Made by a program: the position numbers and the translations under genes. From positions 10,028-74,027 of the forward strand of contig CACZOA010000094.1 of the NCBI GenBank assembly GCA_902782665.1: a stretch of DNA of 64,000 nucleotides, in the 5' to 3' direction. The DNA comes from an uncultured Bacteroidales bacterium (GTDB lineage: Bacteria; Bacteroidota; Bacteroidia; Bacteroidales; Paludibacteraceae). The notes beneath the pieces are model-generated. The model was not told the origin of the DNA and did not search any database. It saw only the letters and a program-made list of their open reading frames with translations. Below, in pieces: positions 1-64,000 of this stretch (position 1 is the first letter of the stretch; every line of letters starts with the position of its first letter).

Positions 1-343
1 TTTTCACGAAGACGTTGATCGTATCCGACGTCAGAATACGGAATGAGTGTGTCACTCCTATATTAAGAGTTCCGCATTTCATATTCATAAGGTCGTTCAT
101 CTTGTAGACGCAATTGTCCGCGTCTTCTATTGTTCTCTTCGCATACGGAAGCAATGCGTCTCCTGCCTCAGTCAACCCCACATTATGATTGTTCCTATTG
201 AATAGTTTCGCACCAAGTTCATCTTCTAATTTTTTCAAACTCTGAGAAAGGGCACTTTGTGTAGCGTAAAGTTCTTTTGCTGCTAACGAAAAACTGCAAG
301 TCTCTGCAATTTTAACGAATGCTCTCAATTGTCTTAGTTCCAT
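1..343 (-). CDS. LysR-family transcriptional regulator, N-terminal part (gene runs off the window start)
   Basis: Reverse-strand translation from ATG (343-341) reads MELRQLRAFVKIAETCSFSLAAKELYATQSALSQSLKKLEDELGAKLFNRNNH..., the typical LysR wHTH. The frame stays open to position 1. It is absent from the ORF track because it is truncated. Confidence 0.85.
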   Translation of the reverse strand, partial: MELRQLRAFVKIAETCSFSLAAKELYATQSALSQSLKKLEDELGAKLFNRNNHNVGLTEAGDALLPYAKRTIEDADNCVYKMNDLMNMKCGTLNIGVTHSFRILTSDTINVFVK

Positions 344-838
344 ACCTTCTAATAATCTTCAAGTGCAAATTTAGTGCTTTTATATTCATTGTGGGTATGG
401 TGTGTATTAATTCTGCTAATCATGACTATAAGAAAATGATATAATTGGCGAATTTTGCTTATAGCAACTATCAATAAAACTCATAACAAAATCTGAAATC
501 GCATTCAAATCTGCTCTACTTTTGCATCAGTGAACAAAACGGAAGCGTTATGATGTGGAACGCAATTGGATTGATCCTTTTCTTCTTCCATATCGTGACA
601 ATGCCGGAAAGAAAAAAATGATTAATAACTAAAAAACATAGATAAAATAAAAAAAAACTCATGGTTTCATTATTAGTTGTAGTCGCTTCTCTATTTGTGT
701 GGAGAGCCGTCTCGAAGATTTCAGCGTGTGGAAAGAATAACGGTTTCGTTATTGATGGAGATTCTGTTGGTATCGTATTGTCCAAAAAGTTTATCCCTGT
801 AACAACAACAGAGTCGTCAAATTTCCAATACAAGTATT

Positions 839-2530
839 ATGGACTTTTCTTGGCTGACTAATTTGTTTACCAGCAATGAGTCTGTTGCCCATATCGCCTT
901 GCTTTATGCCATAGTGATATCAACAGGTATCTACCTTGGTAAAATCAAGGTTATGGGCATCTCTTTGGGTGTAACTTTCGTTCTGTTCACAGGAATCCTG
1001 GCAGGTCATCTGAAGATTACCGCACCTGTGAGCATACTCACGTTCATACAGGATTTTGGATTGATTCTGTTTGTTTTTATGATCGGACTGCAAGCTGGTC
1101 CCGGATTCTTCAACAGTTTCAAAAAGGGTGGGGTGACGATGAACAAGCTTGCAATGTTGACGATTTTGCTCAATGTGTTGGTGATGTTCGGATGCTATTA
1201 TTGCTTTTTCGACACGACTGACGAAGATAATCTGCCGATGCTGGTCGGAACTCTGTTTGGCGCGGTTACGAACACTCCAGGACTTGGTGCTGCGAGTGAG
1301 GCTCTTACTACCGTCTTCACAGATGGGAATGCTCCTTTGATCGTAAACGGATATGCATGTGCCTATCCTTTGGGTGTGGTCGGAATCATCCTGGCTACTA
1401 TTGCCATCCGATTCATCACAAAGACTGATTTGACTCAGGCGGAAAAGGAGTTGGATTCAGATGTTGAGGAGACGGATTTGAAACCGGAAAAACAATGTAT
1501 CATTTTGAAAAACAACAATTTTGATGGTAAAACATTGAAAGAGTTGCGTCATACTTTGGATAAGGAATTTGTTTGCTCTCGTCTACTTCATGATGGAGTG
1601 ATGATTTTTCCATGTGGTTCGACAAGAATATACCTTGGTGATGTACTTTTCATAGTCAGTATGGAGAGTGAGGCGGATGCGCTTGTCACTATTCTTGGAG
1701 AAAAATGTGAGATGGATTGGGATGATGTAGGTGAGGGTAAACTGATTTCTAAAAGTGTGGTGGTTACAAATCCTAAGATAAATGGCCGAACATTAAGGAA
1801 AATGCATCTTAACAGGTTGTATGAGGTTAATGTCACTCGTGTCAATCGAGGTGGAATAGTGTTATTCGCGTCTCCATCACTTGAATTGAAAGTGGGAGAT
1901 AAGGTGAGAGTCGTGGGACGTGAGGATGCGGTAGAGAGGGTCCGCAAACTGTTTGGTGATTGTGTCAAGACACTCCATGCTCCGAATATCGCCACTATCT
2001 TTATCGGTATTTTTGTGGGAATAATTTTCGGAAGCATTCCGATTTCCATTCCGTCGATGCCTGTGCCATTGAAACTTGGTATAGCTGGAGGACCGTTGAT
2101 CATAGCTCTTTTGATCGGACGTTTCGGTCATAAGATCGGACTTGTGACATACACAACGACGTCGGCTAATCTTATGCTCAGAGAGATCGGACTTGTGCTT
2201 TTCCTTGCCTCTGTGGGAATCAAGGCAGGAGACAGTTTCATAGATACGGTGGTTGCTGGCGACGGTGCTTTATATGTGCTGAGTGGATTGCTCATCACCG
2301 TGATTCCGATATTGATTGTCGGTACTATCGCAAGATTACACAATAAACTAAACTACTATACAATAATGGGAATGCTAGCTGGCACATATACGGATCCGCC
2401 AGCACTAGCTTACGCAAACAGTGTCTGTATGAAAGATGCTCCTTCGGTTGGTTATTCCACAGTCTACCCATTATCGATGTTTTTGAGAATATTAACAGCA
2501 CAGCTAATTGTGCTATTGGCTTGTGGGTAA
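839..2530 (+). CDS. YidE/YbjL-type (aspartate:alanine exchanger family) transporter with two central RCK-C/TrkA-C domains
   Basis: 563 aa with hydrophobic N- and C-terminal halves duplicated around a soluble ~170-aa middle (LKELRHTL...VGDVLFIV..., GRTLRKMHL...VGDKVRVVG), as in the YidE/YbjL family. Confidence 0.75.
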   Translation: MDFSWLTNLFTSNESVAHIALLYAIVISTGIYLGKIKVMGISLGVTFVLFTGILAGHLKITAPVSILTFIQDFGLILFVFMIGLQAGPGFFNSFKKGGVTMNKLAMLTILLNVLVMFGCYYCFFDTTDEDNLPMLVGTLFGAVTNTPGLGAASEALTTVFTDGNAPLIVNGYACAYPLGVVGIILATIAIRFITKTDLTQAEKELDSDVEETDLKPEKQCIILKNNNFDGKTLKELRHTLDKEFVCSRLLHDGVMIFPCGSTRIYLGDVLFIVSMESEADALVTILGEKCEMDWDDVGEGKLISKSVVVTNPKINGRTLRKMHLNRLYEVNVTRVNRGGIVLFASPSLELKVGDKVRVVGREDAVERVRKLFGDCVKTLHAPNIATIFIGIFVGIIFGSIPISIPSMPVPLKLGIAGGPLIIALLIGRFGHKIGLVTYTTTSANLMLREIGLVLFLASVGIKAGDSFIDTVVAGDGALYVLSGLLITVIPILIVGTIARLHNKLNYYTIMGMLAGTYTDPPALAYANSVCMKDAPSVGYSTVYPLSMFLRILTAQLIVLLACG

Positions 2531-2604
2531 AATTAAAACCAATTTTTGATATTTGTAAGGAGGACGAGGGTTGTGAAATTCTCGTTTTTTTTATGCTCCT
2601 CCTC

Positions 2605-3171
2605 TCAACCATTTTTTTCTCTTCCGAATAATTTTCCTAGTATCGCACCGCTACATCCTCCTATGATATGGCCGAAATGGGAAACATTATCTGCGACGAA
2701 GAGTCCATCCATCACCTCTTTGCCGATATAGCAGATGAAGACGAGGATGAATGTGAAAGGAATCTCTCCCGACTTACACATTGTGAGCGACGACATGATG
2801 ATGCACATGAACACTATTCCTGATGCTCCAACAATTCCCGTCGGCAAAAACAATGCGTTCAAAATTCCGGTGATGAATGCTGTTGCGAAGATCATTCCAA
2901 TCAGAGATAAACTTCCGTATTTCTCTTCCAAAAGAGGCATCAGCAGAAGAAGATAAATCGCGTTGCCGAAAAAGTGGCTGAAATTTGCGTGGCAGAAAAT
3001 ATGGGTGAAATACCCCATAAGAATCATCGGATTCGCCGACAAAACAGGTTTGCAACTAAATATATTGTTCACAACTCCCAGTGTCAGGTAGTTGCCGATT
3101 GTCGCTGCCAACATCAGTGCCAAGAATGTGATGGTCACTGGAGCGTTGAATGTAACTTTTATTCTGCTCAT
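2605..3171 (-). CDS. rhomboid-family intramembrane serine protease
   Basis: 188 aa and polytopic. Contains GASGIVF (GxSG catalytic Ser) and a downstream HFGHIIGG (catalytic His helix). Confidence 0.8.
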   Translation of the reverse strand: MSRIKVTFNAPVTITFLALMLAATIGNYLTLGVVNNIFSCKPVLSANPMILMGYFTHIFCHANFSHFFGNAIYLLLLMPLLEEKYGSLSLIGMIFATAFITGILNALFLPTGIVGASGIVFMCIIMSSLTMCKSGEIPFTFILVFICYIGKEVMDGLFVADNVSHFGHIIGGCSGAILGKLFGREKNG

Positions 3172-3194
3172 TTTTGATTTTGATTTTATTGATG

Positions 3195-3202
3195 CAAACT
3201 TA
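3195..3202 (-). promoter_or_regulatory. Bacteroidetes -7 promoter box (TAAGTTTG on minus strand) upstream of the rhomboid gene
   Basis: The plus strand reads caaactta, whose reverse complement is TAagTTTG (TAnnTTTG consensus). It lies 24 nt upstream of the ATG at 3171. Confidence 0.45.
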
Positions 3203-3654
3203 CAATAAATTTTGGAATGCGGAATGTTACCTCTGCATTTAATTGGGGAATTGTGTCTGATATGGAAATCTATATGTTAAATCGATTGACGAGTTTCGGG
3301 TGTCAAAGGAATCTAAACAAATTTTTCTTATAAATTAAGTTTTAGGTGCAAAAATATTAGAAAATATTGTCTGTAAAACTAAAGTTTTTTAACTTTGTAA
3401 GCAATATGGATTAGGATGATGAATTTAAGCAAAAACATACTGCCTGGAGTAGTTTCAATCTATGATCTAAAGAATTCTTTGGATTGTGATGGATATGACT
3501 CTAATCCTGACTTTATAATATTGAAGATAAAGCCTATCACTGCCTATTTTGACGGTGCGTTGGAGATGTCGGACCTAATAAAGTACGGAAACGGGTGGAT
3601 GCTATAAGTTCAGAGTGGATTAGAAGAAGGTGAAAGAGAAAAAAATAAAGTTAA

Positions 3655-4080
3655 ATGAGAATTCGCTTATTTCTATGTATTTGTCTTTGTGCAACACTTT
3701 CCGCACAAACCGTCCATTTTGTTTATGATAATGCGGGGAATCGTACAGCAAGGTACATTGATATGTCTAATAATCGTGATGGTGGAGTCGTTAATGAAGA
3801 GGATGAATCCAGAAGAGAGATAAATGATTCGTTGGCGTCGAATCATATTCATATTTATCCTAATCCTACCGACGGACACCTTAGCGTTAGAATAGACAGT
3901 TTGAAAAAAGACCAGAGTGCATATGCTCTACTTATAGATACATACGGAAAAAACATTGTTTACCAATACGCAGACAAAAATGATGTCACTATTGATTTTT
4001 CCGATAGAGATCCAGGAATATACATTTTGCGAATAGAGATTGACAATCTCAGCACGGAATGGAAAATAATTAAAAAATAA
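3655..4080 (+). CDS. small secreted protein: signal peptide + single RHS/YD repeat + T9SS type-A C-terminal sorting domain
   Basis: MRIRLFLCICLCATLSAQ signal peptide, then HFVYDNAGNRTARY (YD-repeat consensus). The C-terminal ~75 aa read IYPNPTDGHLSVRI...GIYILRIEIDN...WKIIKK, matching the T9SS CTD motifs. The stop is 4 nt before the Rhs ATG. Confidence 0.8.
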   Translation: MRIRLFLCICLCATLSAQTVHFVYDNAGNRTARYIDMSNNRDGGVVNEEDESRREINDSLASNHIHIYPNPTDGHLSVRIDSLKKDQSAYALLIDTYGKNIVYQYADKNDVTIDFSDRDPGIYILRIEIDNLSTEWKIIKK

Positions 4081-4084
4081 GAAG

Positions 4085-7000
4085 ATGATTCAGAAAATCC
4101 TTTTGTTGGTGTGGTCTTTATTATTTACCTCCGTTTGGTTGTCTGTCGCACAGAATCCGTCAGCTCAACCAGAAGGCGGGGACAGTTCTATTCCCGACTT
4201 TGAGAAAGGAGTTTATATGATGCCAGACGGCACCCCTACAGACGACAAGGCTCAAGGTGTTGTGTTTGGCAAAATAGGAAGTATCCTCAACGTCAGTGCA
4301 AATGGTTCCTTGATGTATCAAATTCCGATAGAAGTGCCATCTGGAGTCAATGGAATGAACCCGAGTATACAGCTTGTCTATAATTCACAGGCAGGCAACG
4401 GAATTGCTGGATACGGATTCAATCTTTCGTGTGTGTCGTCAATATACAGAGCAAGAAAGAATATGTTCTCTGATGGAAAACCGGACGCAATCCATTTGAC
4501 GGACGAGGACAATATCGAGTTGGATGGAGCAAGACTTATATTGACATCCGGAAATAATTTGGCTGACGGCTCGAAGTACCGCACTCAAGAAGAGACGTAC
4601 TGTGACATAACATTTCACAGTGGAGACGACAAGGATGGCTCTTACTTCAGTGTTGTGACAAAAGAGGGTGTCACGATGGTCTATGGAGCGTCGGGCGATG
4701 CAAGAGTAGAATCTCAGACATCCGGTGTGCCGTTGATTTGGCTTTTGACAAAAGTGACGGATCAAAATGGAAACTACATGTCATATGAGTATGGATTGGA
4801 CGATGAGAATGGCGAGTTTTGGCTGTCCAAGATACTCTACACTGGCAACGAGAATGCCAAAGTTGCACCTACTTGTGCCGTGGATTTCACCTACGACTCC
4901 GACCGAAAGGACTCAAGACTGCAATTCACTGCAGGCTCTAAATTGTCATCATCAAAACTGTTGAGAACCGTCGAAGTGAAGGCAAACGGCAAGCTTCTTA
5001 AAACATATACACTGTCTTACTTTTTTGACGGCTTTTACAACAAATTGAAATCCATTACTTTATCCAACGATAATGAGGAGAGTTTAGCTCCAATTGTCCT
5101 AAACTGGAGTAGTCTGGACAAAATCAGCGAATCTGCTCATAAAATTGAGAAGTCCGTCTTCGTCCCATTTGCAGAGGATGATGATTGTTATGATGAATAT
5201 AGTGTTTTGGTGGATGATTTCAATAATGACGGAATTTCCGATTTCATAAAGACTAACTCGGACATTCCAACTGGATTTTCTGCTATTGAAGGTGTCATTG
5301 TTGAATGGAATTTGTATTTATCCAGGAAGACGGAATCAGGTGTCATGTATGAAAAGGCAATGGAAGTGCCAATGGATTATTTTATAGGTGCATTGTTGCT
5401 TCATTCTTTGGACATTAATAAAGACGGAAAGAAAGACCTGATTGAAGTCAAAAGATCTGGTTCGTATTATTGGGTAGATGTCCTTTTGAACGATGGAGAA
5501 GGAACGTTCATCAGACAAAATTTTGAGACGGAGATCGCCCTTACAGACTCTGACCAATCGCAGCTTGAATTCAATGATTTTGACGGTGATGGATTCGTAG
5601 AGATGTTGGTGTTGCACAAAGAAGAGACAGAGATGTACGAAGATGTGGACTTCGCCGACTTGTACAAGATAGACTTTGAAGGCAAACATTTTTCTAAAAT
5701 ATCATCGTTTTCATATAAAAGTCAGTATTTAGCGGTGGACTCCAGATATTCCATAACAGATCTGAATGGAAACGGACTGCCGGAAATTTATAATAGAGCC
5801 TCTCATAAGGCATTTGAGTTCGACTCCAACACAAAAAACTTTGAAAAAATAGACTTCGAGGAGATACCGTTATATTTGGATATGGATGCCGGAGCCGACT
5901 TCGTTGACATCAATGGCGACGGATATACGGACGCTATTGCAGTTTCCCAATATGAAAACAAATGGAAAATCATGCTGTCGACTGGAACTGGGTTTGTGGA
6001 AATACCATGCCCACTCAAAATGGAGTGTGAAAAAACTAGTCCATATGTAGTAGATTGCATTGCTAAAGGTAAACGTTTTTATGCGGACTACAATAATGAC
6101 GGAACTCTCGACATTTTGGAAATCATCAATGACGAACTGACATTCCATTATTTCACAGGCAGTGGATTTGTATCAAAAAAATACTCGCAGTATGAGTTGC
6201 CAGACATTTTGACTAACAAACTGTACTATAACAAACATATACCGTTTTATGACATCACTGGCGACGGTGTGACAGACCTTATGTCGCTCTCAAAAAATGG
6301 GCTTGACGTTCATTTAGTCCACACACCAGAAATTGGCCGATACTTGTCTCAAATCAACGATGGGCTCATGTCGGTCCACACGGTGGATTACAAGACTCTG
6401 TCTGATCCAGTCACCTACCAGTCTGGTCAAAATGAGAGATCTTCCGAGGTGACGCAGCTTTGCATCCCTATCCATGTTGTTAGTCAGGTAACGACAGAAT
6501 CAAGAAATTATGAAAGCACGGAAAAATATTATTACAAAGGTTTGAGATTCCATCAAGAAAAGGGGATATTGGGCTTTGAAGAATTTACGCAAGACAACGA
6601 GACACTCAACAAAAGGAAGACAATCAAGTATGCCTACGATACCATCTTGTTTAATCCTCATCCTGTGGAGGAAACAACTTCCACCTCTGTCACAGACAGA
6701 CCGATAGAGAATGTTGTATTTGAATATAAGACAGAAAATCTAGGAACAAAGTCGGGGAAGCGGTGTTTCAAATACGTGGCAAAGAAGACAGTCACAAACC
6801 GTCTGACAGGCATGACAACTGTTATCGAAGCGTCGGACTATGAGGATGGAAATCCTCAAAAAATAACCACCACGCAAGGAAATGTTGTCGAGGAAAAGAC
6901 CATGACATACGAGAGAAAAGGATCATGGTGCAAAAATAGGGTGAGCTGCTTGACGACCAAAATGATTGCTGACGGCCAGGAACAAGTGCGTAAGGTGTTG

Positions 7001-10000
7001 TCTTTTTATGACGACAGGGGCAACCAGACGAAAGAGATTGCCGATCCGGACGACGAAAATGAATTTGTTACAGAATACAAGAACATCAACCATTTCGGAC
7101 AGGCTCTTTTGGTTGAGCGTTCGGCAAACGGTACAACACGTCGCTCTCAATTTGAATACTGTCCTTCGGGAAGGTTCATGACTGCCAAGACGGATGAAAT
7201 GGGCGACAGATATGAGTATGACTGGGATGAGAACACCGGTTTGTTGAAGAGTAAGACGGACCGTAAAGGCACAGTCCGCTTCTCCTATGACGGATTTGGC
7301 AATCTGACGGAGACTAATTTTGCAGATGGAATAACAGAGACAAGCGTTACAAGATGGGCAACGCAAGAAAACAGTCTGGGAGCAAAATATTACACCTATC
7401 ACGTTAAATCGGGAAGTGCCCCCGTCGTCACGTGGTATGACAATGTTGGCAATGAGGTGCTTAAAGAGACATTCGGACTGAATAACAAAAAAATCAGTGT
7501 CTTTACACAATATAATTCGGATGGAACGAAAAGCAGAGTGTCTGCACCTACATTCTCCTCAGATCCGCAAAGCTGGGCGACTGTATATTCCTACGATGAA
7601 TACGGAAGAGTCACCAGTCTGATAACACCAGCTGGAAAAAGCACCACCAAATATGAGAAAACTTCCACCACGACAGTATCGCCGGAAGGGAGAAAGAAGA
7701 TGAACTATGACGCTTCGGGAAGGGTTGTTAGCATAGAGACAAACGGCAAATCAGTAAGTTACGAGTATTATCCATCAGGAAAGATTAAGACCTCCACTCC
7801 TGAGGGTGGCACCTCTATCAGTGTCGAGTATGACTTGCAGGGAAGACGCACAAGACTGACTGATCCAGACGGTGGAGTACAGGAGACCAAATATAACGGT
7901 TTTGGCGAACTGCTGTGGTCGGGGCAGAGTGTTCATAAAAAAGGAGACACCATAGCCACAGAATACTCATACGCCGAAAACGGCTTGCTGCTTAGCAAGA
8001 CGACAAACGGAAAGACAACCAGCTACGACTATGATAGTCACAACCGCATCGTCGCCATAGAAATTCAGGGTGAGCACAGGCAGTCGTTCTCATACGACGA
8101 GTTTGACCGTGTTGTAAGACAGAAGGAGGAGATAGACGGCAAAATGTTTGAAAGCCGAAAAGAGTACGACGAGTTTGGACGTGTAAGGAAAGAAACATAT
8201 CCGTCTGGATTCTTCACCGTCAACCACTATGACCGCAACGGCATCTTATACGAGGTGACAGACAGTTTGGATCGGTCTGTCTGGAAACTTTTAGAAGAGG
8301 ATGCGTATGGTCAGAGCCTCCGAACGCAAAAGGGAGCCAGGGAGAGCGTTTTTGGATATGACGAGCAAGGGCACACCCTCTCCGTCTATGCAGAAGGTGT
8401 GGTGGACATGCTGTACGCCTATGATTCAAGAGGCAACCTTGAGTCGAGAACAGACAATATGACGAGCCAGCAGGAGATGTTCGGCTACGACGATATGAAC
8501 CGTCTGACAAACTGGGATATCTACCGTGACGGCACCTTGGTGAAGGAAAATAGTCTGACTTTTGACGGGCAGGGTAATATAAAGACGAAGAGCGATCTGG
8601 GCGACTGTGTGCTGAACTACGGAGACAACGGCAGACCTCACGCATTGACATCCATCGAAGGAGCTGTGACAGGCATTCCCGTCACAAAACTGACGCTCGC
8701 CTACACAGATTTTCAAAAGGTTGAGAAAATTGAGGAGGGGAACAAGAGCTATGGCATATTCTATGGTGTCGACGAACATAGACGCAAATCCGTCTATATG
8801 GAAAACGGCAAGACAAAACGTGTCCGCTATTATTTCGGAAATTACGAAGAAGAGACAGATTCCATTGGTAATGTCCGAAAAATTCACTACCTTGCAGGCG
8901 GAAGTCTGTTCATACAGAATTGCGGCAACGATTCCCTGCTGTATGCCTACCACGATTTCCAGGGCTCTTTGATAGCTTTGACGGATGAAGACGGCAATGT
9001 GCTTGAGCGATATGCGTACGACCCTTGGGGAGCACGTCGAAATCCCGAGAAATGGGAAGAGAAGGATCAGCGTACGAAACTTCTGACAGACAGAGGCTAC
9101 ACCGGTCATGAGCATATTGATGCGTTTGCCATCATCAACATGAACGGACGCATCTACGATCCGCTCACAGCCACATTCTTCTCCGTCGACCCATACGTGC
9201 AGTCGCCAGATGATTGGCTCAACTACAACCGCTATGCCTACTGCATGTTCAACCCGTTCCTGTATGTGGATCCGAGCGGCTACACTTGGTTCAGCAAGTT
9301 AGGAAACTGGTTTAGAAACAACTGGGAAAGCATAGTCACGACAGTAGTGACGGTCGCTGTCGGAGTTGCAGTCGGAGCCGCTGTGGTAGCTTCATGTGGA
9401 ACAGCCGCTCCATTGTTGGTGGCGGTATGTGCTGGAACAGCCGCAGGATTTGCAGGAGGAGTGACCAGCGGAATCCTGTCCGGTCAAGATCTAGGCGGCG
9501 TTATGAAGTCTGGACTTATAGGAGCTGGCACCGGGCTGGTTTTCGGAGCGTTGGGAGGAGTCGCATCCACGTTTGCACCGGCAGGAGCATTGTGGGGCAG
9601 TCTTTATGGAGCAGGCACTGGCTCCGTAATTGGCGGTGTGGGCAGTGTCATGACGGGAGGCGACATAAAAGAAGGAATAATCTTTGGTGCCGCGACAGGA
9701 CTTGTCGGAGGAGGCATCCAAGGCTATTGCTCAGCCAAGAGTCAGGGGCTTAATCCATGGACGGGAAAGGAAATAATGCCGAAGATACCGAATTATGATT
9801 TAACACTGGAAACTGGAGATTTTGCTGAGAATGTGACGTTGTATAGAAAAACGTCGGGAAGTGAAGGAAAACCAGGTTATTTGTTCATGACTGACAACTA
9901 TGAGTATGCTCAATCATATGTTCAAAATGGTGGTTCTGTTGAATGTGTGGTTTTACCAAGATCAGCAATCTATGTTATGTCTAATAATGGTTCGGGTGAT

Positions 10001-10114
10001 TTGGTCATTACTCCTAACCCACAAATACACAAAATCAATGGTGTCGAATATAGAGGTTGTGAATATACTTTTTCTCCTAGAGTAAAAGGTCTTATTGTAC
10101 CATTAATGAAGTAG
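4085..10114 (+). CDS. RHS-repeat polymorphic toxin (signal peptide, SpvB-like domain, FG-GAP/VCBS propeller, YD-repeat shell, Rhs core, glycine-zipper pre-toxin, C-terminal toxin tip)
   Basis: N-terminal signal peptide [23 protein letters not shown]. SpvB-like motif [36 protein letters not shown]. Seven DxNxDGxxD FG-GAP-like repeats ([63 protein letters not shown]). More than 15 YD repeats ([24 protein letters not shown], ...). Rhs core ending [14 protein letters not shown]...[11 protein letters not shown]. Confidence 0.95.
   Translation: [2009 protein letters not shown]
9251..9283 (+). other. Rhs core terminal motif [11 protein letters not shown] (PxxxxDPxG-type autoproteolysis / core-tip boundary)
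   Basis: Direct translation. Everything downstream (about 276 aa) is the variable C-terminal region. Confidence 0.75.
9671..9766 (+). repeat. recombination/homology box, copy 0 (encodes [32 protein letters not shown]) inside the full-length rhs gene
   Basis: Near-identical DNA recurs at 10738-10833 and 13709-13805. Fragments recur at 11806-11827 and 12614-12631. Confidence 0.9.
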
Positions 10115-10117
10115 TTT

Positions 10118-10705
10118 ATGGAAAAGACAGAATTAATAATAAATATAAGAAGTTTACTTGATAGTATAGAATCCAGTCTGAAAAAAGAATGTGTCAACAA
10201 GATTCCTGATGTGGAGAAATTCATATGCATAAAAATTGATGATAGTTTTAATCCATTTCTATTTAGAGATTTGATTACTTCTATTCCGCAGGAAACAGAG
10301 GAAATAATGGATTATATAACTTTTTGTAATTATGTTGATTCTGTTCAGAATTTGTTCAGTTGGGTGGATATATGTCCATTTAAAGTAAATGATAGTTATA
10401 TTTTATATATTGTAAAACTTGTTGTTAAATGGAACAAACAACAAGAAATTGGTTTTCATGGATCTTTCCCATCCTTCCGTCACTATCCCATATATGGACA
10501 AAAATATGATTTAAATTATTTTTGGCAAGTAAGTGATAGGGATTATCAAAAGAGGGAAGAAAAATGGTGTAGACGTAGCCGGAGAATTTTAGAAAAATAC
10601 AAGATTCAAAAATGGTTTGCTAAACGAATATATAGGTACTTTGGTAAAAAAATAAACATCTTGGATTTGGATAAAGAAATGAAAAGTATTAATGTCTTTT
10701 CGTGA
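10118..10705 (+). CDS. putative cognate immunity protein of the main Rhs toxin tip
   Basis: 195-aa ORF starting 3 nt after the rhs stop. It is AT-rich, has no signal peptide, and sits where polymorphic-toxin immunity genes sit. Confidence 0.6.
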   Translation: MEKTELIINIRSLLDSIESSLKKECVNKIPDVEKFICIKIDDSFNPFLFRDLITSIPQETEEIMDYITFCNYVDSVQNLFSWVDICPFKVNDSYILYIVKLVVKWNKQQEIGFHGSFPSFRHYPIYGQKYDLNYFWQVSDRDYQKREEKWCRRSRRILEKYKIQKWFAKRIYRYFGKKINILDLDKEMKSINVFS

Positions 10706-10713
10706 TTGATTAG

Positions 10714-11262
10714 ACCCGAAAGATTCGCTATCTTTGTGAAGGAATAATCTTCGGTGCTGCCACCGGACTTGTCGGCGGAGGCATCCAAGGCTACTGTTCA
10801 GCTAAGAGTCAGGGGCTTAATCCGTGGACGGGAGCCAAACTGCCAGAGACGACGGTGAACACTCCGAATGTGCCTTTTGAAGTGCAAGCGGAAATGTCCG
10901 TGGCAGAGAAAGCAACGACTGGAGGAAGACAAGTTCAATGTAGTTCGGTAAATTTTGAGGATGCTCAATTTTCACCTAAACAATTAAATCATAATTATGC
11001 TACACATTTAGAGGGGAAAAGTTTCCTTACCATAGATCATAACATTCTTCTAAATGACTTAAAAATAGGTAATTATGAAATTATTGGTATTAATGGACGA
11101 AATATGCCTATTGTTCAATTCCAGTATGACAATATAGGAATTGTTATAGGAAGAGATGGAAGTATTATAGGAAATACAAACCAAGCAACAATTCACATTA
11201 ATGCCAACAGACAAATACATATTGTTCCAAGAAGTAATGGAAATAGTGCTGTAACACCTTAA
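10714..11262 (+). CDS. orphan Rhs C-terminal toxin cassette 1 (no Rhs shell, no credible own start; begins with the homology box)
   Basis: The frame opens right after a TAG at 10711-10713. It encodes [32 protein letters not shown], then [31 protein letters not shown], then a unique ~110-aa tip. The ORF-track start at 10855 is an internal GTG. Confidence 0.8.
   Translation, partial: [182 protein letters not shown]
10738..10833 (+). repeat. recombination/homology box, copy 1
   Basis: ggaataatcttcggtgctgccaccggacttgtcggcggaggcatccaaggctactgttcagctaagagtcaggggcttaatccgtggacggga aligns with 9671-9766 with few mismatches. Confidence 0.9.
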
Positions 11263-11274
11263 AATTTTATAAAT

Positions 11275-11796
11275 ATGATATGGATAGACAAAATAGATGG
11301 AGTCCAAAGGCACGTAGATGACGAGGAACTTAATCAAGCCTTGAAAGATTTAGATACAATTAAACGGAAATTTTTAGAGTATGATTATTTGTACGCAGGT
11401 AATTTGAATTTTGAAATGTTTAAATTGCCGTATTGGGAATATTTGTTTCTCTGTGGTAATATAGATGTCCACAAAAAAAATATCATTGAAGAGGGCGCTC
11501 TACTTTACATATATGTGTTGTATAAAGAGATCTTTGAATCTGAGGGATATTGTTTTTTGTATAAAAACAAAATTTTGTTTGAAATACTAAAGGTAAGCAT
11601 AAATAAATATACTCCAGATAGTATAAAAAAAGAACTGATGGTGTCGAAAATAAAATACGAACAGCAACATTATGAAAACGAAAGGTTAAGTGATGATTTT
11701 TCTATAGATGAACTATCTGAAAATGAAAAAAATATACTTGACAATTTGATTTCAAATGACGACTGGGTTTATTCTAAATTCGTTTTAGGTATTTAG
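11275..11796 (+). CDS. putative immunity protein for orphan tip 1
   Basis: 173-aa AT-rich ORF starting 12 nt after the tip stop. Cytoplasmic, with no recognisable family. Confidence 0.5.
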   Translation: MIWIDKIDGVQRHVDDEELNQALKDLDTIKRKFLEYDYLYAGNLNFEMFKLPYWEYLFLCGNIDVHKKNIIEEGALLYIYVLYKEIFESEGYCFLYKNKILFEILKVSINKYTPDSIKKELMVSKIKYEQQHYENERLSDDFSIDELSENEKNILDNLISNDDWVYSKFVLGI

Positions 11797-11805
11797 TCTT
11801 ATATT

Positions 11806-11827
11806 ATCCAAGGCGACTGCTCAGCTT
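11806..11827 (+). repeat. scar of the homology box (atccaaggcgactgctcagct)
   Basis: Matches catccaaggctactgttcagct from the boxes. It lies directly upstream of the ORF at 11845 with no toxin sequence in between. Confidence 0.6.
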
Positions 11828-11844
11828 CTTAAAGTATACTAAGT

Positions 11845-12267
11845 ATGAGTCAAATAAACTTTTATGACAACAAAAGACATTTAATAATGTCTTTTTCTAA
11901 TTTTTCTATCCTTGAACAGGATATAGGACTGATAAGGTTTCATATCGAAATGTCATTTGGAATTTTCAATGTTTCGACTGAAACAGAAATATACATGCCA
12001 TATCTGCAGTGTTTTTCTGATGAGTTAAAAAATCTATATGACCATTTTACAGAAAAACAAAAAGCTGTATTTAGTCCAATAGAAAGAGATGTCGACATAT
12101 TATTTGAAACAGGAGGGAATATGGGATATATTTCAGCTTTAATAAATTTATATTACGATTCAATCTGCGAGAATAACGCTACTTTAACATGTAAATATAC
12201 TATCGACCAATCATTTTTGCCAGAATTGATAGAAGAGATAGAGACAACATTGGAGGAGCTTAGGTAG
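11845..12267 (+). CDS. immunity-like protein with no adjacent toxin tip
   Basis: 140-aa acidic cytoplasmic ORF within the toxin/immunity array, preceded only by a box scar. Confidence 0.45.
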   Translation: MSQINFYDNKRHLIMSFSNFSILEQDIGLIRFHIEMSFGIFNVSTETEIYMPYLQCFSDELKNLYDHFTEKQKAVFSPIERDVDILFETGGNMGYISALINLYYDSICENNATLTCKYTIDQSFLPELIEEIETTLEELR

Positions 12268-12299
12268 AATACTTATAAAACAATAAATTTTTTATAGAA

Positions 12300-12557
12300 A
12301 TGAATAGACATAATTGCAGAGTTTGTGGGTATTATATTGATGATTTACCATGGGGTAAAGATGGCAATTGTCCTACTTATGAAATTTGTCCTTGTTGTGG
12401 GGTCGAATTTGGAAATGAAGATTGTACAAAGGAATCTACAAAACAATATAGAGAAAAATGGATAAATGATGGAACAAAATGGTTTGAACCAGAAGAAAAG
12501 CCCCAAAACTGGAATAAGGAGGAACAATTTATAAATATTCCACAAGAATTTTTATAA
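12300..12557 (+). CDS. CPCC-type cysteine-rich (zinc-ribbon) small protein
   Basis: CRVCGY...(25 aa)...ICPCCGVEFGNED gives two CxxC pairs with the CPCC signature. Proteins of this type are recurrent in polymorphic-toxin immunity loci. Confidence 0.6.
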   Translation: MNRHNCRVCGYYIDDLPWGKDGNCPTYEICPCCGVEFGNEDCTKESTKQYREKWINDGTKWFEPEEKPQNWNKEEQFINIPQEFL

Positions 12558-12559
12558 AT

Positions 12560-12748
12560 CAAACAAATCGCATCTACGAGTTTTCTTGTGAGGTGACGAG
12601 AGAACTCAGCAATCAGACTTGTCGGCGAGAGTATGTTCATCCAATTGAAGGTCAACGCTTTCCTGGACCGCACAGAGTTATAATAGGTTCAGAGGGTGAA
12701 ATTTATTATACACCCGATCATTATAAAACTTTCTTAAAAATCAAATAG
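12560..12748 (+). pseudogene. 5'-truncated barnase/RNase Sa (N1/T1)-family RNase toxin tip
   Basis: The frame ending at TAG 12746-12748 reads ...SNQTCRREYVHPIEGQRFPGPHRVIIGSEGEIYYTPDHYKTFLKIK. Compare the barnase C-terminus ...SDRILYSSDWLIYKTTDHYQTFTKIR. It has no start and is preceded by an 18-nt homology-box fragment (12614-12631). Confidence 0.75.
12614..12631 (+). repeat. scar of the homology box (cagacttgtcggcgagag) fused to the truncated RNase tip
   Basis: Matches cggacttgtcggcggagg (the GLVGGG-coding part of the box). Confidence 0.55.
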
Positions 12749-12750
12749 AA

Positions 12751-13179
12751 ATGTATTATTATACTGATATTGAAGAAATAAATATTGATGCAAACTGTTA
12801 TTTGGCTCGAATAGAATTAAACCCTGAAGAAACTGAATCTTCTATGTTTAGTAAATATAATAATGTTTTGCATTTCCCAGATTACTTTGGCTTTAATTGG
12901 GATGCATTTGATGAGTGTATCAGTGATTTAAGTTGGATAGATCAACCTATCATTTGTATTGTACATTCACCTTTAAATGTCTCAGACAAAGAATTCTTGT
13001 ATAGATATTTGAAGTGTATAGATGACGTGGAGAAAGATTGGAGTATATTCATAAATTCAATTGACGATAATCCCCAAAACGCATGGAAACGTCAGTATGT
13101 TAAGTATGTTAGATTCTATTTCCATGAATGTGACAGAGAAAGGATTTGTTCGACATTGTCAAATGGCTATACGAGATAA
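12751..13179 (+). CDS. barstar-family RNase inhibitor (immunity protein)
   Basis: LHFPDYFGFNWDAFDECISDLSWIDQPIICIVH parallels barstar [30 protein letters not shown]. The ATG lies 2 nt after the RNase remnant stop. Confidence 0.8.
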   Translation: MYYYTDIEEINIDANCYLARIELNPEETESSMFSKYNNVLHFPDYFGFNWDAFDECISDLSWIDQPIICIVHSPLNVSDKEFLYRYLKCIDDVEKDWSIFINSIDDNPQNAWKRQYVKYVRFYFHECDRERICSTLSNGYTR

Positions 13180-13223
13180 CGATATCCTACGAATCATACT
13201 ATTTTGAATAGATATAAAGGAAA

Positions 13224-13622
13224 ATGATTGGAAAAATTGATTTGTTGGATAGAGAAAAAAGTGGATTTGTAGAAAAAGAAATTTTTCAAAATATCCCTTT
13301 GGTAAAAGAAAATGGAAATAGTTGCATTATACAAATTATTTCAGAAAATTCCTTAAAAAAATTCTATCTTTTTAAAAACGGAATTTATTCTTTTTTTCTA
13401 ACTTACGAATTGTTCTATTTTTTAGTAATTATAATGAAAAATAAAAAATTTGCACTGAAACAATATGACGATAATATTTTTGCCATCGATTTAACTGAAG
13501 ATGAATTGGCAGATGTTTACGAAACAGTATCCGACCTGATACCAGGAAGTTTTGACTATCACAATAAACCAACATTAATAACTAATAAGTTAGAACTTTT
13601 GGTAGATATTTTTATGCTGTAA
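13224..13622 (+). CDS. hypothetical immunity-like protein
   Basis: 132-aa very AT-rich ORF inside the array, with no recognisable motif. Confidence 0.35.
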   Translation: MIGKIDLLDREKSGFVEKEIFQNIPLVKENGNSCIIQIISENSLKKFYLFKNGIYSFFLTYELFYFLVIIMKNKKFALKQYDDNIFAIDLTEDELADVYETVSDLIPGSFDYHNKPTLITNKLELLVDIFML

Positions 13623-13648
13623 AAACCTCTTTTTTTCTGGCTTTATAA

Positions 13649-14209
13649 AACCTCTACGGCACAGCACTCGGCGGAGTTAGTGCGACAATAAACGGTGGCG
13701 ACACCTGCGAGGAAATAATCTTCGGTGCTGCGACCGGACTTGTCGGCGGAGGCTTCCAAGGCTACTGTTCAGCCAAGAATCAGGGGCTTAATCCGTGGAC
13801 GGGAGCCAAACTGCCAGAGACGACGGTGAACACTCCGAATGTGCCTTTTGAAGCACAGACGGAGATGTCCGTGGCTGAGAAAGCAACGACGGGAGGAGAA
13901 AGACAATTAGATTTAACAAGTAAAGAATTAAATATAGAAAATCCATCTACTCCTGTTGGAAGACGTGGGTCTGAAATGAATTGTGAGAAATCGAATTCGT
14001 TCGTAAAAATAGGAACACGTACATATACAGGACATGCTTTAGATCGAATGCAGGGTCGTGGATTTGTTCCTTCTGTTGTGGAGGATGCAATAGGAAATCC
14101 ATTGAAAACGTATTTAGGGAGTAGACCCAATACTACAGTTTATGAAAATATTAACATTAAAGTTGTAATCAATCAGAATGGTGATGTTATAACGGTAATA
14201 CCTCGATAA
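13649..14209 (+). CDS. orphan Rhs C-terminal toxin cassette 2: homology box + DUF4258-like (RelE/BECR-fold, predicted RNase) tip
   Basis: The frame opens after TAA 13646-13648. It encodes ...[79 protein letters not shown]. The tip then reads [26 protein letters not shown]...[14 protein letters not shown], resembling the DUF4258 pattern HAxxRMxxRGI...V...I...vITv. Confidence 0.7.
   Translation, partial: [186 protein letters not shown]
13709..13805 (+). repeat. recombination/homology box, copy 2
   Basis: gaggaaataatcttcggtgctgcgaccggacttgtcggcggaggcttccaaggctactgttcagccaagaatcaggggcttaatccgtggacggga. Weaker homology to the main gene continues upstream to about 13661. Confidence 0.9.
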
Positions 14210-14219
14210 AATTTGATAT

Positions 14220-14633
14220 ATGTTACATGTAGATATAAATGCTGGCAATATAGTTTTTTCTATTAGTCCAAGATACATATCAAAAGAAGAGTCTTTTGAT
14301 TTGGTATTGGTGAATTCAGATGTGAGATTGTCGGCCAAAGGATTGACTTTGAACGAAGAGATAGAATTGTTTGATTATGATTTTGTCTCTTTGCGAAATA
14401 AGTTGGAATTGTTAGTGAGTAATAAAGAAGACGTTGTGTCTTGGAATACGGAAGAAGAAACAATATTTTTTTCTATAACGAAAAAAGAACAATGTTTTAT
14501 TTGGAATCTAAGGTATATCATTGGAGGAAAAGAAGATGATTTCTTGAATTTTAATTTTGTGTTATCCGAAACGGATATGAACTATATAATTAGTGAAATT
14601 TATTCGATAATAGATTGGGTCAATATGAGTTAA
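14220..14633 (+). CDS. putative immunity protein for orphan tip 2
   Basis: 137-aa AT-rich ORF starting 10 nt after the tip stop. Confidence 0.5.
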   Translation: MLHVDINAGNIVFSISPRYISKEESFDLVLVNSDVRLSAKGLTLNEEIELFDYDFVSLRNKLELLVSNKEDVVSWNTEEETIFFSITKKEQCFIWNLRYIIGGKEDDFLNFNFVLSETDMNYIISEIYSIIDWVNMS

Positions 14634-14654
14634 TTCTATTTTATAACTTAGGTA

Positions 14655-14710
14655 GGATACTTCACCGTCAACCACTACAATCCGCTCACAGCCTACTGCA
14701 TGTTCATTCT
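14655..14710 (+). pseudogene. collapsed remnant of an Rhs core
   Basis: ggatacttcaccgtcaaccactacaa matches 8207-8232. tccgctcacagcc matches about 9160-9172. ctactgcatgttca matches 9239-9252. Three distant rhs segments are juxtaposed within 55 nt. Confidence 0.6.
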
Positions 14711-14792
14711 GATAGAATTCTCACCTCTTTTTCTCATTAAAAGGCGTAGTTTCTCTGTGGACTTAGTGCCTCTGTTGTTTTATAAATTCAGT

Positions 14793-14851
14793 GTGCTCGC
14801 CTACGGCTCGCACTAAAGAAGGGTTAGGGCGTTCCGCCCTTAACAATCCTC
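14793..14851 (+). repeat. REP-like intergenic element, copy A (gtgctcgcc..ggctcgcac..gggttAGGGCGttcCGCCCTtaacaatcctc)
   Basis: Contains a perfect AGGGCG/CGCCCT hairpin. Related copies occur at 53889-53954, 56072-56131 (inverted) and 56161-56221. Confidence 0.8.
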
Positions 14852-14935
14852 ATTTATCTATTATTATAATATTCTTCTATCTCGTCGAATTGACGTTATT
14901 TTATGGTGAATATTAAGTTTACTAATAGAAAATCA

Positions 14936-14967
14936 GCGTCGACAGAATACTGTCAACGCCGTTTTTT
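14936..14967 (+). terminator. rho-independent terminator closing the rhs array
   Basis: gcgtcgacag-aatac-tgtcaacgc hairpin followed by gtttttt. Confidence 0.6.
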
Positions 14968-14999
14968 AGATGTTAGTGTGAGATAAATTTATATGATAT

Positions 15000-16622
<1,623 letters not shown>

Positions 16623-16642
16623 CTATGATATTAAAAACATTA

Positions 16643-16650
16643 CAAAATTA
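16643..16650 (-). promoter_or_regulatory. -7 box TAATTTTG (minus strand) upstream of pyrG
   Basis: The plus strand reads caaaatta, 27 nt upstream of the pyrG ATG. Confidence 0.45.
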
Positions 16651-16820
16651 CAAAATCTGATGAATGTGATATACGTAATTGGAAAGATGCTTTGTAGGAT
16701 TTTGAAAATATTGAAATTTGTAAGTAAAAACGATATTGTTGTTTCTGTTTTTAAGTAATTTTGATTTTATACTTACGTTTTGTTATTTATTTGTGTTTCT
16801 TGTATGACTTTTAAACAAAA

Positions 16821-16850
16821 AAATCCCCGTTTCTAAAAACGGGGATTTTT
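16821..16850 (-). terminator. rho-independent terminator of the coiled-coil protein gene
   Basis: aaatccccgt/acggggattt stem flanked by A and T runs. Confidence 0.7.
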
Positions 16851-16874
16851 ATACCTATATATGGAATGTTAATT

Positions 16875-19016
16875 TTAATGTTCCAAAGTTTCAACTCTAG
16901 AATCCAAATCTTGAACTTTATTTTCCAAAGCCTCGATTCTAGGGCTTAAACCAGTAGTGTTGTTGATGGCATCATCCAAAGAACCAACAGAAGTTTCCAA
17001 AGTTCCGACTTTAGTTGTTAAACCAGTAGTGTTGTTGTTGATGGCATCATCCAAAGAAGCAACGGAAGTTTCCAAAGTTCCGACTTTAGCAGCTAAACCA
17101 GTAGTGTTGTTGTTGATGGCGTCATCCAAAGAACCAACGGAAGTTTCCAAAGTTCCGACTTTAGTAGCTAAACCGTTAGTGTTGTTGTTGATGGCATCAT
17201 CCAAAGAAGCAACGGAAGTTTCCAATGTTCCGACTTTAGTAGACAAACCAGTAACCGTAGTGTTGATTCCAGACAATGCCTCTGTAATCTTTTGGCTGAT
17301 AAGAGCTGATAGCTTATCTTCACTTAGGTTATTCATTTTCTCTACCAACTCTCTGTATTTAGTGTCAGCTTCAGTGCTGTCTGCTTTATGCTTTGCCTTT
17401 ACCTTGTCAATCTCTTTAGCTAAAGAATCATTTTTTGCGTTGATTGTTTTAGCCCAGCTGACAAGTTGATTCATCATACTGTTGATGTTCGAAATGTTTG
17501 TCGAGTGTGTCGCCAATTTAGATGAGTTTTCATTTACTGTTGCTTGTATTCCATCAATCTCATTTTCAAGAGAGAATACCTCTCCGTCGACATACTCTGT
17601 TATATTAATGTTAAGTGTATCCAATTTGCCATAGATCACTTTTGCAAGGCTGTCAATCTTATTCTTCATGTTCTTTGACGATGCAGTAGCGTTGTTTGCC
17701 ACTGTTTGTGTAAGATTGTTGATTGCTTTTGTATGGCTCTTGCTGATACTGTCAACTTTTGTGCTCAAAGCAGTTGTTTTGCTGTCAAATTTCGCTTCCA
17801 ACACAGAGTCTTTTTCTGTCAAGCCTTTTATTTTGCTTTCGTTAGCTGATATTCTGTTGTTCAAAGTAAGGTCGTCTGCTTGAGCCTTTCTTTCTGAAGC
17901 GAGTATTTTGTCATCTACCTTGCCTAGCTCAGTCTGGATAGCTTCAATCTTTTTGTTAAGCTCTTTCTTGTTGTCAGAGACAGTAGAAGAAAGTGTGCTG
18001 ACTGTGTTTGTCAATTCACTGGCTCTTAAATCTGTGCTGTTGATTGATTGAGAAAGAGTACTTACTGACCTGTCAAGAGCTCGCAATTCGTCATTAGTCG
18101 CATACACTGACATTCCTGATTTATCCATGAAATATTGCAATGTATCTTTCTTTGCGTATAGCTTGTTGACCTCTTTCAAGTTCTTGTAGTTTGATTCTGC
18201 CAACGCCTTGTTCGCATCTACAGTCTGGCTCAACTCTGCTATTGTCTCACCTGTTGTCTTAGACAAGGTGTTTACACTTGCTTTTGTTGCGTAAGAAGAC
18301 AATGAGTCTTTTGTTGCAAAAGCAGAGATTTCTGATTTTGTCGCATATTTAGCGGAGTTTGACTGTAATTCAGTGATCCAGTAGTTGTTGGCGTCGACCA
18401 CCGATTTCAAACTGTCGATTCTGTAGTTGCTTGAGCGAAGACCTCTGTTGTGCAAATCTAGGACATCATCCTTTGTAGCGTAATCTGTAAGGATCTTTCT
18501 TGTGCTGTCAGCTGAGTATGCCGCAACGTCTTCGATTTTTGCATATTGCGACATATCTGGCTTGTCTTTCAAGTCAGCCCAATATCCAGAAAAACTGTCT
18601 GCTGATTTTAGAGAGTATAGTGCGTATGGCACGCTGCTTACCGAAGTTGTTGCAACAGCGGCCTCAGTCAACTCTGGGCTTGTGGATGTTGATGTTCTGA
18701 TGACATACTTGTTTGCCGACCAGTTGATGCTGCTGAATGGTCCGCTTGCAGCGCTACCTTCTCCAATTTTGATTGCGAACGAACCGTAGTTGTCGGTTTT
18801 CGCATTGTGCATTTCTGAATACACAACCTCGTATGAGCCAACGTTGTCTATCAGGATTTCAACTTTGACATAAACCGTATGGTTGGCTACAGGAGCTCCA
18901 GAAGTGGTACGTACGACACTTTGATAGTTGAAACTTTGTGGAGTGGCTGCGTTGGCGTTGATTGCCATGAAAGGCAGCGTCGCTAATAATATTTTATTAA
19001 GTATATTTTTATTCAT
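16875..19016 (-). CDS. secreted coiled-coil fibre-like protein with C-terminal 25-aa tandem repeats
   Basis: Signal peptide MNKNILNKILLATLPFMAINANA, a ~130-aa globular head, and about 450 aa of Ser/Thr/Asn/Lys-rich heptad-like sequence. It ends with 4 copies of TKVGTLETSV(A/G)SLDDAINNNT(T/N)GL(A/T) and then PRIEALENKVQDLDSRVETLEH. Confidence 0.7.
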   Translation of the reverse strand: MNKNILNKILLATLPFMAINANAATPQSFNYQSVVRTTSGAPVANHTVYVKVEILIDNVGSYEVVYSEMHNAKTDNYGSFAIKIGEGSAASGPFSSINWSANKYVIRTSTSTSPELTEAAVATTSVSSVPYALYSLKSADSFSGYWADLKDKPDMSQYAKIEDVAAYSADSTRKILTDYATKDDVLDLHNRGLRSSNYRIDSLKSVVDANNYWITELQSNSAKYATKSEISAFATKDSLSSYATKASVNTLSKTTGETIAELSQTVDANKALAESNYKNLKEVNKLYAKKDTLQYFMDKSGMSVYATNDELRALDRSVSTLSQSINSTDLRASELTNTVSTLSSTVSDNKKELNKKIEAIQTELGKVDDKILASERKAQADDLTLNNRISANESKIKGLTEKDSVLEAKFDSKTTALSTKVDSISKSHTKAINNLTQTVANNATASSKNMKNKIDSLAKVIYGKLDTLNINITEYVDGEVFSLENEIDGIQATVNENSSKLATHSTNISNINSMMNQLVSWAKTINAKNDSLAKEIDKVKAKHKADSTEADTKYRELVEKMNNLSEDKLSALISQKITEALSGINTTVTGLSTKVGTLETSVASLDDAINNNTNGLATKVGTLETSVGSLDDAINNNTTGLAAKVGTLETSVASLDDAINNNTTGLTTKVGTLETSVGSLDDAINNTTGLSPRIEALENKVQDLDSRVETLEH
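16944..17270 (-). repeat. 75-nt tandem coding repeats (about 4.3 copies, >90% identical)
   Basis: atggc(a/g)tcatccaaagaa recurs at 16966, 17041, 17116 and 17191, an exact 75-nt period. Confidence 0.9.
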
Positions 19017-19028
19017 GACGATGATAAT

Positions 19029-20225
19029 TTACTTGACAATGACTTTTGTTGTGTATCTCTTATGTTTTCCTTGAGTGAACGCCACCACGTATGCTCCTAC
19101 ATGGCTTAGGTTCAATGTTATAGTTCGATCTGCTGGTTTGATAGGAGCGAGTGCCAGACTACCTTTGTAGTCGAACACGATAATTTCGCCATTCTTGAGC
19201 TCATCAGCAGTGAATCCGTCCAAGGTAAGCTCGAAATCCTCTCCATGTCTCACGATCACACTCTCTGTTGCGAATCCTTTCTTGTCGGATGCTGCAAAAT
19301 ATAGAGACTGAGGACAGATTGTCTTCAATCCTTCATCTGTGCCGACGATGACGCTGTACGCACCGTTCAGACCTTTCTCATCCTGATATATCTTGTTGGT
19401 CTCGCCTGGCAGATTCTCTCCATTTTTCTGCCACTGGTATGTGTAGATGGATTCTCCGATATCTCCCACAGCGATCACGTTTCCAACTTTTGGATTGATA
19501 AAGTCCTTGCTATATCCGACGTTCACGCTGAATTCCTTCATCTCCTTCTTGTATCCGTCAAAATAGTTCACTGTCATCTTAGCAGACACAGCATGTCCTC
19601 CCTTGCCGTAGTTGGCTGGCAAAACGAAAGAGGCTATAGCAATTCCGTCTTCATGCTTGAACTTCTTCTCTGTGATAATAGGAAATGAGTCGACGTTGCT
19701 CTTTAAAGAGAAAGACTCGATGTCGTTCGGTGCCCAATTGGAAGACAATTTGACGTTGATCGTGTCTCCCGGACAGTAATTCTCTGCAAGCTGCAGATCG
19801 TATGTTCTCTCGTCGACTATAGCATTAAGGATTATATCATACGACGGCATTCTTTCAGGAATGACATTGTCCCAACTTACGAAAGCGGAGTCATGTCCTA
19901 TATATGGGTCGTTGATCGGTATGATCAAATCGCCAGTGTAGAATGTGTCTGCAGCATATTCTTTGTCGGCTATGTAATAATGGATAATATGTCGGGTTGT
20001 GGAAATTCCGACCTCGTAGCCGTTTGTCACGACAAGTGTTGTGTTTGCGTTTCTGTCGGAATAACCAACAAAAGTCTCGCCTACTGTGCATGTGACCTCA
20101 AGAGCGTTGCTCCTACCTTTCGCTGATCCAGCAGATAAAGTAGGCGTTTGACCTGAGGCGTTGATGACGAAACAACTCGGCAAGAGTAAGGTTATCAGTA
20201 TTTTACTTAAATCCTTTTTCATCAT
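19029..20225 (-). CDS. secreted hypothetical protein, possibly with a T9SS-type C-terminal domain
   Basis: Signal peptide MMKKDLSKILITLLLPSCFVINASGQ and a beta-rich sequence. The C-terminus IVFDYKGSLAL...LNLSHVGAYVVAFTQGKHKRYTTKVIVK resembles the distal T9SS CTD motifs but lacks YPNP. Confidence 0.55.
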   Translation of the reverse strand: MMKKDLSKILITLLLPSCFVINASGQTPTLSAGSAKGRSNALEVTCTVGETFVGYSDRNANTTLVVTNGYEVGISTTRHIIHYYIADKEYAADTFYTGDLIIPINDPYIGHDSAFVSWDNVIPERMPSYDIILNAIVDERTYDLQLAENYCPGDTINVKLSSNWAPNDIESFSLKSNVDSFPIITEKKFKHEDGIAIASFVLPANYGKGGHAVSAKMTVNYFDGYKKEMKEFSVNVGYSKDFINPKVGNVIAVGDIGESIYTYQWQKNGENLPGETNKIYQDEKGLNGAYSVIVGTDEGLKTICPQSLYFAASDKKGFATESVIVRHGEDFELTLDGFTADELKNGEIIVFDYKGSLALAPIKPADRTITLNLSHVGAYVVAFTQGKHKRYTTKVIVK

Positions 20226-20525
20226 TAATCTATTTGAGTGTGCAAATTAGATAAAATGCAAAAAACATACAAACGATTTTATTTTTATTCTTTGAATTGT
20301 TGATAAAGAATAAAAAGTGTTGAAAACTACAAATCCTTTTTCAACTCTTTTTCTGCCCGTTTTTGATGCAGAAACAGTGATGTTTATGTTTTGTTTTTAG
20401 CTGTGGCTTTTCATGAAAAATGAATTGACAATAACTCTCTAATTTGCAAGTATAAAATAAAGAGAATGAATCATGATAATTGATTCATCCTCCTTTTTAT
20501 CATGCAAAGAGACGCATAATAAAAG

Positions 20526-20549
20526 AGAGACGCAATGATTTGCGTCTCT
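20526..20549 (-). terminator. asnA terminator; member of the AGAGACGCA..TGCGTCTCT hairpin family
   Basis: 9-bp perfect stem followed on the minus strand by cttttatt. It sits immediately downstream of the asnA stop. Confidence 0.65.
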
Positions 20550-20556
20550 ACATGAA

Positions 20557-21591
20557 TTATATGATAGGAATATTATATTCTTTGCATTGTGCGTACATTT
20601 CCTCTGGCCAGATGCTGCACTGGATCTCTCCGATGTGAGCCTTGTGAAGGAAGAACATACACAAACGGCTCTGTCCGATACCTCCGCCGATAGATAGAGG
20701 AAGAGAGCCTTCAAGCAATCTCTTGTGGAAATACAACTCCTTGCGGCTTTCCTTGTCTTCCAATTTCAACTGGCGCTCCAATGCCTCTTTGTCGACGCGG
20801 ATACCCATGGAAGAAAGTTCAAGACTCTGGCCAAGGATAGGATTCCAAACCAAGATATCTCCGTTCAAGCCAGGAAGACCATTCTCACCGATAGTAGACC
20901 AGTCGTCGTAGTCTGGAGAACGACCGTCGTGCTTCTTTCCGTCGCTCAACTTGCAACCGATACCCATCAAGAAGACAGCACCATATTTCTTAGTAATCTC
21001 ATTCTCACGCTCTTTAGGCGACAAGTTAGGATACATCTTAAGCAACTCCTCTGCGTGGATGAAGAAAATCTCTTCAGGAAGCTGAGGCTTGATCTGAGGG
21101 TAACGCTCGTAAACGACATATTCAGTCTTTTTCATCACTGAATATATTCTCTTTACGATATTCTTCAAGAAATCGATAGTACGCTCCTCTTTAGAGATGT
21201 GGCGTTCCCAGTCCCACTGGTCAACATATAGAGAGTGAAGGTTATCCATCTCCTCATCAGGACGGATAGCGTTCATATCAGTGTAAAGACCGTATCCCTG
21301 CTCGATGCCGTAGTCGGCAAGCATCATACGTTTCCACTTTGCAAGAGAGTGGACAACCTCAGCGCAACGGTCGCCCATATCCTTGATAGGGAAGCTTACA
21401 GGACGTTCGATACCGTTCAAGTCATCGTTGATACCAGTGCCCTTCATCACGAAAAGAGGCGCAGTCACACGACGCAAATGAAGTTCAGCGGATAGGCAGC
21501 TTTCGAAGAAGTCCTTCACGCATTTGATACCCAACTCAGTCTGTTTGATGTCGAGGATGGGTGTATAGTTAATCGGCTTAATAACTTTCAT
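20557..21591 (-). CDS. asnA: aspartate--ammonia ligase
   Basis: 344 aa. LDIKQTELGIKCVKDFFE...LRRVTAPLFV...GGGIGQSRLCMFFL, typical AsnA. Confidence 0.93.
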   Translation of the reverse strand: MKVIKPINYTPILDIKQTELGIKCVKDFFESCLSAELHLRRVTAPLFVMKGTGINDDLNGIERPVSFPIKDMGDRCAEVVHSLAKWKRMMLADYGIEQGYGLYTDMNAIRPDEEMDNLHSLYVDQWDWERHISKEERTIDFLKNIVKRIYSVMKKTEYVVYERYPQIKPQLPEEIFFIHAEELLKMYPNLSPKERENEITKKYGAVFLMGIGCKLSDGKKHDGRSPDYDDWSTIGENGLPGLNGDILVWNPILGQSLELSSMGIRVDKEALERQLKLEDKESRKELYFHKRLLEGSLPLSIGGGIGQSRLCMFFLHKAHIGEIQCSIWPEEMYAQCKEYNIPII

Positions 21592-21641
21592 TTTGGTTTA
21601 ATTTTCTCTTTATTGAGTTTTCTCACGAAAGAAAACATACG

Positions 21642-21649
21642 CAAATTTA
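21642..21649 (-). promoter_or_regulatory. -7 box TAAATTTG (minus strand) upstream of asnA
   Basis: The plus strand reads caaattta, 51 nt upstream of the ATG. Confidence 0.4.
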
Positions 21650-21822
21650 TATCTTTTTTTTAAATATCAGCAAAATTACCTTACAAATTGTCTAAGAAAA
21701 AGTGATTTTTGCCATAAATCTGATTGCCAAATAAGTATCAGAGATATAAATATGATAATGGAAGAAGACGGGAGAGAGTCCAATTTTATGGTAAACAGGT
21801 TGTGACAGAAGGCTAAATTTTA

Positions 21823-21830
21823 TATTTTTG
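21823..21830 (+). promoter_or_regulatory. -7 box TATTTTTG upstream of tRNA-Arg
   Basis: tatttttg lies 31 nt before the tRNA 5' end. Confidence 0.5.
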
Positions 21831-21860
21831 CACCGCTTTATCAGTCAACTGTTATAGCGA

Positions 21861-21934
21861 GGCCCCGTAGTTTAGCTGTATAAAATGTCAGATTCCGGTT
21901 CTGAAGAGCGCGGGTTAGAATCCCGCCGGGGTCA
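21861..21934 (+). tRNA. tRNA-Arg (anticodon CCG)
   Basis: Hand-folded. Acceptor GGCCCCG/CGGGGTC, anticodon stem TCAGA/TCTGA with loop TTCCGGT, T arm GCGGG-TTAGAAT-CCCGC, discriminator A. No encoded CCA; T-run downstream. Confidence 0.85.
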
Positions 21935-22285
21935 CTATTTTTGAATTTTCTTGTTGATAATAAATTGATTGCAACGAATGTCTGGTGGATTAATTCCCTT
22001 TTTTCTTCTCCTCTTCTTCCATGTGACGTTTTGCACTTTATAGAAAACTTATCACAAATGGACACCAAATCACTCACTTTTATTTACTTTTGAATTATGT
22101 TCAAAGTTAATCAAAATTCTAGTTCGTGTTGATTATTTTCTTTTTTAGTGTGTTCATATTCTTAATTTTACAAAAATTACAATTCGTCAAACTCACGGTG
22201 GTATAACAACTATATCAAATAAGACAATCAGCCAAACTGCTGATTGTTTTGCTCATTGGTTCAGTTAGATATGTTGTTTAACAAA

Positions 22286-22316
22286 AGAGGACGGCATAAA
22301 TTTTATGTCGTCCTCT
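22286..22316 (-). terminator. hairpin terminator downstream of the C10 protease gene
   Basis: agaggacggcataaa / tttatgtcgtcctct stem. Confidence 0.55.
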
Positions 22317-22358
22317 CCTATATTTCTGTTAAATGTGAAGTAATGTCATAAAATGTTT

Positions 22359-23786
22359 TTATTTGAATTTAGTTACACAGTATATATTGTTTTTATACTT
22401 GTAATTTTTTTCTCTACTCTCTGCCTTAGCCTCATTATCTAGTTGATAAGGACTTGTTACATCAAATACCCCGGATAAAAAGTAGCCATTTCCGGAACCT
22501 TTCCACCCCCAGTTGTTGTGAAGAAAGTAAGTGTCACTATAACTTACTGCACTGACGTATGCTCCAGTAGCGTTATTTATTGTTTTATATTCAATTTTGT
22601 TTTTTATACACTTGTATCCGTCTATAACCCAACAGTGTCCTTTTGTGTATTTTATATTTATACCTAAGACAGTAGTTTTATTACGATATCCATTAGCAAG
22701 TAGTGGACAATTCATATCTAGTGCGGTGATCACATAGTCGTTATTGAATTGAGAAGAAAAACCTTTTTTATATCCAATAGTTTCTAACCAGTTGCAAGCA
22801 TTTTCAGGCATAGTACCACTACCGTCACAGTCATAATCCTCATAAGCCATGCCAGAACCTAATCCTGCAATAAACATCAATTGTGCTATATTTACTTGAT
22901 TGTTTTCATTACTTTCAGGGGATTCTGTCATTTTGTCCCATTCAAAAGTGTAAGATCCGACTGTCTTAGGAAATTTCCAATATGACATAATTTGAGCAGT
23001 AGCGGTTGCTACGCATCCTGTTGGAGTTTTGCCATTCTCGTTTTTACATTCTTTATATGGAGTGAAAAGGTTATATGGATACCCTTGACCCCAAGTTACT
23101 GCCAATAACGGTTTTTTTGTTTTTTCCGAAACTTTAGTTATGGTAGTAGATGTTGTATAAGAAGCACGAGTTGCTGGATTTACATTCTCTAAAACAACAT
23201 AATTTGCTTCTGCTATGTTTTTAAGGGAGTCTTTACATTTTTCAAAATCTGAGATTGAGTTCTCCGCATAGGATTCCAAATTTTCTAGGAATATGGACAT
23301 TCCGGGATCGTCACTGTTTTCTTCCAATGATCCTTCATCTACGAATGCCAAAACTTGTGATTGTATTCGGTCATCCGCAGACACAATTGCAAATCCTTGA
23401 TTGTCAGCAAAATTAAATACATATATAAGTGAATCAGAATCAGTATCTTTGCTTCTAAGTCCAGACTTAGTGCTACCATAGACAGCGTAATTTTCAATTG
23501 TTCTTGGGTTTCCAGAACGAGTTGATTCTGAAGAAAAATCATCTGCTGCATTTAGTGCAATTTCCATTGCCTCACTTGCAGATATTTTGTGATTTTCTGA
23601 GAAAATCGCCTTCAAGTTCAAATTATTTGAACTTGTCATTTCTGATTCAGGTATTTTTGTAGATACCTCATTGTCCAAAGCTTCATCATCTTTACAGCTT
23701 GTTGTTGTAAAAATCAAAAGAGCTAGGGAAACTAATTTTAAATTCAGTTTCATCTTCTTTGTTAATTTAAGACTGTATATAAACAT
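22359..23786 (-). CDS. C10-family (streptopain/interpain-like) cysteine protease lipoprotein with N-terminal pro/inhibitor region
   Basis: Catalytic-Cys motif TGCVATATAQIMSYW and the downstream GHCWVIDGY (His). Lipobox LLIFTTTSC. The true start is probably the second Met (MKLNLKL, 23753). Confidence 0.88.
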   Translation of the reverse strand: MFIYSLKLTKKMKLNLKLVSLALLIFTTTSCKDDEALDNEVSTKIPESEMTSSNNLNLKAIFSENHKISASEAMEIALNAADDFSSESTRSGNPRTIENYAVYGSTKSGLRSKDTDSDSLIYVFNFADNQGFAIVSADDRIQSQVLAFVDEGSLEENSDDPGMSIFLENLESYAENSISDFEKCKDSLKNIAEANYVVLENVNPATRASYTTSTTITKVSEKTKKPLLAVTWGQGYPYNLFTPYKECKNENGKTPTGCVATATAQIMSYWKFPKTVGSYTFEWDKMTESPESNENNQVNIAQLMFIAGLGSGMAYEDYDCDGSGTMPENACNWLETIGYKKGFSSQFNNDYVITALDMNCPLLANGYRNKTTVLGINIKYTKGHCWVIDGYKCIKNKIEYKTINNATGAYVSAVSYSDTYFLHNNWGWKGSGNGYFLSGVFDVTSPYQLDNEAKAESREKNYKYKNNIYCVTKFK

Positions 23787-24349
23787 TTTTGTTTACCTGT
23801 AGAAAAAAATGACTGTTCCACATAGGATGAAAATAACAAGTGACATGCTATGTGATTTCTTTATGCAGATAGTAGTCTTTTTTTTCTTTTTCGCATGACA
23901 TTACGAACGTTAGCATAGTTAACAGGTCCTCATGCCTAACGGTTTGCTTAACAAAACTTTTCATTTTACACAATAACAGAATATATTTAAACAATTTTTG
24001 CATTAGTGGACTATTGTTTTTGATAACATTGCTTATAAACAAATTTAATCCGAATGCAAATGTAGTATTATTTCATATAATCTCCAAATTCTATAAATTC
24101 TTTCATTCTTTTTACGCTTTGTTAATATGAGTGTATTCTAATATAATAAACTTTATCATGAATTAAAATTACAATTTTTCAATCCTCTTTTGGATGTAGA
24201 GTACAGATGTTTCCTTTGGGGAACATCTGTATAATACTTTGTTTCGTAATTTTGTTTGGAATTAGACTTGTCAATTCCAAATTGACAAGACCCCCACATA
24301 TTTTCATTCTCATTATTCTTAGCTTTTCACATCTTTACATTTTTATCCG

Positions 24350-24357
24350 TACCTTTG
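24350..24357 (+). promoter_or_regulatory. -7 box TACCTTTG upstream of the PrsW-like gene
   Basis: tacctttg lies 32 nt upstream of the ATG at 24389. Confidence 0.5.
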
Positions 24358-24388
24358 TCTAAATTTGTAGAGAATTTAATATTAGAAC

Positions 24389-25051
24389 ATGTTACTACTG
24401 GTTACTATAGCAGTTTTGCCGGCATTATTATTGCTGGTTTATATGGGATGGAAAGACCGTCAGCATCCGGAACCTGTATCTTGTTTGTTGAAGGGTTTGT
24501 TTTTTGGTTGTCTTTCTGTAATCGTTTCGCTGAGTATAACATCTATGTTTGGAGATTTCGGAGATCCGATACTTGATGCGTTCTTCAATGCCGCTATCCC
24601 TGAGGAATTCGCCAAATTGCTTATGTTCTGGTTGCTGATCCGTAAGAATAAGAATTTTGATGAGCCGATCGACAGCATCGTATATGCGGTTTATGTGTCG
24701 TTGGGCTTTGCCGCTGTTGAGAATATTTTGTATTTGGTAGACGAGGAGGATTTCTTCTCTACAGCCTTCTCACGTGCTGTATTCTCTGTTCCCGGTCATT
24801 TCTGTTTTGCTGTTTGCATGGGATTCTGTTATGGAATGGCCCGTTTCGGACAGAAACTAAAGATCATATATTATCCGATGGCTTTTATTGGCCCTGTCCT
24901 TCTTCATGGCACGTATGATGCTTTGCTTATGTCGATAGGCGACGACGATTCTTGGATAATTATAATCTTGATTTGGCTTGTGTTCTGCATTTTGATGTAT
25001 CGCGCGGCTGTAAAGCGTATTAACAAACTACGCGAATGTCCACCGGCATAA
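24389..25051 (+). CDS. PrsW-family intramembrane metalloprotease
   Basis: Polytopic, with the EEFAK (EExxK) motif and the HGTYD (HxxxD) motif. Confidence 0.8.
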   Translation: MLLLVTIAVLPALLLLVYMGWKDRQHPEPVSCLLKGLFFGCLSVIVSLSITSMFGDFGDPILDAFFNAAIPEEFAKLLMFWLLIRKNKNFDEPIDSIVYAVYVSLGFAAVENILYLVDEEDFFSTAFSRAVFSVPGHFCFAVCMGFCYGMARFGQKLKIIYYPMAFIGPVLLHGTYDALLMSIGDDDSWIIIILIWLVFCILMYRAAVKRINKLRECPPA

Positions 25052-25069
25052 AACTCCGATGACGTATAG

Positions 25070-26359
25070 TTATTTGCTTATCCTAAGATACGAGCAATAT
25101 TTGTTCAACAGGTTGCCAAGTGGCAGATCTCCTTTGATGAATCTTTCCGCATCCAGAGAGAGGAGTCTTTCTCGAACCATAGTTTTGCCTTTATAGAGAG
25201 AAGTCAAATAATAAACCTCGTTTTCTTTTTTTATTTCTACGTTAGAGAAGAATTGAGTGATGTCTTCTGGATCATAAATTATGGAGTAGCTTGGCCGTTT
25301 GGCTCCAGGAATATCTTCACGAAGAATCTCTTTTTCTATAAGGTCTTGGATGTCACGTATGGCGGTGTCTTTAGAACATTTGCTTAATGATGCCCATGTC
25401 TTTGATGTGATTTTAGCCTCATATCCATCAAGAAAGAGGTTGAGCATCAGTTTCTGTCTTTCAGACATGCTGACCGCAGCTGCTTTCTGCCAAAAGAAAC
25501 TCTTGTTTAGTATCGTACTGACAATTGATTCAGCTTCATCAAGTGCAAGAGACAGTGTGTTGGCATACCAAACCAGCCATTCTGTTATATCCCCGTCGCC
25601 ATGCTGAATCTTCTCTAGAATTTGATAATATCGATTTTTATCTTTGTTGATTTGAGACGAGATGTTGTAGAATCGGAAGTCACTTTTGTCTGCCTTGGCA
25701 AGAAGTATATCAGAGAGGATTCGGGCAAGACGTCCATTGCTGTCCTCAAATGGATGGATGCTGACAAACCATAAATGGGCTATCGCAGAACGTATAATAG
25801 AGCATGTTTGGTCTTCAGAATTAAACCAATCAAGGAATTCTTTCATTTCTGTTTCAATTCTTTCTGGCGACGGTGCGATGTAATGAATTTTTTCACGTCC
25901 GAACATTCCTGAGACAATATGCTCTTCATGAGTTCTGTATCTGCCAATTTCAATTTCCGACCCTTCACTGTATCCCGATGGAAAGAATGCCGCTTGCCAA
26001 GCACAAAGTTTCTCTTTGGTCAGATGCTGATTGTAGTTGTTCATCGCATCCAACATTACCGCAACCACAGAATCTATATAGTGAGAAGGTGCTGTTTGCT
26101 TCACATTTTCGATTCCTAATTTTCTGGCAATGGAAGAGCGTACTTCATCCACGTTGAGACGAATCCCCTCAATCTCGGAAGAATAGACAATATCGTAGGT
26201 GAGAGATTCTGCCATTGCTCTTAGTTTGCTGTCAAAACCAAGTGATGACAACCTTCCATACAGATACCCCTGCTTTCTACCTACGGTTTCAAGCAGATTT
26301 GTCATTGCTGATGTCTCCCATCTGAATGATGTCCAATTATCTCTTTCGTGTATGAGCAT
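25070..26359 (-). CDS. Fic-family protein (AMPylase-type) with N-terminal inhibitory helix motif and C-terminal wHTH-like region
   Basis: Fic motif HPFEDSNGRLAR (HxFx[DE][GA]N[GK]R with Ser at the G/A position). Upstream SSEIEG matches the [ST]xxxE[GN] autoinhibition motif. Confidence 0.9.
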   Translation of the reverse strand: MLIHERDNWTSFRWETSAMTNLLETVGRKQGYLYGRLSSLGFDSKLRAMAESLTYDIVYSSEIEGIRLNVDEVRSSIARKLGIENVKQTAPSHYIDSVVAVMLDAMNNYNQHLTKEKLCAWQAAFFPSGYSEGSEIEIGRYRTHEEHIVSGMFGREKIHYIAPSPERIETEMKEFLDWFNSEDQTCSIIRSAIAHLWFVSIHPFEDSNGRLARILSDILLAKADKSDFRFYNISSQINKDKNRYYQILEKIQHGDGDITEWLVWYANTLSLALDEAESIVSTILNKSFFWQKAAAVSMSERQKLMLNLFLDGYEAKITSKTWASLSKCSKDTAIRDIQDLIEKEILREDIPGAKRPSYSIIYDPEDITQFFSNVEIKKENEVYYLTSLYKGKTMVRERLLSLDAERFIKGDLPLGNLLNKYCSYLRISK

Positions 26360-26374
26360 AGCCTATAAAATTTG

Positions 26375-26476
26375 ATTTGCGACATTTTAACCTGAAAAAC
26401 GCCGCAAATTTTGCGACAAAAATAACAAAATAATGTCGCAAATTCAAATCAAGTCGGCATAATGTCGCAAATTCAA
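26375..26476. promoter_or_regulatory. cluster of ATGTCGCAAAT / TGCGACA boxes in the fic upstream region
   Basis: atttgcgacat (26375-26385, inverted), ttttgcgacaaaa (26409-26421), and taatgtcgcaaattcaa twice (26431-26447 and 26460-26476). Confidence 0.4.
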
Positions 26477-26570
26477 TATAGACATCGCTATACGGCGTCT
26501 ATACGAAAACATAATTTTGAATTTGCAATTCCTATAACTAAAAATTCTTTTACAATATTCAATTTTTTTG

Positions 26571-26578
26571 TATTTTTG
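26571..26578 (+). promoter_or_regulatory. -7 box TATTTTTG
   Basis: tatttttg followed by cacc. Faces the ORF starting at 26649/26769. Confidence 0.4.
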
Positions 26579-26768
26579 CACCCTGAATGAAAAAAGTGGG
26601 ATGTTTTTCCCGTTTATGTGTGATTCCTGCTGAATAAAAATTCATTCTGTGGATGGAATCATGGTTGAATCTCTTGACTTGTATGAATGTATATGGGTTA
26701 GGGGATTTTTTCATTTGAAAAGGAGAAATTTAATAATTAGCAACTTGATTGACCTTAGGACTACAATA

Positions 26769-27572
26769 ATGAATAAACTTTTGTCGCTTTTGCTGGCGAC
26801 TTTGGCTTTTTGTTCTTTTCCCGTTTCGGCTGAGCCTGTTGATAGGGACACTGTTTTTATTGACAGTCTGAACGTCAGGTTTAATCTGGACGATCCGGTG
26901 ATAAAATCTGGAGTGATTGACTTCTATATCGACAGCATCGGCGTCGCTTCTAATGATTTCCTTAAATTCATAACGCTTGTAGCCACTCCTTATGATTTTT
27001 CCAAACCACAGATAAACAGAATCTTCGACACTGCGTCTACTCAATATAATGAGACTCGTATCCTCACGTATCTGAAATATTTCAATGACAAATCTTATAT
27101 TCCGATTGTGAAGGAATGGTTTGTGAAAAGTGACAAACGTGCCAAATCTTTGTATGAATCGATCCTGTTTGAGTTTGGCGACAAGGAGATCAGCGATCAA
27201 TGGGAGAACACTATGAGAGGATGCTCTACGGTGAATAAGATGATTCCTATGTCGATCGGACAGTATCTGCCTGTTATTTGCGGCCGTTTCCCTGACAGAA
27301 GGTTTTGTGATTGTGTGTTGGATTTCGTTATAAACCATCAGAATCAGTATTTTGTTTATAAAGACTATAACGGGGATATTGAATATGATGACGTCGTGTA
27401 TTTCATCAGTTTTTTCCTTGTGGATCGACTGAAGGGATTCCCGGATGCGTTTGCATTTAATAAATATGTACGCAATATCGGAAAAAACAGGTATGTTTCC
27501 TTTACTCAGGCAGATAAGGATAGAATAATCAAGTGGTGTAAATTGCACCGTCGTGATTATGAGTTTGAATAA
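26769..27572 (+). CDS. secreted hypothetical protein
   Basis: The Met at 26769 starts a clear signal peptide, MNKLLSLLLATLAFCSFPVSAEP. The ORF-track GTG start at 26649 adds 40 non-signal residues. The 288-aa antisense ORF looks like noise. Confidence 0.6.
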   Translation: MNKLLSLLLATLAFCSFPVSAEPVDRDTVFIDSLNVRFNLDDPVIKSGVIDFYIDSIGVASNDFLKFITLVATPYDFSKPQINRIFDTASTQYNETRILTYLKYFNDKSYIPIVKEWFVKSDKRAKSLYESILFEFGDKEISDQWENTMRGCSTVNKMIPMSIGQYLPVICGRFPDRRFCDCVLDFVINHQNQYFVYKDYNGDIEYDDVVYFISFFLVDRLKGFPDAFAFNKYVRNIGKNRYVSFTQADKDRIIKWCKLHRRDYEFE

Positions 27573-27764
27573 TATGGGAGACGCAATTGTCCCCAAACGA
27601 CTGTTTTAGTAACAGACTTTAAGAAAAAAATCGAATTTTGTGATAAATCATTCGTTTTAGCATTAAAAAAATGTTAAAATTATCGTCATTTTTGGCTTTT
27701 TATGTGAAAAAATCTAATTATTTCTTTCCTTTGCGGTATACAAGTTAGACTAAAACAAACGGTT

Positions 27765-28571
27765 ATGAAACAAACTAGATTTATTTCTGTCGTTATCGCG
27801 ACAATTTTACTGCTCTGTTCAGCAGACGTTTTCGCCCAGCGTTATCATGGTAATCGAGGATCTTCTGGAAGTGGAGGACGATCTGTGTGTAAGTCTTCTC
27901 ATTCCTCGCGTTCTTCAGGTTCGAAATCTCGTTCAAAATGTAGTTATGGCAAAGAATATTTTAACAGAGGTTCTTGTGGTACTTATGAATATAATTATAA
28001 CAATAGGCTTATTAAAAGTATTGCGACTAGACCTGCTTCCAAAAGCATTATTAATAATGGTTATACTCCTGCCATTTACTTTTCAAAAAGAGATGTTTTA
28101 AACTCGTCTTGTCCGAATTATGGATATGAGGTGAGCAAAAGGAGAGCGACAAAAGGTTCTGTTTTGGTACATCATTCGACAGGCGATCTTTATTATCGTG
28201 ATGGAATCTTCTTTTCTAAATGTCCTGATAGTCGTAAGTATGCGATTCATAAACCTAGTTGTGGTTTACATGTCCCTGTTTTACCAGACTCTAGTAGTAT
28301 GTATGAGTTGAATGGAACGGCTTATTATTACTATTATGCTACATATTATACATTCGATGAGTCGACGTTGGATTTTGTAGTTGTGACTCCTCCTGTTGGT
28401 CTAGTGGTAGATAAAGTGCCTTGTGATGCAAAGGAGGTCATTGTGGATGAAGACCATTATTATATTGTTGGTAATGTGTTGTATAAGGAAGTCGATTCTA
28501 AGTATGAGGTTGCGAAGTTGGATAAAGAAGCATTGAATCAGATAAAAGATTTCTTAGCGTCTACAAAATGA
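27765..28571 (+). CDS. secreted Ser/Gly-rich, Tyr-rich repeat-family protein, paralog 1
   Basis: Signal peptide MKQTRFISVVIATILLLCSADVFAQR and a low-complexity S/G/R tract. Conserved C-terminal module GDLYYRDGIFF...IHKPSCG..VP..P...YYYYYATYY...FVVVTPPVGLVV...YYIVGNVLYK. Confidence 0.7.
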   Translation: MKQTRFISVVIATILLLCSADVFAQRYHGNRGSSGSGGRSVCKSSHSSRSSGSKSRSKCSYGKEYFNRGSCGTYEYNYNNRLIKSIATRPASKSIINNGYTPAIYFSKRDVLNSSCPNYGYEVSKRRATKGSVLVHHSTGDLYYRDGIFFSKCPDSRKYAIHKPSCGLHVPVLPDSSSMYELNGTAYYYYYATYYTFDESTLDFVVVTPPVGLVVDKVPCDAKEVIVDEDHYYIVGNVLYKEVDSKYEVAKLDKEALNQIKDFLASTK

Positions 28572-28717
28572 TATGATGCTAATGAAGTTGAATGATCGTT
28601 GATAACCCTTATTCGAAGAATAATTGAATAGTTGATTTTGAAAGATACACATTCATCTAAGAATGTGTATCTATTTATTACTGAATTATTAACAAACTAG
28701 ACTAAATACAAACGGTT

Positions 28718-29632
28718 ATGAAACAATCAAGATTAATTTCTGTCGTTATTGCGACAATTTTGATGCTCTGCTCAGCAGACGCTTTTGCGCAACGTTCCCG
28801 TGGCGGTGGTAGTGGATCTTCTGGAGGTCGTATGGAGGGTGGCCCACGACCTGTATATAAAGTCTCTTCATCATCGCAGTCTTCTTCAGGTTCCTCATCT
28901 GGTTCTTCATCAAGATCTTCTTATAGTTCTGGTTATAGTAAAGGATCATGTTGTGGAGGACAAGTAAGAAGTGGAGGGTATTTTTATAATGATGCATTTC
29001 GCAATCGAGACTATAATTATAATAGCTTTTCTATGAATAATAGCTATTATGGAAGTCCTTCAACAATTGGATATGGATTAGCCGACGATAACGATCATGT
29101 TTTTACATGTTCATTATTTGATATTTTTTCTAAAAAAAATATGTTAATCGCACCTTATCCGATCTTTGGTTATGAAGTGAGCAAAAGGACGGCGACAAAA
29201 GAGTCTATTTTAATTTCTCGTCCGTCAGGAGATTTTTATTATCGTGATGGAATTTTCTTTTCTCAAAGCCCCAAAAATAGCCGTAAGTATGTGATACATA
29301 AACCATGTTGTGGCTTCAGAGTCCCAAACATTCCTTCTTCACGTCGTGAATATGTAGTTAATGATATTTCATATTACTACTTTTATGGAACATTCTATAT
29401 TTACGACGATTCTACATCTGAGTATGTAGTTGTCGCTCCTCCAGCTGGACTGGTTCTAAATAAACTACCTCGTGGTGCCAGGGTAGTTGAAGTGGGTGAC
29501 AATCGTTATTATATAGTTGGTAATGTGTTGTACAAAGCTCTATGTTCTGAGGAGAAGTGTAAATTTGAGGTGGCGAAGTTGGATAGGAAAGAAATGCGAC
29601 TTGTTAGAGATTTCTTAGCGTCCTCTAAATGA
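28718..29632 (+). CDS. secreted Ser/Gly-rich, Tyr-rich repeat-family protein, paralog 2
   Basis: Same signal peptide, 5' leader (agactaaa.acaaacggttATGaaaca) and C-terminal module as paralog 1. Confidence 0.7.
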   Translation: MKQSRLISVVIATILMLCSADAFAQRSRGGGSGSSGGRMEGGPRPVYKVSSSSQSSSGSSSGSSSRSSYSSGYSKGSCCGGQVRSGGYFYNDAFRNRDYNYNSFSMNNSYYGSPSTIGYGLADDNDHVFTCSLFDIFSKKNMLIAPYPIFGYEVSKRTATKESILISRPSGDFYYRDGIFFSQSPKNSRKYVIHKPCCGFRVPNIPSSRREYVVNDISYYYFYGTFYIYDDSTSEYVVVAPPAGLVLNKLPRGARVVEVGDNRYYIVGNVLYKALCSEEKCKFEVAKLDRKEMRLVRDFLASSK

Positions 29633-29659
29633 TATCAATGAAAGTTGAGATATAAAGAT

Positions 29660-29701
29660 TGCCGAAGGAAACTGTCTATTCAGAATCCTTCGGCATTTTT
29701 T
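29660..29701 (+). terminator. bidirectional rho-independent terminator
   Basis: tgccgaagg...ccttcggca stem plus tttttt. Lies between two convergent genes. Confidence 0.7.
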
Positions 29702-29730
29702 ATTGTAATTTATAATTCCGCATTCCTAAT

Positions 29731-31005
29731 TTAGTATTTCTTAAAGTCTCCCCACAATCTGGTCATCTGTTCTTTCATCTTTATTTCAGCTGCACTGTCT
29801 CCTCCGTTCCATAGCTGTACACCGGAGATAGCGTCAGGCATATATTGCTGTGCGTAGAAATGACCAGGATAGTCGTGTGGATAACGGTACTCAGCGCCAT
29901 ATCCCATCTGCTCCATCAGTTTGTTTGGGGCGTTACGGATATTGAGTGGCACTGGCAGATCTCCCGTCTTCTGCACCATATCAAGAGCCGCTCCGATAGC
30001 CTTGTATGCGGAGTTGCTTTTCGGGCTTGTTGCGAGATAGATAGTTGCCTCGGCCAAGACGATTCTGCCTTCAGGCCATCCGATCTTCTGAATTGCGTCA
30101 AACGCCGCATTGGCAAGCAACAGAGCGTTAGGATTGGCAAGACCTATATCTTCGGCTGCGGAAATCACAAGTCGACGGGCGATAAACTTCGGGTCTTCTC
30201 CTCCTGCCACCATTCGACCAAGCCAGTAGATGGCGGCGTCGGGGTCGGAACCTCTGATACTTTTTATAAAAGCTGAGATGATATCATAGTGAAGCTCTCC
30301 GTTCTTGTCGTAAGCACTTGGATTCTGTTGCAGACGGATGGTGATCAAATCGTCTGTCAGTTCCACCGTCTCCTTATCCTGATCCGCATTGCAGACAAGG
30401 TCGATGATATTCAGCATTTTTCTCGCGTCGCCACCAGAGAAACGGAGTAGGGCATTCGTCTCCTTCAACACCACATTCATTTTTTTCAGCTCATAATCAG
30501 TGGCGATCGCTTTTTCTGCGAGACGCAACAGATCCTCATTTTCAAGAGGCTTCAACACATACACCTGACAGCGTGAAAGCAATGGGGTGATCACCTCAAA
30601 AGATGGGTTTTCCGTCGTCGCACCTATTAATGTGACCACGCCTCTCTCCACAGCGCTCAACAATGAATCCTGCTGCGACTTGGAGAAACGGTGGATCTCG
30701 TCGATGAACAGGATAGGGGCTTGTGTGTCGAATCCACGTGAATGTTTAGCCTTTTCCAGCACCTCACGTATGTCCTTCACTCCGGAAGAAATCGCGCTCA
30801 GAGTGAAAAACGGCAGACGAAGTTGCTCAGCAATGATTCCGGCAAGAGTCGTTTTTCCCACACCCGGAGGCCCCCACAGAATGAATGACGAGATTTTTCC
30901 AGAGTCGATCATACGGCGAAGCACAGCACCCTCTCCGATGAGATGTTGCTGTCCAACATAGTCCTCCAGCGATTTTGGACGCATTCTTTCTGCTAATGGC
31001 TGCAT
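29731..31005 (-). CDS. rarA: replication-associated recombination protein A (AAA+ ATPase)
   Basis: MQPLAERMRPKSLEDYVGQQHL..., Walker A GPPGVGKTT, Walker B FIDEIHRF. The ORF track extends to 31086, but those 27 extra residues overlap the divergent gene's upstream region. Confidence 0.93.
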   Translation of the reverse strand: MQPLAERMRPKSLEDYVGQQHLIGEGAVLRRMIDSGKISSFILWGPPGVGKTTLAGIIAEQLRLPFFTLSAISSGVKDIREVLEKAKHSRGFDTQAPILFIDEIHRFSKSQQDSLLSAVERGVVTLIGATTENPSFEVITPLLSRCQVYVLKPLENEDLLRLAEKAIATDYELKKMNVVLKETNALLRFSGGDARKMLNIIDLVCNADQDKETVELTDDLITIRLQQNPSAYDKNGELHYDIISAFIKSIRGSDPDAAIYWLGRMVAGGEDPKFIARRLVISAAEDIGLANPNALLLANAAFDAIQKIGWPEGRIVLAEATIYLATSPKSNSAYKAIGAALDMVQKTGDLPVPLNIRNAPNKLMEQMGYGAEYRYPHDYPGHFYAQQYMPDAISGVQLWNGGDSAAEIKMKEQMTRLWGDFKKY

Positions 31006-31111
31006 TTTATTTAATAAATGTGAAAATTCACCACAAAAATAAGATTTGCCAGTAGAAAAATCTAATAATTTTATTTTCATTTGCATCGTAAAACAAAAAA
31101 AACGAAAGATT

Positions 31112-31900
31112 ATGAAACAGACTAAATTGATATTCGCTGCAATCGCAACATGTTTGCTATTCAGCTCGGCAGACGCTTTCGCTCAGCGTTCACATGGAGG
31201 TTCGGAGTCATCTGCTCGACCTTCAACGTCTACTTCGGTGTCTGCTTCACCTTCGAACAGCTCATCAAGCAGCTCTTCAAAGGGAAATGTATCGTCAGCT
31301 CACAATGAGCGTTCGGCACGTCCGACAGCTCAGCCAGCACATAAGCCATCTTCTCACCAGGCAGCTCCTCCAAAGGCTCCAAACCGTGTAGAGCGTGGTC
31401 CAGTGTCAACATCGTCTCCAAGCAAGCGTCTTCAGCCGCATAAGGTGGCTCCAGGAGCCAATTATCACAAGAAGCCACATTATGGCTCTGCGGTATCAAT
31501 GAAGAAGGCTACTAAGAAGTCGCATGTGATCAAGCACCATACAGGTGATTACTACTATCGTGACGGTGTTTTCTACCGTTTCCACAACAACAAGTATACA
31601 ATCCACCGTCCACATGCTGGATTCCGTGTGGCGTCAATTCCAGAGTATCGTGTTGTTTCTGTCAACGGAGTGTCGTACTACTATTACTATGGCACATTCT
31701 ACTCTTACATGGCACCATCTCGTGAGTATGTTGTAGTGGCACCTCCTGTAGGAGCAATAGTTGAGAGTATCCCTGAGGGTTACGAGAAAATTGATATCAA
31801 CGGCAATACTTACTACACTGTTGGTGGAGTGCAGTATAAGGCTGTGATTTTCAATGGTGAGATTTGGTATGAGGTAATTAAGGTCGACGACGACTATTGA
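31112..31900 (+). CDS. secreted Ser/Pro-rich, Tyr-rich repeat-family protein, paralog 3
   Basis: Signal peptide MKQTKLIFAAIATCLLFSSADAFAQRS and the same C-terminal module (GDYYYRDGVFY...IHRPHAGFRV...YYYYYGTFY...YVVVAPPVGAIV...YYTVGGVQYK). The upstream start at 31046 is unlikely. Confidence 0.7.
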   Translation: MKQTKLIFAAIATCLLFSSADAFAQRSHGGSESSARPSTSTSVSASPSNSSSSSSSKGNVSSAHNERSARPTAQPAHKPSSHQAAPPKAPNRVERGPVSTSSPSKRLQPHKVAPGANYHKKPHYGSAVSMKKATKKSHVIKHHTGDYYYRDGVFYRFHNNKYTIHRPHAGFRVASIPEYRVVSVNGVSYYYYYGTFYSYMAPSREYVVVAPPVGAIVESIPEGYEKIDINGNTYYTVGGVQYKAVIFNGEIWYEVIKVDDDY

Positions 31901-31931
31901 TAGTATTAGAATATGAATTAAATAAAATCGG

Positions 31932-31961
31932 AAAGACGGGCAGTGATGTCCGTCTTTTTTG
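31932..31961 (+). terminator. rho-independent terminator
   Basis: aaagacgg...ccgtcttt stem plus ttttt. Confidence 0.65.
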
Positions 31962-32046
31962 TTATACATTTATCTTCTGCTTTATTCTGTTTTATTGGAA
32001 TTAATGTGTATTTTTGTACAAATAATTCAGAATAACATCCTATAAT

Positions 32047-32517
32047 ATGGCACAAATAATGACATTGGATGATATAGACATCCGTATTTTGCAGGAATTG
32101 CAACAGAACAGCCGTCTTACCAATAAGGAGTTGGCTGCACGTATTCACCTAAGTACCACTCCGACATTTGAGCGTCATCGTCGTTTGGAGCGTGAGGGTT
32201 ATATCAAGATGTATACTGCGATTGTCGACGCAGACCGAATAGACAGAAGTTTTGCAGTATATTGCAATATCAGTTTCAAGCAGATCAACCGTGAAGTTGC
32301 TGATGAGTTTCGTGAGATTGTCGCTAGTTGGGATGAAGTGACAGAATGTTACAATGTGAGTGGTGACTGCGATTTCCTTATGAAGGTCAATGTGCGTGGT
32401 ATGAAGGAATATCAGGAGTTTATCCTTTATAAGGTGGGTGAACTTGATTATGTCGGCCGTGTACAGAGTGTTTTCGTGATGGAGACACTGAAGCAGAATT
32501 ACGGTATTAGATTGTGA
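32047..32517 (+). CDS. Lrp/AsnC-family transcriptional regulator
   Basis: LDDIDIRILQELQQNSRLTNKELAARIHLSTTPTFERHRRLEREGYI HTH plus a RAM-type C-terminal domain. Confidence 0.92.
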   Translation: MAQIMTLDDIDIRILQELQQNSRLTNKELAARIHLSTTPTFERHRRLEREGYIKMYTAIVDADRIDRSFAVYCNISFKQINREVADEFREIVASWDEVTECYNVSGDCDFLMKVNVRGMKEYQEFILYKVGELDYVGRVQSVFVMETLKQNYGIRL

Positions 32518-32624
32518 TGGTTAATGGTTGATGGTGGAAGGTTGATGGTGGATGGTTGATGATGGATGGTGGACGGTTTAATCAATCCTTAACCATCAAT
32601 CGTCAATCATCAATCGTCAATCAT
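32516..32624 (+). repeat. long imperfect palindromic element L ((GGTTGATGG)n - ggtttaatcaatcctta - (CCATCAATC)n + T-run)
   Basis: The G-rich arm (32516-32574) pairs with the C-rich arm (32590-32620). It starts on the lrp stop codon and ends 2 nt from the four-helix-bundle gene stop. Confidence 0.8.
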
Positions 32625-32626
32625 TT

Positions 32627-33046
32627 TTATTTTCCTAGTTTTGTTTTCACAGATTTTACAATAGCAGACAAACATTTTAGAATTCGTATGCAATCGTGAT
32701 TTATTGATTCAAAATTTGAATCATTAAGATATCCATTATCATGAAGTAAGTTTAACCAATAGTCTGTTTCGTCAGCTTCTTTTAGAGCGATATTCATTTT
32801 GTTCAAAAAATCAGCTTTCGATTGAGCGTGATTAGCTTCTCGAATATTTGCTCCTATTGATGTACCGCTTCTGTATACCTGTTTGGCAATCACAAACTCC
32901 TTGTATTCAGCATCTTCTGTAAGATATTGAAACAAGCGAGAAATACGGCAAGCAAAATCATATGATAAAATCTGAACGTTGCCAGAAATCTTTTGATTTT
33001 CCGACATCAAGTTAGATAGATTCCCTCTTTTATTTTTGTACTCCAT
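32627..33046 (-). CDS. four-helix-bundle protein (23S rRNA intervening-sequence protein / Avd-like family)
   Basis: FACRISRLFQYL...VIAKQVYRSGTSIGANIREANHAQSKADFLNKMNIALKEADETDYWLNLL matches the family pattern (Q..RsatSI.aNIaEg....S..dF..kl.iA.kEa.Et.yWL.l). Confidence 0.85.
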   Translation of the reverse strand: MEYKNKRGNLSNLMSENQKISGNVQILSYDFACRISRLFQYLTEDAEYKEFVIAKQVYRSGTSIGANIREANHAQSKADFLNKMNIALKEADETDYWLNLLHDNGYLNDSNFESINHDCIRILKCLSAIVKSVKTKLGK

Positions 33047-33060
33047 ACTAATCTTATTTT

Positions 33061-33146
33061 GGTTGGAAGGTTGATGATGGAAGGTTTAATCAATCCTTAA
33101 TCATCAACCATCAATCATCCATCCTCAATCATCCATCCTCAATCAT
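33061..33146 (+). repeat. long imperfect palindromic element R (same family and orientation as L)
   Basis: ggttggaaggttgatgatggaaggtttaatcaatccttaatcatcaaccatcaatcatccatcctcaatcatccatcctcaatcattttt. It overlaps the stop codon of the rhodanese gene. Confidence 0.8.
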
Positions 33147-33523
33147 TTTTCAACTGGCATTGAAGCATTCTGCCAACCCAAGATGCCTGAGTTTAGCTCA
33201 ATCACCTGATAGCCCATGTCTGCCATTGCGTTGGCTGCTACTTTGCTACGTTTTCCAGAACGGCAGTAAACTGCGATTTTTTTCTTTTTATCAAGTTTTG
33301 CAGCTTCTGTCTGGAAGTCAGCACTCTTCATATCGATATTCTGAGCACCTTTGATGTAGCCAGACTTGTATTCAGATGGCGTACGTACGTCTACAACGAC
33401 AACAGAGTCGTTCTTGATTGCTGTGGCAAATTCTGTAACAGATAGAGATGTGAATTCACCAGCGTTTGCTACTGCTGCAGTGCAAAATCCTAATGCAACT
33501 AAAATCCTTTTCAATCTATTCAT
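33143..33523 (-). CDS. secreted rhodanese-domain sulfurtransferase
   Basis: Signal peptide, [11 protein letters not shown], and the active-site loop CRSGKRS. Confidence 0.85.
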
Positions 33524-35418
33524 ATCTTATTGTATTGGTTTTTAATTTCTTGTTTGATAGAATCTTTATCCAATCCGCATAATTTGTACAACTCTTCCGG
33601 AGTGCCGTGTTCAACGAATTTGTCTGGCAAACCAAGTCGTTTGACAATGATAGGTGTATCGTTGTCGTTGAAGAATTCGGTCACAGCTGAACCCATTCCT
33701 CCGTTCTTCACACCATCTTCCACAGTGATTATGCGACGGAATTTTTTTCCGACTTCTCTCAACAGATCTTCATCCAATGGTTTGACGAAAATCATATTGT
33801 AGTGTGCGGCATGGATTCCCTCTTCCTGAAGCTCACAGATCGCTTTTGCTACGGTGTTGCCGATCGGACCGACGGTAAGTACAGCCACACCGTCACCATC
33901 TGTAAGCATTTCTCCTTTGCCCACTGGCATCTCTTCAAGTGGACAATGCCAATCTTTCTGTTCTCCCTTGCCACGTGGATAACGGATCATGAAAGGACCT
34001 TTGTCTGGCAGCTGGGCTGTGTACATCAGTTTGCGCAATTGGCTTTCGTTGATTGGCGACGCGATTGTGAGGTTGGGCACAACACGGAATGCGGCGATGT
34101 CGAATGCACCATGGTGAGTCGCGCCGTCCGCACCAACTAATCCGGCACGGTCGAGACATATCACCATATTAAGGTTCTGTATTGCCACATCATGGATGAC
34201 ATTGTCGTAACCTCTCTGCATGAAAGAGGAATAGATGTTGCAGAACGGCATCATGCCAGCTTTTGCCAGACCTGCTGAGAATGTCACCGCATGTCCCTCG
34301 GCAATACCTACGTCGAAAGTACGGTTTGGCATCTCATGCATCATGAATGTCATGGAGCAACCTGTTGGCATGGCAGGAGTCACTCCCACGATTTTGTCGT
34401 TTTCACGTGCCAGTTCAAGCAACGTATGGCCGAACACATCCTGGAACAAAGGAGGTTGGTCAGTCTGGATGACCTTGATCTTCTCTCCTGTCTCAACGTC
34501 AAACTTGCCAGGAGCGTGCCACTCTGTAGCCGCCTCTTCTGCTGGTTTGAAGCCTTTGCCTTTTTTGGTGATAAGGTGAAGTAGTTTTGGACCTTTGATT
34601 CGTTTCAAATCTTCCAAAAGAGAGACCAGTTCCACAACGTTATGTCCGTCAGATGGACCGAAATATCTGATATTCAATCCTTCAAACATGTTTTGCTGAC
34701 TGCTCAACAATGATTTGACGGAGTTGGTAAGACGAGTGAATTTGCCTTTCTTGTCGTCGCCTATGATACCGGCATTTACAGCGCGGTTGTATAATCCTTC
34801 ACGAATACGGTTGTATCGTGGGGAAGATGTCAGTTTAAGCAGATAATCGCTCACTCCGCCCACAGCTGGATCAATAGCCATGTGGTTGTCGTTGAGGATG
34901 ATCAGCAGATTATTGTCGCAGATGGATGCGTTGTTCAATCCTTCAAAAGCAAGTCCACCAGTCATAGCACCGTCTCCAATGATGGCGACGGTATGATTAT
35001 CTTTGTGTTCTAGTTTAGATGCCACAGCCATTCCGAGTGATGCGGAAATGGAGTTGGACGCATGCCCAGCAATGAAAGAGTCGTAATCACTCTCTTTAGG
35101 GTTAGGAAAACCGCTTATTCCGCCAAACTTACGGTTTGTGCTGAACACTTTGCGTCTTCCTGTAAGGATCTTATGTCCGTAGGCCTGATGACCCACATCC
35201 CATACGATATTGTCTGATGGCATGTCGAACACATAGTGGAGAGCGACGGTGATTTCAACCGTGCCAAGACTGGATGCGAAATGCCCTGGGTTGTGCGACA
35301 GTTCATCGATGATGAATGCGCGCAACTCTTCACAAACTTGAGGCAGTTGCTCCACCTTAAGTTTCTTCAAATCCGAGGGATACTCGATATTATTGAGTAG
35401 ACTTTCTTTCATTTCCAT
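33520..35418 (-). CDS. dxs: 1-deoxy-D-xylulose-5-phosphate synthase
   Basis: 632 aa with [17 protein letters not shown] and GDGAMTGG (the TPP motif). Confidence 0.96.
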
Positions 35419-35999
35419 TCTTTTCTCACTTTAACCATCATTTCCAACACTTGACTTATTATGCTGTTGTTGGAGTAGTTTTTTATTACAAAGTCAGCTT
35501 TGTTTATTTTATCGTCATCGTTGGCCTGGTTAGCCATACGTCGGCGGATTTCTTCAATATTTGCGGAATCACGTCGTGCGACTCTTTCTATTCTTGTTTC
35601 TGTAGGAGCGTAGACAAGGCATACTTTGTCGATACATTTATTGTTCAGACCGCATTCGTAGAGTATTGCGCTCTCCAATGCGACGATGTCTTTTTTTTGC
35701 TCCAAGCACCATCGGTTGAAATCATTTTCCACTGCTGGATGCACGATACCTTCAACCTTTGAAAGCAAAGCAGCGTCTGAAAAAATCATGGCTGCCATTT
35801 TTTTCCTGTTGAGACGTTGCCCTTCATACACGTCGTCACCAAGCAGGTCCATTATTTTTTGTCTCACGTCGGCATCGTTCTCCTGTAACCATTTGGCTTT
35901 GGAGTCGCAGTCGTATACAGGGACTCCCAATACAGAGAGAGTCTTGCTGACGACACTTTTGCCTGAGCCTATACCTCCTGTTATACCAAGTCTCAACAT
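35409..35999 (-). CDS. coaE: dephospho-CoA kinase
   Basis: [12 protein letters not shown]-loop, ~196 aa. Overlaps dxs by 10 nt. Confidence 0.92.
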
Positions 36000-37015
36000 T
36001 ATTGTTCTGTTTTAGTTTCGATAATAAACTCAACCTGTTCAGGATGCAAAGAAATGCCAAAAATTCCTTCGGCACTGTTGGCAACCTCCACGTTGACCTT
36101 ATTGCTTTTGTTGTTGATCTTGTTGTAGTCCACCACGAGAGTGAACGACGAAGGTGTGACTTTATCCCAATTGCTGACACCGACTTTGCATTTTACACCT
36201 ACATAAGCAGGGAATGTCTTCAGTGTCAGATTGGAAGGAACGTTCTTTTTGTTGATGCCGACCACTTCGATTATTTTCTCAGTGACCTGTTCTGCTTTAA
36301 TATCTACAACAACTTGAGACTCGTTGAAAGAGATATTGTCACTCTTTTTCAAAGGAACAATTTGAGTCGTGTTCTCAAAGATATCATTGAGCAGAGAGTC
36401 TGCAGGCAATGTCTCTAGGGAGTCGATATTGTCCAAAGTCTCTTTTGTTCCGTAGATATCAATTTTGTCTGGCGAGATTGAGACCTCGCCGATTTGGATA
36501 TATTGAGGACGAAGTCGGATCTTGCCTACGAGCTTGACGGGTACCGTCTTCTTCTCTATCTTGAATATCGACACTTTGATAGTGTCGGGAGAATAACTTT
36601 CAATTTTGGTGTTGACATTGAGTTGCTCTTTCAGTTTGGCTTCGAAACTTTTGGCTTGGATTAGGTTTTTACCCTCTTGTAGTTTTTCCCTGCCTATTTT
36701 GATTGTGTCGAAACCGTAGCCGAGGAAAGCGAATGCCATCTTAGCATGGTATTTGAACAATGTTTGCCATTGGTCTGTCACTGTCACTTCAAGGACAGGG
36801 CATAGTTGTTCACTTTTGCAGAAACCTTCAGGTATCTCTTGGTATTGTATTGGTATTTGGATAGTTGACTCACCTTTTTCAGATGAAGCCTGCATCAGCC
36901 ATAGGGTAGCGGATATTGCCAAAAAAAACAAAAAGACCCAAAGGTCTTTGCTCATCACAAATTCCCTGGCCTTTTTGATTTGTTTTTCTATGAAATTTAG
37001 AATTTCGTCTTTCAC
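35999..37015 (-). CDS. YbbR-like domain-containing membrane-anchored protein
   Basis: One N-terminal TM helix followed by repeated beta-rich ~80-aa modules. Shows the conserved yajC-ybbR-coaE synteny of Bacteroidetes. Confidence 0.6.
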   Translation of the reverse strand: MKDEILNFIEKQIKKAREFVMSKDLWVFLFFLAISATLWLMQASSEKGESTIQIPIQYQEIPEGFCKSEQLCPVLEVTVTDQWQTLFKYHAKMAFAFLGYGFDTIKIGREKLQEGKNLIQAKSFEAKLKEQLNVNTKIESYSPDTIKVSIFKIEKKTVPVKLVGKIRLRPQYIQIGEVSISPDKIDIYGTKETLDNIDSLETLPADSLLNDIFENTTQIVPLKKSDNISFNESQVVVDIKAEQVTEKIIEVVGINKKNVPSNLTLKTFPAYVGVKCKVGVSNWDKVTPSSFTLVVDYNKINNKSNKVNVEVANSAEGIFGISLHPEQVEFIIETKTEQ

Positions 37016-37041
37016 TACACTCTAAATGCTGAATAGATGAT

Positions 37042-37371
37042 TTACTTTGTGACGTCAGTTGAGACGTTTGTTGTCTGAGCTTCGTTTGTTGGATAAACGT
37101 AGTTGACATTTACGTTAACCACAACATTAGGAGCGATTTCGATACGGATAGTCACACCGTCAGCCTCGATACTTTTGATCTTGCCGTAGATGCCTGTCTG
37201 TAGGATCACAGTGTCGCCAGCCTTTAGGTTAGCGCGGTATTGACGGATTTTCTTCTCCTGCTTTTTCTGGCTCCAGATCATGTAGATGAAGAATGCACCG
37301 AAGATAAGAATCATTGGTAACATTGAGCCTAAACCTGGCTGAGCCTGTAGTAGAATTGATAATAGATTCAT
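37042..37371 (-). CDS. yajC: preprotein translocase subunit YajC
   Basis: 109 aa with a single TM helix, then QKKQEKKIRQYRANLKAGDTVILQTGIYGKI. Confidence 0.9.
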   Translation of the reverse strand: MNLLSILLQAQPGLGSMLPMILIFGAFFIYMIWSQKKQEKKIRQYRANLKAGDTVILQTGIYGKIKSIEADGVTIRIEIAPNVVVNVNVNYVYPTNEAQTTNVSTDVTK

Positions 37372-37387
37372 TTTTTTCTTTTTTTAG

Positions 37388-38353
37388 TTATCTTGTTTTT
37401 GGTGTGATCACCGCAACTTTTGTCAATTTGTTTTGTTCTTTAAGATCTTTCACGATAGCGTCAAGCACACCGTTGATGAAAGTTGAGCTTCTTGGAGTGC
37501 TGTAGTATTTAGAAAGTTCCACATACTCGTTCAAAGTGACGACGATTGGAATGTGAGGGAATGCGAAAAGTTCTGCGATCGCAGTCTGAAGGATGATTTT
37601 GTCCATGAAAGCGATACGGTCTTTGTCCCAATTCTTGATGTGTGTCATGATAAGTTCGTCGTACTCTGTCTGATTATAGATGACTTTTGTAAGTAGAGTA
37701 AGAGCGAATGTCTCATCAGTTGGGTCGCTGAACTTAGGCATCAACTCGTAGTCGTTAGGCGTAGTCTCTTCGTAACGGGCGATTGTCTTCATGATGAAAC
37801 TGATGACGGTTTCAGTGTCGTCGTTCCAATATATCGACATGCCTTCCAACTCTTCTGTCAGCATCTTGTTAGAAGTCACCACGCTTTTGTAGAAGCCACG
37901 TAGGAAACGGCGGTCGCAATCGTAGTCGTGCTCGCTTGCCTCGGCTGTCTCATAAGCCTGAGAAGTCAAAGCCTCTGCATATAGAGAGTTGATGATTTCA
38001 GGATGCTTGTTCCATGATAATTTGTGCTCCTCTAAGAATTTGTTCAGAGTCTCGTTTTCTGCAAGTTGTTGAGCGACTTTGTTTTCAGCCAAAAAGTCGG
38101 CAGGGATCTTCTCTCCGCTGTCAAAATTGGCGTCGCCAGCCATCTGGCATCTTTTTGCGATAGACTCTTTTCTTGTTTTTGCGTAATCAGACACTTCGAC
38201 AGCAAGTCTAAGCAATAGCATGTAAAGCTCGTATGTTTTGTCGAGTGAGATTGTCAATTCATTTTTAGCATCGTTGACATCTTTACTGTTGCTCTTGTAG
38301 TACGAAAAAAGTATCTGAATTACTTTGATTCGAAGAAGGATTCTGTTTATCAT
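37388..38353 (-). CDS. nusB: transcription antitermination factor NusB (long Bacteroidetes form)
   Basis: N-terminal INRILLRIKVIQILFSYY and C-terminal NEYVELSKYYSTPRSSTFINGVLDAI. Confidence 0.88.
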   Translation of the reverse strand: MINRILLRIKVIQILFSYYKSNSKDVNDAKNELTISLDKTYELYMLLLRLAVEVSDYAKTRKESIAKRCQMAGDANFDSGEKIPADFLAENKVAQQLAENETLNKFLEEHKLSWNKHPEIINSLYAEALTSQAYETAEASEHDYDCDRRFLRGFYKSVVTSNKMLTEELEGMSIYWNDDTETVISFIMKTIARYEETTPNDYELMPKFSDPTDETFALTLLTKVIYNQTEYDELIMTHIKNWDKDRIAFMDKIILQTAIAELFAFPHIPIVVTLNEYVELSKYYSTPRSSTFINGVLDAIVKDLKEQNKLTKVAVITPKTR

Positions 38354-38375
38354 CGTTATTTTCTTTTTAGCCTCG

Positions 38376-38383
38376 CAAAATTA
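38376..38383 (-). promoter_or_regulatory. -7 box TAATTTTG (minus strand) upstream of nusB
   Basis: The plus strand reads caaaatta, 23 nt upstream of the ATG. Confidence 0.5.
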
Positions 38384-38520
38384 GTAGAAAAAATGCAAAG
38401 CTTGAAATTTTTTAGTGCAAAAACACGATTTGTGGAGAATTCTCTGGTATTATTCGTTTCTCTGATTCAATGATTTGGATGGAACGTATCCAAGGCCTTT
38501 ACGAAATGTATTTTAAAAAG

Positions 38521-38546
38521 TAGAGACGCACATCCGTGCGTCTCTA
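38521..38546 (-). terminator. porV terminator; AGAGACGCA..TGCGTCTCT hairpin family
   Basis: tagagacgcac-atcc-gtgcgtctcta, followed on the minus strand by ctttttaaaa. Confidence 0.65.
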
Positions 38547-38581
38547 TAAATCAATATTTCTTCTTTACAAAATACGATATG

Positions 38582-39790
38582 TTATTCTGCTGTAGTATTA
38601 TCTACCAATTTCTTCATTCCGTCGAAATTGAATCCTAGAGAGAATCGCAATGTTCTGTCAAGAGGACAAGTACTGCTTGAACGAGATGCTATCAAATAAG
38701 CAGCACTAAGTTCAAACACTTTCATCTTGAATCCGACTCCGGCTGCAAAATACTTTCTGTTTCCTTTTGTCTCATTCTCGTGGAAATATCCGAAGCGAGC
38801 CATGAACATGTCTCTGTATGAGTATTCTGCTCCCAAACTCCATGTTACTTCCTTCATTTCCTCGCCAAAACCACCTGAATCACCGAAAGATTTGAAGATT
38901 CCTGAGATTGCACCATGGTCACGGTATTTTTGCAATGCATCCTCATATTCCTCTCTGGTTTCGTAGTCATCTTCAAGAGGAGTTGTTGGAACAAGAAGCT
39001 TGTTCAAGTCGAATGACACAGCGAACTTGTTGTATGCGTCAACAGGGAATTCGTAATTGACTCCTAATCTCCAGTTGGTAGGAAGATACTGATATGTCGC
39101 TCCGTCATCATATGTAGGCTTAGCACCGATGTTTGAGATGTTAGTACCGAAATTCAACTTTGCGACTCTCTTGTCTGACAAGTCAAATGGGCGGCTATAG
39201 AATGCAGAAACGTCGGCTGCAACTGTTTTAGCTGCAGAGTATGCCTCTTCGTCAACAACTCCGTTCATCAAATCAGAAAGAATGAATCTTAGTGCTACGG
39301 ATGCGTTCCAATACTGGCTCAATGCACGTGAGTAAGCGACGTCGATAGCCATCTCGTATGGTTTTGCTGTTCCCTGTGAAATGACCTCTCCTGAAGGGCC
39401 AGGCATATCAGACAAGTTGATTTCTCCATATGAGAAGTATCTCAATGAAGCCGACAACGCTTGTTTTTCATCTAGTTTATAGTAGCCAACAAGGTATCCA
39501 AGGTTGATGTCATTTACAATGCTTCTTAGCCAAGGAGTGAAAGAGATCGCTACACCTCCTTTGTTTTCCATTGTGGCATATTTCGATGGATTCCAATGTT
39601 GAGAATATAGGTCGGCGGAGGTTGCTGCACCAACATCTCCCATACCACCACCTCTTGCATCAGGGGCAATACTCAATGAAGGTATTGCAGTCTGTAAAGG
39701 GTTGAAGTAATCGCTTTTCTTTTCTGCGCTTACACTCAATACGGATAGCATTATAGCTGTCCCTGCCAAACTCGCTTTTATTCTTTTCAT
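38582..39790 (-). CDS. porV: T9SS outer-membrane shuttle protein PorV (LptO)
   Basis: 402 aa with a signal peptide, SLSIAPDARGGGMGDVGAATSAD, and a beta-barrel pattern. Lies immediately downstream of porU, as in other Bacteroidetes. Confidence 0.92.
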   Translation of the reverse strand: MKRIKASLAGTAIMLSVLSVSAEKKSDYFNPLQTAIPSLSIAPDARGGGMGDVGAATSADLYSQHWNPSKYATMENKGGVAISFTPWLRSIVNDINLGYLVGYYKLDEKQALSASLRYFSYGEINLSDMPGPSGEVISQGTAKPYEMAIDVAYSRALSQYWNASVALRFILSDLMNGVVDEEAYSAAKTVAADVSAFYSRPFDLSDKRVAKLNFGTNISNIGAKPTYDDGATYQYLPTNWRLGVNYEFPVDAYNKFAVSFDLNKLLVPTTPLEDDYETREEYEDALQKYRDHGAISGIFKSFGDSGGFGEEMKEVTWSLGAEYSYRDMFMARFGYFHENETKGNRKYFAAGVGFKMKVFELSAAYLIASRSSSTCPLDRTLRFSLGFNFDGMKKLVDNTTAE

Positions 39791-39842
39791 CTATCTATTC
39801 TATTTTTTATCTTTCTACTTATTTAACGTGCAATATTACTAT

Positions 39843-42800
39843 TTATTGTGCAATAACCATGATTTTTTCAGTTTTTTCTGCAAAATCTGATTTTTCAGTA
39901 GCTATGCGAATATACAGTAAGTATAGTCCTGAGGCAATTTTGCCGTTCTCATTCAAGTCCCACTCGATGTTCCATGTTCCGTCTGTCGGCTTGTCTTTAA
40001 ACTCTTTTCTTAGAATCTCTCTGCCAGACACCTCGGTCAATGAACATTCTACAGTCTGAACTTCATCAGGTCTGTTTGTCTTTATGTAAGCTGTAAATTT
40101 GTCCTTGGCTGGGTTAGGGTAGACTGTTAGTGTCTCTATCTCTGGCGCCAAGCTTTCGTTTACATAAATTCGGATAGTTGATTCGGATGAGTTGCTTTGC
40201 AAATCCCATGCTTTGATCTTGATTGTGTGCCAGCCTTCACTCAATGCCTCTTCTATGTGGTATTCAACTCTTCCTTCTGTACAACTTGCTGTATTATATT
40301 TGAAATATGAATTTAAAGAGATGACGTTCTTTGTGTTGTCGTCGATTGTCAATGTGATGTTATGACCGATACTGCTGCCTGTCGCATTTATACCGCTTGC
40401 ATCCGACAAATCCACATAAATCATAGGGTTAGGATTCACTTTGTATCCATCCTTGTAATTGTCTCCGTTTGTTGTCACGACAAGATTTGGTCCGACGCTG
40501 TCTGGTGTCACATCTGGTGCACTGCCTCCGATGTACAAGGTTTCGTCTGCTCCCATAGCATCCCAACCATTTGACTCGTCGTATGCATACATAGACAATC
40601 TGCCGAAATCGATATTATAGTTGATGTCTTTAGGTATGATCATCTGTAGTTCAAATTCTCCATTAGTTACGATAGAAGAACCTGTATACAATGTGCTCTG
40701 TCTGTCGTAATAAGTGTAAGGGTCGATGCCGTTTTTATTTCCTTTCGTGAACGCTTTTACCTCTTTGTCTTTTAGTGTGGCGTTTACTATTCCGTTGAAT
40801 TGTTTCAACGTGTTGCCTGACTCGTCTTCTACGTGACAATAAATCTTAACTTTGGATAGCGCTTTCAGAGTGTCTGTTTTTGAGACACTTCCGTCTGAAT
40901 TCAAAGTTACAATTGAGTCGACCGCTATATTCAATTCAGGAACTTTTAATTTTAGACCTGGATCTCCCAACAAAATATAAACCATTTTGTTCGAGTCCTG
41001 ACCTCTTGCTGTTTTTGCCGCTCTGTATATTTTACCTAAGCGGTACTCGTTCTCTGGATTAAAAGCTTGTTTTAAGAAATCCTTGTCTAACGATAGGTTT
41101 GGTGATGCGTAGGCTGTGCGTACGGCTCCAATAGAAGCAATCGCTCCTCCGTTTGGATTAAGCATGATTTCCTCTCCGTAACTTGTTCTGAAATCATCAT
41201 ACTGAGACAGATTACAGCTTCCTGCAAACCACACAGGATATATTTTGTTGTATATCGTCTGTACTTGTGATATTGAGTAAGAATGCTCAGCACTTATGGC
41301 GTTATACGAACTGTGTCCTAAGTAGTTGAAAATCAAAGAGCCTTCTGTGAATTTCTTTGTTATGGCTGCAGTCACTTCTGGGTATCTGCGTGATCCTCCA
41401 CTCATGTCACAAGTGAAGTTGTCCCAATAGAAACGAGTTATATTCATTCTTGGTTCAACTGTTTCTATCGTTGATATTGCCTCCTCTTGATGTGATAAAA
41501 AAGAGTGGTATCCTGAAGATGAGCTTTGTTCTTCATTGTCATCTGCCAAAGCAAGAACTTTTGTTCTCCATTCGCCTGGCTCCAATGCATAGTATTGTTT
41601 TACTTTGTTGACAAGATTTTCTGCTTGCTCTGCTTTTATGACAGGGAATCTTCCTACTCCAATGTTTATTCGTTTATTGGTGTATAGGTTGTTGTAACCT
41701 ATAGATCCGTCTTCAACATAGCCGAAATAGTCGTCGCAAGAGTAGCTGGATGTTTCGTTCAATGATTTCACGGATTGGTATGTCAACATTTTGTTGTTGT
41801 CATTCTTCTTTAGCTTTCCTCTGTTGTCGTATGTTCCATCTCCCATCAACAGCAGATATTGAGGATAAATTCCATATTCAGATTCCGACGCTTTGTCCCA
41901 TAGCATTTTCATGAACGCTCTGATGGCTGTAGGATCTGGAGTTCCGCTCGAGAATTCATTGAACACTTGCTCTGCAGTGACAACCGCTACATTCATTCCA
42001 TCCTCTTTTTGATGGAACTCTGCTAATTCTTTGGCTTGGTCGATGAATTCAGGGTTGGTCACTACTACGTATTCAATATTGTTAAATGCGTGCAGATTCT
42101 GGTTGTCTACATTTCCGACAACTTCTGGAGTAGGGAATCCTCCTCCCCAGTTGACCAAGATGTACCTTCCGACTGTAGGTCTTGTTTTGACTGTGAATAT
42201 CAAACTGTCTTTGCTTAGTCTTGTTGGCACTCTTTTGACATCACCGATCTCTGATACGTCCCAAACCTGGATGTTAGAATTTGAATTCAATGCGGCGTAT
42301 GTGATGTTGTATTCTGTCGACGATGGAGTGACTGGTATCATCTGGTAGCTTACATTGCCTTTCAGATTGCATTTTGCTGCAGCGATTATATAGTCAATGT
42401 ATCCGGCTCCGGTAGTTGATCCTGTAGTGTAGTCGTATGTGGCCGATATGGAATTGGATGATGTCTGTGTGACGTCTGCTTCCATTATCTTCTCGTATCC
42501 AAGATCATATTTGGCAGCTTTGTCGAATGAAACTGATTTGTCTGTTAAATCGGTCTTCAGATTGAATTCTCCTATAGTTGACGATGCTGACAGCACATTG
42601 CTGTAGATTCTTCCAGTTTCTCCCGCTATAAGATTGGTGAATGAGAAAGAGAATGTCTTGCTGTCGCCATTGCTGAATTTGTTGCCATACCAGTTTCTGC
42701 CGGTTTTGGCTATGTTGATGTCATCAAATTTTTGCCATTTGATGGCTGTATATGTAGTCTCTTTTATCTCTTCTTCTGTCAATTCCTCAGCGAACTCAAT

Positions 42801-43253
42801 TCTCTTAGCTTCAGAACTTTCCTCATGTAGGAAATAGTAGGAATAGTCAGATGAGTAGTTTTCTGTTATACCAATATAATTGGTCGCGGATGCGTTTATC
42901 TTTGTCAACCCCACAACACCTCTCAAGTAGAATGCGATTTTGTCTCCTAAATCAACCACTGGCTGGTCTGCCAAATCATCTACATATTTGTTGCTTTCTG
43001 TGAAGTCTTCGTTCAACAACTCTCCTCCATATCCGCGTAGGTGTACATTCTTAGGGTTGGAAAAACCCATCTCTCGCAATTCATCGTAAGTGAATGAGTA
43101 GAGTCCTTCCTCCTGTACACGAATTTTTACAGTTCGTCCGCTTGACAAAACTGATTTATTAGTATATGAACGCATGTTTTGTGCATTGACTCCACATATT
43201 GAAGCCAATGTCATTGCAAACGTGCATGTCAATACATTTCTAAATAACTTCAT
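39843..43253 (-). CDS. porU: T9SS C-terminal signal peptidase/sortase PorU (C25 family), copy 1
   Basis: 1136 aa. Gingipain-like catalytic region with NYLGHSSYNAIS and WFAGSCNLSQYDD (His/Cys dyad context). C-terminal CTD-like LTVYPNPAKDKF...GLYLLYIRIA. Confidence 0.93.
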   Translation of the reverse strand: MKLFRNVLTCTFAMTLASICGVNAQNMRSYTNKSVLSSGRTVKIRVQEEGLYSFTYDELREMGFSNPKNVHLRGYGGELLNEDFTESNKYVDDLADQPVVDLGDKIAFYLRGVVGLTKINASATNYIGITENYSSDYSYYFLHEESSEAKRIEFAEELTEEEIKETTYTAIKWQKFDDINIAKTGRNWYGNKFSNGDSKTFSFSFTNLIAGETGRIYSNVLSASSTIGEFNLKTDLTDKSVSFDKAAKYDLGYEKIMEADVTQTSSNSISATYDYTTGSTTGAGYIDYIIAAAKCNLKGNVSYQMIPVTPSSTEYNITYAALNSNSNIQVWDVSEIGDVKRVPTRLSKDSLIFTVKTRPTVGRYILVNWGGGFPTPEVVGNVDNQNLHAFNNIEYVVVTNPEFIDQAKELAEFHQKEDGMNVAVVTAEQVFNEFSSGTPDPTAIRAFMKMLWDKASESEYGIYPQYLLLMGDGTYDNRGKLKKNDNNKMLTYQSVKSLNETSSYSCDDYFGYVEDGSIGYNNLYTNKRINIGVGRFPVIKAEQAENLVNKVKQYYALEPGEWRTKVLALADDNEEQSSSSGYHSFLSHQEEAISTIETVEPRMNITRFYWDNFTCDMSGGSRRYPEVTAAITKKFTEGSLIFNYLGHSSYNAISAEHSYSISQVQTIYNKIYPVWFAGSCNLSQYDDFRTSYGEEIMLNPNGGAIASIGAVRTAYASPNLSLDKDFLKQAFNPENEYRLGKIYRAAKTARGQDSNKMVYILLGDPGLKLKVPELNIAVDSIVTLNSDGSVSKTDTLKALSKVKIYCHVEDESGNTLKQFNGIVNATLKDKEVKAFTKGNKNGIDPYTYYDRQSTLYTGSSIVTNGEFELQMIIPKDINYNIDFGRLSMYAYDESNGWDAMGADETLYIGGSAPDVTPDSVGPNLVVTTNGDNYKDGYKVNPNPMIYVDLSDASGINATGSSIGHNITLTIDDNTKNVISLNSYFKYNTASCTEGRVEYHIEEALSEGWHTIKIKAWDLQSNSSESTIRIYVNESLAPEIETLTVYPNPAKDKFTAYIKTNRPDEVQTVECSLTEVSGREILRKEFKDKPTDGTWNIEWDLNENGKIASGLYLLYIRIATEKSDFAEKTEKIMVIAQ

Positions 43254-43268
43254 AACTAAACTAAATTG

Positions 43269-43880
43269 TTATTTGACACTGAAACTAAGTAATTCCTGAC
43301 CTTCTATGAATCCTTTGATTTCATCTCCAATCTCTACTTTGCCTACACCGCTTGGTGTGCCTGTGAATATCAGGTCTCCCGTCTTCAATGTGAAATATTT
43401 ACTTGCTAACGACACAATCTCCGCTATCGAAGTGATCATTTCACCGCTGTTGCCTGATTGGACTGTTTGGCCATTTTTACTTAGGCTAAAGTTGATGTTC
43501 TGCAGGTCGGTAAATTTGCTTTTGTCCACAAATTCTCCAACAGGAGCGGAGTTGTCAAAACCTTTGCTGATATCCCATGGCGCGCCTGCTTTTTTGGCAG
43601 CAGCCTGAAGGTCTCGAGCTGTAAAGTCTACTCCGATTGTGATGGCATCGATATATCTGTCTGCAAATTTTGCCGCGATATTCTTGCCCATCTTTCCTAT
43701 CCTCACCACAAGCTCAGCCTCATGCTCTATCTGTTGTGAAAAATCTGGCAGATAGAATGGCTTGTTTTCTCGAAGAAGAGATGTCTCTGGCTTTAGAAAA
43801 AGCACTGGTTCTTTCTTTTCCTCTTTATATAGTTCTGCATTGTGGGAACCATAGTTCCAACCTACACAAATTATCTTCAT
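43269..43880 (-). CDS. fumarylacetoacetate hydrolase (FAH)-family protein
   Basis: 203 aa. MKIICVGWNYGSHNAEL...EAELVVRIGK...TGTPSGVG. Confidence 0.9.
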   Translation of the reverse strand: MKIICVGWNYGSHNAELYKEEKKEPVLFLKPETSLLRENKPFYLPDFSQQIEHEAELVVRIGKMGKNIAAKFADRYIDAITIGVDFTARDLQAAAKKAGAPWDISKGFDNSAPVGEFVDKSKFTDLQNINFSLSKNGQTVQSGNSGEMITSIAEIVSLASKYFTLKTGDLIFTGTPSGVGKVEIGDEIKGFIEGQELLSFSVK

Positions 43881-43904
43881 ATGATGTTAAAAATACCAAT
43901 TTCG

Positions 43905-43912
43905 CAAATTTA
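43905..43912 (-). promoter_or_regulatory. -7 box TAAATTTG (minus strand) upstream of the FAH-family gene
   Basis: The plus strand reads caaattta, 25 nt upstream of the ATG. Confidence 0.45.
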
Positions 43913-44036
43913 AGATTTTATTTTTCTTTTTTTATGTTTTAGCTCAAAATGTTTTTAACATATTACAAATACATGCGAAATTTTAATGTATAGGTTGGTT
44001 TGAAAAAACATGGATTCTTATCTTTATAAGTGCATC

Positions 44037-47000
44037 TTATTGATCGACGACGATGATCTTTTCGGTTTTTTCTGCAAAATCTGATTTTTCAGTGGCTATG
44101 CGAACGTACAATAGGTATAGTCCATTGGAAATTCTTCCGCTATCGTTCAGATTCCACTCGATTTTCCATGTCCCGTCTGTTGTCTTGTCTTTCAAATCTT
44201 TTCTTGAAATCTGTCGTCCTGATAAATCCAGCAGTGTGCACTCCATGGTTTGTACCTCATCTGGTCTGTTTGTCTTTATGTAGGCTGTGAATTTGTCTTT
44301 GACAGGGTTCGGATATACTGTCAATGTCTCTATATCTGGAGCGATATTTTCACATACATAGATTTTGATTGTGGACTCTGATGAGTTGTTTTGCAAATCC
44401 CATGCTTTGACCTTGATGGTGTGCCAACCTTCACTCAATGCCTCTTCTGTATGGTATTCCACTCTTCCTTCTGTGCAGCTTGAAGTATTGTATGAGAAGT
44501 AAGAGTTCAAATTGATGACATTTTTTGTATTCTCATCAATTGTCAATGTGATGTTATGACCGATACTGCTTCCTGTGACGTTTATTCCACTCGCGTCGGC
44601 CAAATCCACATAAATCATAGGGTTCGGATTGACTTTGTAGCCATCTTTGTAATTTCCACCATTGGTTGTCACGTTGATGTACGGACCAACGTCGTCTGGC
44701 TCGATATCTGACGCACTGCCTCCTATAAGGATGTCTTCGTTTGCTCCCATCGCATCCCAACCATTCTCTTCGTCGTAGGCATACATGGAGAGTCTTCCAT
44801 AGTCAACTTTATAGTTGATGTCTTTGGGGATAATCATCTGAAAATCAAATTTTCCGTTGGATATGACGGATGAACCTGAATATAGGGTGTTCGTATATTC
44901 ATAATAATTGAATGGATCAGCTCTTTCAAACACTTTTTTATTGTCGACTTCTCTAGTGAAAACTTTGTTGGCTTTTGTGGCTATTTTCGTTTTTTTGTCT
45001 TTGAGAGTTGCTCTGGCAACCCCATTATATTGGCTCAGCACATTGCCGGTCTCGTCCTCAACGTGACAATAAACCTTCACTTTGGATAGCGCTTTCAACG
45101 TGTCTGCTTTGACGACGGATCCATCTCTATTCAAAGTAACTATGGAATCAACCACTAAATTTAGCTCAGGAATTTTTAATCTTATGCCTGGGTCTCCCAA
45201 TAGTACATAATATGATTTGTCGCTGTATGACCCTAGTTGTGTCTTGGCTTCTCTGTAAATCTTACCTAAACGGTAATCATTATCTGAATTGAATGTTTGT
45301 CTCAAAAATGCCTTGTCAATCGACAGATTGGCAGTTATGTAGGCTGTGCGTACAGCACCGATGGATGCTATCGCTCCTCCATGTGAGTTTAATATTATCT
45401 CTTCTCCGAAACTTGGTCTTAAATCGTCAAATTGAGAAAGATTACAACTTCCGGCAAACCATAATGGATATATTTTGTTGTATATGCTTTTTGCTTGTGT
45501 GATTGAATAGGCATGTTCCGCACTGATTGCATTGTAAGAACTGTGTCCGAGATAGTTGAAAATCAGTGTTCCTTCTGAAAATTTCTTTGTTATTTCGGCT
45601 GTCACTTCAGGATATCTGTTTGATCCTCCGCTCACGTCACAAGTATATTTATCCCAGTATATACGGGAAACGTTCATCCTTGGTTCAGCTGATTCTATTG
45701 TTGAAATGGCTTCCTCTTGTTGATATAGGAATGCATGATATGATGACGATGTTGTCTCTGTTTTTTCATTGTCATCTCCCAGGGCAACAATCTTTGTCCT
45801 CCAATTTCCAGGTTCTGATGCGTAATATTGCTTTACCTTGTCGACAAGTGCCTCTGCTTGCTTGGCTGTCGTGACAGGGAATCGTCCTACTCCAATATTT
45901 AGCCGTTTGTTCATATGTATGTAGTCGTAGCCTGAAGTGTTGTCTTCAACATAGCCGAAATAATCGTCGGATGTATAGCTGGTTGATTCACTTAGCGATT
46001 TGACGGATTGGTATGTCAGCATTTTGTTGTTCTCGTTTGTCTTAATTTTTCCCCTGTTGTCGAAAGTTCCGTCTCCAATCAATAATAGATATTGTGGGAA
46101 AATTCCGTAATCCGACACTGATGCTTTGTCCCATAGCATCTTCATGAATGCTCTGATGGCTGTTGGGTCTGGTGTTCCGCTCGAGAATTCATTGAACACT
46201 TGGTCTGCAGTGACAACAACGGTGCTCATTCCGTCTTCTTTCTGATGAAAATCTGCGATCTCTTTGGCTTGGTCGATAAATTCCGGATTGGTAACTACCA
46301 CGTATTCGATATCTTTTAGCGCATGAATATTCTGGTTGTCTACATTTCCGACTACTTCTGGAGTCGGAAATCCTCCATTGGGGTTGAACATGATATATCT
46401 GCCGACGGTTGGTCTCGTTTGGACTGTGAATATCAGGCTGTCTTTGCTCAATCTTGTCGGCACTCTTCTGACATCGCCGATTTCTGACACATCCCAAACT
46501 TGAATGGTGGAATTGGAATTCAAAGCTGCGTATGTGATGTTTGTCTTTTTGGAAGATGGCCCGATTGGGATCATTTGGTAGTCGACGTTGCTTCTCAAAT
46601 TGCAGTTGGCGGCGGCGATTATATAATCGATGTATCCTGCTCCTGTAATTGATTCTGTTGAGTATTTGTATGTGGCGGATATTGTATTGTCTTCCGACTG
46701 TGTGACATCAACCACGATTGTCTTCTCAAATCCAAGTATGTACTCGTCTTCATTTTCAGCTTTTATTTTCCTTTTGTCAAAATCCTCCGATTTGTTTGTT
46801 GTGTTTGTCAAGATGCTGAATTCACTTATGGACGTCGATGAAGTCATTATATTGCTATATATATAACCTGTGGCTCCGGCAATGATGTTGTCGAATTGGA
46901 ACGTGAATTTTTTGCTGTCGCCATCGTTGAACTTGCTTCCATACCAGTTTCTGCCGGTCTTGGCGATGTTTATGTCGTCGAATTTCTGCCATTTGATGGC

Positions 47001-54140: not shown

Positions 54141-55907
54141 TTATTTCAACATCGGGTTGTTCAACTTTACTGGTGATGTTGCTGTAGCCTCAAGTTCTCC
54201 CGTCAACACTTTCACGACTGCTTTCTGTGTGAATGTGTCGATGCTGTAGGCGTTGATCTTAGTTGGGACGATTCCCTCGTAGATCTCCAAAGAATATGGA
54301 TTTGCATACGAGATGGCGATCTTCTTCTTTGGATCCAACATGTTGGCTGTCCATACTCCGAACGACTCCTTGTTTTTCAACAAGCATGTACCAAGTGGGT
54401 GGAAATAACGGTTCTCGAAGCAAACAAGTATCTTATCGTAGTTGTTCAACGAGTCGATTCTGTATCCCCAAGCGTAGAAGTGTGGGTTCTCAAGAATATC
54501 CACGCTGAATCCACGGCTCTCCAACTCTCTCTTTGTGACTGCGAATTTCTCCACTGTCATCTGCTCTCCAATCTCAATAAGGGCAACTCTCTTGCCGTTT
54601 TCTGCTTTGATTGGAAGAAGATTGTCGCTGTTCTCAACCACTGTGATAGCTTTGTCTGCAACGGCAGCACCTGTCTTCTTAACAAATGCTTTGTCTGCAT
54701 CTGTCATTGGAGTGGCGATAGTGTGATTGTCTTTCTTGTTGTAGCCGAAGCGTTCACGCATAGCCCAAACACGCTCAACAGCGTCATCCAAACGCTCCAT
54801 TGGAATCTCTCCACGTAGGATTCTTGCCTCTACTGTGTCCATATACGCAAGTGATGGCCACAAAACAACGTCAGCACCAGCTGCGAAACACTGTACAGAT
54901 ACTTCAAGCTCATTCTTGTAGTAGCCTGCACATCCACCCATGTTGAGCGCGTCTGTGATGATCACACCTTTATAGTTGAACTCATTTTTTAGCATGTCCA
55001 CCATAAGCTCCTTAGAAAGAGTAGCAGGTGGCAACTGACCGTTGATCTTCTGTGTCTGGAATGCAGGCAACTGAATGTGGCCGACCATGATTGAGGCTGC
55101 ACCACCGTCGATCAATCCCTTGAACAATTTTCCAAATGAGTTCATCCACTCCTCTTTCGACAAAGAGTTGGCTGTAGTCACGATATGCTGGTTACGCATT
55201 GTCACACCGTCGCCAGGGAAATGCTTTACAGTAGAGATGACATTTTTAGAGTGAAGTCCGTTGATCTGGCTTTTCAAGATTGGAAGAGCCTTGTTAACGT
55301 CGTCTGAAACCGAACGCTCAACCACCAATTCCTGAAGAGGATTCATATTAAGGTCTGACACTGGATGAAGAAGCCAGTTGAATCCCATCTCACGAGCTTC
55401 CATTGCGATAGCCTGCTCTGAATCGTAGGCTAGGGCAGTGTCTGCGGCAGCACCAAGCGACATGCCGACAGGTAGATGTGTATATTTAGAATATGTCTCG
55501 CCGATTCCTCTTTCGAAATCCTCGCATACAAGCATCGGAACCTTTGAGTATTCGTTGTATTCTTTCAGAATCTCAGGCAATACTTCCAATGGATCTTTTG
55601 GAGTGTATTTCTCTTTCAAATACCAGTCTGCGATAAACAAACTGCCGACAGGATATTTCTCCAAGAATCCTTTGATAGATCCGTTTCCAACTGCCTTATG
55701 GTCTTGTGTCAGAGCAACCACCATCATTGTTTGTCCGATCTTTTCACGAAGTGATAAAGATTTCCAAGAAGTGTCTTTTGCAATAGGAGATTCTTCTGCA
55801 GCCGACTCTACGTTTTCTTTTTTAGCAGAGTCTTTGTTGGCATCAGTGCGGTTACATGATGTGCCAAGCATTAGACCACATAAAAGTGATAAATAAATTT
55901 TTTTCAT
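54141..55907 (-). CDS. glycoside hydrolase family 3 lipoprotein (NagZ-like beta-N-acetylhexosaminidase)
   Basis: Lipobox LGTSC, plus KHFPGDG and the typical GH3 N-terminal (DxxxGG) and C-terminal domains. Confidence 0.88.
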   Translation of the reverse strand: MKKIYLSLLCGLMLGTSCNRTDANKDSAKKENVESAAEESPIAKDTSWKSLSLREKIGQTMMVVALTQDHKAVGNGSIKGFLEKYPVGSLFIADWYLKEKYTPKDPLEVLPEILKEYNEYSKVPMLVCEDFERGIGETYSKYTHLPVGMSLGAAADTALAYDSEQAIAMEAREMGFNWLLHPVSDLNMNPLQELVVERSVSDDVNKALPILKSQINGLHSKNVISTVKHFPGDGVTMRNQHIVTTANSLSKEEWMNSFGKLFKGLIDGGAASIMVGHIQLPAFQTQKINGQLPPATLSKELMVDMLKNEFNYKGVIITDALNMGGCAGYYKNELEVSVQCFAAGADVVLWPSLAYMDTVEARILRGEIPMERLDDAVERVWAMRERFGYNKKDNHTIATPMTDADKAFVKKTGAAVADKAITVVENSDNLLPIKAENGKRVALIEIGEQMTVEKFAVTKRELESRGFSVDILENPHFYAWGYRIDSLNNYDKILVCFENRYFHPLGTCLLKNKESFGVWTANMLDPKKKIAISYANPYSLEIYEGIVPTKINAYSIDTFTQKAVVKVLTGELEATATSPVKLNNPMLK

Positions 55908-56071
55908 AAATGAATTATATCTTGTAGTTTTATTTGATTCCTAAACATTGGAAGATGTAAAACATCATTCAATGCAAACGTTACAAAAATAACAAAAATT
56001 AATTATAAATCGGAAATGAGGTATGTGAAATTAAATTATAGGTTAAAGATGGATTGTTCTGCATAAAAAAT

Positions 56072-56131
56072 GAGGATTGTTAAGGGCGGAACGCCCTAAC
56101 TCACTCTCATCCGCGAGCCCAGAGGACGAGC
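56072..56131 (-). repeat. REP-like intergenic element, copy C (inverted)
   Basis: gaggattgttaagggcggaacgccctaac...gacgagc is the reverse complement of the family consensus. Confidence 0.8.
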
Positions 56132-56160
56132 GGTAAAAATGCGTTTTTTGTAAATTATAA

Positions 56161-56221
56161 GTGCTCGCCTTCGGCTCGCACTAGAGGGGGGAGGAAGGGC
56201 GTTCCGCCCTTTGGAATCCTC
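56161..56221 (+). repeat. REP-like intergenic element, copy D
   Basis: gtgctcgccttcggctcgcactagaggggggaggaagggcgttccgccctttggaatcctc. Confidence 0.8.
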
Positions 56222-56271
56222 AAGTACAATGTACTATTTATCGGTCATAAACAACTAAAGTACCAATTTTG

Positions 56272-56304
56272 AGATAAAAAAGGCCACACATTTCTGTATG
56301 GCCT
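56272..56304 (-). terminator. proS terminator
   Basis: aggccaca...tatggcct stem with a T-run on the minus strand. Confidence 0.6.
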
Positions 56305-56332
56305 AATTATGCATTACGAAATACGCATTGCA

Positions 56333-57817
56333 TTAATATGATCTTGCGAACAATACTCTGCACTTACTTGGTTTGCCAGTCACCATACATTTGCCTGGCT
56401 CTTTGTCGCCGGCGATGTAAGAGTCGAATGGCACGCAACGGATTGTTGCCTTTGTCTCTTCCTTGATAAGTGCCTCTGTCTCAGCTGTTCCGTCCCAGTG
56501 AGCAAGAATGAATCCACCTTTCTCGATCTCTGTCTTGAACTCCTCGTATGTGTCGACGCTCTTGATGCTTGCGTTGCGGAACTCAAGAGCCTTGTTCAAC
56601 ATATTAACCTGGATGTCAGCAAGAAGTTTCTCCACGTATGACACTGTATCAGAAAGGTTGATGCTCTCCTTTGTCAAGTTGTCACGACGTGCCACCTCGA
56701 TAGTGCCGTTCTCCAAGTCTCTTGCTCCCATACAAAGTCTTACAGGAATACCCTTCAACTCATACTCAGCAAACTTGAATCCTGGACGCTTCTGTGAATC
56801 ATCGTCGTATTTAACTGAAATGCCTTTAGATTTCAACTCCTTGATGATTGGATCTAGCTTTTCTGCGATGGCATTCTTCTGGTCGTCTCCCTTGAAGATT
56901 GGAACGATAACCACCTGGATAGGAGCCAATTTTGGAGGAAGAACAAGACCGTTGTCGTCTGAGTGAGTCATGATCAAAGCACCCATCAAACGAGTTGAAA
57001 CACCCCAAGATGTAGCCCAAACGTAGTCCATTCCACCTTCTCTGTTCTGGAACTGTGCATCGAATGCTTTTGCGAAGTTCTGACCTAGGAAGTGTGAAGT
57101 TCCGCTCTGAAGAGCCTTTCCATCCTGCATCAAAGCCTCGATTGTATATGTGTCGACAGCACCTGCGAAACGCTCTGTCTCACTCTTTACTCCCTTGATT
57201 ACTGGCACTGCCATCACGTTCTCTGCGAAATCACCGTAGACGTGAAGCATCTTCTGTGCTTCTGCCTCTGCCTCTTCACGTGTCTCGTGTGCTGTGTGAC
57301 CCTCTTGCCACAAGAACTCAGCTGTACGAAGGAATGGACGTGTACGCATCTCCCAGCGCATCACGTTTGCCCACTGGTTGCAAAGGATAGGAAGATCACG
57401 GTAGCTGTGGATCCAACCTTTATATGTGTTCCAGATGATAGTCTCTGAAGTAGGGCGGACGATTAGCTCCTCCTCAAGTTTTGCCTCTGGGTCGACAACA
57501 ACACCGTCGCCAGTCTCATTTGTCTTCAGACGGTAGTGTGTCACTACTGCACACTCCTTAGCAAATCCCTCTACGTGCTCAGCCTCTCTTGAAAGGAAAG
57601 ACTTAGGGATTAGAAGTGGAAAATATGCGTTGACGTGGCCAGTCTCCTTGAAACGTCTGTCAAGCTCAGCCTGCATCTTCTCCCAAATGGCGTAACCATA
57701 AGGTTTGATCACCATACATCCTCTTACAGGCGATTGCTCTGCGAGGTCTGCTTTTACTACCAAATCATTGTACCACTGTGAGTAGTTCTCTGCACGTGGG
57801 GTCAATTCTTTTGCCAT
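56333..57817 (-). CDS. proS: proline--tRNA ligase (archaeal/eukaryote-like type)
   Basis: 494 aa. [27 protein letters not shown]..., class II motifs, and a C-terminal zinc-type domain ending FARSY. Confidence 0.95.
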
Positions 57818-57838
57818 ATATTTTTTTATGTTTTTCTC

Positions 57839-58969
57839 TTAGTTTAACACTGCTTTGAAGCGTTTGATGAACTCATCTGCGTCTGCTTTTGTCAAGCACA
57901 AAGGTGGAAGAAGACGCAATACGTGTGTGCCGCTGCATCCTGTGAACACATGCTGCTCGAACACTAGTTTTGTACGGATCTCTTTGTATGGCACCGTCAA
58001 CTCGATTCCGATCATCAATCCCTCTCCACGCACTTCTGCGATAAGTGGAGAATCGATGGCTTTCAACTGCTTCATCAAGTAGTCTCCAACCTCAGCCGCA
58101 TTAGCGACCAAGTTTTCTTTCTCCATGATGTTGAGAACGCTGATAGCTGCCGCACAACCAAGATGGTTTCCTCCGAATGTTGTTCCTAACTGACCGTAAA
58201 CAGCTTTGAACTTAGGTGAGATCAACACTCCAGCCATTGGGAATCCGTTTGCGATACCCTTTGCCACAGTGATCATATCTGGTTTTACGCCAAGGTGCTG
58301 GTGGGCGAAGAACTTACCGCTACGTCCGTAACCACACTGGATCTCGTCGCAGATAAGCACAGTCTCGTATTTGTCGCAAAGTTCACGCAATCCGCTCAAA
58401 AACTCTTTTGTCACCATACGGATTCCACCTACTCCCTGAATGCACTCAAGAAGTACAGCACATACGTCGCCTTTGGAGATCTCCTTCTCCCAAGCGTCCA
58501 AATCGTTGATTGGAAGGTAAGTGACGTGGTTGTTTGCATTGATAGGAGCGATGATCTTTGGATTGTTTGTTGCCTCAACAGCAAGTGATGTACGGCCGTG
58601 GAAAGCTTTCTCCAAAGTCAAGATACGAGTTCTTCCGTTAGTGAATGACGCAAGTTTCAATGCGTTCTCGTTTGCCTCAGCTCCTGAGTTGATCAAGAAT
58701 AGATAGTAGTCCTCATAACCGCTGGCCTTACCTAGCTTTGCGGCCAATTCCTGCTGAAGCTTATTGACTACTGAGTTTGAATAGAAACCAAGTGTAGCTA
58801 CCTGGTTGCTGATTGCTGATACATATTCAGGATGTGCGTGACCTACAGATATTACAGCGTGACCACCGTAAAGATCAAGATATTCCTGACCTTTATCATC
58901 CCACACCTTGCATCCTTTTCCCTTCACAATATTTACATCGAAGAGAGGATATACGTCAAATAGATTCAT
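57839..58969 (-). CDS. argD: acetylornithine aminotransferase (class III PLP aminotransferase)
   Basis: 376 aa. LFLINSGAEANENALK, DEIQCGYGRSGKFFA, VAKGIANG (PLP Lys). Lies next to argC. Confidence 0.88.
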   Translation of the reverse strand: MNLFDVYPLFDVNIVKGKGCKVWDDKGQEYLDLYGGHAVISVGHAHPEYVSAISNQVATLGFYSNSVVNKLQQELAAKLGKASGYEDYYLFLINSGAEANENALKLASFTNGRTRILTLEKAFHGRTSLAVEATNNPKIIAPINANNHVTYLPINDLDAWEKEISKGDVCAVLLECIQGVGGIRMVTKEFLSGLRELCDKYETVLICDEIQCGYGRSGKFFAHQHLGVKPDMITVAKGIANGFPMAGVLISPKFKAVYGQLGTTFGGNHLGCAAAISVLNIMEKENLVANAAEVGDYLMKQLKAIDSPLIAEVRGEGLMIGIELTVPYKEIRTKLVFEQHVFTGCSGTHVLRLLPPLCLTKADADEFIKRFKAVLN

Positions 58970-59052
58970 TATATAAATGTATGAATTATTTTATTGTTCT
59001 TTTATTTCTTACGATGGCTTACAATCTTTTTCCGCCTTCGTTTTTGCTTTCG

Positions 59053-60015
59053 TTAGAATGCGACTGACTTCAAGTTCAATCCCATCTTCTCGTCAAGACC
59101 GAACATCAAGTTGAAGTTCTGGACTGCCTGACCCGACGCTCCCTTCAACAGGTTGTCGATCATAGAGATGATAAGTAGCTTGTTGCCGTGCTTCTCAACG
59201 TGTACGATTCCCTTGTTGGTATTCACCACCTGCTTCAAATCAGGATTTTTGTCCATTACGAATGTGAACGCAGAATCTTTGTAGAAATCCTTGTAAAGTT
59301 TGATAGCTGCCTCTTCGTCAAGATCACACTCTGTGTACTGGCTTACGTAGATTCCACGTGCGAAGTCACCACGTACAGGAAGGAAGTTGATGTCCTTATC
59401 GAATGATGGCTGAAGATTTCTCATTGTCATACCGATCTCGATAAGATGCTGGTGTGTGAACGCCTTGTATATAGAGATATTGTTGTTTCTCCAGCTGAAG
59501 TGTGATGTTGCGCCTGGCTTTACTCCTGCACCTGTTGAACCAGTGATTCCGTTAGTGTGGATTTCGCTCTTCAACAGACCTGCGGCTGCAAGAGGAAGAA
59601 GTCCTATCTGGATGGCTGTAGCGAAACAACCTGGGTTGGCTAGTTTTGTGGCTTTCTTGATTCTTTCACGATTGACCTCAGGCAGACCATAAACGAATCC
59701 GTTGCTCTCATCTCTGTAATCCTGAGACAGGTCGATAATCTTAACTGTTGCTGGCACGTCGTGGCTCTCCAAAAACTTCTTGCTGTCACCGTGTCCTGAG
59801 CAGATGAACATTGCGTCGATAGAATCAAACGGCAATTCATCTGTAAACTTCATCTCAGTCTCACCGAACAAACCTTCGTGAACCTCATATAAATAGTTGC
59901 CAGCATTACTTGTGCTGTTGACAAACTTGATCTCTACTTGTGGGTGGTTGACTAGGATTCTTAGCAACTCACCTGCGGTGTATCCTGCACCACCTATGAT
60001 TCCAACTCTTACCAT
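59053..60015 (-). CDS. argC: N-acetyl-gamma-glutamyl-phosphate reductase
   Basis: MVRVGIIGGAGYTAGELLRIL and the active-site motif ANPGCFAT. Confidence 0.94.
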   Translation of the reverse strand: MVRVGIIGGAGYTAGELLRILVNHPQVEIKFVNSTSNAGNYLYEVHEGLFGETEMKFTDELPFDSIDAMFICSGHGDSKKFLESHDVPATVKIIDLSQDYRDESNGFVYGLPEVNRERIKKATKLANPGCFATAIQIGLLPLAAAGLLKSEIHTNGITGSTGAGVKPGATSHFSWRNNNISIYKAFTHQHLIEIGMTMRNLQPSFDKDINFLPVRGDFARGIYVSQYTECDLDEEAAIKLYKDFYKDSAFTFVMDKNPDLKQVVNTNKGIVHVEKHGNKLLIISMIDNLLKGASGQAVQNFNLMFGLDEKMGLNLKSVAF

Positions 60016-60031
60016 CGTAAAAAAATTTTTG

Positions 60032-60039
60032 CAAAATTA
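60032..60039 (-). promoter_or_regulatory. -7 box TAATTTTG (minus strand) upstream of argC
   Basis: The plus strand reads caaaatta, 17 nt upstream of the ATG. Confidence 0.45.
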
Positions 60040-60137
60040 CCAAATTTAATTCATAATGCATAATCCATGATGCATAATTCGATGGATTTTATATAATTCC
60101 GTGGTGTGGTAATGTGTGTTGGGGGTATGTATGGGGG

Positions 60138-60222
60138 ATTGTAGACATAGGGGTGTCCCCTACGTTGGCGTATTGTAGACATAGGGCTCACGCCCTATGC
60201 TATGTTGTGTCGCACCTTCGGT
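60138..60222. repeat. three consecutive short hairpins with a duplicated ATTGTAGACATAGG motif
   Basis: taggggtgtccccta; catagggctcacgccctatg; gcaccttcggtgc. attgtagacatagg occurs twice. Confidence 0.65.
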
Positions 60223-60224
60223 GC

Positions 60225-61931
60225 TTAGTGGGTGTATTTTTTCTTTCTCGTGTAGAGGTATATTGCGGCGAAGATGCCTAGCAATAGTACCGGAAGAAGG
60301 ACGTTGAGGATCTGCCAGAATTGACGGGCTCCGATCGACGATGCTTTGTTGAGCAGACGGAGTTTGACTTCTCGATTACGCAATTGCATCCATCCGTCGT
60401 CATCTGTCAGATAGTTGACACAGTTGAGAAGGAAATCGCTGTTTCCAAACTGCTGGTTCATATATTGGTCATAGCCCAATGGCAATACTTGCGCGTTGGC
60501 TCCGTAGCCTTGCACGTCGTTGCGGATGACATCCGCGTCTGCCACTACGATCATCTTGGTCGGCTGGCTCTCTGTCTTTGCTGGCGACGTTACTTTGATT
60601 CCCTCTGGTGCCATACGGTTCTTGAATATTGAGGTGAACTGGCCTTCAAGCAGTGCGGCGGTCATCATATTGCGGATGTTGAAGTAGTATCCCGTCTTCT
60701 CCACATTGATGATATCCATGCTCACGATCGACGGGATTGTCTGCACGTGTGTGCTCGACGATGTGAGAAGCAACGGCGTCTTCACAATCTTGGTCGTGTC
60801 TCCCACAAAATCCATTGAACTTACAAACTCTGTCTTGACTGGAGTCACATTCTTGGAAATCGTATGGTATGGATTGGTGATCAGCAATGGTGAATAATAC
60901 CATGGAGCTGGTTTGAAATCTGGTGTGTCTCCCTCTCTTGACATGTTGACAGGAATCATCGAGCATTGCACATCCTGAAGCAAAACAGGATTGATGCGTA
61001 CTCCGTAGCGGAACAGCTGGTCGTCAAGGTTGACGGTGTTGACAATACCGATCGTCTGCGACTCTTTGCTAAGACTGTCTAATGAGATCTTCACCGCGTC
61101 GACAAGCCATAACACTTTTCCGCCATTCATTATATATTGGTCGAGCACATATTTATCTTTTTCTGGAAGGGCCGACGTCGGTCTGGCAACAATCACTGCA
61201 GCATACGCATCCAACTCGTCTGTGCGGTTGTTGATAGCTCCGAAATCGATGCTGTAGTATTCACTCAATGTCTTGGTGAAATCATAGACATACTGTTCTG
61301 GCCACTCTCCGTGTCCTTCCAGAAATGCCACACGGGTGTTTCTTTTGTCAACAAGCAGACGGAGTACATTCGTCAACTCATATTCCAGACTCTGCTCTGA
61401 GAGGTTCAAATTCTCCTCTCCGCTTTTGCCTTGTACATTCTTCAACAGACAGACTGGTCGTGTGACCTTCTTTCCGCTTGTCTCTTTGTATGTGATCTCA
61501 GCCCATGGGAAAACCACCTTCATGGTTGGGTTTCCTTCCGCATCTTTATCGTAGACGGGAATGCGTCGCAATCCACGTTTCTCTAGCTCCTCATACTGTT
61601 TGTCGCGGGTTTTGGCATTGTCTGCTGCCGACGGGTTGACAAATTTATATGAGAATCCTCCTCCAGCATAGACATTAAACTCGTCCAGCATCTCTTTAGT
61701 CGCTTTACGTAGACGGAGGAATCCGGCATTCAGATCACCATCAAGATAAACCACGACGGAAATATCACCGTCGGCATTCTTCAACATATTCTTCGTGTTG
61801 TCTGAGATGCTGTAACGCTTCTCCTGTGTCAAATCTAATCTGAAGAATAGTTTGTCGGAAAAAACGCAGAATCCGATTGCCGCTACTGCTACAATCGCAA
61901 TCAGATATTTATATATGTCTTTGATATTCAT
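60225..61931 (-). CDS. gldG: GldG-like ABC-transporter-associated gliding/T9SS accessory protein
   Basis: 568 aa with N- and C-terminal TM anchors. The sequence pattern (DLTQEKRYSISD..., LDGDLNAGF..., VADADVIRND) is typical of GldG. Confidence 0.8.
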   Translation of the reverse strand: MNIKDIYKYLIAIVAVAAIGFCVFSDKLFFRLDLTQEKRYSISDNTKNMLKNADGDISVVVYLDGDLNAGFLRLRKATKEMLDEFNVYAGGGFSYKFVNPSAADNAKTRDKQYEELEKRGLRRIPVYDKDAEGNPTMKVVFPWAEITYKETSGKKVTRPVCLLKNVQGKSGEENLNLSEQSLEYELTNVLRLLVDKRNTRVAFLEGHGEWPEQYVYDFTKTLSEYYSIDFGAINNRTDELDAYAAVIVARPTSALPEKDKYVLDQYIMNGGKVLWLVDAVKISLDSLSKESQTIGIVNTVNLDDQLFRYGVRINPVLLQDVQCSMIPVNMSREGDTPDFKPAPWYYSPLLITNPYHTISKNVTPVKTEFVSSMDFVGDTTKIVKTPLLLTSSSTHVQTIPSIVSMDIINVEKTGYYFNIRNMMTAALLEGQFTSIFKNRMAPEGIKVTSPAKTESQPTKMIVVADADVIRNDVQGYGANAQVLPLGYDQYMNQQFGNSDFLLNCVNYLTDDDGWMQLRNREVKLRLLNKASSIGARQFWQILNVLLPVLLLGIFAAIYLYTRKKKYTH

Positions 61932-61974
61932 CGTAGTCTAATTTAAAGCTAAAAAAGAAAAAGCTAAAATGCCG

Positions 61975-62556
61975 TTATCTCCATCTCAAACTCTCCAGCA
62001 TTCTGATGATGTCTTCACGTATATATTCACGCACTGGTGCCACCGAATCCTGGTTTGGAGTGTTGTCGAAATAGAGCGCTCCACGGAAAAAATGCTTCAC
62101 GCTGTCTGTCGCCACAAACTGGATGGCTGAGGCTGTGTTGCCTTTTAGCTCGTAGAGTAGGGCGTACACCTTGTTCGAATCATCCACGTATGGCTGTTCC
62201 GTGATGTCGTCTGCCTTGATCGTATGTTTGTAGACGAAGGAGCGTGCATCTTCGTTCACCTCTCTGAAATTGCCGTCCACATGCTTGTAGCTGCAATAGA
62301 TTCTTGCGTTGTGACGTGGATAGACGACATCGATCCAGTATGGCTCCTCTTTTGTCGGCTTCCTCTCTATGTTGGCGACATTCGCGTAATCAAAAATATA
62401 CGGAAAAGAATCGTTGTCGAATTTCACATACTCCTTTTCCTGCAATGCTATGCGGAAATGGCCGCGTGGACGAGGCACATCGTTAGAGCATCCGCTTGTG
62501 ATGACGGTAATGATAGCCGTCATTATAGAAATCACCAGTAGTTTACTTCTTTTCAT
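61975..62556 (-). CDS. gldD: gliding motility lipoprotein GldD
   Basis: 193 aa with lipobox ITSGC. PRPRGHFRIALQEKEY...YKHTIKADDI...GNTASAIQFVATDSVKHFFRGALYFDNTPNQDS matches GldD. Overlaps gldE by 14 nt, as in gldE-gldD operons. Confidence 0.85.
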   Translation of the reverse strand: MKRSKLLVISIMTAIITVITSGCSNDVPRPRGHFRIALQEKEYVKFDNDSFPYIFDYANVANIERKPTKEEPYWIDVVYPRHNARIYCSYKHVDGNFREVNEDARSFVYKHTIKADDITEQPYVDDSNKVYALLYELKGNTASAIQFVATDSVKHFFRGALYFDNTPNQDSVAPVREYIREDIIRMLESLRWR

Positions 62557-63886
62557 CTGGCAAACGTAATTTTATCTTCTTAATTCTTCTTTTATCCACT
62601 GACACGATCTTGAAGATGTATCCTTCGTGTATTATCTCATCTCCGAGCGACGGAATGTCTCCCTTCAACGACAATATCAGTCCTGCTACAGTGTCGGCAT
62701 CTACGTCTAGAGCTTCAAACACACTCGCGTCGATCTTCTCAATCTTATAGAAATCAGACAGAGGCATCTTTCCTTCAAGCAGATAGTTGCGCTTGTCAAG
62801 CTCAGTGTAGAGTTTCTGCTCCACATCATGCTCGTCGCTGATGTCTCCGAAAATGACTTCGAGGATGTCTTCCATAGTTACAATTCCTGATGTGCCGCCA
62901 AACTCATCCACTACGATAGCCATGTGCATTCGTTTCACCTGGAACTCGCGCAGCAGGTCGTCGATCTTTTTCGACTCAGGCACAAAGAACGGTGCGCGGA
63001 TAAGATGCTGCCAGTTGAAGTCATCTCCACGGTCGAGATAGTTAAGGAAATCCTTCACATATAGGATACCCTTCACATTATCCACCGAGCCGTCGTAAAC
63101 CGGCATACGTGAATATTCATTGTCTCGGATGACTTTAAGCACATCCGTATATTTGTCGCTGTAGTTGACAGCCACCACGTCTACTCTTGGACGGAGGATT
63201 TCCCCCACCGAAACGCTTCCGAAAGTGACGATGCTCTCCAGGATATCCTTTTCCTCTTTATCTTTTAAAGAGTCGGAGTGCAAAGTCTGTGACAATTCGT
63301 CGAGCGAGATGTTTTTCTGTCGTTTCACATCCAGACGGCATGCGATAAATTCCGTATGTTTAAGCAGTGCGGCGAATGGATATAATAAGACATAAGCCAA
63401 CATCACTGGCTTAGACATATAATATAGACCTGCCACTCTGTTTTGTTTGCTGATCTTATGAGGCAGCACGTCGGCAAATAAAAGGACCCAAACAAGTGTT
63501 CCCAAAAGCATAAGCACCGTCAATACAGGGCCTTGACCTGCAGAGTCTGGGTTTATAGCTTGCACGCTATTCACCAAATGTTTGATTTGGACGACTGTGA
63601 TCGCGATAATCACAGCTACGGAGCACCAGTAGCCCAGCACCAAAGTAGACAATGATTGCTTTTCGTCGTTCAGCAACCTCTTCATTCCAGAGTATCCGGC
63701 GGAATCATTCTTCAAAATCTTGTCTTTGTCGGAATCCGACAGCGAAAACAGAAAGTATTCACAATAAGAGAATACAAAGATCGCTAAAGACCCAAGCAAC
63801 CATAAAAGGGCTGCCAAACCATACGCACACCATTCCGGCAAAGGGACAGAATCGGCGGAACTATCAAACAGTATTGAAACGTCCAA
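62543..63886 (-). CDS. gldE: GldE (DUF21/CNNM - CBS pair - CorC/HlyC family membrane protein)
   Basis: 447 aa with N-terminal TM helices and tandem CBS (VGEILRPRVDV..., MPVYDGSVDNVKGILYVKD), followed by IVVDEFGGTSGIVTMEDILE and a CorC_HlyC C-terminus. Confidence 0.85.
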   Translation of the reverse strand: MDVSILFDSSADSVPLPEWCAYGLAALLWLLGSLAIFVFSYCEYFLFSLSDSDKDKILKNDSAGYSGMKRLLNDEKQSLSTLVLGYWCSVAVIIAITVVQIKHLVNSVQAINPDSAGQGPVLTVLMLLGTLVWVLLFADVLPHKISKQNRVAGLYYMSKPVMLAYVLLYPFAALLKHTEFIACRLDVKRQKNISLDELSQTLHSDSLKDKEEKDILESIVTFGSVSVGEILRPRVDVVAVNYSDKYTDVLKVIRDNEYSRMPVYDGSVDNVKGILYVKDFLNYLDRGDDFNWQHLIRAPFFVPESKKIDDLLREFQVKRMHMAIVVDEFGGTSGIVTMEDILEVIFGDISDEHDVEQKLYTELDKRNYLLEGKMPLSDFYKIEKIDASVFEALDVDADTVAGLILSLKGDIPSLGDEIIHEGYIFKIVSVDKRRIKKIKLRLPDEKK

Positions 63887-63923
63887 AATAAAAATTTTAG
63901 TTTAACAAAAAGAAAATTATTCG

Positions 63924-63931
63924 CAAAGATA
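63924..63931 (-). promoter_or_regulatory. -7 box TATCTTTG (minus strand) upstream of gldE
   Basis: The plus strand reads caaagata, 38 nt upstream of the ATG. Confidence 0.4.
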
Positions 63932-63951
63932 AGAATATTAGAAATATATTG

Positions 63952-63959
63952 TATATTTG
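63952..63959 (+). promoter_or_regulatory. -7 box TATATTTG facing a gene beyond the window end
   Basis: tatatttg followed by caacg. Confidence 0.35.
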
Positions 63960-64000
63960 CAACGTATTAAAAAAATATTAAATAATAACAGTCAAAAAAA

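Follow-up and report, generated by a model that had tools for sequence, protein, structure and literature searches.

Within the window, by which we mean the whole 64-kb stretch of DNA analysed here, a small gene encoding 141 residues (3655..4080) is followed on the same strand by a gene encoding a 2009-residue RHS protein (4085..10114). The TAA stop codon of the former occupies 4078-4080 and is separated by the spacer GAAG from the ATG of the latter at 4085, so both reading frames, and the 4-nt gap between them, are as the initial annotation had described. The features of the two genes and of those downstream, with the evidence for each, are as follows.

3655..4080 (+), small gene, 141 aa, a putative adaptor with a YD hairpin and a T9SS C-terminal sorting domain (CTD); ORF and translation
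3655..3708 (+), signal peptide, aa 1-18, MRIRLFLCICLCATLSAQ; hydrophobic N-terminus, helix 3-14 in the AF2 model
3709..3762 (+), YD beta-hairpin, aa 19-36, TVHFVYDNAGNRTARYID; invariant residues, AF2 strands
3763..3852 (+), variable acidic linker, aa 37-66; pLDDT below 50 at aa 38-52, unconserved alignment columns
3853..4077 (+), T9SS type-A C-terminal sorting domain, aa 67-141, ending WKIIKK; TIGR04183, PF18962, Foldseek
4081..4084 (+), 4-nt spacer from stop codon to RHS start, operon-type coupling; sequence
4085..10114 (+), Sec-signal SpvB/FG-GAP/RHS polymorphic toxin, 2009 aa, like a TcB-TcC fusion; ORF, domain and structure matches
4085..4150 (+), signal peptide of the RHS protein, aa 1-22; sequence
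4295..4813 (+), SpvB domain, aa 71-243; PF03534, E 1.7e-18
5411..5947 (+), FG-GAP beta-propeller region, aa 443-621; PF13517, E 6.5e-16, and PF01839
7091..9016 (+), RHS/YD repeat shell, about aa 1003-1644; PF05593, 133.4 bits, TIGR01643 and NF041261
9017..9280 (+), Rhs-associated core, aa 1645-1732, ending ...YVDPSGY (DPxG-type); TIGR03696, 48.6 bits
9281..10111 (+), variable C-terminal tip, a Gly/Ala-rich hydrophobic stretch and then a domain of ~110 aa; no match in Pfam/PDB search
10118..10705 (+), candidate cognate immunity gene, 195 aa; position only
11845..14633 (+), low-GC orphan immunity-type array; GC 0.32-0.33
11845-12267 and 14220-14633 (+), WapI-like genes; family match
12751-13179 (+), Barstar; family match

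The small protein has the layout that had been proposed for it (a signal peptide, a YD element, an acidic linker and a complete CTD), and the peptides quoted for that layout are all present. The CTD scores above cut-off with both TIGR04183 (49.4 bits, cut-off 23, residues 67-141 of 141 covering profile positions 1-72 of 72) and PF18962 (41.7 bits, cut-off 27); it is complete and lies at the extreme C-terminus. A Sec signal peptide is indicated by the hydrophobic N-terminus, which is kept across the family, and is recognised by sequence inspection, alignment and AF2. Residue Q18 is at least 90% conserved in the family alignment, and, taking the Bacteroidetes Q-rule to apply, we presume that cleavage probably occurs before Gln18. 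The region cleaved by PorU presumably lies within the linker at aa 37-66. The AF2 model, built from an alignment of 34 sequences (mean pLDDT 77.5), places the hairpin strands at residues 20-24 and 30-35, leaves the linker disordered and folds residues 56-140 as a beta-sandwich (pLDDT 84-92). Foldseek returned as its best PDB match chain 8glk_D, the CTD of NucA in the F. johnsoniae T9SS complex (TM 0.77, 30% identity), and the model also matches 8qb1 (TM 0.71). Even with the small protein modelled by itself, its hairpin reaches a pLDDT of only about 70-74, and it might pack on the protein's own CTD.

Sequence inspection likewise supports the Sec-like N-terminus that had been claimed for the RHS protein, and family searches of its 2009 residues gave no match to PAAR, VgrG, TPS, LXG or a CTD, again as claimed, nor to DUF4123. 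Its shell matches solved T6SS Rhs cocoons, for example 8cp6 and 7q97, and solved cocoons hold the toxin tip, downstream of the core, inside the shell. As the C-terminus of the RHS protein is taken up by the toxin tip, there is no place in it for a terminal T9SS sorting domain. The tip has no relative in Pfam or the PDB, and the protein encoded at 10118-10705 has neither a family match nor a PDB relative. Between the window and a 94%-identical relative (L011) the tip diverges after position 9934, and a piece resembling the window's tip persists in L011 as an orphan.

Several genes for the T9SS itself, which the initial annotation had passed over, also lie in the window:

38582..39790 (-), PorV, T9SS outer-membrane shuttle; NF033710, 461.7 bits, cut-off 250
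39843..43253 (-), PorU sortase, paralog 1; NF033707, 928.9 bits, cut-off 420
44037..47510 (-), PorU sortase, paralog 2; NF033707, 909.5 bits

GldG and GldD are encoded in the window as well, while gldKLMN and sprA are not found within its 64 kb.

The small-protein family and its hairpin

A homology search with the small protein returned 66 homologs, most of them 130-150 aa long, and clustering at 50% identity (E<=1e-30) divides the family into at least 440 clusters; nearly all of the best 150 of these clusters have lengths of 135-160 aa. The family is unnamed and is defined here by an alignment (A1). The window protein fits it in having the signal peptide, the hairpin motif, the linker, a CTD ending in (K/R)(I/V)(I/V)K and an adjoining SpvB-type RHS gene. 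The family sequences that were aligned or checked for the motif retain an intact signal peptide, hairpin and CTD. Some annotations start the protein at Met37 and so give a 105-aa call with neither signal peptide nor hairpin. Comparison of the window gene with that of L011 gives a dN/dS of about 0.25, pointing to purifying selection on the small gene.

The hairpin follows an almost invariant family motif, Phi-x-Y-x-YD-x-A-GNR-x-x-R-x-I, in which Y24, D25, G28, N29 and R30 are invariant in the family alignment. Across 141 of 143 representatives that share at most 50% identity, the Y, D, G and N of the hairpin are conserved at 100% and the R at 99%. The distance from the YD to the CTD spans 33-73 aa across the family, corresponding to a linker of about 30-70 aa.

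The initial annotation had described this element as one YD repeat. There is indeed an Rhs-like motif, but the element is just one hairpin, which makes up half of a repeat unit. Searched against profiles on its own, the window's hairpin peptide matches no family; homologous hairpin peptides reach E values of 0.06-0.09 against RHS_repeat, which is below threshold, and one of them scores 15.8 bits with TIGR01643, exactly at the cut-off. A profile of the hairpin finds only fragmentary, non-significant local matches in the RHS partner, and repeats of the same motif pattern do occur inside that protein. Because the domain models hit weakly or not at all, our identification of the hairpin as Rhs-type rests on the motif, its invariance across the family and the partner repeats of identical pattern.

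Association of the small gene with SpvB-RHS genes

Conserved synteny of the two genes had been put first among the checks to be made on the pair, and it is strongly borne out in both directions. All four distant homologs that we looked up lie directly 5' of an SpvB/FG-GAP/RHS gene with an immunity gene. We then took 44 evaluable loci, each representing a species, from Bacteroidales, Marinilabiliales, Flavobacteriales, Chitinophagales and Saprospiraceae. An rhs neighbourhood surrounds the small gene in 40 of them, and in 32 the RHS gene starts within -26 to +132 nt of it. The small gene has no RHS gene nearby at 4 loci, and at four or five it lies 0.5-3 kb 3' of the RHS gene rather than 5'. The loci found here include those of P. 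gulae, Draconibacterium and Maribellus; in P. gulae DSM 15663, a sister species of P. gingivalis, a family member (…LSFVYDASGNRVARVI…TWKIIKK) lies 35 nt 5' of an SpvB-type RHS gene (L018).

For the reverse comparison, SpvB-RHS loci were picked by an RHS motif alone in a metagenome scan, which covers a close SpvB subset. The small gene lies 5' in 35 of 37 evaluable low-GC (<=0.45) clusters, or about 95%, and in 0 of about 14 evaluable high-GC (>=0.54) clusters. This split fits an older, Sec-exported type of RHS protein that may have been adapted to a T9SS-using phylum. Of some 45 partner RHS proteins, nearly all have a start resembling a signal peptide on sequence inspection, and the partners lack a CTD. 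Every check that we ran supports a functional coupling of the small gene and the RHS gene.

Variant loci bear on how the two proteins might be related. Within one genome (L007), small proteins that are 92% identical are paired with RHS proteins just 32% identical; there is therefore no sign of a co-evolving interface, and any interface must be generic. At two further loci (L041 and L050) the hairpin, linker and CTD form the tail of larger proteins, of 525 and 656 aa, that are still encoded directly 5' of the RHS gene. The L050 protein carries PPC repeats that share 47-62% identity with the N-terminal part of the RHS proteins at L004-6 and L041, so that the same accessory domain rides on either polypeptide. 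One rare RHS protein (P0330) carries a CTD in cis. Many related loci, the window not among them, add a third gene for a secreted, fibre-like protein, whose family has a conserved C-terminal domain with no assignment in Pfam, NCBIfam or the PDB. Since many loci need or add this gene, a two-component picture may be incomplete.

We also compared 24 partnered with 7-10 unpartnered RHS proteins over ~1350 aa following the SpvB motif, a stretch that stops short of the last ~300 aa of the shell. Within this stretch there is no hairpin-sized indel specific to either group, and the groups are distinguished by four residues only. As partnered RHS proteins have no hairpin-sized gap there, the idea that the small protein literally supplies a missing strand is unsupported.

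Adjacency of this kind has been reported before. In P. gingivalis 381/ATCC 33277 the T9SS cargo PGN_1817 adjoins the Rhs protein PGN_1818 (Moradali 2019, PMC6775972), and the homologous locus there, PGN_1816-1825, is co-induced with T9SS genes in strain 381 (PMC6775972). In Apibacter, rhs genes of the SpvB/TcdB type adjoin genes with type-A sorting domains (Steele & Moran 2021, PMC8125069). By their published description, both are the same gene pair in the same order as in the window. CTD domains are enriched near genes for TANFOR toxins, which lack a CTD and are encoded directly 3' of predicted T9SS-substrate genes that bear one (Jana 2020, PMC7073777). The earlier statement that no such mechanism has been described thus stands in part: our literature search found no paper that demonstrates a mechanism, but publications already contain the adjacency and the suspicion of a T9SS link (PMC6775972, PMC8125069), as well as the TANFOR parallel (PMC7073777). 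The P. gingivalis and Apibacter papers already suggest that link, yet describe adjacency only, with no YD hairpin, phylum-wide family, reverse association or mechanism. Nor did the search return a paper on the hairpin, data that directly show binding or export through the T9SS, or any experimental follow-up.

Delivery of the RHS protein

As both proteins carry Sec-type signal peptides, both should reach the periplasm. We propose that the two genes are a minimal version of a Bacteroidota-wide module in which the small protein acts as a T9SS adaptor or tether in trans, a reading drawn from comparative sequence data that we hold to be about evenly balanced between right and wrong. The small protein would supply the sorting domain in trans. 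Its near-invariant hairpin would mimic one repeat of an Rhs shell and bind some generic, conserved part of the RHS protein, for example the free edge of a sheet or the propeller, and the flexible linker would lead to a standard type-A CTD, handled by SprA/PorV as translocon and PorU as sortase. Either the bound RHS protein would be exported by piggyback, or it would be tethered at the surface, PorU removing the CTD and anchoring the hairpin-linker peptide. This would place the toxin for contact-dependent attack on competitors, and the downstream gene would protect the producer.

This adaptor model is favoured by the forward and reverse synteny, and by signs of selection on the hairpin, namely its invariant residues, its constrained distance from the CTD and the low dN/dS. 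It is favoured also by the modular tails of L041 and L050 and the presence of PPC repeats on either partner, by RHS partners that have signal peptides and lack CTDs, and by a complete CTD that matches one bound to the translocon. Further support comes from PorV and the two PorU paralogs in the window, from the co-induction of PGN_1816-1825 with T9SS genes in P. gingivalis 381 and from the existence of an RHS protein with a CTD in cis. The model is weakened by the lack of a missing hairpin in partnered RHS proteins, by the mismatch at L007, by the 4 loci with no RHS gene and the four or five with reversed order, by the third gene at many loci, by the modest pLDDT of the hairpin and by a possible misfit between the cocoon and the SprA pore.

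In a more specific version, the T9SS would export or surface-mount a folded, ~220-kDa Rhs cocoon that itself lacks a sorting signal and rides on a hairpin peptide of ~5 kDa, the CTD being supplied in trans; we put this forward tentatively from the sequences and on balance doubt it. The SprA pore is about 70 angstroms across, which may not be wide enough for a folded cocoon together with its propeller.

Some of the same observations suit a different reading, in which the two proteins are co-expressed and do not bind one another. The small protein would be an independent T9SS cargo, such as a surface-anchored peptide or an accessory factor for target cells or for RHS folding or gating, and the RHS protein would leave the periplasm by vesicles, lysis or another pathway. 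The L007 pairs with no co-evolving interface, the small genes that stand alone or in another gene order at some loci, and the negative comparison of partnered and unpartnered proteins are all in keeping with this, as is the fact that high-GC SpvB-RHS proteins do without such a partner; the possible conflict between the size of the cocoon and the SprA pore points the same way. Such independence, however, leaves unexplained why an Rhs-type hairpin should be held at a fixed distance from the CTD, why about 95% of low-GC SpvB-RHS genes have the small gene immediately 5', and why a PPC accessory domain should occur on either partner. We therefore think it unlikely, though it deserves serious weight.

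Delivery of the RHS protein as an effector of the T6SS, with no part in it for the small CTD gene, is far less probable. In one lineage (L001-L003) the pair does adjoin TssF, gp25/TssE and TssC on a putative conjugative element, yet the RHS proteins there also carry a Sec signal peptide, which is incompatible with cytoplasmic loading onto a T6SS. The initial annotation had reported no T6SS gene in the window, and we found no T6SS family among its ORFs of at least 180 aa at 14-64 kb or its main ORFs at 0.8-14.6 kb, nor is one listed at the other loci that we looked up. The pairing follows low-GC, Bacteroidota-like loci rather than T6SS genes, and we reject this reading on the Sec signal peptide, the lack of matches to PAAR, VgrG and DUF4123, and the lack of T6SS genes among the window ORFs scanned. 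Least credible of all is a reading in which the small ORF is what decay has left of a longer RHS gene for a T9SS-secreted product, a possible refutation named by the initial annotation, or just a leader for translational coupling: its very short length, the 105-aa calls and the abundance of fragments at RHS loci might suggest as much, but this is effectively refuted by the size and uniform length of the family, the near-invariant motif with signal peptide and complete CTD intact, the evidence of purifying selection, and the L007 tandem array, in which each RHS gene has its own copy of the small gene.

Returning to the adaptor model, known systems offer partial parallels. Canonical type-A cargo (RgpB, F. 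johnsoniae NucA, mirolase) shares with the small protein a signal peptide and a C-terminal beta-sandwich CTD of ~75 aa, but there the passenger is an enzyme or adhesin, whereas here it is a peptide of ~45 aa, hairpin plus linker, that we presume to be a carrier or holder. TANFOR toxins resemble the RHS protein in lacking a CTD and lying directly 3' of a CTD-bearing gene; their scaffold is different, and their CTD partners are large SprB-repeat proteins with no YD hairpin. With TcB-TcC of the Tc toxins the RHS protein shares SpvB, an FG-GAP propeller, an RHS shell, a core and a variable C-terminal toxin (with TcdB_toxin_midN in homologs), but it consists of one fused chain that bears a Sec signal peptide, and an immunity array lies downstream of its gene, which implies bacterial targets. 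The Tc shell is made of two chains forming one cocoon, a precedent for completion of a YD shell between chains. No TcA-type family was matched among the ORFs scanned in the 64-kb window or at four looked-up loci; canonical Tc toxins are reported to be released by lysis (PMC10847048). In the T6SS, PAAR-Rhs proteins with Eag or DUF4123/Tap likewise have a small, upstream-encoded partner that joins a large toxin to a secretion machine, as we propose here. Their RHS shell is homologous, while PAAR, VgrG and Eag are missing here, and the periplasm, the T9SS and an Rhs-like hairpin are proposed in their place. The 'hitchhiker' export of the Tat pathway is a further likeness, in that a signal-less protein is carried by a partner bearing a signal.

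The adjacency of the genes was already known; what is new is the conserved hairpin and its scale. Two open questions are addressed, namely how Sec-exported Rhs toxins with neither PAAR nor TcA leave the cell, and whether the T9SS can transport proteins that have no CTD, and the five invariant residues of the 18-aa hairpin give a concrete, easily mutated handle on both. The module occurs in genetically tractable or cultured organisms, among them P. gingivalis 381/33277 (from the literature), P. gulae, Draconibacterium and Maribellus. If export on a CTD supplied in trans is true, it would give the T9SS its first 'hitchhiker' cargo, and Rhs toxins a T6SS-independent, contact-dependent route throughout Bacteroidota. 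If the adaptor model is true, it would be a new mode of cargo recruitment to the T9SS, would give a function to hundreds of mini-proteins annotated as 'T9SS type A sorting domain-containing', some of them mis-called from an internal Met, and would point to a widespread weapon of competition among gut, oral and environmental Bacteroidota.

Architecture of the gene pair

Two adjacent genes, joined by the junction TAA-GAAG-ATG, are the subject of this analysis:
3655-4080, plus strand: small (YD-CTD) gene, ORF of 141 aa
4085-10114, plus strand: RHS gene, ORF of 2009 aa

By profile search, the sole family match of the small protein is the T9SS type-A sorting domain (CTD), with TIGR04183 (49.4 bits, cut-off 23) and PF18962 (41.7 bits, cut-off 27) each covered over the whole profile by residues 67-141. 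An AF2 model built on an alignment of 34 family sequences (mean pLDDT 77.5) consists of a signal-peptide helix (residues 3-14), a beta-hairpin (20-24/30-35, pLDDT ∼70-74), a disordered linker (38-52, pLDDT <50) and a confidently predicted beta-sandwich (56-140). Its top match among solved structures is 8glk_D (TM 0.77, 30% identity), the CTD of NucA as bound by the T9SS complex of F. johnsoniae; the mirolase CTD is a further match. The ORFs, the sequence, both profiles and the model agree with the initial annotation, which had described a signal peptide, a YD element, a linker and a complete CTD encoded 4 nt from the RHS gene, and that observation is confirmed far beyond chance.

The RHS protein opens with a signal-peptide-like segment, followed by SpvB (71-243) and FG-GAP (443-621) domains, RHS repeats and an Rhs core (1645-1732) ending YVDPSGY. 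Its tip, the 277 aa after the core, contains a Gly/Ala-rich hydrophobic stretch and matched no known family in family and structure searches. As previously claimed, family searches of the 2009-aa protein found no CTD, PAAR, VgrG, TPS or LXG. 3' of the gene (10118-14633) lie arrayed small ORFs of low GC (0.32), among them two WapI-like immunity genes and one of the Barstar type. In L011, the locus closest to the window (94% identical), the toxin tip differs and a window-like rhs C-terminal piece is kept as a downstream orphan (L011:14800-15320), an arrangement that appears typical of Rhs C-terminal toxin tip displacement. Partners in L012, L014, L017, L019, L021, L038, L042 and other related loci carry, between signal peptide and SpvB domain (aa ∼25-90), a short conserved segment, ..LNxPxTGxxxYxARDSIxLxPGFxY.., that is absent from the window RHS protein.

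Conservation of the small gene and of the pair

A word-indexed search returned 66 homologs of the small protein, nearly all of 130-150 aa, with full-length coverage and 28-39% identity; Y24, D25, G28, N29 and R30 are invariant in their alignment, and so are residues of the CTD, the terminal WKIIK among them. An exhaustive profile search with the family gave 440 clusters at 50% identity (E<=1e-30). Among the best 150 of these, almost all are 135-160 aa long. For 143 representatives, Y, D, G and N stand at 100% and R at 99% in the motif Phi-x-Y-x-YD-x-A-GNR-Phi-x-R-x-I, which begins, at a median position of 26, immediately behind the signal peptide and whose YD precedes the CTD start by 33-73 aa (median 39). 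Conservation in this motif is tighter than in RHS repeats generally. On its own the hairpin peptide yields only sub-threshold RHS_repeat/TIGR01643 matches, although the RHS partner carries internal repeats of identical pattern. That the small gene might be a decayed fragment of a longer RHS gene is essentially excluded by so large and length-uniform a family with a near-invariant hairpin.

Public annotations frequently call the start of this gene at the internal Met37, as in the 105-aa cluster members (homologs P0009-P0011, P0071, P0072 and others); signal peptide and hairpin are thereby lost and the product resembles a bare CTD. Against L011, the small gene has dS 0.097 and dN 0.024, from 8 synonymous and 8 non-synonymous substitutions, every one of them in the linker or the CTD. 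When window 3172-4080 is compared with L011, identity is 99% in the flanks and the 483-nt leader; divergence starts in the CTD-coding part (dS 0.20) and runs through the RHS gene (94%), so that a recombination or fast-evolving tract takes in the small gene's 3' half. A 63-aa ORF in the leader (3416-3607, plus strand), without a match in the family search, is conserved in L011 solely within the 99%-identical flank.

In all four contigs inspected for distant homologs, the small gene lies directly 5' of an SpvB/FG-GAP/RHS gene (2059-2301 aa), followed by immunity-type genes; one contig holds two complete modules in tandem. A forward scan, sampling one genome per GTDB species, listed at least 46 loci, from Bacteroidales (Paludibacteraceae, Prevotella, Porphyromonas, Tannerella, Muribaculaceae, Rikenella), Marinilabiliales (Draconibacterium, Maribellus), Flavobacteriales, Chitinophagales and Saprospiraceae. 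Counting the 44 listed loci with enough downstream sequence, an RHS-like ORF starts -26 to +132 nt from the small gene in 32 and within 1.5 kb in 3 more; an RHS gene or rhs fragments lie just 5' instead in 4-5, and RHS was not found nearby in 4, two of them short contigs. A Sec-type signal peptide opens almost every partner RHS protein.

The reverse scan covered 80 metagenome loci retrieved solely by the SpvB N-terminal motif of the RHS protein. The small gene lies 5' of RHS in 49, all at GC 0.31-0.44; among the 31 lacking it, 23 are at GC >=0.54 and have proteobacterial-style signal peptides. Dereplication at 90% left 35 clusters with the small gene, against only 2 without it among clusters of GC <=0.45 with enough upstream sequence, and it occurs in none of ∼14 evaluable high-GC clusters. 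The synteny proposed for checking at the outset is therefore conserved in both directions. The distribution fits an older Sec-exported SpvB-RHS type that may have gained the small-gene partner in the T9SS-bearing phylum, GC being a mere proxy for phylum.

Secretion genes and neighbouring loci

Other genes of the window include:
38582-47510, minus strand: porV, then two PorU paralogs (profile search)
43269-43880: fumarylacetoacetate-hydrolase-family gene, between the PorU paralogs
27765-31900, plus strand: three DUF6515 paralogs
29731-31086, minus strand: MgsA-type AAA ATPase gene, between the second and third DUF6515 paralogs
22359-23786, minus strand: C10 (streptopain-like) peptidase with Spi inhibitor domain
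16875-19016, minus strand: 713-aa coiled-coil protein, N-terminus weakly matching a 'mosaic adhesive trimer' model

PorV scores 462 bits, both PorU sortases are full-length (929 and 910 bits to NF033707), and GldG and GldD are also encoded; the PorU duplication could mean two cargo-processing classes. No T6SS family matched the window ORFs scanned, as first noted. In L001-L003, related loci of one gut lineage (about 1-9600), the YD-CTD/RHS/Imm44 module borders a Bacteroidales T6SS locus (TssF, gp25, TssC), with conjugative-element genes (ArdcN) alongside; in one contig a transposase is inserted between module and T6SS locus. The RHS protein of this lineage also has a signal peptide, and with no T6SS match in the window a T6SS effector is essentially excluded.

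A third gene, absent from the window, accompanies the pair in about 40% of related loci (12 of 56; 30 of 80), placed either 5' of the small gene or between the two genes of the pair:
L009:8630-9985; L013:8426-9895; L020:6529-7938; ∼40 further loci, e.g. L064, L070, L103, L106

In its product, a signal peptide and a variable part resembling a fibre (LTD in L013) are combined with a conserved ∼100-aa C-terminal domain (..NKHLPxIPSA..KIEELTLY..coiled coil), for which Pfam, NCBIfam and PDB gave no match.

Do the two products act together?

The most likely function of the small protein, in which we place middling confidence, is that of a trans-acting T9SS adaptor or tether for the Sec-exported Rhs toxin. 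Its hairpin would bind the RHS protein directly, and the outcome would be export or surface tethering. An Rhs cocoon with its propeller may exceed the SprA lumen width of ∼70 angstroms, which would favour tethering over piggyback export.

The main rival, which we consider rather unlikely, is that the two proteins are co-expressed and do not bind directly. On the contig with tandem modules, the two small proteins are 92% identical and their RHS partners just 32%, so that an interface, if there is one, has to be generic; the identity could alternatively stem from gene conversion. Alignment over ∼1350 aa of RHS proteins with a small-gene partner (24) and without one (7-10) revealed no hairpin-sized indel, and thus a literal reading of the suggestion that the YD strand complements the shell gains no support, at least within the region compared: the hairpin appears to be no substitute for a missing strand there.

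In L041 (Rikenella) and L050 (Tannerella), hairpin, linker and CTD stand at the C-terminal end of longer proteins (525 and 656 aa; one beta-helix-like, the other with four PPC domains), still encoded directly 5' of an RHS gene. The PPC repeats of L050 share 47-62% identity with the stretch that separates signal peptide and SpvB in the RHS proteins of L004-6 and L041, so the same accessory domain is carried by either polypeptide, a Rosetta-stone-type argument that the partners may form a single assembly.

A CTD in cis occurs in only 1 of 120 RHS-shell homologs, a rarity in keeping with a constraint set by the toxin tip, which makes up the RHS C-terminus. This one, P0330, is a DUF6531-type RHS protein whose C-terminus is extended, beyond a PLA2-like region, by a fused DUF7619/SprB/CTD tail; it seems to have arisen by fusion to an adjoining DUF7619-CTD gene, which L139 keeps as a gene of its own. 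Such DUF6531-type genes of Bacteroidota (L137:5001-9953, encoding P0330; L139:372-12253) have a distinct CTD-linked context, with a large CARDB protein upstream and a 938-aa DUF7619+CTD protein, lacking a YD hairpin, downstream.

The initial annotation knew of no described mechanism of this kind. None was found in the literature searched, nor was the YD hairpin, a family-wide analysis or an experiment on the pair, but the adjacency and a suspected T9SS link were already published. In P. gingivalis, PGN_1817, a T9SS cargo, lies 5' of PGN_1818, which is the largest Rhs gene; this locus showed the strongest induction in surface translocation, along with T9SS genes, and 'a possible mechanistic linkage' was proposed (Moradali et al. 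2019, PMC6775972). Most Apibacter rhs genes (SpvB/TcdB type) adjoin type-A sorting-domain genes and are probably T9SS-associated (Steele & Moran 2021, PMC8125069), a statement that a 2026 preprint repeats, still as inference. TANFOR toxins, likewise CTD-less, show the same adjacency to CTD genes as the RHS partners here (Jana et al. 2020, PMC7073777). The window locus is a further instance of a gene pair noticed before and never characterised, and as a system the module belongs with Rhs polymorphic toxins and T9SS cargo.

Follow-up and report, generated by a model that had tools for sequence, protein, structure and literature searches.

A Paludibacteraceae Rhs polymorphic toxin locus with an array of orphan tip and immunity cassettes

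The main gene and its pre-toxin module

The window analysed here, a stretch of 64,000 nucleotides from an uncultured member of the Paludibacteraceae, carries a long gene and a downstream array of short modules between rhomboid and pyrG genes, flanks that are the same in related Paludibacteraceae loci. All coordinates are positions in the window, and all features described lie on the + strand. As judged from its matches to Pfam (RHS_repeat, E=2.4e-39; SpvB, 1.7e-18; FG-GAP_3, 6.5e-16) and NCBIfam (Rhs_assc_core, TIGR03696, 8.5e-13, at aa 1645–1732), the long gene (4085–10114, 2009 aa) is a member of the RHS family. Its product consists, in order, of a leader, SpvB, an FG-GAP propeller, an RHS/YD shell, the Rhs core, a glycine-zipper pre-toxin module and a C-terminal domain that we call tip A. 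An accessory ORF of 141 aa (3655–4080), with a hydrophobic leader at its N-terminus, a YD-like motif and a T9SS C-terminal sorting domain (Pfam Por_Secre_tail, E=1.5e-10), stops 5 nt short of the Rhs start codon; two distant homologues of this ORF each lie 12–24 nt upstream of an SpvB/RHS toxin gene.

Read from the translation, the 11-residue Rhs core motif closes with DPSGY (9269–9283), at the end of the TIGR03696 match. From knowledge of the family, this is presumed to be an autoproteolysis site of the PxxxxDPxG type. The constant part of the protein does not end at this core motif but runs on through a module of 161 aa (9284–9766) that ends in NPWTG. The module is 24% glycine, contains 17 GxxxG motifs, has hydrophobic peaks at aa 1755–1790 and 1814–1828, and is folded into five helices in a low-confidence structure model; it may function in membrane translocation. 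It is matched by 122 cluster representatives, and the matches stop at WTG. No Pfam family covers the module in the window protein, in 35 homologues or in 8 distant homologues, and PT-TG (PF14449) matched none of these proteins.

The 115 residues after NPWTG form tip A (9767–10114), a candidate toxin with only three homologues found. It gave no sequence match in Pfam or PDB, and its structure model (pLDDT 64) gave no fold match. Three nt after the main gene stop codon begins the presumed tip A immunity gene (10118–10705, 195 aa), which has no family match in Pfam or NCBIfam. Tip A occurs as an orphan in three related loci (L009, L014 and L028; L denotes loci and P proteins of the comparison set, which is the same locus in related Paludibacteraceae assemblies). 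In L009 it is paired with the same immunity gene, at 97.6% identity.

The orphan cassettes and the shared box

The 4.6 kb that lie 3' of the main gene consist of tip and immunity cassettes with truncated 5' ends. Self-comparison and direct reading identified three intact copies of a 96-nt box, encoding a 32-residue peptide, that closes the constant region of the main gene as its final 32 codons (9671–9766) and precedes the tips of two orphans (10738–10833 and 13709–13804). Thus the repeats, which a preliminary description of this DNA had proposed from the letters alone, are confirmed by self-alignment. The description had also noted an orphan-only linker of about 95 nt; a 93-nt linker follows the box in both orphans (10834–10926 and 13805–13897) and is absent from the main gene. 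The whole repeat shared by the orphans, box and linker together, is 192 nt long and 93% identical. The boxes are GC-richer than the DNA that surrounds them, as described previously, with a G+C content of 0.49–0.57 against 0.21–0.35 for the tips and immunity genes.

Orphan 1 (10714–11262) consists of the box, the linker and a tip (10927–11262) that matches the MafB2 toxin 8hhj_B (E=7e-6); in L032 this tip is preceded by 240 nt of upstream homology. Its presumed immunity gene (11275–11796, 173 aa), which starts 12 nt after the orphan 1 stop codon, is present in L032 and also in L009, where it is 96.9% conserved and stands without the toxin. Orphan 2 (13649–14209) retains about 20 additional codons of diverged pre-toxin sequence (13649–13708) upstream of the box and ends in tip E (13898–14209), which weakly matches DUF4258 (E=0.013). 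The presumed tip E immunity gene that follows (14220–14633, 137 aa) is weakly WapI-like (Pfam E=9.4e-4, below the cut-off); in L039, too, it comes after tip E, and L007, L009, L012 and L023 have conserved copies. Orphan 2 is preceded by an ORF of 132 aa (13224–13622) that in all relatives precedes the diverged, or O-type, pre-toxin fragment. The toxin and immunity activities of the tips and adjacent genes are predicted from sequence.

Between the two orphans lie remnants of other cassettes. The two box fragments of the preliminary description proved to be genuine, since neither pattern is expected by chance (a mean of 0.00 matches each in 100 dinucleotide-preserving shuffles of the window). 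The first (11806–11826) is a mid-box remnant of 21 nt, encoding IQGDCSA, with two mismatches to the box; L009 and L032 carry it too, again 3' of the 173-aa gene. Next in order are a WapI-like, immunity-like gene that lacks a toxin (11845–12267, 140 aa; Pfam WapI E=1.3e-5, below the curated cut-off), of which L009 has a 96.7% identical copy, and a Cys-rich ORF (12300–12557, 85 aa) that has no family match in Pfam or NCBIfam. A 98.8% identical copy of this ORF in L012 is, as here, followed by a 5'-truncated box. The second fragment (12609–12627, 19 nt, three mismatches) is joined to the final ~40 codons of a toxin of the barnase type, the whole scar spanning 12609–12748; the toxin remnant matches the C-terminal end of the Pfam Ribonuclease profile (E=8.6e-5), and the intact form of the toxin is P0007 in L007. 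The adjoining Barstar-family immunity gene (12751–13179, 142 aa; Pfam E=1.1e-15) is intact and equal in length to the copy next to the intact barnase tip in L007. Downstream of orphan 2 and its presumed immunity gene, a sixth relic (14655–14706), from a further and longer orphan, joins in frame three pieces of Rhs-core sequence (GYFTVNHY, NPLTA and YCMF, corresponding to 8207–8229, 9154–9172 and 9236–9251) and is then cut off. The composite also occurs in L007, L012, L023 and L031, and in L009 it continues into the 283-aa orphan P0004.

Immunity genes in the array begin 2–12 nt after the tips and are kept at full length, including those beside the two deleted toxins. The deletion of toxins next to intact immunity genes suggests that the array doubles as a store of immunity genes.

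The box of orphan 1 differs from that of the main gene at 9 of 96 nt, all synonymous, so that the peptides are identical; the box of orphan 2 differs at 11 nt, with three amino acid changes. The copies are thus 89–91% identical to the main gene box, and uninterrupted identity extends over at most 20 and 15 nt. Nonsynonymous changes in the orphan boxes are rare relative to synonymous ones (pN/pS 0–0.12), a sign of purifying selection that fits a past as part of translated full-length genes. The orphans had been proposed to derive from a parental junction other than that of the present main gene, and two results agree with this: full-length genes bearing the linker exist (L023 and P0051), and pS at synonymous sites is higher between the orphan and main boxes (0.34–0.375) than it is for the Rhs body when genomes are compared (0.11). 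The latter difference also argues against recent main/orphan conversion in this genome.

Tips in related loci and possible explanations

In all 48 box copies from the window and 23 related loci, a number that includes some redundant assemblies, homology is lost immediately after NPWTG. The variable part is the last 95–142 aa together with the adjacent immunity gene, and the box is followed by no fewer than 12 distinct tips, with types that include barnase, GIY-YIG, colicin D, Tox-REase-7, DUF4258 and MafB2-like. Upstream of the junction, homology extends for anything from 56 to at least 1627 nt, and orphans in other genomes retain 240–530 nt of the constant segment, the DPSGY core motif included. 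Judged from these sequences, the box is the minimum retained end of a longer constant segment and not the sole site of crossover. The earlier proposal that crossover occurs in a pre-toxin TG segment and not at the Rhs core motif therefore stands as to the junction after NPWTG, but neither the PF14449 identity nor the box as sole crossover site was upheld.

The proposal that tips are exchanged at the box is borne out by the related strains, which carry different tips at the main position. Between rhomboid and pyrG, the main or decapitated-main position is occupied by six alternatives, all joined after NPWTG: tip A (window), a GIY-YIG tip (L009), the linker with an 'EIRTEIKNATY' tip (L023), a barnase tip (L007), tip E (L039) and a truncated stub (L002). 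The full-length homologue P0051, counted apart from the locus comparison, has the linker and a barnase tip joined after NPWTG. In the window the main gene thus ends in tip A, which in L009 is an orphan; tip E, an orphan in the window, occupies the main position in L039. Tips and upstream alleles do not always co-diverge: for the two upstream alleles (M or O) and the two tips (A or E), all four combinations were observed (M-A, O-A, O-E and M-E), which requires crossovers within the box. Moreover, the internal orphan position that follows the 132-aa gene and the O-type fragment holds four different tips.

We consider it very probable that the feature represents the 3' part of an Rhs polymorphic toxin gene of the TcdB/TcaC type together with its cassette array, and that tips are exchanged by homologous recombination in the shared segment. 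Recombination would place a tip with its immunity gene onto the full-length gene, or move the pair between cassette positions, the partner being the main gene, another cassette or incoming DNA of a related strain. Each cassette would retain the 3' end of the constant region, with the 96-nt box as the minimum, and illegitimate deletions would have removed toxins and left immunity genes. That cassettes can recombine onto the constant 5' part of a gene is established (PMC3482391, PMC3967940). The evidence for recombination here comes from comparison between genomes. RecA-type recombination usually needs roughly 20–30 nt, and the identical runs in the window are at or below that length. With boxes of ~90% identity and runs of 15–20 nt, recombination within the genome is likely to be inefficient and swapping probably rare, so that the switching rate in this strain is probably low.

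One alternative, which we regard as possible but doubtful, is that the array is a fossil record: tips arrived by horizontal transfer, old ones were displaced downstream and kept for the protection that their immunity genes give against neighbours, and in this genome the box is now a passive leftover that has ceased to serve recombination. This overlaps with recombinational exchange and differs solely on present-day function. Sequential displacement is a model in the literature (PMC5361080, PMC3482391), and it is consistent with the imperfect box identity and the two toxin-less cassettes with full-length immunity genes, as well as with the persistence of arrays beside a decapitated main gene in L002, L007 and L039. 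Also in its favor, as well as in that of recombinational exchange, the Rhs and cassette modules differ between genomes by a pS of only 0.04–0.11, far below the 0.38–0.51 of pyrG in the same genomes, indicating that the island moves between lineages. However, orphans 1 and 2 remain open for 182 and 186 codons in AT-rich DNA, tips have moved both ways between main and orphan positions, and simple displacement from the main gene does not predict four tips at an internal orphan position.

It is very unlikely that the orphans are independent small toxin genes, expressed on their own and sharing an N-terminal membrane or export segment. The selection on the box peptide could be read in this way, gene callers annotate such fragments as proteins of 128–303 aa, and one strict Bacteroidetes-type promoter motif lies upstream of orphan 2 (13449–13482). 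Nevertheless, both orphan frames, open from 10714 and 13649, respectively, run from the upstream stop codon to the box with no ATG, GTG or TTG; the earliest possible start, a GTG within the linker, is the same in both. There is no signal peptide, the retained part is cut arbitrarily within the helices of the module (56, 63, 80, 91, 240, 393 or 530 nt), and the same tips are fused to full-length 2000-aa proteins. The orphans are presumably silent.

Still less credible is a site-specific recombinase site, of an integron attC-like kind or like that of the Bacteroidales recombinase-associated orphan immunity islands. The repeat is a short, discrete unit whose 3' ends are sharp, and L001–L004 have a Phage_int_SAM_4 gene of 172 aa at ~1.4 kb upstream of the relic locus, but no recombinase gene adjoins the array in the window, L007 or L009. 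In addition, the box encodes part of the main gene product and varies mainly at synonymous sites, the extent of upstream homology is continuous, and the box DNA has no significant hairpin (z-scores −0.77, −0.60 and +0.47). A chimera of contigs from co-existing strains, misjoined at the repeated box, is equally improbable: all relatives found are metagenome-assembled, as the window may be, and repeats of 96–192 nt are a known assembly hazard, but the copies in the window differ at 6–11 of 96 nt and can hence be resolved, and several of the window's junctions recur in independent assemblies (immA to orphan 1 to immB in L032; the 132-aa gene to the O-type fragment and box in L007, L009, L012 and L013; immE to the composite relic in L009, L012 and L023; the M-type pre-toxin joined to tip A in P0012).

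Comparison with known systems

Tip swapping is a well-known bacterial route to change weapons, and the locus fits the known arrangement of an Rhs main gene with orphan cassettes. The closest parallel is the rhs main/rhs-CT orphan locus of Salmonella Typhimurium, where a full-length Rhs gene is likewise followed by 5'-truncated modules of tip and immunity gene (Koskiniemi et al. 2014, PMC3967940). As here, Salmonella and enterobacterial orphan modules share constant sequence with the main gene, and recombination there gives the main gene a new tip. The shared region in Salmonella is 522 bp at 95% identity in the Rhs core (PMC3967940), compared with 96 nt at ~90% in the window and up to 530 nt in relatives. 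Here the DPxG core motif and the junction are 161 aa apart, the junction being downstream, where the glycine-zipper module ends, and the protein is an SpvB/FG-GAP toxin of Bacteroidota, not a PAAR/VgrG-linked enterobacterial Rhs. Recombination in Salmonella is known from experiment, in which recombinants were selected, whereas here it is known from genome comparison.

The CdiA-CT/CdiI arrays resemble the locus in arrangement: a short motif (VENN there, NPWTG here) forms a sharp boundary between constant and variable parts, and orphan tips retain some sequence upstream of the motif. CdiA is a two-partner-secretion filament and not an Rhs shell, and both the motif and the domain differ. Like the module described here, PT-TG (PF14449; Zhang et al. 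2011, PMC3113570; survey PMC13483458) lies directly N-terminal to many unrelated toxin domains, has a conserved terminal TG and is predicted to be helical. PT-TG was defined on Gram-positive toxins, in contrast to the hydrophobic, glycine-zipper-rich module of ~160 aa, for which PF14449 matches 0 of 43 homologues. A glycine-zipper segment also adjoins the toxin domain of the T6SS DNase Tde1 (PMC10240207), where it is needed for target-cell entry; in Tde1 it is one motif at the N-terminus of a small effector, whereas the 17 motifs here lie inside an Rhs protein and would have a comparable function by inference.

Strain-variable strings of immunity genes downstream of an effector gene are known from the Vibrio cholerae T6SS (PMC5361080) and from Bacteroidales orphan immunity arrays (PMC12247911). 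These too contain toxin remnants beside intact immunity genes and persist without a working effector gene. The present locus differs in that two complete tips are kept, tips return to the main position and there is no dedicated recombinase. Finally, in Neisseria MafB-CT/MafI (PMC4287609) the full-length toxin gene is followed by silent cassettes that encode alternative C-termini, each paired with an immunity gene. MafB has a different N-terminal delivery domain and belongs to a different phylum, and the likeness of orphan 1 to MafB2 is confined to the one toxin domain.

The main gene and its pre-toxin module

The main gene (4085-10114) encodes a predicted protein of 2009 residues, in which a profile search identified SpvB (E=1.7e-18) and FG-GAP_3 (E=6.5e-16) domains, RHS/YD repeats (PF05593, E=2.4e-39; TIGR01643, E=6.3e-29) and an Rhs-associated core at residues 1645-1732 (TIGR03696, E=8.5e-13). 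The core-end motif PxxxxDPxG[LWY], a putative autoproteolysis site, is present at residues 1723-1733, and the hydrophobic N-terminus, read by eye, would be the leader. Zhang et al. classed proteins with a signal-peptide/SpvB/propeller/RHS layout as TcdB/TcaC-type polymorphic toxins (PMC3482391), and the main gene, with its RHS repeats, core, SpvB, propeller and variable C-terminus, belongs to this Rhs/YD type. The profile search revealed no PAAR or VgrG domain in the main protein, and no T6SS genes were present among the 16 non-array ORFs of the window that were scanned. The locus also shows the expected pairing of a variable, predicted C-terminal toxin with an adjacent putative immunity gene: at least 12 different tips were found behind the same junction, several of them with known toxin domains and with a Barstar, Imm or WapI-like gene downstream. 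Tip A, the variable 115-residue C-terminus of the main protein, has no Pfam, NCBIfam or PDB sequence match and only three homologues were found; its AlphaFold model (pLDDT 64) gave nothing below E=0.17 when compared with the PDB by Foldseek. An ADP-ribosyltransferase assignment guessed from the pattern LYRG...LFMTDN...EY was unsupported and was dropped.

Between DPSGY at the end of the core and NPWTG lie 161 residues, 24% of them glycine, with 17 GxxxG motifs and only nine charged residues. The preliminary description labelled this segment PT-TG, a domain defined in Gram-positive toxins (PMC3113570). We reject that label, since three Pfam scans (the window segment at E<=10, 35 homologues at E<=0.1 and eight distant homologues at E<=1) returned no PF14449 match; HMMER filters discard most matches above about E=0.1, and a very weak PF14449 similarity could escape such scans. 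The placement is PT-TG-like, in that the module lies directly N-terminal to diverse toxin domains and has a conserved TG, its end being W-T-G (or W-S-G, I-T-G) in homologues near and distant alike. When 1.84 billion representatives were searched in full with HMMER, 122 proteins passed E<=1e-3 and 34 passed E<=1e-10. Many of the 122 measure 2000-2400 residues and are matched at a distance of about 150-300 residues from the C-terminus; many matches end at query positions 165-168, which correspond to WTG. Distant members retain ...GG.xG[YF]..AK..G.N[PV]W[TS]G and then split into other toxins, some of them through a different linker after the motif (TAKPSVIADN). The segment is, as judged by these alignments, a family-wide, unannotated pre-toxin domain that would work like PT-VENN or PT-TG, a likeness of function that does not imply membership in either family. 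Its composition, and the precedent of glycine-zipper translocation in Tde1 (PMC10240207), suggest that it may act in membrane insertion or translocation. The structure model of the module (pLDDT 53, five helices, the last spanning the box) is of low confidence and is a hint at most.

Ending 5 nt ahead of the Rhs gene, a 141-residue ORF (3655-4080; related loci L033-L038) encodes a leader and a T9SS C-terminal sorting domain as well as a YD-like motif (VHFVYDNAGNRTARY). Its homologues of similar size number 66. Of these, two distant ones, 32-35% identical, lie 12-24 nt upstream of a gene for a 2059-2301-residue SpvB/FG-GAP/RHS toxin, and one such pair adjoins the T6SS genes TssC, TssF and gp25-like. 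The mini-protein and the Rhs gene look like a conserved two-gene module, and their pairing is a lead on the route of the toxin to the cell surface. Two minus-strand paralogues of about 1140 residues (39843-43253 and 44037-47510) combine a gingipain- or PorU-like peptidase C25 with a T9SS sorting domain, which indicates that the organism has a T9SS.

Repeats, cassettes and relics of the array

Self-comparison of 4000-17000 established that the repeats described beforehand are real: a three-copy direct repeat occupies 9668-9859, 10735-10926 and 13706-13897, and the two downstream copies are 93% identical across 192 nt. Each copy holds an in-frame box of 96 nt (main gene, 9671-9766; orphan 1, 10738-10833; orphan 2, 13709-13804). 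The box peptide is the same in the main gene and orphan 1 and different in orphan 2, and the orphan boxes are 90.6% and 88.5% identical to the main box over the 96 nt. The linker said to be peculiar to the orphans is indeed absent from the main gene; it comprises 93 nt encoding AKLPETTVNTPNVPFE(V/A)Q(A/T)EMSVAEKATTGG. The boxes are, as claimed, richer in G+C (0.49-0.57) than the tips and immunity genes (0.21-0.35). The two box fragments, scar 1 (11806-11826; 21 nt, 2 mismatches) and scar 2 (12609-12627; 19 nt, 3 mismatches), are not chance matches, shuffled sequence having yielded 0.00.

Scar 1 follows a 173-residue gene in the related loci L009 and L032 also. The 5' truncation of scar 2 recurs in a box of L012, which likewise comes after the same 85-residue gene, and in the window scar 2 is joined to the 3' end of a barnase-type tip that is intact in L007; the remnant (12628-12748) retains the last ~40 codons and is followed by a Barstar gene (E=1.1e-15). 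Before scar 2, 11 nt at 12569-12579 match the Rhs core (E=0.026), which is too weak for a further relic to be recognised. A sixth relic (14655-14706) consists of three Rhs-core pieces fused in frame and represents the 5' part of a longer kind of orphan, the L009 copy of which runs on into a 283-residue ORF (P0004). The upstream homology of orphan 1 (10714-11262) spans 96 nt in the window versus 240 nt in L032. Comparison of window 10714-10740 with L032 124-367 showed the same left boundary (TRKI[RH]YLC) in both and lengths that differ, in frame, by exactly 144 nt, which suggests a deletion between repeated glycine-zipper units.

The orphan 1 tip resembles the MafB2 toxin (8hhj_B, E=7e-6), the tip of orphan 2 (13649-14209) has a weak DUF4258 match and no match among PDB sequences, and two further array genes are weakly WapI-like. 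An immunity-type gene follows each tip after a gap of 2-12 nt. Those immunity-type genes that have counterparts in relatives are all of equal length there, which indicates that the array has lost toxins and not immunity genes. Toxin loss, together with the decapitated loci described below, points to selection for immunity. Arrays that persist without a working main gene support the view that such loci are partly stores of immunity.

No terminator-like site was detected by a scan of the plus strand of the array. A sigma-70 promoter scan was also run, a model that does not apply to Bacteroidota; the strict Bacteroidetes motif (TTTG-N-TAnnTTTG) has one plus-strand site in the array (13449-13482), inside a 132-residue gene and about 170 nt upstream of the orphan 2 open frame. 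Known RNA families are absent in and near the array, the window having two tRNAs and a distant Acido-Lenti-1 match only (Rfam, 60180-60225; 57 bits versus a gathering score of 37), which abuts the start codon of a minus-strand gene for an ABC-transport auxiliary protein. A short, dispersed intergenic repeat (14778-14855, immediately past the array; also at 53919-53958, 56068-56100 on the minus strand and 56146-56222) holds two hairpin-like stretches, GTGCTCGCCTACGGCTCGCAC and AGGGCGTTCCGCCCT. It occurs in opposite orientation in the flanks of relatives, and the Rhs stub of L002 runs into it (...CVLAYGSH*). Farther on, a minus-strand ORF for a 713-residue coiled-coil-like protein (16875-19016) contains 4.1 tandem copies of a 75-nt unit (16947-17253, 91% matches), the copy number of which appears to vary among relatives.

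The same site in related genomes

When the pre-toxin segment served as a protein query, the matches were metagenome proteins of Paludibacteraceae, many of them short ORFs that retain 18-99% of the query at 88-99% identity and continue into Tox-REase-7, barnase, GIY-YIG, colicin D or DUF4258. Of 185,579 species-representative genomes searched for box DNA, only 5 contain it; these are all MAGs from Bacteroidales or Paludibacteraceae, and a single contig holds as many as six copies. The box also occurs in 12 metagenome stretches. The window itself has the layout of a main/orphan cassette locus, in which tips cut at their 5' side, each paired with an immunity gene, come after one full-length gene.

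In the window a rhomboid gene and pyrG flank the Rhs locus. At this chromosomal site the main gene is full-length in the window (tip A), in L009 of UBA3743 (a GIY-YIG tip, then five orphans) and in L023 (the linker and an EIRTEIKNATY tip). It is decapitated in L007, where ~960 nt of the 3' end remain and the tip is an intact barnase followed by barstar, and at the same breakpoint in L039, where tip E and its 137-residue gene follow. In L002 it is reduced to an 861-nt stub that carries no tip, ends NPWTEAKLPETTV and reads into the flank. A full-length homologue, P0051 (2024 residues, 92.7% identity over 1900 residues), carries the linker and a barnase tip; it was seen as a protein only. Thus, the tip replacement predicted in the preliminary description is visible in related strains, in which at least six tips occur at the same site, joined at the same five residues. 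The deletion breakpoint is shared by L002 (9856), L007 (9399) and L039 (1169), corresponding to window ~8817-8824, and the ORF then starts MIALTDEDG; the mini-protein gene is missing from all three, as is ~4.7 kb from the start of the Rhs gene, and they carry different ends (stub, barnase and tip E). Either tip changes continued after decapitation, or recombination spread the decapitated allele.

Tips have also changed position. The pair of tip A and its immunity gene, at 9676-10742 in the window, is an orphan in L009 (7199-8265, 97.6% identity), where it sits behind the 132-residue gene and the diverged upstream allele that precede orphan 2 in the window. When 36 nt at the 5' edge of the box were scored as main-type (M) or diverged (O) against the tip that follows, all four combinations were recovered: M-A and O-E in the window, O-A in L009 and L014, and M-E in L039. 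This result places exchange between the two markers, that is, inside the box, or inside box plus linker for tip E. Across genomes, four different tips come after the O-type fragment, which shows that exchange took place at orphan positions too. Recombination of orphan tips onto the main gene, as originally proposed, is therefore borne out on an evolutionary scale only, by the tips shared between main and orphan positions of different genomes and by the four combinations.

Tempo and mode of exchange

The nine differences between the boxes of the main gene and orphan 1 are all synonymous (pS 0.375, pN 0), and the main and orphan 2 boxes differ by pS 0.34 and pN 0.04. The orphan boxes thus appear to have diverged under purifying selection, which implies that they were formerly translated within full-length genes. 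Their distance is that of Rhs alleles from other species, in support of the suggestion that they derive from a different parental junction. Between the window and L009, pS and pN are 0.109 and 0.016 for the Rhs body, 0.054 and 0.007 for tip A, 0.039 and 0.004 for immA, the tip A immunity gene, and 0.51 and 0.013 for pyrG; the cassettes are far more alike between genomes than the adjacent housekeeping genes. When window 3263-14706 was compared with L002, L007 and L009, the Rhs gene and cassettes were 94-97.6% identical (pS 0.04-0.11), and the flanks were 82-91% identical (pyrG pS 0.38-0.51). An island so much closer than its flanks has been exchanged across species-level boundaries, and on these distances the transfer of the Rhs gene and cassettes from lineage to lineage far outpaces the divergence of the flanks. 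The closest pyrG relative, L013 (95.8%), has a different, shorter array.

One could envision that the array is only a fossil, and with respect to present-day function this reading is a real, if partial, rival. The main and orphan boxes have not been homogenised recently, their longest identical runs being 20 and 15 nt. Arrays that persist without a working main gene support the view that such loci are partly stores of immunity.

A second scenario, which is unlikely, is that the box is a site for site-specific recombination, as in an integron-like or recombinase-associated array. An integrase-like gene does occur ~1.4 kb upstream of the relic locus, in L001-L004 only. No tyrosine recombinase gene adjoins the array in the window, where permease, rhomboid and pyrG genes flank it, or in L007 and L009. 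An attC-like structure was rejected because the box forms no significant hairpin (DNA folding z-scores -0.77, -0.60 and +0.47). The extent of homology speaks against it as well. In all box copies examined, some from redundant assemblies, homology ends immediately past NPWTG or past the linker, whereas upstream it extends for 56, 63, 80, 91-96, 240, 393, 461, 530 or at least 1627 nt; the orphans of relatives share 240-530 nt of the constant region at 94-97% identity. For the same reason, the idea of a single crossover site could not be upheld, and we take the box to be the minimal kept end of a longer constant segment. Nor is it likely that the orphans are expressed independently, as no possible start codon precedes the box in either orphan frame, the cuts fall at arbitrary points and full-length proteins carry the same tips. 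Assembly chimerism is unlikely because each window junction was found again in independent assemblies.

Exchange of tips by homologous recombination is the reading that we retain, and with it the original observation and the core of its interpretation; the PT-TG label and the single crossover site are given up. We would give little credence to a more far-reaching proposal, that the module is an undescribed pre-toxin family specific to Bacteroidota SpvB/FG-GAP/RHS toxins, which moves any attached toxin through the target membrane and is processed at or near NPWTG, that with the T9SS-tailed mini-protein it forms an uncharacterised delivery route, and that the box with an optional 31-residue linker is the standard joint for cross-species cassette exchange.

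The locus is a well-documented natural case of polymorphic toxin diversification, in which a single site in a narrow Paludibacteraceae clade holds one Rhs gene in full-length, decapitated and stub form. It belongs to the known kind of Rhs main/orphan cassette loci (PMC3482391, PMC3967940), and it extends the current understanding to a little-studied group and does not overturn it. The exchangeable unit in Bacteroidota SpvB-type Rhs toxins starts ~160 residues past the Rhs core, at a junction preceded by an undescribed glycine-zipper module that is missing from every domain library, an offset that is relevant to the annotation of toxin domains and to the design of chimeric toxins. In the Salmonella system, in which switching has been observed, the shared segment is 522 bp at 95% identity (PMC3967940), as opposed to the short identical runs of the window. 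Swapping inside the window's genome is probably rare, and exchange with incoming DNA bearing longer homology may be the commoner route.
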